From the NCBI GenBank assembly GCA_000934665.2, contig JYFJ02000982.1, positions 62,001 through 97,604 of the forward strand: DNA of 35,604 bases. The letters are read 5' to 3'. Below the pieces are notes generated by a model, which was given only the letters and a program-made list of their open reading frames with translations, had not been told where the DNA came from and did no database searches. A program made the position numbers and the translations under genes. The DNA is from Catajapyx aquilonaris. Lineage: Eukaryota. Positions within the stretch are counted from its first letter, which is position 1. Each line of letters opens with the position of its first letter. Of this stretch, positions 1 to 35,604 are shown piece by piece.

Positions 1-143
1 TTGCCTTGAAAGACCAGCCTCACAGTTTGATGAGTAAGAATAGTACATGACAAGCGAAACAGTTCTGTAGTCTATGACGTTGAAGCATTGTTATGCATAG
101 AGAGTCTGTATGCCTATAATATTTATTGTTGCGGATATTTCAG

Positions 144-674
144 CCGTGCAATCCAGGTGTATTTTGCCACCAAGTACGGCAAGGACGACTCGCTGTACCC
201 GAATGATGCCAAGAAGCGTGGTATTGTTGAGCAACGGCTCTTCTTTGACATAGGGACACTCGATAAGCGATTGTGGGACGTTTATGTGAGTCAAATCTGT
301 GTGAAAAACACGCTAGTAACACCCGTCGGGGCAAGATATTTAATCAGTAATTGTTATTACAGGGCCCTGTTTTCGAAAAGAAGCCACCCAACAATGATAA
401 GCTCCCCCAAGTGAAGGAAGCCCTGGAGATACTGGATGGCTATTTGTCCAAGACCAAGTGGGCAGCTGGTGACCACATAACTGTCGCTGACCACAGTCTG
501 GTGGCCACCATCAGCTCGTACGATGTTGTGGGTATCGACTTCTCTGCTTACAAGAATGTGACCAAGTGGTACAAGCAGTGCAAAGAGGAGATGACCGGAT
601 ACAAGGAGGCCCATGGAGATGGGGCCGAATTATTCAGAGAGTGGGCCAAACAATTTTTGGCCGGAAACGTGTAA
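144..674 (+). CDS. Delta/Epsilon-class glutathione S-transferase, GST-1 (partial: last two coding exons; 5' exons lie upstream of the window)
   Basis: Exons 144-285 ([39 protein letters not shown]) and 363-674 ([14 protein letters not shown]...YKNVTKWY), with GT-AG intron and AATAAA at 697-702. Confidence 0.93.
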
Positions 675-1362
675 ACGGTGACCTTGCTCCAAGCTGAATA
701 AACATCTCATTGCAGTGGAGTATTTCTTTGAATTTTTTTCCGTAACCTGTGTACTTTCAATAATTTAATGTTGACGATTTTCACGCCTTGATGGCCAAAA
801 GTGAACCGGATATTTTAAAGGTAGAGCTCCTATTTGTGATCGCCAATGTTTCTGTCGCATATTATGGAAACCTGTAACATAATAGACCAAAAAGTTGCTG
901 ACCCGCGTTGACCTCTACGGGCATTTCAATTAAAACACACGCCTGACACACTTAAGGATAAGGCACACAGCAAATATGTGCCACAAAAATAATACCATTA
1001 CGTAATCCGAGATATAGTTACCGCCCACATCACGTAACCACTGGAGAGCTTTGTTTATACAGTATGCGTAAGAGAACTCTTAAAAATGATGTTGAAAGCA
1101 TTTAGCAGCCGCATTTGTTATCAAGCTGTAGAAAGTGAGCAGATCGCTTCATTGCAACTACTGGACAGGTAAGGAGAATTCAATCATATTGGTAGGGTCA
1201 CAAGGGTCACGTTTTATCAAGTGGTTTGTTGTAATCGCATAGATATATCACTGAATATCGCATTTTACACTTGGGTCACGTTTTATTTGTTACGAGTCTT
1301 GGCTCGCATGTAGAAACCGTATATTTCCTTCAGGGGTCGGAAGACTTGAGATAGGTACGACA

Positions 1363-2306
1363 ATGCCCATTGACTTCTACCATGCTTTGGGAAGCCCGCC
1401 TTGCTGCGCGGTGATGTTGACCGCCAAGGCTCTGGGTGTCGAGGTCAACATTAAGAAAATTGATTTCGAGACTAAGGATTACCTGAAGCCAGAATTCGTT
1501 AAGGTAAAATGTCCATGATATATGCACAGAGCATCCAGCGTCTAAATGAGTTGTCCTGCATTAACTGCTCAGTAATTTTCAGTGTCATAAATTGCTAATC
1601 ACTATTATAAACTAATAATAAAACACTTTATTTGTCCTGTCAGATCAACCCTCAGCATACTGTCCCGACCATAGTGGACGACGGATTCGCCTTGGCAGAA
1701 AGGTACGAGTTATACTTTTTAGTAGTTACACTTGCAGCAATGAGATGTCATGATACGAGTATTTCCGAGTATTTCATGTATTTCCAGCCGTGCAATCCAG
1801 GTGTACCTAGTGACCAAGTACGGCAAGGATGACACCCTGTACCCGAACGACGCCAAGAAGCGCGGTATTGTCGAGCACAGACTCAACTTTGACCTGGGCA
1901 CACTGTACCAGCGTTTAATGGACGTCTACGTAAGTACTCTACATGTAATCTAATTAGTAACTAATTCGTGTAAATGATATGTTTTCAGTACCCAGCAATG
2001 TTGTTCGGGGCCAGCACCATCGCCAAGGAGAAGATTCCGAAGCTGACCGAAGCCCTGGAGATACTGGACATCTACCTGTCCCAGACCAAGTGGGCAGCAG
2101 GTGACCACATAACAGTCGCTGACCACAGTCTGGTCGCAAGCCTGGGGGCAATCGACGCCGTGAACTTTGACCTGACTCCGTACAAGAACGTAACCCGTTG
2201 GTACAATCAGTGCCAGGAGAAGATGCCAGGGTACAAGGAGATAAACCAGCATTCGGTCGATGTCTTCCGACAATGGGCCACAACCGCGTTGGCCGGAAAG
2301 ATGTAA
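1363..2306 (+). CDS. Delta/Epsilon-class GST-2 (219 aa)
   Basis: Exons 1363-1503, 1644-1702, 1788-1929, 1989-2306. [14 protein letters not shown]...[23 protein letters not shown] motifs; all introns GT-AG; frame intact. Confidence 0.95.
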
Positions 2307-2803
2307 TTGTCATATAAAGTGACGTCATTCCTGCTTAATAAAACAATACATAATTGCAGCGTACACATGACTTGTTATTTCCACCGAGGCCACAGTCCAT
2401 CACGAAATGTGCTAAGCCCGGCCCATTTATCGTTCCTTGGCGTCTGTTTATTTTTGACACATGTTGCTCGTACCCGGCTTCCTGGCTCCCGAACGGTGGG
2501 CACAGGCAAGTGGCGCTGTCTTGCACACATTGCGCATGGCAGAACTTTCCCCTATAGACTACAAAAACATTGGCCTTGACTCCTCTCTCCCATGTGGCGT
2601 AATCACACATGTTGCTTCTTGCCTCCTCCCCAGTTGGAGTTTGGCCCAAGCTGCGTGAGGTTCATTCATCTGGTGCGTCCAATGTGTGCCTGTTCACTTC
2701 GCACTTATTTGGATAGATATGATCTTCTAATTTGCCCAATTTGCTCAATTTTTAGTGCGTGACACCATCACCTTATTGTAGCTTCAGGAGCAATTGAGCA
2801 ATC

Positions 2804-3742
2804 ATGCCGATTGATTTGTACTACTCTGAAGGCAGCCCTTCCTGTGCTGCTGTTCGTCTGACTGCCAAGGCCCTTGGCGTACAGATGAACATGAACAAGT
2901 TCGAATGGAATTCCGGAGAGAACAAGAAGCCTGAGTACCTCAAGGTAATGCACCGTAATTATAGGCGTTGTTCAGTACGGAAAATTTTACAGATGTTGCT
3001 CTGTAGTCTGTTACTGTGAAAGTAGTGTTGGAGTAAGATATTGGTAGCGATATGGTGATGAATTAATAAATCATCTCACATTTGCAGATCAACCCGCAAC
3101 ACACTGTGCCTGCCATTGTGGATGATGGATTTGCCCTGGCCGAAAGGTAAAATGACGAAGCCATTTTTTAAAATTAATGAGCAGGTGACAGATGCTAATG
3201 TGCATATATTTACAGCCGTGCAATCCAGGTGTACCTTGTGACCAAGTACGGCAAGGACGATACTCTGTACCCAAACGATGCCAAGAAGCGAGGTGTTGTT
3301 GAGCAGCGACTCTACTTTGGCATTGGGACACTCGAGAAGCGCTTGTGGGACGTTTATGTAAGTCAAATTCATGTGTAAAAGAGCCATATACGTACAGTTT
3401 AATATTGGCAGAAATTAATCGCAATTTCAGGGTCAAGTTTTCGAAGGGAAGCCTATCAACAAGGATAAGCTCCCCCAGGTGAAGGAGGCACTGGAGATAC
3501 TGGATGGCTACCTGTCCAAGACCAAGTGGGCAGCAGGTGACCACATAACCGTCGCTGACCACAGTCTGGTGACCAGCCTTGGCTGCTACGAAGCTGTTGG
3601 GTTCGATTTCTCCGGTTACAAGAACGTCACCAAGTGGTATAAGCAGTGCCAGGACAACATGACCGATTACAAGGTATCCCATGGAGACGGCGTGGAGTAC
3701 TTCAAGCAGTGGGTTGCCCAAATGGTGGCCGGAAAGATGTAA
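2804..3742 (+). CDS. Delta/Epsilon-class GST-3 (217 aa)
   Basis: Exons 2804-2944, 3088-3146, 3216-3357, 3431-3742. GSPSC active-site motif, [13 protein letters not shown]. Confidence 0.95.
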
Positions 3743-3951
3743 ATGACACTCTAATTCAAGCTGAATAAAAATGTCATGAAGCATTTGAAAAAGATCCGAT
3801 TATGCGTTATTAATACATAATTGGGTATTTAATTTGTGTTAAAACCTCATTTACAGTATTTCGACATTATTTTATCCAAGGACGTGCAGTACTGGATAAC
3901 TAAAGGTGAGCTTCCTTATCATTGGTTATTGGGTCGTTTTTAAATTTGATT

Positions 3952-4357
3952 CACACACATTGCGCATGGCAGCTTCCGTAACTACAAACCATTGGCCTTG
4001 AATTTTTACCTTGAATCATGTCCCATGTTGCATAATATTAACCAGGTTGGGTCTTGCCTCCACCCCAGTTGCCTTTTGGCTTGAGCTTCCTGAGGTTCAT
4101 TCCTCTGGTACGTCCAAGGCACTTATTTGGATAGCTCTAATTCGTCGAATTAGCTTAATTGTTAGTGTGTGACCAACATTGGCTGTTACGACTCTCTTGG
4201 TCACGACTTCTCCGGTTACAAGAACGTGACCAAGTGGTACAAGCAGTGCCAAGAGGAGATGACAGGATACAAGGAGGTCCATGGAGACGGGGTGGAATAT
4301 TTCAGAGAATGGATCAAGAAAGAAGCAGTAAACGGCCGTCTGTACCAAGCGGAATAA
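3952..4357 (+). pseudogene. GST pseudogene: copy of the GST-3 upstream region fused directly to the 3' half of a last exon
   Basis: 3952-4173 resembles 2524-2763 (cacacattgcgcatggcag...cattggccttga...gcacttatttggatag). 4169-4357 encodes GCYDSLGHDFSGYKNVTKWYKQCQEEMTGYKE..., the end of exon 4. Exons 1-3 are missing. Confidence 0.88.
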
Positions 4358-5157
4358 AAAAAATGTGACAGTGTTATTTGTAGATTCACTTTTTCCATAA
4401 AAAGTCGTTACATTTCCTTCCACACAGCCTGGCCTATCACGTCTTTGAGTGATCTAAGGAATTGTCACAAGGTTTTATTTAGGTGGCTTAATTTGGTGGC
4501 TTACACTGAGCAAAACACAGTATTTTATGTCGCTGAAAGTTTGTCATGCGCACATGAAATACAGCTTGCACTTGTACATCTAAACTTTTGGCCGAATGGC
4601 CGGTACTGTAGATATCACAGTGCCATAGTTTATACTGCACAATAGTACAAACCACGTTTTAAAATGCAAGTACAGAACATCAGTGTACACAGTTTTAATA
4701 TGTTCATAATCATATCAAGTAAAAACAACAGAATTAATTTCTTTATTGTACTTTTCACTTATGAAATACACAGCCAGCTCGCGAAATAATTACGGTATAG
4801 TTCAAATTTTGACCTTGGAGTGCTCCGGTGATAAAGGAACACTTTGGTTATGAAACGTGTGACTTTGTAACCAGCACTTGTAGAAACAATTTGTGATAAG
4901 GAGTTAATGACTCAATGTATAGGTCACGGTGCCCATTTTCTCATTTTTATCGACATTACAGCTCGATAAGTGCTGCAGTGGTTATCAGTAGGCCTACACC
5001 GTACGAATATTACTTGGGGAGTCATTTTTTAAACAATTATTAATAATCTAATAAATTAAAACAAAATAATTATCATAACTACGGTAGCATATCTGCGTTC
5101 ATACGTTTATACTGAATTAAGAGTACAAGTTAGTATTTTCTTGCCAGTCATTAGCCT

Positions 5158-5390
5158 GATACAAGGAGGCCCATGGAGACGGGGTCAAGCAAGTGACAGG
5201 CGGAAATTAGTAAGCGACGCGACGGTCTGTACCAAGCGGAATAAAAAATATCAGTGTTATTTGTAGATTCACTTTTTCCATAAAAAGTCGTTACATTTCC
5301 TTCCACACAGCCTGGCCTATCACGTCCTTGAGCGATTGAAGGAATTGTCACACGAAATTTTTTTTTAGGTGGGTTAATCTAGTGGCTTAC
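5158..5390 (+). pseudogene. Second, more decayed duplicate of the pseudogene 3' end and downstream flank
   Basis: gatacaaggaggcccatggagacggggt...gtctgtaccaagcggaataaaaa...cagtgttatttgtagattcactttttccataaaaagtcgttacatttccttccacacagcctggcctatcacgtc closely matches 4266-4505. Confidence 0.85.
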
Positions 5391-5734
5391 CCTTTCAATC
5401 AACCGTACACTTATGTTTGAAATTGCAACAACAACAACATGACGGGTCATTCGCATTGGCCGGTGAAGTTCAACCCTACCTCAGTGGCGAGGATTCAAGG
5501 CTATTTCCTCCATTAAACACGACGTGACGCAACATTCCCATCATTATTATGTCACGACAGGCCTTTAGAAAACGAGGTAACCTTGAAGAGAATACACGAA
5601 TGGTGCACAGTACTTATTCGCAGTAGTTTCCGCATCGATGTCTGGTGCACGTCATTAGTAGTGAGAGTGGCGCATATTGAACAACAAGTAGTTCACTCGG
5701 GAGCAACTTTAGAAGGTTGTGTTCGGTAACAACC

Positions 5735-6674
5735 ATGACAATTGACTTTTACTACAGGTTGGGTTGCCCGTTCAGTGGCGCCTCCCTGCTCACGGCCAAA
5801 GCTTTAGGACTCCAGCTCAACATGAAGAAGATGGACTGGACCAGCGAGGATAATGTCAAGCCATGGTTCATCAAGGTACTTTACGCAAAAATTGTGTCTG
5901 AAAGTCAGTCCGGCTGATTGCAACCGACAATTGCACAATGTTCAAGTGAATCCGCACCCTGATATTTTTGGGGAGTAAGCAGGCAGAGTTCACATTGTAA
6001 TAATGTTGTTTTATTTTTTATTTTTTTTGCAGATGAATCCACTGCACACTGTTCCCACAATTATGGACGACGGATTCGCCCTGGCAGAGAGGTAAATCTG
6101 CTTGCAAAACATACGTATGCAACTATGTAAGTACAAATATTATTCCAATTTTTCAGCCGTGCAATCATGGTGTACCTAGTGACCAAATACGGAAAAGACG
6201 ACACTCTTTATCCAAACGATGCCAAGAAACGCGGATTGGTCGAGCAGCGGCTCAGTTTTGGTCTAGGAACATTAGAGAAGCGCTTTTGGGACATTTACGT
6301 GAGTTGTACCCACACAATAAATCTGTGCAGCTAAATACAAATTTTATTAATTGCAGACACCAGCATTAGACGGCGAACCTATTGACCAGGATAAGATTCC
6401 CAAGCTGAAGGAGGCTCTGGAAATATTGGACTTGTTTATGTCTCAGAGCAAGTGGTCAGCAGGTGACCACATAACAATCGCTGACCACAGTCTGGCTGGA
6501 ACTATAGGCGCCTTTGATGCTGTAGGATTCGATCTCACTCCTTACAAGAATGTGACCAACTGGTACAAGCAGTGCCAGGACAACATGACAGGATACAAAG
6601 AGGCCAACCAGGATGGAGTCGATTATTTTAAAGAATATGCCAGAAGCGTTCTGGGCGACAAACATGTCATGTGA
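5735..6674 (+). CDS. Delta/Epsilon-class GST-4 (219 aa) with Cys at the catalytic Ser position (CPFS)
   Basis: Exons 5735-5875, 6033-6091, 6157-6298, 6357-6674. [38 protein letters not shown]. Confidence 0.95.
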
Positions 6675-6803
6675 GATGTGAATAAAACAAATTCATTTAT
6701 ATGCTAGAGTATGTAGGTCATTTCATCGGAGGTGGCGCTGGTGTACCGTACCTACTAACCGGTAATATGACCTTGACAATTTCACAGTCGTATCGGGTAC
6801 ACG

Positions 6804-6812
6804 TCAGTCGAC
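6804..6812 (+). promoter_or_regulatory. Putative arthropod initiator (TCAGT) of GST-5; equivalents upstream of GST-6 (8388), GST-8 (10939) and GST-9 (12931)
   Basis: TCAGTCGA/CCAGTCGA recurs about 60-80 nt upstream of the ATG (further upstream in GST-9, which has a probable 5'UTR intron) and matches the TCAKTY Inr consensus. Confidence 0.55.
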
Positions 6813-6862
6813 GTCTAGCACACGTTCTGGCCAGGTGTATCTGACAGACTGAAATTGCAACA

Positions 6863-8002
6863 ATGTCGATCGACCTGTACTACATGTTTGGCAGCCCGAA
6901 TTGCGGGGCAGTCATGTTGACCGGCAAGGCTCTTGGGATAGAGTTCAACATTAAGAAGGTGGACTTTGTCAACAAGGAGCATCACAAGCCGGAGTTTCTC
7001 AAGGTATGGCTGTGTAAACACGGGAGGTCAAGAACGTGACCCGGGTAAAAATGTGGCTCAGGTGTCCAATATTGTTTATCTTATCGGTTACATGTCATGC
7101 TTATCGGTTTGTAAACACTTTCAATGTGCGAATGAACAAAAATAAGCCACATGTGTGGCGTAAAAATTTTAACAATGATTCTTCATTATTATCACTGAAT
7201 TTATAATTTCAGATCAATCCTAGACATTCGCTTCCAACCATTGTTGACGACGGATACGCCTTATCAGAAAGGTATGTTCAGCATGATTTAAAAAATACCT
7301 ACAAATCGTCACAATTATACATTAAAAATTGTGAAATATTTCCTGTCATATGCTGTAAACTAATCTGATATATTTTCAGCCGTGCAATAATGGTTTACCT
7401 GGCCACTAAGTACGGAAAAGACTATTCATTGTACCCAAACGATGCCAAGAAGCGCGGATTGGTCGTGCAGAGACTGAACTTTGGCATATGCACATTGGAA
7501 AAGCGTTTGTACGACGTCTATGTAAGTAATCAGAAATTATTTCTCACACTGATAGTATTCATGATTTTAAAGATTGTTGGCAAAGAGCAACTCAGATTGT
7601 TGATAGGCCTGATTTCGTGGTCAACAATGATGATTTCTGTGTCCATCAAAAATATTTAAAGCGTATAAACCAATACTTTTGCAGAAAGTGAAAGTTTTTG
7701 AGGGAAACCACCAGATCATCAAGGAAAAGATCCCTCAAATGAAGGAAGGTCTGGAGATACTGGACGGCTACCTGTCCCAGACCAAGTGGTCAGCAGGTGA
7801 CCACATAACCATCGCCGACCACAGTCTGATAGCAAGCTGCAGCCTGTACTACGTCTTCGGAGTGGACCTGACCCCTTACAAGAACGTGACCCGCTGGTAC
7901 AAGCAGTGCCAAGAGGAGATGCCAGGGTACAAAGAAGCCCTCGGAGATGGAGTTGACATGTACCGATCATGGGCAGAACCAACATTAGCAAAAATGGGAT
8001 AA
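6863..8002 (+). CDS. Delta/Epsilon-class GST-5 (219 aa)
   Basis: Exons 6863-7003, 7213-7271, 7380-7521, 7685-8002. GSPNC motif; the stop codon overlaps AATAAA. Confidence 0.95.
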
Positions 8003-8200
8003 TAAAACTGTAATAACTCATTACAAATATGACCGTCATTTCTAATGGTTCATATTTCGTGCAATTTCCCGCACCTGATGGTAGCTCATTGTGATCATAA
8101 TTAGAGGTGTATGGAATTTATAGTAACATCCCGACCAAGACGTAAACAGAATGAGTAATGAGTAATGAATGTACTGTACAGCGTCACAGGTTCTAGGCAT

Positions 8201-8211
8201 ATGACCGTGCA
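8201..8211 (+). promoter_or_regulatory. Possible antioxidant response element (CncC/Maf) upstream of GST-6
   Basis: ATGACCGTGCA fits RTGACnnnGC about 250 nt before the ATG; short motif that could arise by chance. Confidence 0.3.
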
Positions 8212-8453
8212 GCTATAGTTTACACTCGGTTTAAGGGCAAATAACTGCTCGTGTAAATAGACTTGTTATAGCTTACATCTGGCTGGCACATGTTTACGTA
8301 ACCGGTATTTGATCCGGCACCAACTCAAGGCCAAACTTTGTTATATCATCTTTCAAAAAAAGCACAGCACTATAGAGAGCGCTAGCCTCAGTCGACGTGT
8401 ACTTCTCGTTGTCTCTATACACATATCCTGGTGCTGTCCAAAGTGTTAGAATA

Positions 8454-9374
8454 ATGCCCATCGACATGTACTACATGATTGGTAGCCCGTATTGCGGGGC
8501 TGCCACGCTAACAGCCAAGGCCCTTGGGATAGAGTTCAACATGAAGAGGCTGGACTGGGATAGCATGGATCATCACAAGCCAGAGTTTCTCAAGGTATGC
8601 ACATGGGCCCAGAAAAGATTGGTACAGTACAAACTGACAACGATCGATAAGCCGATTATTTAGCAATTTAGCAATTCAGTAATTAAAATGTTTTTCTAAG
8701 ACTGTTGAACTCTCTTACAGATCAACCCTAGGCACTCTGTACCAACCATTGTTGACGAAGGATATGCCCTGACTGAAAGGTATGGGGACGAGATTCTCCA
8801 ATAATATTTTAAATGACAACTATTTCCGACCTGACTTCTAGTCGCGCCATTATGGTTTACCTGGTGACCAAGTACGGCAAGGACGATTCGTTGTATCCAA
8901 ACGATGCCAAGAAGCGCGGATTGGTCGAGCAAAGACTTAATTACGGCATTGGCACATTGGAGAAGCGATTGTACGACGTCTATGTAAGTAATACTAATTG
9001 CTGACAACACAACCAACATTCCTGATTGTACTGTCAATGAAATATTACTAACCTGACAGGCACCTGCTTTTGAGGGAAGCGACGCAATCAACAAGGCTAA
9101 GATCCCTCAAATGAAAGAAGCCCTGGAGATACTGGACGGCTACTTGTCCCAGTCCAAGTGGTCAGCAGGTGACCACATAACCATCGCTGACCACAGCCTG
9201 GTCGGAAGCATCAGCATCTACGACGTCTTCGGAGTCGACTTTTCCTCCTACAAGAATGTGACCAATTGGTACAAGCAGTGCCAGAAGGAGATGCCTGGTT
9301 ACAAGGAGGCCCACGGAGACGGAGTGGAGGTGTACCGACAATGGGCTCAGCCTCTTTTGGCAGGCAAAGTGTAA
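8454..9374 (+). CDS. Delta/Epsilon-class GST-6 (218 aa)
   Basis: Exons 8454-8594, 8721-8779, 8842-8983, 9060-9374. GSPYC motif. Confidence 0.95.
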
Positions 9375-9924
9375 AGATTCTGGCCTAATAAACAAAGGAT
9401 TAAACACGGGTATTCAGTACAAGCCAAGCCTTTAAATACAAGTAGTATAATATTAGTATCCACCAATTATTATACCAATTTCCAATAACGATTTTATTCT
9501 GACTATAAGAAGATATTAACGTGGCGTCATATAGTCCAAATAATTTTTTTAATGCCAGGTGGTGACATTGATTCAAAAGATCTATTCACAAAAGGTGGTT
9601 TCACAAGAAAAATGTTATTTTCGCTCCTGACAGGGCTTCTTCATTACTAATGAATATTTTTACGCCCTCTGAGAAGTAACTGACATACAGTGGATAGTGT
9701 CAGTTGAATAAATCTGTAGAAGCAGATTTACTAATAGGGCTGTGCTTTGTACCCTACTTGACCTCTGACGTATTAAGTACACTTGCTATCTGCCATATCT
9801 CCACACCGAAAAATGTAGACTTTGAAATCATCAAGTGAACTACACAGTCTTGAGTCGAATCGAGTGCAGCGAGCTGACCTCAAAACTCAAATCCTATTCA
9901 ATTCAAATCCAGCAACAAGTGACA

Positions 9925-10785
9925 ATGAGCATTGACTTCTACTGCATGTACGGCAGCCCGCCTTGCGCATCGGTCATGCTGACGGCCAAGGCTTTGGGAA
10001 TCGACCTCATCAAGAAGATGATGGACTACAAGGCCGGAGATTTGGATACACCTGAATTTCGAAAGGTACAAACACACCTTCCCAAAATATAAATATGTTA
10101 TACTCATCATGGTGTTATGACAGCTAAATCCGCAACGGATGCTGCCTACCATCCAAGACGATGGGTACGTACTGGCAGAAAGGTGCGTACATTTATAATT
10201 ATGTAATCTACTTTTTTGATCCATATCCATCCTTAGGCGTAATTTAATATTTTGATTCCAGTCGTGCAATCATGGTGTACCTGGTGACTAAGTACGGCAA
10301 GGATGACACTCTGTACCCCAACGATGCCAAGAAGCGGGGATTGGTGGAGCAGAGACTCAACTTTGACCTGGGAACACTCTACAAGCGCCTCTGGGACGTT
10401 TATGTAGGTATTATACCGGATGAAGCAAAAGTCAGATACTGATTTAATTATGTGATATTCTTGGATAAAGCTTCCGGCCTTTCGAGGAGGCAAACCAATC
10501 AACAAGGACAACCTCAGTACGCTGAAGGAAGCTCTGGAGATACTGGACGGCTACCTGTCCCAGACCAAGTGGTCAGCAGGTGACCACGTAACAGTGGCTG
10601 ACCACGCCTTGGTGGCCAGCATAGGTGCCTTCGACGCCCTCGGCTTTGACCTGACCCCATACAAGAACGTGACCCGTTGGTACAAGGACTGCCAGAAGGA
10701 GATGCCAGGATACAAAGAGACCAACCAGGAAACTGTTGACACCCTAGGAAAATATGCCAAAGGTGTGTTGGCTGGAAAGGTGTAA
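9925..10785 (+). CDS. Delta/Epsilon-class GST-7 (218 aa)
   Basis: Exons 9925-10065, 10124-10182, 10262-10403, 10471-10785. GSPPC motif; intron 3 needs an AAG acceptor. Confidence 0.93.
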
Positions 10786-11016
10786 AAATACTAGAATAAA
10801 AGCTACACCTATATCACTCATTCAAGTGCATTTTTCTGCCTCATCATCGCGCAATCTTATCATACATGAGTATATGCAACACTGTACTTTGTTATGTCAT
10901 ATGGAAAGGCAACCTTCAAGTGTGGAGGATTGCAAGCCCCAGTCGATTCTGAACGCTTCATTGAACAGGATCGTCTCTTCTAAATTTTAATAAGCATCAC
11001 CAGGCCACTTGCAACA

Positions 11017-11958
11017 ATGACCATCGACTATTATTACATGATACACAGCCCTCCTTGCGCATCAGTACTTCTGACGGCCAAGGCCCTTGGAGTTGACCTC
11101 AACAAAAAGGTGCTGGCCAGCGGAGATCAGCTGAAGCCTGAATACGTCAAGGTAAGGATAGTCTGTATTTGAGAGACCCTGTTTGAAGTATTACACGAAT
11201 ATTTGAATGACGATGCTTTGGACCTTGTTGGACTAATGTCATGCATATACACAATATATTTTTACGTAACTCCTTTCAGATCAACCCACAACACGCAGTG
11301 CCAGCCATTGTGGACGACGGATATGCTCTGGCAGAAAGGTATAGCAGTTACATTTATTTTTCCTCATTAGCAACAGCTGTAGTGAGTTTTAGCCTTTATA
11401 GTAACTCGTAAAACATGTACGAATCTTGCATGTTTCAGCCGTGCAATCCTGGTGTATCTGGCAACCAAGTACGGCAAGGATGACACCCTGTACCCAAAGG
11501 ACGCCAGGAAACGTGGACTGGTAGAGCACAGACTCAACTTCGACATAGGAACACTGTACCAGCGATTCGTGCAGGTTTATGTGAGTATTTCCATCAAACT
11601 ACAGAGTGTCACAAACCGACTTCTCAACCTTGCTTATTAACAGATGCCTGCATTTCGAGGAGGCGATTCAATCGACGAGGAGAAGCTTCCCAAGCTGAAG
11701 GAAGCCTTCGAGATACTCGACGGATACCTGTCCAAGACCAAGTGGGTAGCAGGTGACCACATAACAGTCGCTGACCACAGTCTGGTGGCCAGCGTCGGAT
11801 CCATGGACGCAGTGAACTATGACCTGTCACCCTTCAAGAACGTAACCCGCTGGTACAAGGACTGTCAGAAGGAGATGCCAGGCTACAAGGAGACCAACCA
11901 GGTCATGATCGTCACTCTGCGAGAGTGGGTCAAAGAGAAGTTCCCTAAAATGCTCTGA
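11017..11958 (+). CDS. Delta/Epsilon-class GST-8 (216 aa)
   Basis: Exons 11017-11151, 11280-11338, 11439-11580, 11644-11958. HSPPC motif; 2-aa deletion in exon 1 shared with GST-9. Confidence 0.95.
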
Positions 11959-12721
11959 ACCCCGGTCCAAAAGAATGATGCTCCCTGATGCTTACTCAAG
12001 TTGAATAAAAATTGGGCAATATTCGTGTTGTTGAATTTTTGTTGAAATCTGTACATATCTATAAATTAGGGTACTTGTGAGTTTGTTTGTTTGTCCCTTA
12101 TAGAAATCCAGGGGAAGCCCCTACACCGCCTTAATAAACTGCCAATTACGCTAATTGGCCACCTCACGTGAGTTCGTATCGTATGGTCATTCCGGGATTT
12201 TGTGGGATTTGAAATTAGACTTCCAGACACAAATAAAATATACAAAAAAAACACTATTTACAAAAATTAGTCAGTGTTGAAAGCAAAATTTCCCACCAGG
12301 CATCTGTGCGTACATTTCTAAAGTTATTCAGGGGAACGAGGTGGAGGTGTGAGGTGGGGTCAAGGAGTCAAAAATTCTGGATAAAGACACATGGCTGCCC
12401 AGTCTTTTCCTGGGCCAACTACATCCGCATTCCTATTTTTTACACGTCCAATCAGCATATCTGCGTCGACAAACCTTGGCTTATTGTAACTCTTATAAGG
12501 CCTGTTTTAAGGAATATCGCATTTCGAGTGTATGGAATGCAAATTTTACAAACAAACAAACTTCCTAACATATACGTACCCCTATATCTTTAACAGCATC
12601 CCCAGCATACCCGGGAAACACAGGGTAACCTGGTACTGTATAATAGTCCTTACAACAATATAATCAATGCTCATCATAATTATACCACATTCTAACATAA
12701 TATATTGGTGGAGACTCTTTT

Positions 12722-12799
12722 CACTTCTCGCAGGATTTATCACTAGCACAAGTGCACTTCTCGCAGGGTTTATCCCTTGCACAAGTGCACTTATCGCAA
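12722..12799. repeat. 33-bp tandem repeat, about 2.3 copies
   Basis: cacttctcgcaggatttatcactagcacaagtg / cacttctcgcagggtttatcccttgcacaagtg / cacttatcgca. Confidence 0.85.
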
Positions 12800-13126
12800 T
12801 CATGCAAACCTGCCTCCAGCCTGCCTCATCATTGAGTCATTACGTGCAGAGTATAAATTTGCCAACACTGCATGCACCTGCTGTTATGTCACATTAGGAT
12901 GCAACCTTCAACCGTGCAGAATAACACACTTCAGTCGATTCAGGAATCGGTAGTGGCCGGATCGTCTCCCATATAAATTCAGGTACTGCGTATTCAATTA
13001 TTGTCACATTCCTTACTGTCAACTTAGCAGTAGGCTATTAGTTGCGGATATTTCACACCAGCAATTAGTGTAAAGACTCTGTACTCTGTACTCATCAGTG
13101 TCTAGCAGCCACTAACATCTGCAACA

Positions 13127-13954
13127 ATGACCATCGACTATTACTACATGGCACGAAGCCCTCCCAGTGCTGCAGTCCTTCTGACGGCCACGGCTATTGG
13201 TGTGAAGATTAATAAGATATTGCTTACCAGCGGAGATCAGCTGAAGCCAGAATACCTCAAGGTACTGTATTTATGACACTGACATACACCGTAGCTTTAT
13301 CTGCCTCATTGGTTTTCAGATCAACCCACAACACACCGTACCAACAATAGTGGACGATGGATACACCCTGGCTGAAAGGTATATCAGTATGTGCTTGTAT
13401 GTTCGTATTGTATAACAAAGGCGTCATGTTTCAGTCGTGCAATTCTGGTGTACCTAGCCACCAAGTATGGCAAAGACGACAGCCTGTACCCGAATGAGGC
13501 CAAGAAACGCGCTGTGGTCGAGCAGAGGCTGTACTTCGACATGGGAACGCTGTACGACCGATTTCTGCAGGTTTATGTGAGTACATTTTGTAATAAACTA
13601 CATGGTGTAACATCGACTCTCAACCGTGCTTTTTAACAGATGCCTGTATTTCGAGGCGGCGATTCAGTCGACAAGGAGAAGCTTCCAAAGCTGAAGGAAG
13701 CCCTGGAGATACTGGACGGATTCCTGTCCCAGTCCAAGTGGGCAGCAGGTGACCACGTAACCATCGCTGACCACAGTCTGGCCGCCAGTTTCGGCGCCTT
13801 GGAAGCTGTGAACTTCGACCTGACCCCTTATAAGAATGTGACCCGCTGGTTCAAGCAGTGCAAGGACCAGATTTCTGGCTACAAGGACACCATTCAAGTC
13901 ATGGTCGACAACCTGAAACAGTTGGTCACAGAGAAGCTTTCTAAGATGGGCTGA
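13127..13954 (+). CDS. Delta/Epsilon-class GST-9 (216 aa), recent duplicate of GST-8
   Basis: Exons 13127-13261, 13320-13378, 13435-13576, 13640-13954. RSPPS motif; upstream ~12820-12980 resembles ~10838-10990. Confidence 0.95.
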
Positions 13955-15986
13955 CTCATTATGCTGAACCCTCTGGATTAATAAAAATTGCAATTTAAAT
14001 ACCGAACTTCGTAACTAATGCACAATTCCTCACTAGCCCTGAAGGCACCTAAAATCATTAACTAGATTTATTTCTTTATTAAACTTTTCAGCAAATCAAT
14101 CTATTTAGTCGAGTAAATTAAAATTACGATGTTTTACCTCTTAAGTGTTAGTTTTTTCCCCGGATTCTAACGATTTATCCATCATCAAGCAGTTATTGAA
14201 TCAAGGCGGTAAAGTTGAAAGATGATCAGCCTAATGGCCGTAAGATTATTATCTTGAGTTATCAATATTTTTTCTTACTGATAACTATACATACGTCGTC
14301 GTCCTTTTTTCATTATTAAATTATTATCGGATTGATGATTGTCACTGTGAAGCGGCTCATGTCAGTGCAAATGTTTTCAAAAGATAAATCCGTGACATTT
14401 GAAGAGTTCGTGAGTTCAGTCAAGACCGTTGAAGAAATTAGCAGGTTGAAAAATTTAGTCATAATTATATCAAATATCAGCCAAATAAATCCGTGTCTAA
14501 CAAATGCATTTGTTGAAATATTGAACAATTATTTTGTTTCTTATTCAACGCAACGCATGATCGTTTATTATTATGTCATTTCCACCTGTGCCGCATCACA
14601 TAACAGTAATAAAAGTATGAGAAGCTCCGTCTTCGGATACTATCACGAACCAGGATGCGGCCTTCACAATTCACATGCATTTGTAAAGCTATCGTAAAAT
14701 TATGCAACAAATTTTCTCCTCACATCTACCACCTTTTCAACTCGCAATAATTCATTCAGTCAGTGTGAACTCGACAGGTACCGCCTATTACTATTGTATA
14801 AGCCTTGATAAGTACAGAATCGTGTGAAGTCAAGTGGAAAAAAAGTTAGTACAGTAACAGAATACGATTTTTCAAGGTTTTTGTGACGTCACGTTACTAA
14901 GCAAGATACAACTAACAATAGCCCAAAAAATGTAATCACTTGTAACTTTTTAAGAAATAAAGGTTTGCCATACCGTATACATTTGTTGTCCAAAGAAATT
15001 ACACTATAATGCTATGCGTGAGTTGAATGAAAATTAGCCAATAAAAGCATGGGGACAGAAAGTCACGTGGCGTCCTGAAGGCTGTGGGAATGATGACAGC
15101 GACTAGATCGAACGTCGCCTATAACCTTTTCTACCCCAACAAGTCGCTAGATCTGACTTTGAAACACTCTCCGAAATATCATCAAGTTGGCAAGAAACGC
15201 TACAGACTCTTAGCCTCTCACATTGCATATCATAGACAAGTAAGTACACTTAGTCATTACATTCACTTCTGCAGGTTCTAACACTTGTTACAATAATTGC
15301 AACTGTCGGCATGTATAGCATTGTTTACATCTGTTTGGCCAGTGGTAAATTAATTTTGAGATGGGTATTTATTTAAATACCTTAATGCAGACATAGTCAC
15401 ATTTTGGTCAAACTTCACTTAAGCGTAATTAAATGTAAATTGTCACTGAGCTTTGAATAATGTATTTATTAAATAAATCTCACCACATAATGTCCTTTTA
15501 ACAAACAATCACGTCAGGAAAACAGCTGTGACTCTGATCGTTTTGAATTTCATGCCTGCGTATTTATAATACATGTATAGCACTTATCCCTACTGTCAGA
15601 CAGCGGGTAAATCGATGGACAGTACATGCATCCACAGGATCGATTGATATTTTTGTACCAATGTCCCTCTTCTTTACTGCTCAAGTTTACGACTGCGTAT
15701 GTGCACGCAATGTTAGGTGCGACTGGGTTTACGACAAGGCAGTAAATTCAGGAGAAAAAAAATATCGATAGTAACAAAACAGCAACTTAGTTTACTTTAC
15801 CTATTTGCTATTTACATATTTACTTTGCCTATAACTTAGGTACCTGTACTCTATACTTTTTAACTCATTGTAATTAGGTCTTTTTTTTAGAAGCGCCTTG
15901 TTCCACCTGGAAAGGCAGAACCACACCAGATGGGCTGTACCTTAACCAGTCCCGAATTTGTTCAAGGACCGGACTATTCACCGACA

Positions 15987-17028
15987 ATGCCTATCGACAT
16001 CTACTGTTTCATTGCCAGTCCGCCTTCTCGTTCAGTTATGCTGACGGCCAAGGCTGTCGGAGTCGAGCTCAACAGAAAAGTACTGGACATGATGACTGGG
16101 GAACATCTCAAGCCTGAGTACCTCCAGGTATAATATCGCCTTTGGAATTAAGCAGAATAATATTATTGTCCTAATGATTCAATTTTGCAGATCAATCCGC
16201 TTCACACTGTTCCGACTATAATAGATGACGGATTAATTCTGTCAGAAAGGTATGTACTGTACTGTATTGTGACATGCATGTGTAACTATGGCGCCTGTAT
16301 TTCCAGCCGTGCAATCCAGGTGTACTTGGCTACCAAGTACGGAAAGGACGACACTCTGTACCCAAACGACGCCAGGAAACGTGGATTGGTCCAGCAGCGA
16401 CTCTTATTCGACATGGGAACTCTGTACCAGAGACTTTGGGACGTTTATGTGCGTATACCGTCAATTGGGGTGAGATTGTGACAGGTGGGGTGAGATTGTG
16501 CCAGCGCATTTTTGGACAACAGTGCGCCATACTGGCAGCAAGCGAATTTAGGCTTGTTTTATTACATTGAGGAATGGTCAAGGTTGGTAATGACGGACGA
16601 GTAACTGTCACAATCTCACCCAACCTGGCACAATCTCACCCATCCTGGCACAATCTCACCCAAATTGACGGCATGTCACCCAAAAAAAAGTGAGAGTTTC
16701 CGATAAGACCTGTCTTTCGCAGAGGCCCGCGGTGTTTGCACAGAAACCAATCAACGAGGATAATCTTCCAAAATTGAAGGAAGCGCTGGACGTATTCGAC
16801 AGCTACCTGTCCCAGTCTAAGTGGGCGGCTGGTGACCAGGTGACCATCGCTGACCACAGTCTGGTCGCAAGCATCGGAACCTTCGATGCGGTCAGGTTCG
16901 ACCTGAGTCCATACGAGAACATAACCCGATGGTACAAACAGTGCCAGGAGGAACTTCCTGGATACCAGGAGACCATTCAAGAAGGGGTCAACTACTTCAA
17001 AGAATTCACCAAAGATCTTGAATTATAA
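15987..17028 (+). CDS. Delta/Epsilon-class GST-10 (215 aa)
   Basis: Exons 15987-16127, 16191-16249, 16307-16448, 16723-17028. ASPPSRSV, GEHLKPEYL, INPLHTVP motifs. Confidence 0.94.
16458..16671. mobile_element. 214-bp MITE in intron 3 of GST-10
   Basis: About 28-bp near-perfect TIRs ccgtcaattggggtgagattgtgacagg / cctggcacaatctcacccaaattgacgg. Subterminal repeats gggtgagattgtg occur twice on the left and as reverse complement three times on the right. TA flanks the left end. Confidence 0.88.
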
Positions 17029-17179
17029 TAATGCATGGTGGAACAGGTCTTTACGGCTAAAATTTTGAAGCAAAAAATTGCAAATTACAAAAAAAAGCAT
17101 TCAGTACTGTTTAATATATAATTAATTAATGAACCTCATGGGAGGCATGGATGGTAAATTAGATTTTTTGGGGGGGAAG

Positions 17180-17740
17180 TGATCCAAAGTTCTCAATTTC
17201 TGAAACATTGACCAAATTTACATGTCATAACGGAAATGGGATTCTGTGTTCTGGAACTACCAAAACAGTGTACAGAATGATGTAAGTGACATGTAAACTA
17301 ATTCACAAGTTAATGACCTGGGGCAAATTCACGTAATCATTTTATTGCGATGGTTATTACAAGTACTACACAGCAAAATTATATTCCCGAGTGTACATTT
17401 TGCACTATATTACTTTTTGTCCAGAATTCGATTAAATTATTTTAGTAGATCAAATTACTGAATAGTAATACTTGACACTGTGCAAATAAGCATTAAAAGA
17501 GTTATAGTTCTCCGGTGTTTTCCCGTCTTTTTGTTGCAGGGTAGTAATTCTATTGTTTCGGGTTTTTACGATATTGGAAAGAAATTATTTCCCCTTCTTT
17601 ATGATCATGCAAGCAAACCTTGCAACCTACAATAATAATTACAACTTTCATTCTGTGGCTTCATAATAATTACCATCGTGATAAAATTATTTTCAGGCCC
17701 TCAAATATTTTTACTATAATAATAACTGAACTTTGGATCA
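17180..17740. mobile_element. Possible decayed MITE (~560 bp)
   Basis: Perfect 13-bp inverted repeat tgatccaaagttc (17180-17192) / gaactttggatca (17728-17740) around AT-rich non-coding DNA; no clear TSD. Confidence 0.45.
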
Positions 17741-18108
17741 ACTAATATTAATGCACTACGCTTTAGACATATGAATAACTGTAAAAATAAACGAAATAAA
17801 CACACAGTTACAAAAACCTTGCCAGCTTCTGTGGTTATTACAATATTATGCAACTCGGTGCAGTGCAAGTGGGACGAATGGACGTTTTTTAAATTAAAAT
17901 TTATTGCCTATACAGTATACCTGCAGCGGACATAAAATTGTTATAGCTCGGTGCACCTGAAAACTGCATTTGGCCTCAGTGTCTGATCAGCACCGGCAAC
18001 GAAAAGTAGCGTTCCTTAAAGGTAAATCCTAACAAACATACTTTTGTTTAGTACTGCACATTATGGTGTATACTTCATTTTTATGTCAGGCTTCACATCT
18101 AGACAACT

Positions 18109-19025
18109 ATGCCTATCGAGTTTTACTACATGAAGGGCAGCGCGCCTTGCCGTGCAGTGATGCTGACCGCTAAGGCTCTCGGACTTGACCTCATCTTCAA
18201 GGAGGTCAGCGTGCTGGCCAGTGAGCAGCTCAATCCCGAATTCGTCAAGGTAACATAATCTTTGATTATCCAATTTTTTGGACTATAAGATTTGCTAACT
18301 TCTCGCGTGTTTCAGATCAATCCGCAGCATCTTATTCCTACCATAGTGGACGATGGTTATGTGCTTTGGGAAAGGCAAGTACTATGTCTCTCAAATCCAT
18401 GTTAACAAAATAATATTATAAGAATTTTTGTTGTTTTACAAAATTGGATTGGTAAACCATTTTTAATGCAATTAGAGCTTTCAGTAATTTATTAGTCTTC
18501 TCCAGCCGTGCCATTAACGTGTACCTAGTGACCAAGTACGGCAATGACGACTCCATGTGTCCGATAGAGGCCAAGAAGCAAGGATTGTTACATCAGCGAC
18601 TCAACTTTGATCTGGGCACATTGTACCAGCGATTTGACGATGCATATGTAAGTCCATATCCAAACTGCTTTTTACACCAAACCTTACTCTGAATAAAGTT
18701 TCCAGCCATTTTCTTCGGTGGCAAAGAGATCCATAAGGACAAAGTGACATGTGTCGACCAGTCCATGAGTCTGCTGGACCTGTTTCTGGCCCAGTCCAAG
18801 TGGTCAGCAGGTGACCACATAACCATCGCTGACCACAGTCTGGTTGCGACAGTGAGCACAATGGACGCCGTTGGGTATGACCTGACCCCTTACAAGAATG
18901 TGACCAACTGGTACAAGCAGTGCCAGAAGGAGATGCCAGGTTACAAGGAAGCTAACCAGGAAGGGGTCGACGATTTTAGAGAGTTGGCCAAACAAATGTT
19001 GGCTGGGAAGAAATATTCACACTAA
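18109..19025 (+). CDS. Delta-class GST-11 (222 aa), most canonical Delta N-terminus in the array
   Basis: Exons 18109-18249, 18316-18374, 18506-18647, 18699-19025. [38 protein letters not shown] donor on intron 2 and AAG acceptor on intron 3. Confidence 0.92.
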
Positions 19026-20553
19026 ATAATATTCTTGTTCAGCAGTAGCTAATAACAGTGCGTTCAATTGCGGAATTAATTCAATAATTAAAACGTACTG
19101 TACAAGTCAATAATAGTTTACCCCCAACAACCGGTGTAAATAGAAGCTAAGTTACTTATACTGGCTGCTGGGATCAACAATGCGTGTCTTATCATCTGTT
19201 AATATACTTGGGTTAGGTGTAGTGTTGTACTGTACATGCCAAGTGTTTTTTTAGAGGTTGTAACATCTTATTTAAGCGGATGTTCCTGACTTGTTTATGA
19301 CCATGTTGCACAGGAATAAATGATGCAATGAGACCAGTATTTGATTTATTAACAGGAAGCAAGATGCGTAAATGTCAAAAATTATTCGCAGTTTTCATAG
19401 GTGTCGGAACGTACTTTGTTTTCTGAGCTGTGCAAAATCGCCAAAAGAAAATGCCCTGGAACAATATGATTCAAATCTACCGTAATTTAACGGAATATTC
19501 AATTCCACAATTTTTTTGACTCCAACTATACAGTAGTTTAGTTGCACACTTTTACTTCATAATAGGCAAATCGCATATTTTCACACGCATAATATGACTT
19601 ATTGAATAACTTGCACATTACAGTTTGTTAGTTTACAATAGAAAAGAAACACTCAATTTCCTGCCATTGCACATATAGGCCTACACAGTGTATCGAGGCC
19701 ATTTCGCAAATAGCAAAAAAAAAAAGCCAATTGTCGCACTCATTTGGCAGGAAATTGGACAGGATTGTAAGGCAGTCTTCCTGCTCACTGACCAGTGACT
19801 GTGACTGATGTTTGTAGGAAATATGAATACCAGAGGCGACCTCATTCATTGGGCCCAGTGTTGTCTAGTTTCCCTTCCCACACTCTCCCGGACCCACTAC
19901 TTGATACCACAGACATCCAACCGTGCTGGAATGTTGTTGGGCCGGCGAAATGTTAAGCAAGAGGATAAAAAACGAGGCCAAGGCTGCTGCCAGCAAAAGC
20001 TGCATTGGACTGCATACAGGGCATTGCCATCGAGTCCTCAGGTAAGCCAACACGTCTCTATACCGTAGCTCCACATCACCATAGGGTTTCACACATTATA
20101 ATTCTTGCCAAAAAATGTGTTGAAAAGTACGCAGGGTGGTACTCAGCAGTTTTGTAATTGCTTCCCCCAGCAACAATTTTAAATAGCAAATAGCAATAAC
20201 CCTCCTAGGAAACAAACATTAATTTTCCATTAAGCCTGTTCACAAAATTGTTGTTACGGCAATAATAGCTTAACAATAACATAGCAAGTAATTTCATATA
20301 CCGTATATATATAAAAGGCAACGTTTGTTTGTTCATTTATCATACCCATTTGCTGTCCTGAATTCCCGTGAATTCCACTTGAGAGTTGAGGCCACCTACA
20401 CTGCATGTGGAGCCCGGTTATTGCACAATCCGGTTCTGAATGACACCTTAGCTAATTAATTACCATGTCCTTGATAATATTTCCGGTATTTTTTTATGTA
20501 GTCTTAATTTACAGGTTCTTGATTGTTGACAAGTTCAACCACCGAGTTTGATC

Positions 20554-21548
20554 ATGGGGCCGTTGAAACTGTACCACTGCACGGACAGTCCTCCGAGTCT
20601 GGCGGTCAGGATGACCCTGAAGTACCTGGGCATCGAACCAGAGCTGATTGAGATCGACTTTGCCAATGGGGAGCACATTTCTGATGATTTCAAGCAGGTA
20701 ACAAGTTGTAAAATAAACATCTTTGCTCTCGATAAATTATGTGGGCCTATTCACACTACCAGCAATTAATTGTTGTTTCAGAAATATCCCCAAGGAGAAA
20801 TTCCTCTATTGGACGACGATGGATTTTATCTCGGAGAAAGGTACAGTGCCGGTATGTCACATTCTCATTACCCGCAGTATAAATGCAATGTTACGCATAT
20901 TGCAGCATCGCAATTCATCAGTACGTAGCTGACAAGTTTGCGATCGACGACAAACTGTACCCGAAAGATCTTCAACAGCGAGCCATCGTCAACCATCGTC
21001 TGGCCTTCAACTTGTCCACATATTACGCACCCATCTGGCACCACACTGTAAGTGCAAGTGCAGGTCATACAAGATAAGTGCATGTCATACAATGGAAAAT
21101 AATGGAAACGGATTTTCAGGTGATGCCCATATTTTACGCGTACCCGAAGACGGCCGAGGGAGACCGAAAGGTCACAAATGCCATCAAGGTCATGGACTTT
21201 GCATTGAAAATGTCTGGCACAAAATACGTCGCTGGAGGTACTAATTTGCGAATAATAATTAATGCCATGCAGATAAACAATCCGTAATTTTTTCCCCCCC
21301 CAGATCACTTGACCATCGCAGACAATGCTCTGATCACCTCCACCGGTGTCCTAGAGGCGGTCAGGATCGACCTGACCCCATACCCACATCTGACCCAATG
21401 GTACGAAGGCTTCAAGAAGAACCACCCTGACCTATGGGCCATCGAGGAGCCTGGAATGCTGGAAATGAGAAACTTCCACGACAATCCTCCTGATCTATCG
21501 CATCTCAAGCATCCCTTGCATCCCACCGACAAGAAAGCACTGGGTTAA
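20554..21548 (+). CDS. GSTu1: 'Unclassified' insect GST (GSTu1/Iota-type, 235 aa), GST-12
   Basis: Exons 20554-20697, 20782-20840, 20906-21047, 21120-21237, 21304-21548. Hallmarks PPSLAVRM, EIPLLDDDGFYLGES, RAIVNHRLAFNL and C-terminal NPPDLSHLKHPLHP match the insect GSTu1 family as I recall it. Confidence 0.9.
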
Positions 21549-21845
21549 TCATTACATAGAGGTCATGCTCACCTTAATTACAATAAAGATGTTGCACTAA
21601 ATTGGAGCTTCTAAGTGCGCACTATATTCAACAGATATTAATTACATGCTTCCCAATTATTACCCAGCAGACATGTCAGAATTTGTACTGTTACTAGGAG
21701 CAATAAATTAATTTTTGCCCTATATGTGAGACCGCAAATTTGATTTATTTTAAATTAATTTTGATGTTCAATTGTTGGTCGTAAATATAATAGAGGAGAT
21801 ACAGCGGTAATACGACTCTAATTTTGTATGTACAGTAGGTAGGCC

Positions 21846-22075
21846 CACAGAAGCAGGTTGGCATAGTGGATAAGGCGTCCGACTGCTAATCGGGAGGTCC
21901 TGGGTTCGAATCCCGGGGCCGGCAACCTTGCCCGTGGTTTTCTGTGGTTTTCCACGGTCTTTCTAGGATAATTCCGGGGTCGCTTCCGTATAATAGGCCA
22001 CAGCCGCTTCCTTCCTTCCCTATCCTTGGAGGTTGAATGGCAAATGCTGGGCCAACCTTCTTAAATATCAATTAA
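21846..22075 (+). mobile_element. Full-length tRNA-derived SINE with 12-bp TSD
   Basis: A box TGGCATAGTGG and B box GGTTCGAATCC; body ...taggccacagccgcttccttcc; flanked by direct repeat agtaggtaggcc (21834-21845 and 22076-22087); second copy at 30599-30778. Confidence 0.92.
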
Positions 22076-22444
22076 AGTAGGTAGGCCTATTCACAATAAA
22101 TAATGCGACAAAATCGGATAAATTTACCATCCTATTAATAATGATTAATCTGAGTTTCACTGATAATCCTATGATTACAAAATATAGTTAATAGTATGAC
22201 CAGTAGATGTCTCCACAACACCACTTTTCCAACATTAAAGCGCCTCAAAGCGGCGTACAACCAAACTAAGTACAGCAATTATTATTATTTGTGCATGTTG
22301 TACCACATGTCACGTAAAGGATAAAAATTACGTAGCATATCGCACTTTCCCTCATTGTTCTTCCATCACTGTACTTTGTAAGTATGTGTACTACCACACT
22401 TCACTTTGGTACTAGTACATTTTGTTCATTACATTCAGCCGCCT

Positions 22445-23657
22445 ATGTTGGCGACATTCATGAACCACATGTCCAGTAGGTGCTCCGGCAAGATGTTGAT
22501 GTACTACTATGACCAGTGTCCATTCTGCCGGTCGACAAGGCTGGTGGCCAGGGCACTGGGGATCTGCATGGAGGAGAAGCACGTGGACCTCTCTAAGGGA
22601 GAGAATCAGACACCGGAGTTTGGGAAGGTATTACCAAAAAATAATATAAAACAACGCACCATATGAAAAAGCAAAACTAGCTTGACATGAATTGCTAGCC
22701 GTACTTTTTAACCATGTTTGCATTGAACTGCTCAATTATTCCGAATGAAAGCCAATCCAGGAAATTAATTGTCAATTCCACTCTCCAGATCAATCCAACA
22801 CGCCAGGTTCCAACTCTCATCGATGGCGACCAGACATTGTGGGAGAGGTAATTAAGCAGTGTTTGCCAAAATATTGAATCATTCATGATATTCCAGAGAG
22901 AGAGAGAAGAAAAAAAAAAATCTGTTGGAAATTTGAATCGATAAAAATGCAAAGATTTAATAGGGTGTAATGAAGTGAGTAGATCAACCCGTGATTATTT
23001 TTTGCTGTTTGCCACTAATTAAAGTAATATTTTAACTTCATCCTTTTTAGTCGCCCATTGATGATGTACCTTGCGGAGAAGTATGGCCAGAAGGACGGTG
23101 GCACCTTTTACCCAACAGATCCTGTGAAGCGATTTCGTATCAACGAAAAGATTTTCTACGAGGCTGGGACTCTCACTAGACAATACATTCAGTGCTACGT
23201 ATGTATGACATGCTCACAAGGTGTAGTCAGGAGTTTGATTAATTTTCACCTCTAAGAGCTAGCTTCATAGATTCAATAGATTTCAAATTAACACCCTGTT
23301 TTGCAAAACATTTTACTGATTCCATTTTCATTTCAGATACCAGTTATAAAACAGGGAGCAGCAGTTGATCCACAGAAGAAGCAGCTGCTTCTGGATGCTC
23401 TGAAAAATGTGGATGACATACTTTCGAAGACTAAATGGATTGCTGGTGATAACATGACCGTTGCTGATTGTGCCTACATCGCGTTCATCACTACAATTGA
23501 GGCGGTCAAAGTGGACATGAGTCCATACCCAAACATCCGTCGCTGGATCTCTGATTGCAAGAGTACGATGCCTGGATACGAGGAGGTGAACGAGTATGGG
23601 ATCAAGCAGTTCAAGGAGAAATTGGTTAACAATATTCCAGCCCTCAACCAGCAGTAA
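22445..23657 (+). CDS. Divergent Delta/Epsilon-fold GST-13 with CPFC active site (236 aa if the first ATG is used)
   Basis: Exons 22445-22627, 22789-22847, 23051-23198, 23337-23657. YYYDQCPFCRSTRL, INPTRQVPTL, LWESRPL, WIAGDNMTVAD. Start codon uncertain (22445/22460/22469/22493). Confidence 0.92.
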
Positions 23658-24824
23658 CTTATTTATGTTTGGCAGCTAATGAGCAGCTTATTATTTGATG
23701 TGAAGAGCACAGTGTCCTTATGTGTGGCTGCTACTTACATGCACTTACGAGAAGATAAATATATTGATAATGGTATACACTGTGTTTTGCATGTTACTGA
23801 TGGAATTTAGGTTCAATATCTGTTATAATAAAGAGCTCTATGCCCACAGGTTCTAGGTGTGCAAAGTAGTACTGATTGTCATAACCAATAAGATAATTAT
23901 TATTATTTACTATTCTCATCACCATCATTAGAATGTGACATGACATCACAATAGGTCTATTACACATTGTCACGTCACTCAGCCATATCACGAGGATAGA
24001 CAGCAACGCTGTACGTACTATACTTGTCAATAATTGTTTCTCAGAATTACAGAGTTGCGAAAGCCGGAACTTATATCTGCACTAGTTGAAACAAAATAGG
24101 CTCGTCTCTTTTATCAAGCCAGTTTGGTTATTGTTTATGTAAAGTTGGTAAAACTGAAATTACAGTTTACTGCTTTACTGTACAATATTATTATTAAATA
24201 TCCATAATTCATGCATTTAAAACTAGCCATGCTCTACTATAGCATATATCAAGGTATGCAAATATGATTAAGAAAAGCCCTAAATGACCTCTAGACAGTA
24301 AAAGAGGAAGTTGTCTGTTTGCTCCAAGGCCATCCAACATTCGCAATTCCTGCATATTCATATAGGTAAGTAGTTATACATAAGTGACAATAAAAGAATT
24401 TAATGGCGCCACCCAAGGTCAACCAAGTTTTGCACTACACTATACCTCTCTCCCTGAGTTATCTCAATATTTATTATCACAACTTCACAAGATCATGGAA
24501 ATCTGTCTAGTCATAAGATCATGTTTTGACGTGTGGCATAATTTGTAGGCTATCATTGATCGACGAACACATGTCAAAGAATTTGAAAAAGTACAGTACA
24601 TGACATAAAAATCTTCAACACATTCCAACTAATAAATCACGTTAAATATTTCCACTTAACCACTTAACCTTAACCTTCGTGAGGTATTTAAAAAAAACAC
24701 ACACCATCACATCATAGCTTATCTGTCAGTTACCCCCTCATATTTGCTCGTTGCCAAGCTTCGCCTCGACCTTTAGATTGTCGCGGAATGAGCACCGTTT
24801 CGCCGTCTATACGACACCTTGGAA

Positions 24825-25704
24825 ATGCAGGGCACACTTGTCCTGTATTATGCAGACCTTTGCCCTAACTCCTGGACCGTACGACTCGCATCCAGGGAGC
24901 TGGGTTTGACCATGGAGGAGAAGCTCATCGACGAATCAAACACTGCCGAATTTGAACAGGTCCACAACCCAATTCATTATTAAATACTGCATACTAGGAA
25001 AAATAATTGCTAATTGTAATTTGTATTTACAGGTCAGTCCGAAACGTCGGATTCCAACACTTATGGACGGAACACTATCCTTATGGGACAGGTATGTTAT
25101 TTTCTTTAAGAAAAATTGACTCTCCAGCTACTGTCACTTTGCCTCATGAATAAACCGAGTGGTCAATTTGTCAGCCGTCCTTTAGTGATGTACCTGGCCG
25201 ACAAGTACGGAGATGGAGGGACCCTGTACCCGAAGGACCCTCTCAAGCGATTCGCCGTCAATAAAATGATGCTTTACGACGAAGTAAACCTGGCCAATCG
25301 ATTCGCCCAGTGCTACGTACGTCATAATAAAAATGTGACCATTTCCCAATCACCACATGTACGCAACTAGTAAAAAGATACATGTAAAAAAGCTTCCAGT
25401 TATCCAGCAAGGAGCATCGGTGGACATCCAGAAACAGACGCTGCTTAGAGAATCGCTCAGTTACTTGGACCACATTTTGGCAGAGTCCAGATGGATCGCT
25501 GGACACGACCTGACCATAGCTGACCACTGCTGCGTGTCCATAGTGGCTGCCTGCAAGGCCTGCAAATTCTGCACGTGCGACACTCCGAATCTCAAGAGAT
25601 GGATGGCCGACTGTCAGAGGACCATGGTTGGACACAAAGAGGTTCTGGGACGTGGGATCAAAGTGCTGGAGAAGTTACTGGAGAACATTCCAGCTCTCCA
25701 GTAA
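24825..25704 (+). CDS. Divergent GST-14 with CPNS active site and Cys-rich C-domain (215 aa); paralog of GST-13
   Basis: Exons 24825-24959, 25033-25091, 25175-25316, 25393-25704. LYYADLCPNSWTVRL, VSPKRRIPTL, LWDSRPL, WIAGHDLTIAD. Weak GTCCAC donor on intron 1 and AAG acceptor on intron 3. Confidence 0.85.
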
Positions 25705-25908
25705 CGAACGTCTTGTGTAATACTAATAAAGTCAATGGTGACAAAAATATTAATATCTATACCGTAATCTAAACGTCGCGACAGACAACAAATAAGAGAT
25801 TGGCTTCAATGAGGCAACAGCGTTGCTCAGTAACTCTGTCAACACTGGATGATGCCCGATAAACACGCCCGCTGACCTCTCAGAGTAACGGGATAAAAGA
25901 GCGAAATC

Positions 25909-26956
25909 ATGGATAACAAGGCATCGTCCGAGTTATATTCCAACCCGATACCGAAGCCTCAGAAGGCGATCCCGATGCAGCTCTACCACTATCGGTTCTG
26001 TCCGTTCTGCCGGTCAGTACGGCTGACCATCAAGACTTTGGGCCTGGAGGTCACAGAGGTCGAGATTGACCTCAGGAAAGGAGAGCAGCTCACCGCTGAA
26101 TTCATGCAGGTAAGTGCAAGTTTTACATCTGAGTTTGACATGTGACGCGATCATGTGAACAGCAAGAGTGCCTATACTAATAGTGTTGCAAAAATTTTGG
26201 CAGTTGAATCCACGACATACGGTCCCTGTGCTAATCGACGATGACCTGGTCATGACCGAGAGGTAATGTACCTATGTCACACTTGAACAAATTTTAGTCA
26301 TCATATTAATGCAAAATTTCGCAATAATTCCAGTCGTGCCATAATGATGTATTTGGCCGACAAGTACGACAAAAAAGGTGTGATCTACCCGAAAGATCCA
26401 AAGGCCCGAGCATGGGTCAACGAGAGGATGTTCTTCGACATGGCGACACTCTCGTCTCGTTACGTCAATTGCTACGTAAGTCTTTATAGTGAAATGAAAT
26501 GTCTTCAACTATACACTAATTTGGCAAAACAGGTTCCAGTTCTGCGACACGGCGACCCATTGGATCCGGCCAAGAAGAAGCTGGTCCACGACGCACTGGA
26601 CATAATCGACGGATACCTAACTCAGACAAAGTACATCGCTGGACAATCGATGACTATAGCAGACCACGCTTTTGTGGCCGTCATATCAACTCTGGCGGTA
26701 ACATACACGCTTTTTTTTATAGATATTACGAGCCAAAAAAATTTGAAACACGTGTGATAACTGGTATGTATCTCTCCAGGCCGTGAGGCTGCACATGGAC
26801 CCGTACAAGCGCATAAATTGGTGGTACAACAGGTGCCAGAGTGTCCTTCCAGGGTACCAGGAGATCGTACAGGACAACCTGGACGCCTTCGTGGAGGAAT
26901 TTGTCAGCAAGTGCCCCTACCTGCAGCCGGTCACTGACGGCTGCGTGTACGAGTAA
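25909..26956 (+). CDS. Divergent Delta/Epsilon-fold GST-15 with CPFC active site (247 aa)
   Basis: Exons 25909-26109, 26204-26262, 26334-26475, 26533-26697, 26780-26956. LYHYRFCPFCRSVRL, GEQL, LNPRHTVP, ESRAI; AATAAA follows the stop. Confidence 0.92.
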
Positions 26957-27009
26957 GCGCAACTATACAATCGGAATGTAACGACTCGAATAAAAGCTGA
27001 TTGGCAGTG

Positions 27010-27420
27010 AGAAAAATAAAATAAAAATAAAGCAAAGTAAAATTAAAATCCATAAAACCATAAAACTAATACACGAAGCTCGATCGTAAAATAAAAATGA
27101 AATTAGATGAAATAATAAATAAAATAATAAATGTTATGAAACGAAATAATAAGTGTAATGAAATAAAATGAAATAATAAATAAAATAATAAATGTTATGA
27201 AACGAAACAATAAGTGTAATGAAATAAAATGAAATAATAAATGAAATGAAATGATAACTTAGATGAAATAATGATATACGGTACTGTGAAGGTGTAAATA
27301 ATAATAAATAAACCAATAACTGAAAAAAATAGAAATCATACTAATAAAATAAAGGATAAACAAATAAACAAATAAAACGCATAAATAAATAATAAGTTAT
27401 ATCATAAATAAAATAATGAG
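27010..27420. repeat. A-rich low-complexity tract including a 61-bp tandem duplication (27121-27242)
   Basis: aaaataataaatgttatgaaacgaaa(t/c)aataagtgtaatgaaataaaatgaaataataaat x2 within an AAAT-rich sequence. Confidence 0.85.
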
Positions 27421-29695
27421 AATTGCAACATTTTCCTGGTTCCAGACTGTTCTTACTTTAACATCATTTTTTTTAAAAAAAGAGAAGTGACAGACAAGAA
27501 TCGCCTATTATTCCTGCCATTATTGCAGTTGGATCCGCCCCAGCCAGATATACAGACAGCTTGTTGCTATATAGGGTTGTCATTTTGCTGCCTCGCAAAA
27601 CTGGGAATGCAAAAATCATCTCTCGAGGCTTCATGAAAAAGATACAGCCGGATGACGTCCCAGTTGCAAAACACCCATATTATGTTTCGCACTGCATCCA
27701 AATCGCACCAGATTTCTTTAAAAAAATAACGAACGAGTCCTGGCAAAAAGGGGCCAACCAAACCGGACAAATTGCCACTTAATTTGGCCGGAAAGTGTTT
27801 GGAAAAGAGCCCATCGCGGTTTAGCTTTCCAAGCCAAGAGAGAGAGAGAGAGTTAGATAGTCCGGAACATTCCGGCAGGAAGCGACTCCAAGCGGACGGG
27901 ATTTTGGGCCCAATCAAATCCTCGTTTTCCGAACAGTTTCTCTCTCTATCTAGCTCTCTCTCACACACACACACAAAACCTTGTGTAGTATAAACGACTT
28001 AGGCTCAAATTCTCGTTTGCTTTTGTTTAACAATTCAAGCTGCAGGGACCATTAATCTTTCCTTCCCCCCCCCCCCCTTTTTCCTCCTCATATATATCCG
28101 GNCATATATATCCGGATTTGTAATCTTATACCCAGTGCAAGTTGGACACGGCCGCGCTTTATTACTTCTTGCTATATGAACTCTGGGTTGTTTAAATAGT
28201 CATGCGGATAATGGACTCGTCCTTCTCCGGCATGTTGGCGATGAGATAATGCGAGTTTAATTTGCTGCACTGCCATGATCGTTTACTGCTAGTTTACCAT
28301 GAGGATCATGTTTGATTTATAAGCCTCTTACGGAGCATTCACATTAAAGTGTGTTTTTTTTTTTTCTTTTTCTTTTGAAGGTGAGGCTTGCATTTTTTTC
28401 ACCAAATACGCTTAAAGACAATAAGTAAAATAAACAAAGAAATGAATAATGACACTCTTAAAAATATTATAATAAAACGTATAAAATTATAGACTATCAA
28501 ATAAAATCAGTGCAGTACGTAATTATACTTATAAGGAAATAATAGGGCATGGAATTACGTTCATAAATAAATCCAAAAGCTAATGACTTATACTACAGAG
28601 CAATAGAAAAATATAAAAATTGAAGGAAGTGCGCAATGAATATAAAATGTGATTAAATAAGTACGGAATTATATGCATACATAATTATACAAGAGGTTAC
28701 TTCTAATCAGATCGCCTAAATATACGAAAAAAAATTAATTATGTAACGTTACTAGCAATAAATCAAAAAATAAAACAAAATGATTGTAGATGTGCCTACT
28801 AGGTGTATTCGTACAATAGTATAGTAAATTACCTGATATTATAATGAACGAAAATCAGCAAATACACAAGGAAATGTTTTTAAAATACTTGTCATAAATA
28901 AATAAATGACTGTCCGTTATCCCACGACATGAGATGCTGTAGAGCCAGTTTCCTGCAGTCGTTTTCGATCAGGGTATTGGCAAAATGAATAGTTTTTTTT
29001 TTTGCAAAAATGCAAATAACCGGACTCCCAGCAGCCTCTTCCGCTACAGAAAGTTGCATGAAATTAATAAGGCTGGAGCTCTGTTTTGAGGCCTGGATGC
29101 AGTATGCGGAATCCCGCATGAATAAATTATCTTAAAATTCTGTAACACTTTTGCGGCTACCAGAAAAGCAACTGCTATTTTTGAAACTGACCCAAAAATG
29201 CATAGTCCGCAGTTTACACAACCCCGGACCCCCCCCCCCCNCCCCCCTCATCCAACTTATTCAGGTGGTGGTATATAGGGGGAGGTGGAAATAAAAGCAG
29301 TTCCTTATTAGACGAGCTTTGCGGTTAACCCCAGTTGTTTGTCACAAGTGCACCGAAGTGCCTTTTGCACTTGATTTTTATTAATGCATGAACTTGAACC
29401 ATATTAATAACCTTATGATACATAGTGCGAAATTAGAGCAACCTTGATAAACGAAAAATTTTATTTGTAGCAAATGGTAGCACGTATGTTGCGTATAGTG
29501 TGTTAATAAATAATCATCTTCAGTTGTTAGAAAAAAATATTTAATAACTAGTAGAGTACCAGGCTTGGCCCACCCCCTAACTTGGACGTAGTACTGTACG
29601 TCTGTACGATAGGCCACAACCAGTTGCCGCATAGGCTGTGCACACTCCTGCCACTCTCAGGGAGACAGTAGTACTACATGCACATTGGCGATGAG

Positions 29696-30320
29696 TATAA
29701 AGAACGGATTTTTAGGTACTTAAAAACCCTCAAATTTAGGTAATGAAAACAGTCAAAAAAGGCTCTTATATAGGCAGTAAAAATCAAGCAGGTCCTTATT
29801 TATTTTCATTCATATCCATTATTACAGCCTATACTTTTGGCTATGGAATTTTGCAGAAAGTAACAAACTAGCAGTTGTTCCATATCTCGGTTAGTTAGTC
29901 AGCGATGCCTCTTTGACAATATCTGACAATACATTTTCATACCCTGAAAATGACCTATCGACGTCACACGAAGTAACTGGGTCATAATGTCTTAACTACA
30001 GCCAGTTCTTCCGGCATGTCTACAGCTTCTTCACCTTTTGCAGGTTGAAGTGGGAGGGAATTAATTGCCTTGGAACGGAAAACCCTCAAACTCTCGAAAA
30101 TCTTACGGAACGGCGCGTCAAGAAGGTGGAGGAAATAGGTAAAAATAGGCGCTAACAAGCCATCTAGGTTCCAACGCCCAAAATAGGCACACTTATGTTC
30201 TATAAAACTATGAATATGATTTTTGAGGTCCTTGTGTTATGAAACGGACAAAAATTGTTGGTTCTGCGGTGTTCTTCCTAACATAATAAAAGGTAAAAAC
30301 CTAGAAATCAGTTCTCTATA
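29696..30320 (-). mobile_element. Non-autonomous hAT DNA transposon (625 bp), internally deleted
   Basis: TIRs tataaagaacggatttttaggt / acctagaaatcagttctctata (19/22 match); perfect 8-bp TSD gcgatgag (29688-29695 and 30321-30328). Minus strand 29995-29921 translates LRHYDPVTSCDVDRSFSGYENVLSD, resembling the hAT C-terminal PxTSxxVERSFS motif. Confidence 0.9.
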
Positions 30321-30598
30321 GCGATGAGTCACTGCGCGGACAAAGTCCACCAGGGCGCCATACTATACTCGGTTCTCTAATATTGTTGAACGGGAAGGTG
30401 ATTCAAGCTAAAGTACTATCTAGGTGATGAGTCAACTTGTTTACATATATATAGTGGAGTCATGGATTGTGAATAATTCTGTATATGATAATATTTTAGT
30501 AAATAACAATATCATACCCCGTTATCAGGCGGCGGCTCAAGAGGGGGGAGTTTTGTTTTGACTGGCATTTTTGCATTTTTACTTCGCTTTTGGGGATA

Positions 30599-30778
30599 GG
30601 ATAGGGACGGAAGGAAGCGGCTGTGGCCTATTATTTTAGGAAACAACCCGGAATTTATCTGGAGGGACCGTGGGAAACCACAGAAAACCACGGTTAGTGT
30701 TTCCGGCCCCGGGGATCGAACCCAGGACCTCCCGATTAGCAGTCGGATGCCATATCCTCTCCTCCACTACTGCTCCGG
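30599..30778 (-). mobile_element. Second copy of the tRNA-derived SINE (3'-truncated)
   Basis: Reverse complement reads ...tccgactgctaatcgggaggtcctgggttcgatccccggggccgg...ccgtggttttctgtggtttcccacggtc...taataggccacagccgcttccttcc, matching 21850-22025. Confidence 0.92.
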
Positions 30779-30847
30779 TAGTAAATACCAATATTTGATA
30801 ATAAAAAAATAATATTTGATAATTAAGTAGGCCTACTACGGTACTTA

Positions 30848-31579
30848 ATAATTTAAAATAATAAACAATAATAAACAAATAATAATAAACAATAAATAAA
30901 TAATAATAAACAATAAATAAATAATAATAAACAATAAATAAATAATAATAAACAATAATAAACAAATAATAATAAACAATAAATAAATAATAATAAACAA
31001 TAAATAAATAATAATAAACAATAATAATAATAATAAACAATAAATAAATAATAATAAACAATAAATAAATAATAATAAACAATAATAATAATAATAAACA
31101 AAAATAATAATAAACAATAAATAAATAATAATAAACAATAATAATAATAATAAATAATAATAATAAACAATAAATAAATAATAATAGACAATAATAATAA
31201 ATAATAATAATAAACAATAAATAAATAATAATAAATAATAATAATAAACAATAAATAATAATAATAAACAATAAATAAATAATAAGCAATAAATAAATAA
31301 TAATAAACAATAAATAAATAATAATAAACAATAATAATAAATAATAATAAACAATAATAATAATAAATAATACTAAACCAGAATATGTAATAAACAATAA
31401 ACAATAAATAAATAAATAATACTAAACCAGAATATGTAATAAACAATAAGCAATAAATAAATAAATAAATAAATAAATAATACTAAACCAGAATATGTAA
31501 TAAACAATAAGCAATAAATAAATAAATAAATAAATAAATAATACTAAACCAGAATATGTAATAAACAATAAATAATAAC
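30848..31579. repeat. Compound AAT/AAAT/AAAC satellite ending in four copies of a longer unit containing aatactaaaccagaatatgtaataaacaataa
   Basis: Directly visible; it produces the spurious Ile/Tyr/Leu/Phe-rich minus-strand ORFs. Confidence 0.95.

Positions 31580-31651
<72 letters not shown>
31580..31651. repeat. (AGT)n microsatellite, about 24 units
   Basis: Pure gtagtagtag run. Confidence 0.97.
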
Positions 31652-31652
<1 letters not shown>

Positions 31653-32808
31653 ATACTGGCTTTTGCATGTGAGTCCGGTTCGGATTTTCCCCAAGTTTCT
31701 CTATACCGTATAGACGTATATACAGTGTTTGCTCCACTGCAAGACCTCTTGAGAGTATAGCCTACTTGTGATATTATGCAATTGCGACCATATACTTCTG
31801 CATTATATTATACAGACCGATTATGTAAGACCCTGCCCTTGATTTAAAGCCTGCCGCATCAAGCATGGTTGCCAACTGGTTCTTCCAGCCCCCATCATTC
31901 GCACACAACATGACTCTTGGCCGCATTGACAACATCCACTCCGGAGCAAACATCCGGATTTAACAAGCCGCATCAGGTAGATCCACCTGCATCATTCTCA
32001 TCAGTCGATAGTGCAGGTTGTATCGGTTCAGTATACCCCAGCCCACATCTAGACCATAGGGGTGGAGGCTCTCGTCCCCCTCCGAAGGGGGGGGAAAAAA
32101 ATGATGAAAAGAAAATGACAATGAAAATCCCGGAAATGCAGGAAATTCGTGCCCAGAAACAAGGCTACCACCTTGAAATAGCTGGATATTGATGTGCCCC
32201 CTTTTTTTTGTAGGAGTGTTAGACCGGGGCTGGAGATGGGTGGTTGGGAGTAGATATCCCCCGCGGGAGAAATAAAGGTAGTAGCGTAGGTAGGTTATAG
32301 TGGCCCCTCCTACACCCGGAAGTGGAATGGGCCCAAGAGAGGGGTGCAGTAGGGCGAGGGTGAGGGTGGAGGGGGGTAGATAGAATGTGTCCAGAGCCCG
32401 AAACGTCCTAGGGCAAGTGCGGGAGGTCCCGCCAGCACACAACCGAGCCCAGGATTGGATCGAACGGGCACGCCTGCGCAAGGCTAGGAGAGAAGCAGAG
32501 GCATCGAAAAGGGGGGCAAACCCAAAACCCTCACCCAAAAACCTAGAGCCCCCCTCTTTCCCCCACTTCGGATATATCCTCCCGCATGCTTACTTCTCCA
32601 AAACTACGCGGACAGTACACCTCGCGAAAAAATCGCCCCATGAAGTGCGGCACTTAGTGCTTCACTTCTCAAAGTTTTTTTTTTCTTTCGTTCCCCCTCC
32701 ACCGGACCTAAACCTTTTTGACCCCCACCTCGTGTCTGTTTGGTGCGTTATGCGGACGATCTGATTTCGAGTTCAGAAGTTTCCGAGTCCGTGGTTCGCC
32801 AGAGAGCC

Positions 32809-33688
32809 ATGGCTCCTGACCTCCTAGGGGACACCTGGGGGAGTTTCTTCGTCAACCGACACCAGCATCCCGAGAGTAGCCTCAAGTCCGAGTCGCTGCG
32901 TCTTCCGGACTCGGACGTACCGGGTATCGGCATCCTGCTGGGAAAGGAGCCGTCCGGATCGGTACCGCACCACCACCAGCTGACACCGTCCTCGTCCTCG
33001 CAGGCGTCGGCAGCAGCGGCGTCTCCGGCGTCGTCTCCAACCTCCTCCAGGTCGGAGCACGACCTCAACTACCTGCCACCGGTCACACTCAACATGAACC
33101 TGGTGTATCCGGCTCGGAAGCCAGTGCTGCTCCTGCCCGGAACTCCGTTGTCCGGAGAGCCTCGTCCGCAGGCTAACATCACCAAGTCGCTGCTAAACAC
33201 CGTCAACAATTCGGTGCTGTCTCTTCTGGGAGGAAGCACCGGAAGCAACGACCACGTCCATCTGTCGCCGTCGCACGACCGACACGTGTCGTCGTCCATC
33301 TCGCTCGAGTTCCTGGCCAACCGGACATCCAACGACAGCTCAGGTGCCAGCCTCTTGGAGATCGTGTCCGGAGGCGTCGCGGGCGTCGTCAGCAGCAACT
33401 CCGATCCGGCGTCGGTGGCCTCTTCCGAACCGGATGACCACACCTTCAGTGCCATCCCGCCAGAACTATTCTACAGGCACTCGTTCGCGATGACCATGGT
33501 CTACTGCGTCGCATACCTCCTGGTCTTCGTGGTCGGCCTGGTCGGCAACTGCTTCGTGGTCGCTGTCGTCTGGAGGGTCCCCCGGATGAGGACCGTCACC
33601 AACTACTTCATCGTCAACCTGGCCGTCGCAGACATCCTCGTCATCGTCTTCTGCCTCCCAGCAACCCTCATGTCCAACATCTTCGTCC
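32809..33688 (+). CDS. SIFaR: SIFamide receptor (class A neuropeptide GPCR), first coding exon: long N-terminus plus TM1-TM2; the remainder lies outside the window
   Basis: gccATGg Kozak context at 32809. [72 protein letters not shown] matches insect SIFaR as I recall it (GN in TM1, NLAxAD in TM2). Donor GTGAGT at 33689. Confidence 0.9.
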
Positions 33689-35604
33689 GTGAGTATTCAA
33701 ATTTCCCGCCCTATTGTGCTCTGAAGCAGTGCTGCCAACAGAACGGCCAGACGCGTCCCGGACGCGCTCCGGACTTAAATGTTGGCATCCCTGCCTTTAT
33801 TTGCGCTGGCTCAACCGAATTGAAATCAACTTACATTTTAAAAATAATCAGCAAGTACAGTGTGTACCAAAATTTCTGTACTGGACATGTTTCTGGATAA
33901 ATTATTTTGAATTGAAAATACGAGTTGTTCCGTTGTGTCCATTCTTTTCCTATTGGTTCAGATGGCTGGGGGTCAACCGCAGGTAAGTTCGGCCAGCACG
34001 TGCGGTCTGCAGTAAACAAATCGATGTCCAATCAATAGTCAGCGCCTAAACATCCGGTTTCCCCCCACTTTCGCCCGTGTATAGATGTATAGAAAGTGAT
34101 GCAAAGCTAAAGAGAGGGGAAACCCGGAAGTGCAGTGGAGCGGCCCAATAAAGCGGGGGCGCTCCCACCCACCCACAGCTCGATTCAGTGAACCCCTCCA
34201 ACAAACCTCCCGCTCGCAAAATCGCAACATTAGAGTTTACACACACAAAAAATTGTGGTTTTGAGGAAATAGCATTACTTTTTCAATATTTTGTATCCGG
34301 TACTAGAGAATCGGTCGTGCTGGTGTCCAGGTGGGCCAAACAGGTCCTAAAATCGGATCAGCATGCGAGAAACCCCTGAACTTTTTGTAGGGCATAACAT
34401 CTAGGATCAATCGGATGTAATATACTGCACAAATTTAAGGTTAATCTCTAAATGAGATATAAACAAATTTTTAAACAAAAAAATAGTGCGAATCCGCGAT
34501 ATGATAAGCTGAGGAGAAAAACACGTTAACCTCCACATTTGTCAATTTTGAGTTCCAACCAACATTAGCAAATGAACTACTTTTGCAATAATAATCTTGT
34601 CCGTCTTTTGAACAAAGCAAAAAAAGGGCTGCTCAGAAGCAGTGCGCCAACATTTTGAAGAAAAACATGTTAACCGCCAGCAACATGATCACATGTGCCA
34701 CGGCGTTTGTTTTCCGACAAAAACTCGCAACAAGAAAATATGTAAAAAAAATACTAATAAATAAAATTTAGCAAAAAATATCAACAAATAAATTAGCATG
34801 GAATATCAATGAATAAATAAAATTGGCAATGCACTGTTACTTATATGGCCATTGAAATTGAAATGTTGTTACAATTAAACCCAGTAAATAAAATCGGGCT
34901 GGATTTGCGCTTGTTAATAATAATTGGCAGAAACTAACCGTTAATAACGAGAGTAATTCGACCAGATTTTGTTGTACCGAGTTAATTCATGGCAAACCTT
35001 TGGTAGATCCCAAGGAAATTCCGAGTGAATCTATATAGTCCCTTGGTTAATTCGTGGTGATATGAGTTAAGCCAGGTGGGAATCTGAAACATTTAGGGGA
35101 ACAAATTCTAGGAGAATCCGGAGTAAATCCCAAGGAATGTACGTTCAGGTAAATTAAGATACAAATTGAGATTTGCTATAGGTTAAAATGTCTGGTGAAA
35201 TCGATCGTCCCAGGCAAATTTTTAGGATGATCCAATGTATCATCAGTTGAGTTTAAGGGGAGATAATTCGACTCGAAAAAATTTAAATTAAGTAGGTTAC
35301 ATGATTAACAACATACGCAAGAAATGTGCTCCTTTTTGAAGCCAAGTCAAGCCACATTTCCCTCGTTATTAATTGGCCACTCTACCCAAAACGAATGGCC
35401 CAAACTTTTGCACACAAAACTTTGCAATATTTTTCTGCATTTCCTCCCTCTAGGCATTTCCTCTTTTTCTTTTCTTTCTTTTAAAAATTCGGAGGCATAA
35501 ATATAAGATGTGGTTCGTCCCACATTTCCTTCGGCTTAATCGGGTTGTGCGGAACTTCCGGGGATGCTCCAGGAGTTTCTCCTGTAGGTTGGAAGGGAGG
35601 GAGG

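Follow-up and report, generated by a model that had tools for sequence, protein, structure and literature searches.

Within an array of mostly Ser-type glutathione transferase (GST) genes, one gene has a cysteine where its neighbors have the catalytic serine. Is this cysteine real, did it arise on its own, and what would it do to the chemistry of the enzyme? The window analyzed here is a stretch of 35,604 nucleotides of Catajapyx aquilonaris DNA that holds 15 GST genes (g1–g15), all on the + strand and arranged head-to-tail as a tandem array, and the gene in question is the fourth, g4. In Ser-GSTs, the serine hydroxyl stabilizes bound glutathione as a thiolate, ready for conjugation. A cysteine at the same position reacts itself and forms an enzyme–glutathione mixed disulfide, a chemistry described for the Omega, Lambda, DHAR and CLIC proteins in the available text of PMC4138524.

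The g4 gene and its active-site motif

The g4 gene lies at 5735–6674 on the + strand and encodes 219 amino acids in four exons with an intact reading frame:

5735..5875, + strand: exon 1, 47 codons from the ATG, followed by GT; β1-α1-β2 of the thioredoxin-like domain, with the active-site motif
5765..5776, + strand: codons 11–14, TGC CCG TTC AGT, Cys-Pro-Phe-Ser
5864..5866, + strand: codon 44, TGG, Trp
6033..6091, + strand: exon 2, with AG..GT borders; carries His52, Val54 and cis-Pro55, and Leu51 in place of Gln
6157..6298, + strand: exon 3, opening with the Glu66-Ser67-Arg68 glutathione-binding triad, in which the intron interrupts the Ser67 codon
6357..6674, + strand: exon 4, the C-terminal helical domain, with the stop codon TGA at 6672–6674

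Direct reading confirms the TGC at 5765 from which the original prediction started, with residues 10–14 reading Gly-Cys-Pro-Phe-Ser and the 11th codon occupying 5765–5767. Exon 1 and the first exons of g2, g3, g5, g6, g7, g10 and g11 each have 47 codons and align with no gaps, and Cys11 falls on the Ser of these seven genes. Cys11 therefore occupies the column of the catalytic Ser, and Ser14 occupies the column of the usual Cys three positions on (+3). In g6 the same four codons are AGC CCG TAT TGC. The g4 signature thereby mirrors the ancestral S-P-x-C and is a monothiol. The catalytic Ser had been said to be encoded by AGC or AGT, one A-to-T step from Cys, in every Ser-type paralogue with exon 1 in the window, and this is so for all ten (eight AGC and two AGT). 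This proximity is true but not special, because the TCY codons for Ser are likewise one step from Cys.

Transcription and splicing

Five sequencing runs match the region. Four are DNA-like and come from one sample, possibly the source of the window, while X5, the fifth, belongs to a separate study of another sample. One spliced X5 contig, 630 letters long, bridges the three introns of g4 and matches the window at every letter, at a depth of 15.3 (contigs give no expression level, and their depths were not used to rank expression). It covers 5669–5873, 6031–6089, 6155–6298 and 6357–6578, and the joints, with a two-base ambiguity allowed, fall at 5875>6033, 6091>6157 and 6298>6357, all of them GT..AG. 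The DNA runs, compared over 2700–9500, do not contain these g4 joints. Spliced X5 contigs were also recovered for g3, g5 and g6, and that of g3 stops at 3820 in a poly(A) run, about 78 bases past the g3 stop codon. The kind of run is not on record for X5, and it is read here as RNA-derived on the strength of the splicing in its contigs and of the poly(A) end.

The TGC is thus genuine and g4 is transcribed and spliced as modeled, because an independent spliced contig carries the gene without a single difference. The original prediction had named a sequencing error and an unexpressed gene as two findings that would undo it, and the X5 contig disposes of both. An error of sequencing or assembly is a highly improbable source of the codon, and so is a rare or private somatic variant. 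The same TGC occurs in DNA contigs of X1, X2 and X4 (5297–6569, with no other letters), but these three runs may share the source sample of the window and do not count as independent, and contigs hide minor alleles, which leaves room for polymorphism at the TGC codon. Against this stands the spliced contig from the other sample and study, at its depth of 15.3 and with no differences in 630 letters.

Independent origin of the cysteine

Three further members of the array carry Cys in the catalytic column, and the origin of the g4 motif has to be weighed against these and against the Ser-type neighbors:

8454..9374, + strand: g6, Ser-type paralogue with the motif S-P-Y-C, spliced in X5
22493..26956, + strand: g13, g14 and g15, a separate Cys-type clade
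22517, 24861 and 25999, + strand: Cys codons of g13, g14 and g15, in the motifs CPFC, CPNS and CPFC, respectively

The original prediction held that exons 2–4 of g4 are close to the Ser-type neighbors and not to g13–g15, and that Cys arose at least twice within the array. The first statement is borne out by nucleotide identities for exons 2–4 of 67.5–72.5% to g1–g11 versus 46–51% to g12–g15. Exon 1 follows the same pattern, with 58–70% identity to g2–g11 (69.5% to g6 and 66.0% to g5) and 43–51% to g12–g15.

The second statement was assessed by parsimony counts of state changes and by AU tests. In a tree of the 15 array proteins, g13–g15 form a clade (support 96/93), the sister group of g4 is ((g1,g3),(g5,g6)) (83/83), and two changes of the Cys label are needed in 200 of 200 bootstrap trees. 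An outgroup tree was built with 31 full-length proteins of 200–260 amino acids with one complete N-domain, taken from the best 150 of 603 exon 4 matches. Here g1–g11 form a clade (100/96) in which g11 and g10 branch first (99/94 and 95/87), g4 groups with g1, g3, g5 and g6 (99/93), and g13–g15 (100/97) fall elsewhere among Ser-type outgroups, such that the well-supported branches force two changes of state. The Cys of g4 is a secondary gain from Ser at any root, because the gene is nested under several supported Ser-type nodes. A grouping of g4 with g13–g15 is rejected by the AU test on the whole protein without the four motif columns (p 0.0135, lnL difference 16.8). The exon 1 nucleotide tree (129 columns) places g4 inside the Ser-type group (81/94), but here the AU test does not reject g4 plus g13–g15 (p 0.065).

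That last, borderline value is one of the few observations that would favor gene conversion, in which g4 would have acquired its Cys motif as a copy from g13–g15; the others are a 6-nt run, CCGTTC, common to g4 and g15, and the Phe that g13 and g15 have in common with g4. Conversion should have left exon 1 of g4 clustered with g13–g15, a possibility that the original prediction had itself raised, but exon 1 is Ser-type-like throughout, being only 43–51% identical to g13–g15 and 58–70% identical to g2–g11. In sliding 30-nt windows along exon 1, a Ser-type gene is the best match in 13 of 13 (63–80% versus 43–63% for the Cys-type genes), and no converted tract is visible. Near the motif, g4 shares no more than 6 identical nt in a row with g14 or g15, and the run it shares with g6 is equally long. 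The codons themselves also differ, with TGC for Cys in g4 versus TGT in g13 and g15, and AGT at +3 in g4 versus TGC. Conversion can accordingly be regarded as very improbable, and g4 is almost certainly a real, expressed and independent change from Ser to Cys.

Delta class membership and the glutathione site

Exon 4 of g4 scores above the Pfam cut-offs of GST_C_2 (31.1 bits, cut-off 24.9) and GST_C (26.6 bits, cut-off 20.7), while exon 1 alone (47 amino acids) gave no Pfam match at E 0.01. Exon 1 does align without gaps to residues 1–47 of bmGSTD, a Delta GST of Bombyx mori (3VK9; E 3.9e-6), with Cys11 on Ser11. The best solved relative of exon 4 is 3WYW (1.2e-20), followed by 8Z3B, 3VK9, 9NXU and 1PN9, and the top six chains span E values from 1.2e-20 to 1e-15. 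Four of the six were named Delta by their depositors, and those with generic entry names are presumably Delta GSTs as well. Epsilon chains score much lower than Delta chains, and Omega, DHAR and CLIC chains are absent from the PDB matches of exons 1 and 4.

The gene therefore has the two-domain GST fold, a thioredoxin-like N-domain with a helical C-domain, and its closest characterized relatives for both exons 1 and 4 are Delta. It differs from insect Delta GSTs, which usually have S-[A/P]-P-C with a catalytic Ser11 and Gln51, in having C-P-F-S with Cys11 and Leu51, and so departs from the class signature S-[A/P]-P-[C/S] at its catalytic residue. The glutathione site (G-site) of bmGSTD comprises Ser11, Gln51, His52, Val54, Glu66, Ser67 and Arg68 in the available text of PMC4954967. 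Five of these seven residues (His52, Val54, Glu66, Ser67 and Arg68) are common to bmGSTD and g4, and Pro55 is also kept; with Ser11 set aside the count is five of six, the exception being Gln51, which is Leu in g4 as it is in g10. Residues 11–14 also match the CP[F/Y/W]x signature of Cys-GSTs at the start of helix α1, but g4 sits within a clade of Ser-type Delta genes and does not descend from a recognized Cys-GST class. On this comparison, g4 is Delta by descent yet without the class-defining catalytic Ser, and bears the Cys-GST signature without Cys-GST descent.

Rarity of the motif and the accompanying changes

To the libraries searched, g4 shows less than 50% identity among the best 150 of 603 matches listed. 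N-domain matches were obtained for 88 of these 150, and 75 of the N-domain matches cover the catalytic column. In that set of 75 outgroups, the catalytic residue is Ser in 70, Cys in one (P0073), and Val, Ala, Asn and Gly in one each; within the array it is Ser in 10 of the 14 members with exon 1. The following positions in the same 75 outgroups hold Pro (40) or Ala (25) at +1, Pro (61) and only once Phe at +2, and Cys (55) or Ser (17) at +3. P0073, a Delta-like GST, is thus the sole other Cys in this column among the 75, and it differs from g4 in its motif, C-S-S-C without Pro-Phe, and in resting on a single-member cluster and a 1111-base contig. The tail of P0073 is a low-complexity sequence rich in Lys, Met and Arg. 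A search of open-access text for a natural Cys-type Delta GST found no paper.

The original prediction saw a parallel gain of both the Pro and the Phe that follow the Cys. The Pro has to be struck from this, as it is ancestral and occurs in 13 of 14 array exon 1s (as in the 40 of the 75 listed outgroups), while the Phe stands, being common to g4, g13 and g15, but at a site that was already variable. The +2 Pro is kept in g2 and g7–g12 and lost in the g3/g4/g5/g6 subclade (2804–9374), where the residues are Ser, Phe, Asn and Tyr. The signature had loosened before g4 gained its Cys, because this whole subclade is without the usual +2 Pro. Cys occurs together with a +2 Phe in two of three Cys lineages versus 1 of 84 others (hypergeometric p 0.0024, with outgroup rows treated as independent), but the association carries little weight because the rows are taken as independent and +2 was already variable in the subclade of g4. 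Convergence of g4 on CPF could be partly chance, as Tyr to Phe is a small step.

Position 44 sets g4 apart in a different way. It is Trp in g4 and Glu or Asp in the other 13 array members, mostly within a K-P-E-F motif, and among the 75 outgroup N-domains (from the best 150 of 603 matches) it is Glu or Asp in 63 and Trp in none.

Age, constraint and the possibility of decay

The expansion that contains g4 had been described as young, a description that does not survive the synonymous distances. Pairwise Nei-Gojobori dS between g4 and each of g1–g11 is 1.24–1.70, which is saturated, and the array is old; even the closest pairs have dS values of 0.56 (g1–g3), 0.58 (g8–g9) and 0.72 (g5–g6). The suggestion that the motif points to selection goes further than what is visible, which is long-term purifying constraint without a change of rate. 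Pairwise Nei-Gojobori dN/dS between g4 and g1–g11 is 0.13–0.23 (0.17–0.28 for other pairs), and Tajima relative-rate comparisons of g4 with g3, g5 and g6, using four outgroups each, gave chi-square values below 1.6 in 12 of 12. The gene is under ordinary purifying selection, with no burst or relaxation seen over the whole branch.

Protein homologue searches for orthologues with g4 exon 1 and exon 4 returned no scoring match, and a representative-protein search with exon 4 gave 603 matches at E ≤0.001, none above about 49% identity among the best 150 listed. The Ser-to-Cys switch is therefore undated, because orthologues were not found and dS is saturated. The switch may be recent, in which case the low dN/dS would describe the time before it.

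This timing bears on the possibility that the change is neutral or mildly deleterious drift in a redundant paralogue, in which the loss of Ser disabled conjugation and left g4 as a non-catalytic ligand binder or a decaying gene. Redundancy is plausible given the ten other similar Ser-type copies in the array, and a decayed copy adjoins g4 in the 2 kb that separate it from g3:

4166..4321, + strand: relic of a decayed paralogue that resembles exon 4; 71% identity to the g1 C-terminus, with a stop codon a short way upstream

The undated switch and the orthologue searches without a match also count on this side, as does the number of unique deviations at columns otherwise invariant across g1–g11, which is only three in g4 and no more than in its neighbors (one to nine). 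The frame and all splice sites of g4 are, however, intact, the gene is transcribed and spliced, its dN/dS is 0.13–0.23 with a rate equal to that of its sister genes, and a retained G-site is combined with a motif that matches a working monothiol signature. Drift is on balance unlikely, though it is the more credible of the alternatives weighed for the function of g4.

Proposed chemistry

The explanation that we prefer, with a probability of roughly 0.58, is that g4 is an intact, transcribed and spliced Delta paralogue that independently changed Ser to Cys and would now carry out thiol-transferase-type chemistry. A single A-to-T change, AGC to TGC, on the branch of g4 itself turned the catalytic Ser at the N-terminal end of helix α1 into Cys, independently of the older Cys-type clade of g13–g15. 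The rest of the glutathione site (His52, Val54-Pro55 and Glu66-Ser67-Arg68) is retained, and with the +3 Cys replaced by Ser and Phe between them, the result is a monothiol Cys-Pro-Phe-Ser like that of cytosolic DHARs and CLICs. Cys11 would then cease to activate the thiol of bound glutathione for conjugation and would itself attack glutathionylated or oxidized substrates, giving a Cys11-SG mixed disulfide from which a second glutathione would regenerate Cys11. Such chemistry would be of the thiol-transferase, deglutathionylation or dehydroascorbate-reductase type. The protein is best read as a putative monothiol Cys-GST on a Delta fold, because it combines the C-P-F-S signature with an intact G-site.

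DHARs are monomers and plant proteins. Their motif had been equated with that of g4, and CPFS is indeed tabulated for cytosolic DHARs and CLICs (PMC4138524, in part). That source gives CP[F/Y]x motifs as typical of Cys-GST classes, and the signatures in its Table 2 are CPFA for Omega, CP[F/Y]A for Lambda, CPFC/S for DHAR, CPFS for CLIC and CPFC for mPGES-2. DHAR and CLIC (CPFS, as in g4), Omega (CPFA) and mPGES-2 (CPFC) thus resemble g4 in having a CPF signature at the start of helix α1, and for g4 a monothiol mechanism would be predicted from this likeness (PMC4138524, in part). None of them is a sequence relative of g4, however, as both the sequence and the tree position of g4 are Delta. Of the other GST genes in the window, g13–g15 share with g4 the fold, the array and the Cys column, and in g13 and g15 the +2 Phe, but they form their own clade (100/97) at 46–51% nucleotide identity and have a dithiol CPFC in g13 and g15 and a monothiol CPNS in g14.

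The change of chemistry is inferred from a published plant GST in which the same residue was exchanged. In the available text of PMC4274894, the S13C mutant of poplar GSTF1 lost its activity with CDNB, its peroxidase activity and its other conjugating activities, gained thiol-transferase activity with HED (kcat/Km 1.1e3 M-1 s-1), and carried a +305 Da glutathione adduct when purified from E. coli. Like g4, this is a Ser-class GST in which the catalytic Ser became Cys, with a change from conjugation to deglutathionylation (PMC4274894, in part), but it is an engineered enzyme of the plant Phi class, whereas g4 is a natural arthropod Delta gene. By this analogy, the chemistry of g4 has probably shifted from conjugation to thiol exchange.

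Other members of the Phi class leave room for a different outcome, in which conjugation is retained alongside deglutathionylation because Ser14, Ser17 or other residues activate glutathione. The available text of PMC6540824, citing Pegeot 2017, describes poplar Phi GSTs without the Ser, among them some whose signature includes a Cys, that kept conjugation and added deglutathionylation, and it suggests that nearby hydroxylated residues may activate GSH in such enzymes. Ser14 (+3) and Ser17 (+6) are both new in g4, at positions where most paralogues have Cys and Val. The +3 Ser is, however, shared by g9, g10 and g12, which are ordinary Ser-type genes, and the direct test of a Ser-to-Cys exchange, poplar GSTF1 S13C, abolished conjugation (PMC4274894, in part). 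The natural Phi proteins PtGSTF8 and AtGSTF12 have their Cys elsewhere in the signature (AVCP and AACP), unlike g4 (PMC6540824, in part). A dual activity of this kind is improbable, and slightly more so than drift.

Implications for GST evolution

A change from Cys to Ser at the start of helix α1 is described in the available text of PMC6540824 as the step that led from thioredoxin- and glutaredoxin-like redox proteins to conjugating GSTs. The g4 lineage has naturally taken the reverse step, from Ser to Cys, within a Ser-class family. The array holds another such event at a distance of 17 kb, distinct from this one, which makes the two replicate lineages. With the nearest exon 1 to g4 (69.5% nucleotide identity), g6 is the natural comparison partner, and g5 and g3 are also nearby Ser-type genes; set beside these partners, g4 is a test case for a single-residue switch of chemistry in the Delta fold, in which the accompanying changes of interest are Phe13, Cys14Ser and Glu44Trp. 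Annotation also calls for some caution, as a gene called a 'Delta GST' need not encode a conjugating detoxification enzyme.

A bolder and more tentative reading, for which we would offer somewhat less than even odds, is that the array records two independent returns to the ancestral thioredoxin-type Cys chemistry that converged on CPF[S/C], with g4 a working and selected monothiol deglutathionylase or reductase and g6, with its S-P-Y-C, a near-ancestral form. If true, the locus would amount to an experiment, run and replicated by nature, on the smallest number of steps that change the reaction type of an enzyme.

Gene models and other features of the window

Four exons each are found in g2–g11, g13 and g14, and five each in g12 and g15, while g1 is truncated by the start of the window and has only exons 3–4 (144–674) within it. 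Reading frames are open in all 15 models, every intron has an AG acceptor, and the donors are GT throughout with the sole exception of a GC donor in g11, where exon 2 ends at AG|GCAAGT (18374–18376). The extra introns of g12 (21238–21303) and g15 (26698–26779) split the equivalent of exon 4 in models based on reading frame and GT..AG alone, and they suggest two separate gains because their positions differ by about 20 codons.

Downstream of the array, a long open frame at 32722–33897 (+ strand) ends in a match to the first 63 positions of Pfam 7tm_1 (E 4.8e-12) and probably represents the opening coding exon of a rhodopsin-family GPCR gene. The G+C content around this frame is 56%. A highly A+T-rich, low-complexity repeat block at 30636–31761, with about 30% G+C, separates the GST array from the GPCR exon, and single Ns occur at 28102 and 29241.

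Follow-up and report, generated by a model that had tools for sequence, protein, structure and literature searches.

Three neighbouring glutathione S-transferase (GST) genes of Catajapyx aquilonaris, GST13, GST14 and GST15, carry a cysteine at the position of the catalytic serine. They are probably functional genes derived from Delta-type enzymes, for which the Ser to Cys change predicts redox instead of conjugation chemistry. All three lie on the forward strand of the window, a 35,604 nt stretch of contig JYFJ02000982.1. GST13 (22445..23657) has exons at 22445–22627, 22789–22847, 23051–23198 and 23337–23657, and encodes 236 aa. GST14 (24825..25704; exons 24825–24959, 25033–25091, 25175–25316 and 25393–25704) encodes 215 aa, and GST15 (25909..26956; exons 25909–26109, 26204–26262, 26334–26475, 26533–26697 and 26780–26956) encodes 247 aa. 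Every intron is GT..AG, the frames are intact with a single, terminal stop in each, and an AATAAA sequence (at 23827, 25725 and 26989, respectively) is found 21–170 nt 3′ of each stop.

The initial annotation had placed Cys motifs in these genes, and its coordinates proved exact: CPFC in GST13 (TGT CCA TTC TGC, 22517–22528, aa 25–28), CPNS in GST14 (TGC CCT AAC TCC, 24861–24872, aa 13–16) and CPFC in GST15 (TGT CCG TTC TGC, 25999–26010, aa 31–34). GST14 is a monothiol form, without the second Cys. The proteins are richer in Cys (7, 9 and 6 residues) than the window's remaining 11 GSTs (1–4), and GST14 has a stretch with 6 Cys in 17 residues (25528–25578). GST13 has an N-terminal extension of 16 residues, and GST15 a Pro-rich extension of 22 residues.

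The trio shows the make-up of cytosolic GSTs, with an N-terminal thioredoxin-like GST_N and an all-helical GST_C domain. In single-exon searches, the C-terminal exons scored 36.5 (GST13 exon 4), 28.6 (GST14 exon 4) and 26.0 bits with Pfam GST_C (cut-off 20.7), and exon 1 of GST15 scored 30.6 bits with GST_N_3 (cut-off 22). Exon 1 of GST13 and of GST14 gave 17.2 and 20.8 bits with the GST_N domain, which for such short pieces is below the cut-off. Of 26 family-conserved columns, GST13 keeps 18, GST14 19 and GST15 24, among them the cis-Pro in the ‘VP’ turn, the Ser in ‘ES’ and the AG..T.AD motif; all of these are also conserved in Delta/Epsilon GSTs. The annotation had credited all three proteins with NP, ES, LYP.DP and AG..TxAD motifs. 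Each of them has an AG..T.AD and an LYP.DP-like motif, while in GST14 SP replaces NP and DS replaces ES. The His of the family motif ‘NPQH’ is Arg in GST13 and GST14.

Upstream of the trio, on the same strand, is a tandem array of ten complete Delta-like GST genes (G01–G10, 1363..19025), nine of them Ser-type, followed by a divergent Ser-type GST at 20554–21548. The array genes are 52–77% identical to each other and 29–44% identical to the trio. Exon 2 is 59 nt long in all 14 modelled genes of the window, and exon 3 measures 142 nt in every one but GST13 (148 nt), so that the exon sizes of the trio match the array and the Delta-type intron positions reported for it hold. Intron phases, strand and array are likewise common to the trio and the Ser-type paralogs. 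The array is likely to represent the parental stock of the trio.

When the trio was aligned with the Ser-type GSTs of the window and with solved Delta/Epsilon GSTs, the first Cys of each motif (TGT or TGC) fell in the catalytic Ser column, opposite the Ser of ‘LSPPCRAV’ in Epsilon GSTE2. A Cys lying off the catalytic Ser had been named as a finding that would undermine the original proposal, and the alignment places it on that Ser. All 10–11 Ser-type GSTs of the window have a Ser codon (AGC or AGT) in the same column, and the GSPPC and GSAPC motifs ascribed to the neighbours occur in G01 and G06, and in G10, respectively. The change from Ser to Cys is one A-to-T step (AGY to TGY). A Cys at +3 was found in 85 of 149 Ser-type rows of the alignment and in 7 of 10 local Ser paralogs; since the second Cys is common in Ser forms (SxxC), CxxC arises by one substitution. 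By this alignment, the +3 Cys of CPFC is no innovation.

Retention of a single residue in three paralogs is, by itself, weak statistical evidence. Across the whole alignment (228 rows; 13 from the window and 215 from databases), the Ser column holds Ser in 149 rows and Cys in eight, the latter consisting of four window genes and four database proteins. An aromatic residue at +2 (CP[FY]) is found in five of the eight Cys rows vs six of the 149 Ser rows. The co-occurrence of Cys and an aromatic +2 residue across several lineages suggests selection for a motif of the Cys-GST type, rather than a neutral swap. Motifs of this type appear in Table 2 of a review (PMC4138524) as CPFA (Omega), CPFS (CLIC) and CPFC/S (DHAR).

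GST13 and GST15 have the Cys-Pro-Phe/Tyr-x active-site motif of Omega GSTs, and GST14 shares its Cys-Pro. A rival reading places the trio in a known Cys class (Omega, or one resembling glutaredoxin 2, DHAR or CLIC), with no more than an outward likeness to Delta. Exon 1 of GST15 also matches human Omega-1 (E 2e-3), an alignment that takes in part of the N-terminal extension together with the string ‘RFCPF’, and it scores 24.2 bits with the Pfam Glutaredoxin model (cut-off 22.9). The same exon scores better on Epsilon/Delta structures (best E 5e-6), as does exon 1 of GST13 (8.6e-6 vs 0.58 for Omega), with slightly higher scores on Epsilon E2 than on Delta. E. coli Grx2 matches exon 1 of GST13 at E 0.075. 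A profile of the C-terminal domains of the trio, run against the PDB, matched Delta structures at E 1.5e-22 to 1e-18 and Epsilon structures at 5e-11 to 4e-6, and no Omega, DHAR, CLIC or Grx2 chain was among the best 60 of 62 matches (E ≤ 0.01). Omega-type sequence does not extend across both domains of the trio, its introns are placed as in the Ser-type array, and it lay among Delta-like sequences in every tree (Theta, Omega and Zeta were not represented in the trees by named references). Membership in a known Cys class is therefore extremely improbable, and grouping with Omega, which would have told against the annotation, was not seen among the best 60 of 62 matches to the C-terminal profile. 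Intron positions, tandem location, strand and C-terminal profile support the descent of the trio from Delta-like Ser-GST stock, as the annotation had proposed. The trio is probably Delta by descent, and by its active site it is not Ser-GST.

The best matches for both domains are Delta/Epsilon arthropod GSTs with the same two-domain fold (Nilaparvata lugens Delta, 3wyw; Anopheles GSTE2, 3zml). The trio differs from these in having Cys for the catalytic Ser, a total of 6–9 Cys (1–4 in the local paralogs), and extensions in GST13 and GST15. With the CPFA/CPFC-type Omega GSTs of animals and fungi it has in common a Cys-Pro-Phe motif that opens helix alpha-1 and, in GST15, a Pro-rich extension and the weak exon 1 similarity to human GSTO1. 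Its C-terminal domain shows no Omega similarity among the best 60 of 62 matches, and gene structure and tree position are Delta-like; on these comparisons, the resemblance to Omega is convergent. Dithiol glutaredoxins, glutaredoxin 2 and plant DHAR (CPYC/CPFC) have the same CP[FY]C on a thioredoxin-fold N-terminal domain. Dithiol glutaredoxins of the classical kind are stand-alone proteins of about 100 aa without a GST C-terminal domain, whereas the trio proteins are 215–247 aa long and have one. For exon 1 of GST14, no relative was found below E 0.5 among solved structures. The likeness of its ‘CPNSWTV’ to ‘GPNGWKV’ of fungal Ure2p (E 0.5–0.9) is at chance level, and was rejected.

For tree reconstruction, 176 candidate proteins of 195–300 aa were reduced to 80 by thinning at 55% identity, and then to 64 by requiring an NP..xP-type motif. 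Sequences with long branches or fragmentary N-termini (P0063, P0269, P0053, P0274, P0275, P0277, P0101, P0100, P0058 and P0004) were dropped from the resulting 68-row trees. Without the motif columns, the trio came out as a single clade (100/99), in which GST13 and GST14 are sisters (100/98). The end branch of GST14 is the longest of the three (1.28–1.29, vs 0.40–0.49 in GST13). Among relatives with a name, Delta GSTs of insects and crustaceans are the nearest. Identity within a GST class generally exceeds about 40%, and the identity of the trio to Delta-like proteins (29–44%) straddles this threshold.

The Ser to Cys change is not unique to the trio, but also occurs in a fourth gene of the window and in four database proteins. 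The fourth gene, G03 (5735..6674, forward strand; GCPFS), is a member of the tandem array that was absent from the initial annotation, and has a Cys codon at 5765–5767 in the Ser column. In the trees with and without motif columns, it clusters with G02, G04 and G05 (support 100/93 and 100/91), and its dN/dS against G02 and G05 is 0.13–0.14. Being nested among ordinary Ser-type paralogs, G03 made its Cys switch independently and more recently.

The four proteins from databases that share this Cys are all Delta-like GSTs: P0052 (CPFC), from a metatranscriptome contig, P0103 (CPYC), an ‘unnamed protein product’ whose annotation names the ostracod Darwinula stevensoni, P0113 (CSSC) and P0180 (CTPC). 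They are only 35–41% identical to the trio. P0113 and P0180 were placed away from the trio in every tree. P0052 and P0103 joined it at 95/94 when all columns were used, and were left apart from it by the free tree when the motif columns were removed. With these columns removed, a topology joining the trio to P0052 and P0103 had an AU test p of 0.56 and a likelihood 4.77 lnL above that of the free search. A topology uniting the trio and the local array (G01–G10) had p 0.36 and was 15.3 lnL worse. The AU test rejects neither arrangement. It is conceivable, if somewhat doubtful, that the trio, the ostracod protein and the metatranscriptome protein belong to an old pancrustacean ‘Cys-Delta’ lineage that re-evolved thiol-transferase chemistry like that of glutaredoxin and Omega from a Ser-GST ancestor. 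SxxC would then be a one-step toggle, thrown repeatedly (G03, P0113, P0180) and converging on CP[F/Y]x.

The predicted fold of P0052 is that of a Delta GST (pLDDT 94.4; TM 0.92 with the Delta GST 3wyw), with Cys11 lying between a strand (residues 4–7) and a helix (15–24). Applied to the trio, this is a model by proxy, P0052 being the 35–41% identical relative. An ESM Atlas search with P0052 returned generic arthropod ‘GST 1-like’ clusters alone. Metagenome scanning found relatives in 145 of 370 stretches, and 80 loci were kept. The best two, which were read (L001 and L002), are both Ser-type, and the other 78 have 21–44% identity in their best segment. Word-index protein searches with the last exon of GST13 and exon 1 of GST15 gave no scoring match.

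A plausible pathway begins with the Delta Ser-GST stock of the array, in which the catalytic Ser codon AGY would have become the Cys codon TGY. With the +3 Cys already present (SxxC), this one substitution would have given GST13 and GST15 a CxxC resembling that of glutaredoxin where helix alpha-1 begins, while GST14 may later have retained the first Cys alone (CPNS). The thiolate of the first Cys would attack glutathionylated or disulfide substrates to give an enzyme-SG mixed disulfide, to be resolved by a second GSH or, in the CPFC forms, possibly by the +3 Cys. The predicted outcome is thiol-transferase, deglutathionylation or reductase chemistry with reduced GSH conjugation, comparable to Omega, Lambda and DHAR GSTs and to glutaredoxin. 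Thiol-transferase/reductase chemistry is that of Omega GSTs (PMC4138524), and would by analogy be expected in the trio.

The three proteins might still be ordinary conjugating or ligand-binding Delta GSTs, in which the Cys, or other residues in its place, would donate a hydrogen bond to the GSH thiolate. Apart from the Cys, most of the G-site and of the core is preserved (18–24 of the 26 conserved columns), and bacterial Beta-class GSTs have an active-site Cys and still conjugate CDNB. In poplar GSTF1, of the plant Phi class, the S13A mutant kept residual CDNB activity, so that other residues can help activate GSH (PMC4274894). The S13C mutant (PDB 4RI7), which has the same catalytic Ser to Cys change in a Ser-GST scaffold, lost its CDNB, peroxidase and other conjugation-type activities and was purified with bound glutathione (+305 Da) trapped on the Cys; it gained HED thiol-transferase activity (1.1e3 M-1 s-1) and had no DHA reductase activity (PMC4274894). 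This abolition of conjugation, and the aromatic residue at +2 in so many of the Cys rows, make continued ordinary GST function unlikely, and redox chemistry is the preferred prediction; the reactions and substrates suggested for the trio are drawn by analogy with GSTF1 S13C. That protein is a laboratory mutant with a weak new activity (PMC4274894), whereas the change in the trio is natural, comes with further changes (Phe at +2) and would be old, because synonymous sites are saturated.

A full-text literature search, with most subscription journals outside its range, found no description of Delta-type Cys-GSTs. In the usual teaching, each GST class has a fixed catalytic residue, the Cys classes being ancient and the Ser/Tyr classes derived, and Delta/Epsilon GSTs have been studied almost only as conjugating enzymes in detoxification and insecticide resistance. 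If the redox prediction is true, the active-site chemistry of the Delta class is reversible by a single nucleotide step, and some of the ‘Delta GSTs’ counted in arthropod genomes may be redox enzymes rather than conjugating ones. The engineered S13C would then have its natural equivalent in the window, where Ser, monothiol (CPNS, CPFS) and dithiol (CPFC) paralogs lie side by side for comparative enzymology.

Contigs of run X5 (from a second study; library type not on record) joined three of three introns of GST13 exactly, and four of four introns of GST15. Both genes are transcribed and spliced as modelled; the DNA run X1 had no spliced contigs of either. One X5 contig has a loose end at 22439 that matches approximately 22349–22378, indicating a 5′UTR exon of GST13 that ends near 22378. 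The contigs span both sets of CPFC codons with zero differing letters, making sequence error unlikely. Within the region compared (22400–27000), X5 covered GST13 and GST15, with no cover over GST14, which speaks neither for nor against transcription of that gene. Between members of the trio, pN is 0.29–0.44 and pS is saturated at 0.70–0.76, so that dN/dS ratios are unreliable and the usable statement is that pN is well below pS. This pattern in the sequences shows long-term constraint on the trio. The annotation had listed absence of expression, or a dN/dS near 1, as evidence against its proposal; spliced contigs were found for GST13 and GST15, and every pairwise comparison gave a pN far lower than pS.

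At least one gene of the trio, GST14 first of all, could be a non-enzymatic or decaying copy: a redox sensor, a binding protein or a recent pseudogene with its frame still undamaged. Pointing this way in GST14 are its branch, the longest of the three, the loss of the +3 Cys and of the NP and ES motifs, the odd Cys-rich stretch, and an exon 1 with no solved relative below E 0.5. The intact frames and canonical splice sites of all three genes, the AATAAA beyond each stop, the low pN, and the correct splicing of GST13 and GST15 transcripts make such decay a decidedly slim prospect, and GST14 itself keeps 19 of the 26 conserved columns.

Three tandem GST genes of the window, GST13 (nt 22445–23657, + strand; 4 exons, 236 aa), GST14 (nt 24825–25704, +; 4 exons, 215 aa) and GST15 (nt 25909–26956, +; 5 exons, 247 aa), represent a natural reversal of the catalytic residue within a Ser class, one that is recurrent and converges on the motif of Cys-GSTs; they are not a new kind of system. 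Their Cys motifs lie exactly where they were initially annotated (CPFC, nt 22517–22528; CPNS, nt 24861–24872; CPFC, nt 25999–26010), and the proposal that Cys here replaces the catalytic Ser was borne out, the first motif Cys falling in the Ser column of nine aligned Ser-type window genes (MAFFT). In G11, a further window GST, the corresponding motif residue is likewise Ser, and across 228 aligned rows Ser occupies the catalytic column in 149. By HMMER, the GST15 and GST13 segments YRFCPFCRSV and YDQCPFCRST aligned on LHLSPPCRAV of Anopheles GSTE2, so that the Cys of each faces the Ser of SPPC, which is the catalytic residue of that enzyme. Codons in this column are AGC/AGT in all 11 window Ser genes and TGT/TGC in the Cys genes, and the change from Ser to Cys is a single A-to-T step. 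A Cys at +3 is already present in 7/10 local Ser paralogs and 85/149 Ser-type rows, so that CxxC arises from SxxC by one substitution; the second Cys of CPFC is accordingly no novelty.

The window sequence is eukaryotic and arthropod-like, with its GST genes in tandem and all on one strand. Fourteen complete GST genes were modelled from coordinates: the trio, ten close paralogs (G01–G10; nt 1363–19025, +; 52–77% mutual identity) and one divergent gene (nt 20554–21548, +; five exons, 235 aa, motif DSPPSLAV). The trio models are clean, with all introns GT..AG, a single terminal stop per gene and an AATAAA 21–170 nt 3′ of each stop, and Pfam searches of single exons returned GST_N-type and GST_C domains. 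Identity is 36–47% within the trio and 29–44% to the local Ser paralogs, and the closest named matches of the window GSTs are Delta GSTs of thrips, leafhopper and crustaceans (40–58% identity). The second intron of G10 (nt 18374–18376, +) is GC-AG, the remaining modelled introns being GT-AG. A GST truncated by the window start (nt 142–671, +) retains exons 3 and 4 only, and a lone 31-residue GST C-terminus fragment between G02 and G03 (nt 4217–4309, +) is probably a pseudogene remnant. The divergent gene keeps the 59-nt and 142-nt exons of the array, has an extra intron within the AGD motif (after AG), and groups at 100/99–100 with P0254, a GPPSLAV-type protein annotated from a beetle.

The trio is Delta-like by descent. 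The Delta-type intron positions of the initial annotation were confirmed, exon 2 being 59 nt in 14/14 genes with identical phases; the length of exon 3 is 148 nt in GST13 and 142 nt in the other 13 genes. Retention of the NP and ES motifs failed for GST14, which has SP for NP and DS for ES. Against solved structures, the profile of the trio C-terminal exons gave E values of 1.5e-22 to 1e-18 with Delta GSTs and of 5e-11 to 4e-6 with Epsilon GSTs, and no Omega, DHAR, CLIC or Grx2 chain was among the best 60 of 62 matches (E ≤ 0.01). The top matches of exon 1 of GST13 and GST15 were Epsilon E2 and Delta (about 1e-5), those to Omega-1 being weak (2e-3 for GST15, 0.58 for GST13) and that to Grx2 0.075. 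The likeness of GST15 to Omega in its RFCPF string and Pro-rich N-terminal extension is therefore convergence.

In a tree of 68 rows (IQ-TREE), GST13 and GST14 paired at 100/98 and GST15 joined them at 100/94. With all columns included, the trio was joined at 95/94 by a pair made up of P0052, a metatranscriptome protein with CPFC, and P0103, a protein with CPYC whose annotation names the ostracod Darwinula stevensoni. Since this grouping could be motif-driven, eight motif-region columns were removed; the trio (100/99) and P0052 + P0103 (90/92) were then each recovered, but were no longer joined, and the backbone was without support. AU tests were run without the motif columns. Constraining the trio to group with P0052 and P0103 gave a tree that exceeded the unconstrained one by 4.77 lnL (p 0.56); constraining it to group with G01–G10 cost 15.3 lnL but was not rejected (p 0.36). 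Both origins fit these tests: the trio may belong to an old shared Cys lineage, or may be an offshoot of the local array. On the motif-free tree the Cys/Ser label needs five changes, at least four of them forced by the starred branches, and Cys-bearing P0113 (CSSC) and P0180 (CTPC) were placed elsewhere; the Ser-to-Cys change has clearly occurred more than once. In the array member G03 (nt 5735–6674, +) the motif reads GCPFS: a Cys encoded by TGC stands in the column of the catalytic Ser, followed by Phe at +2. G03 is otherwise an ordinary array member, nested among Ser paralogs at 100/91–93, and is under constraint (dN/dS 0.13–0.14 against G02 and G05). It represents a separate and more recent Ser-to-Cys switch within the cluster that includes the trio.

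Contigs of X5, a run of unrecorded kind that another study made from this organism, skip the predicted introns of GST13 (3/3) and GST15 (4/4) exactly, each at GT..AG, and have zero differing letters over the CPFC codons; none of these joints was found in the DNA run X1. GST13 has a 5′ UTR exon. Trio pairs gave pS 0.70–0.76 against pN 0.29–0.44, the synonymous difference being saturated, so that their dN/dS ratios are untrustworthy. In a set of 60 Delta-like reference proteins, 26 columns reach 85% conservation or more; GST15 retains 24 of them, GST14 19 and GST13 18, with mostly conservative replacements, and the Ser paralogs retain 22–25. Sequence comparison indicates that the history of the trio is one of constraint. 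Of the three, GST14 is the least secure: besides SP for NP, DS for ES and the Cys-rich stretch described below, its branch is the longest, the +3 Cys has been lost (CPNS), and its exon 1 had no relative among solved structures at E < 0.5. The likeness of its CPNSWTV string (nt 24861–24881, +) to the fungal Ure2p-class active-site string GPNGWKV was at chance level (E 0.5–0.9) and was rejected.

An aromatic residue at +2 occurs in 5/8 Cys rows (CPFC three times, CPFS and CPYC once each) and in 6/149 Ser rows, all SPYC and five of them from one shrimp protein cluster. This CP[F/Y]x type of motif also appears in Table 2 of a GST review, which lists CPFA for Omega, CPFS for CLIC, CPF/YA for Lambda and CPFC/S for DHAR, and no Delta-type class; glutaredoxin CPYC/CPFC is the reference motif there (PMC4138524). 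The nearest experiment to the change in the trio is the S13C variant of poplar Phi GSTF1. In that study, none of the conjugation and peroxidase activities survived the mutation, and the purified variant carried a +305 Da glutathione adduct; it had acquired activity as an HED thiol-transferase (kcat/Km 1.1e3 M-1 s-1), DHA reductase activity being absent (PMC4274894). The CPFC relative P0052, used as a proxy for the window proteins, has a confidently predicted Delta GST fold (pLDDT 94.4, pTM 0.91, 60-row alignment) in which Cys11 lies between strand 4–7 and helix 15–24, and which matches Delta GST 3wyw at TM 0.92 and rmsd 1.8 Å. On balance, GST13 and GST15 more likely than not work as Cys-GSTs, in line with the switch of Ser-GST descendants to redox chemistry that was first proposed; their chemistry and substrates we infer. 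The Cys would be linked to glutathione in a mixed disulfide, and the reactions catalysed would be thiol transfer or deglutathionylation.

Searches of full-text literature, mostly outside subscription journals, turned up no account of a Delta-type GST that has Cys at the catalytic position. The word 'cysteine' does not occur in a Drosophila 12-species GST paper (PMC4195677), and no Delta-type Cys-GST was described in the text consulted of a large cytosolic-GST survey (PMC3995644). Databases do contain Delta-type Cys proteins, listed generically and without comment.

Total Cys content is 7 in GST13, 9 in GST14 and 6 in GST15, and 1–4 in other window GSTs. A stretch of 17 residues in the GST14 C-terminal domain (nt 25528–25578, +) includes six Cys. 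All three proteins share a Cys in (Q/N)CY at the end of exon 3 (about nt 23193–23195, 25311–25313 and 26470–26472, respectively); the equivalent residues of the Ser paralogs are DVY, DIY, DAY or QVY.

Between the divergent GST and GST13, ARAGORN called a tRNA-Ser(GCT) (nt 21853–21924, +). ORF translations near nt 30600–30770 resemble those over this stretch, which suggests a repeat of tRNA origin and not a genuine tRNA gene. A long AT-rich low-complexity repeat tract, with Y/L/I/F runs in several frames, occupies nt 30636–31807. Downstream of the GST cluster, a long open frame (nt 32722–33900, +) has the start of a rhodopsin-family 7TM domain at its end (Pfam 7tm_1, 48.8 bits, nt 33400–33720), and probably represents the initial coding exon of a GPCR gene.
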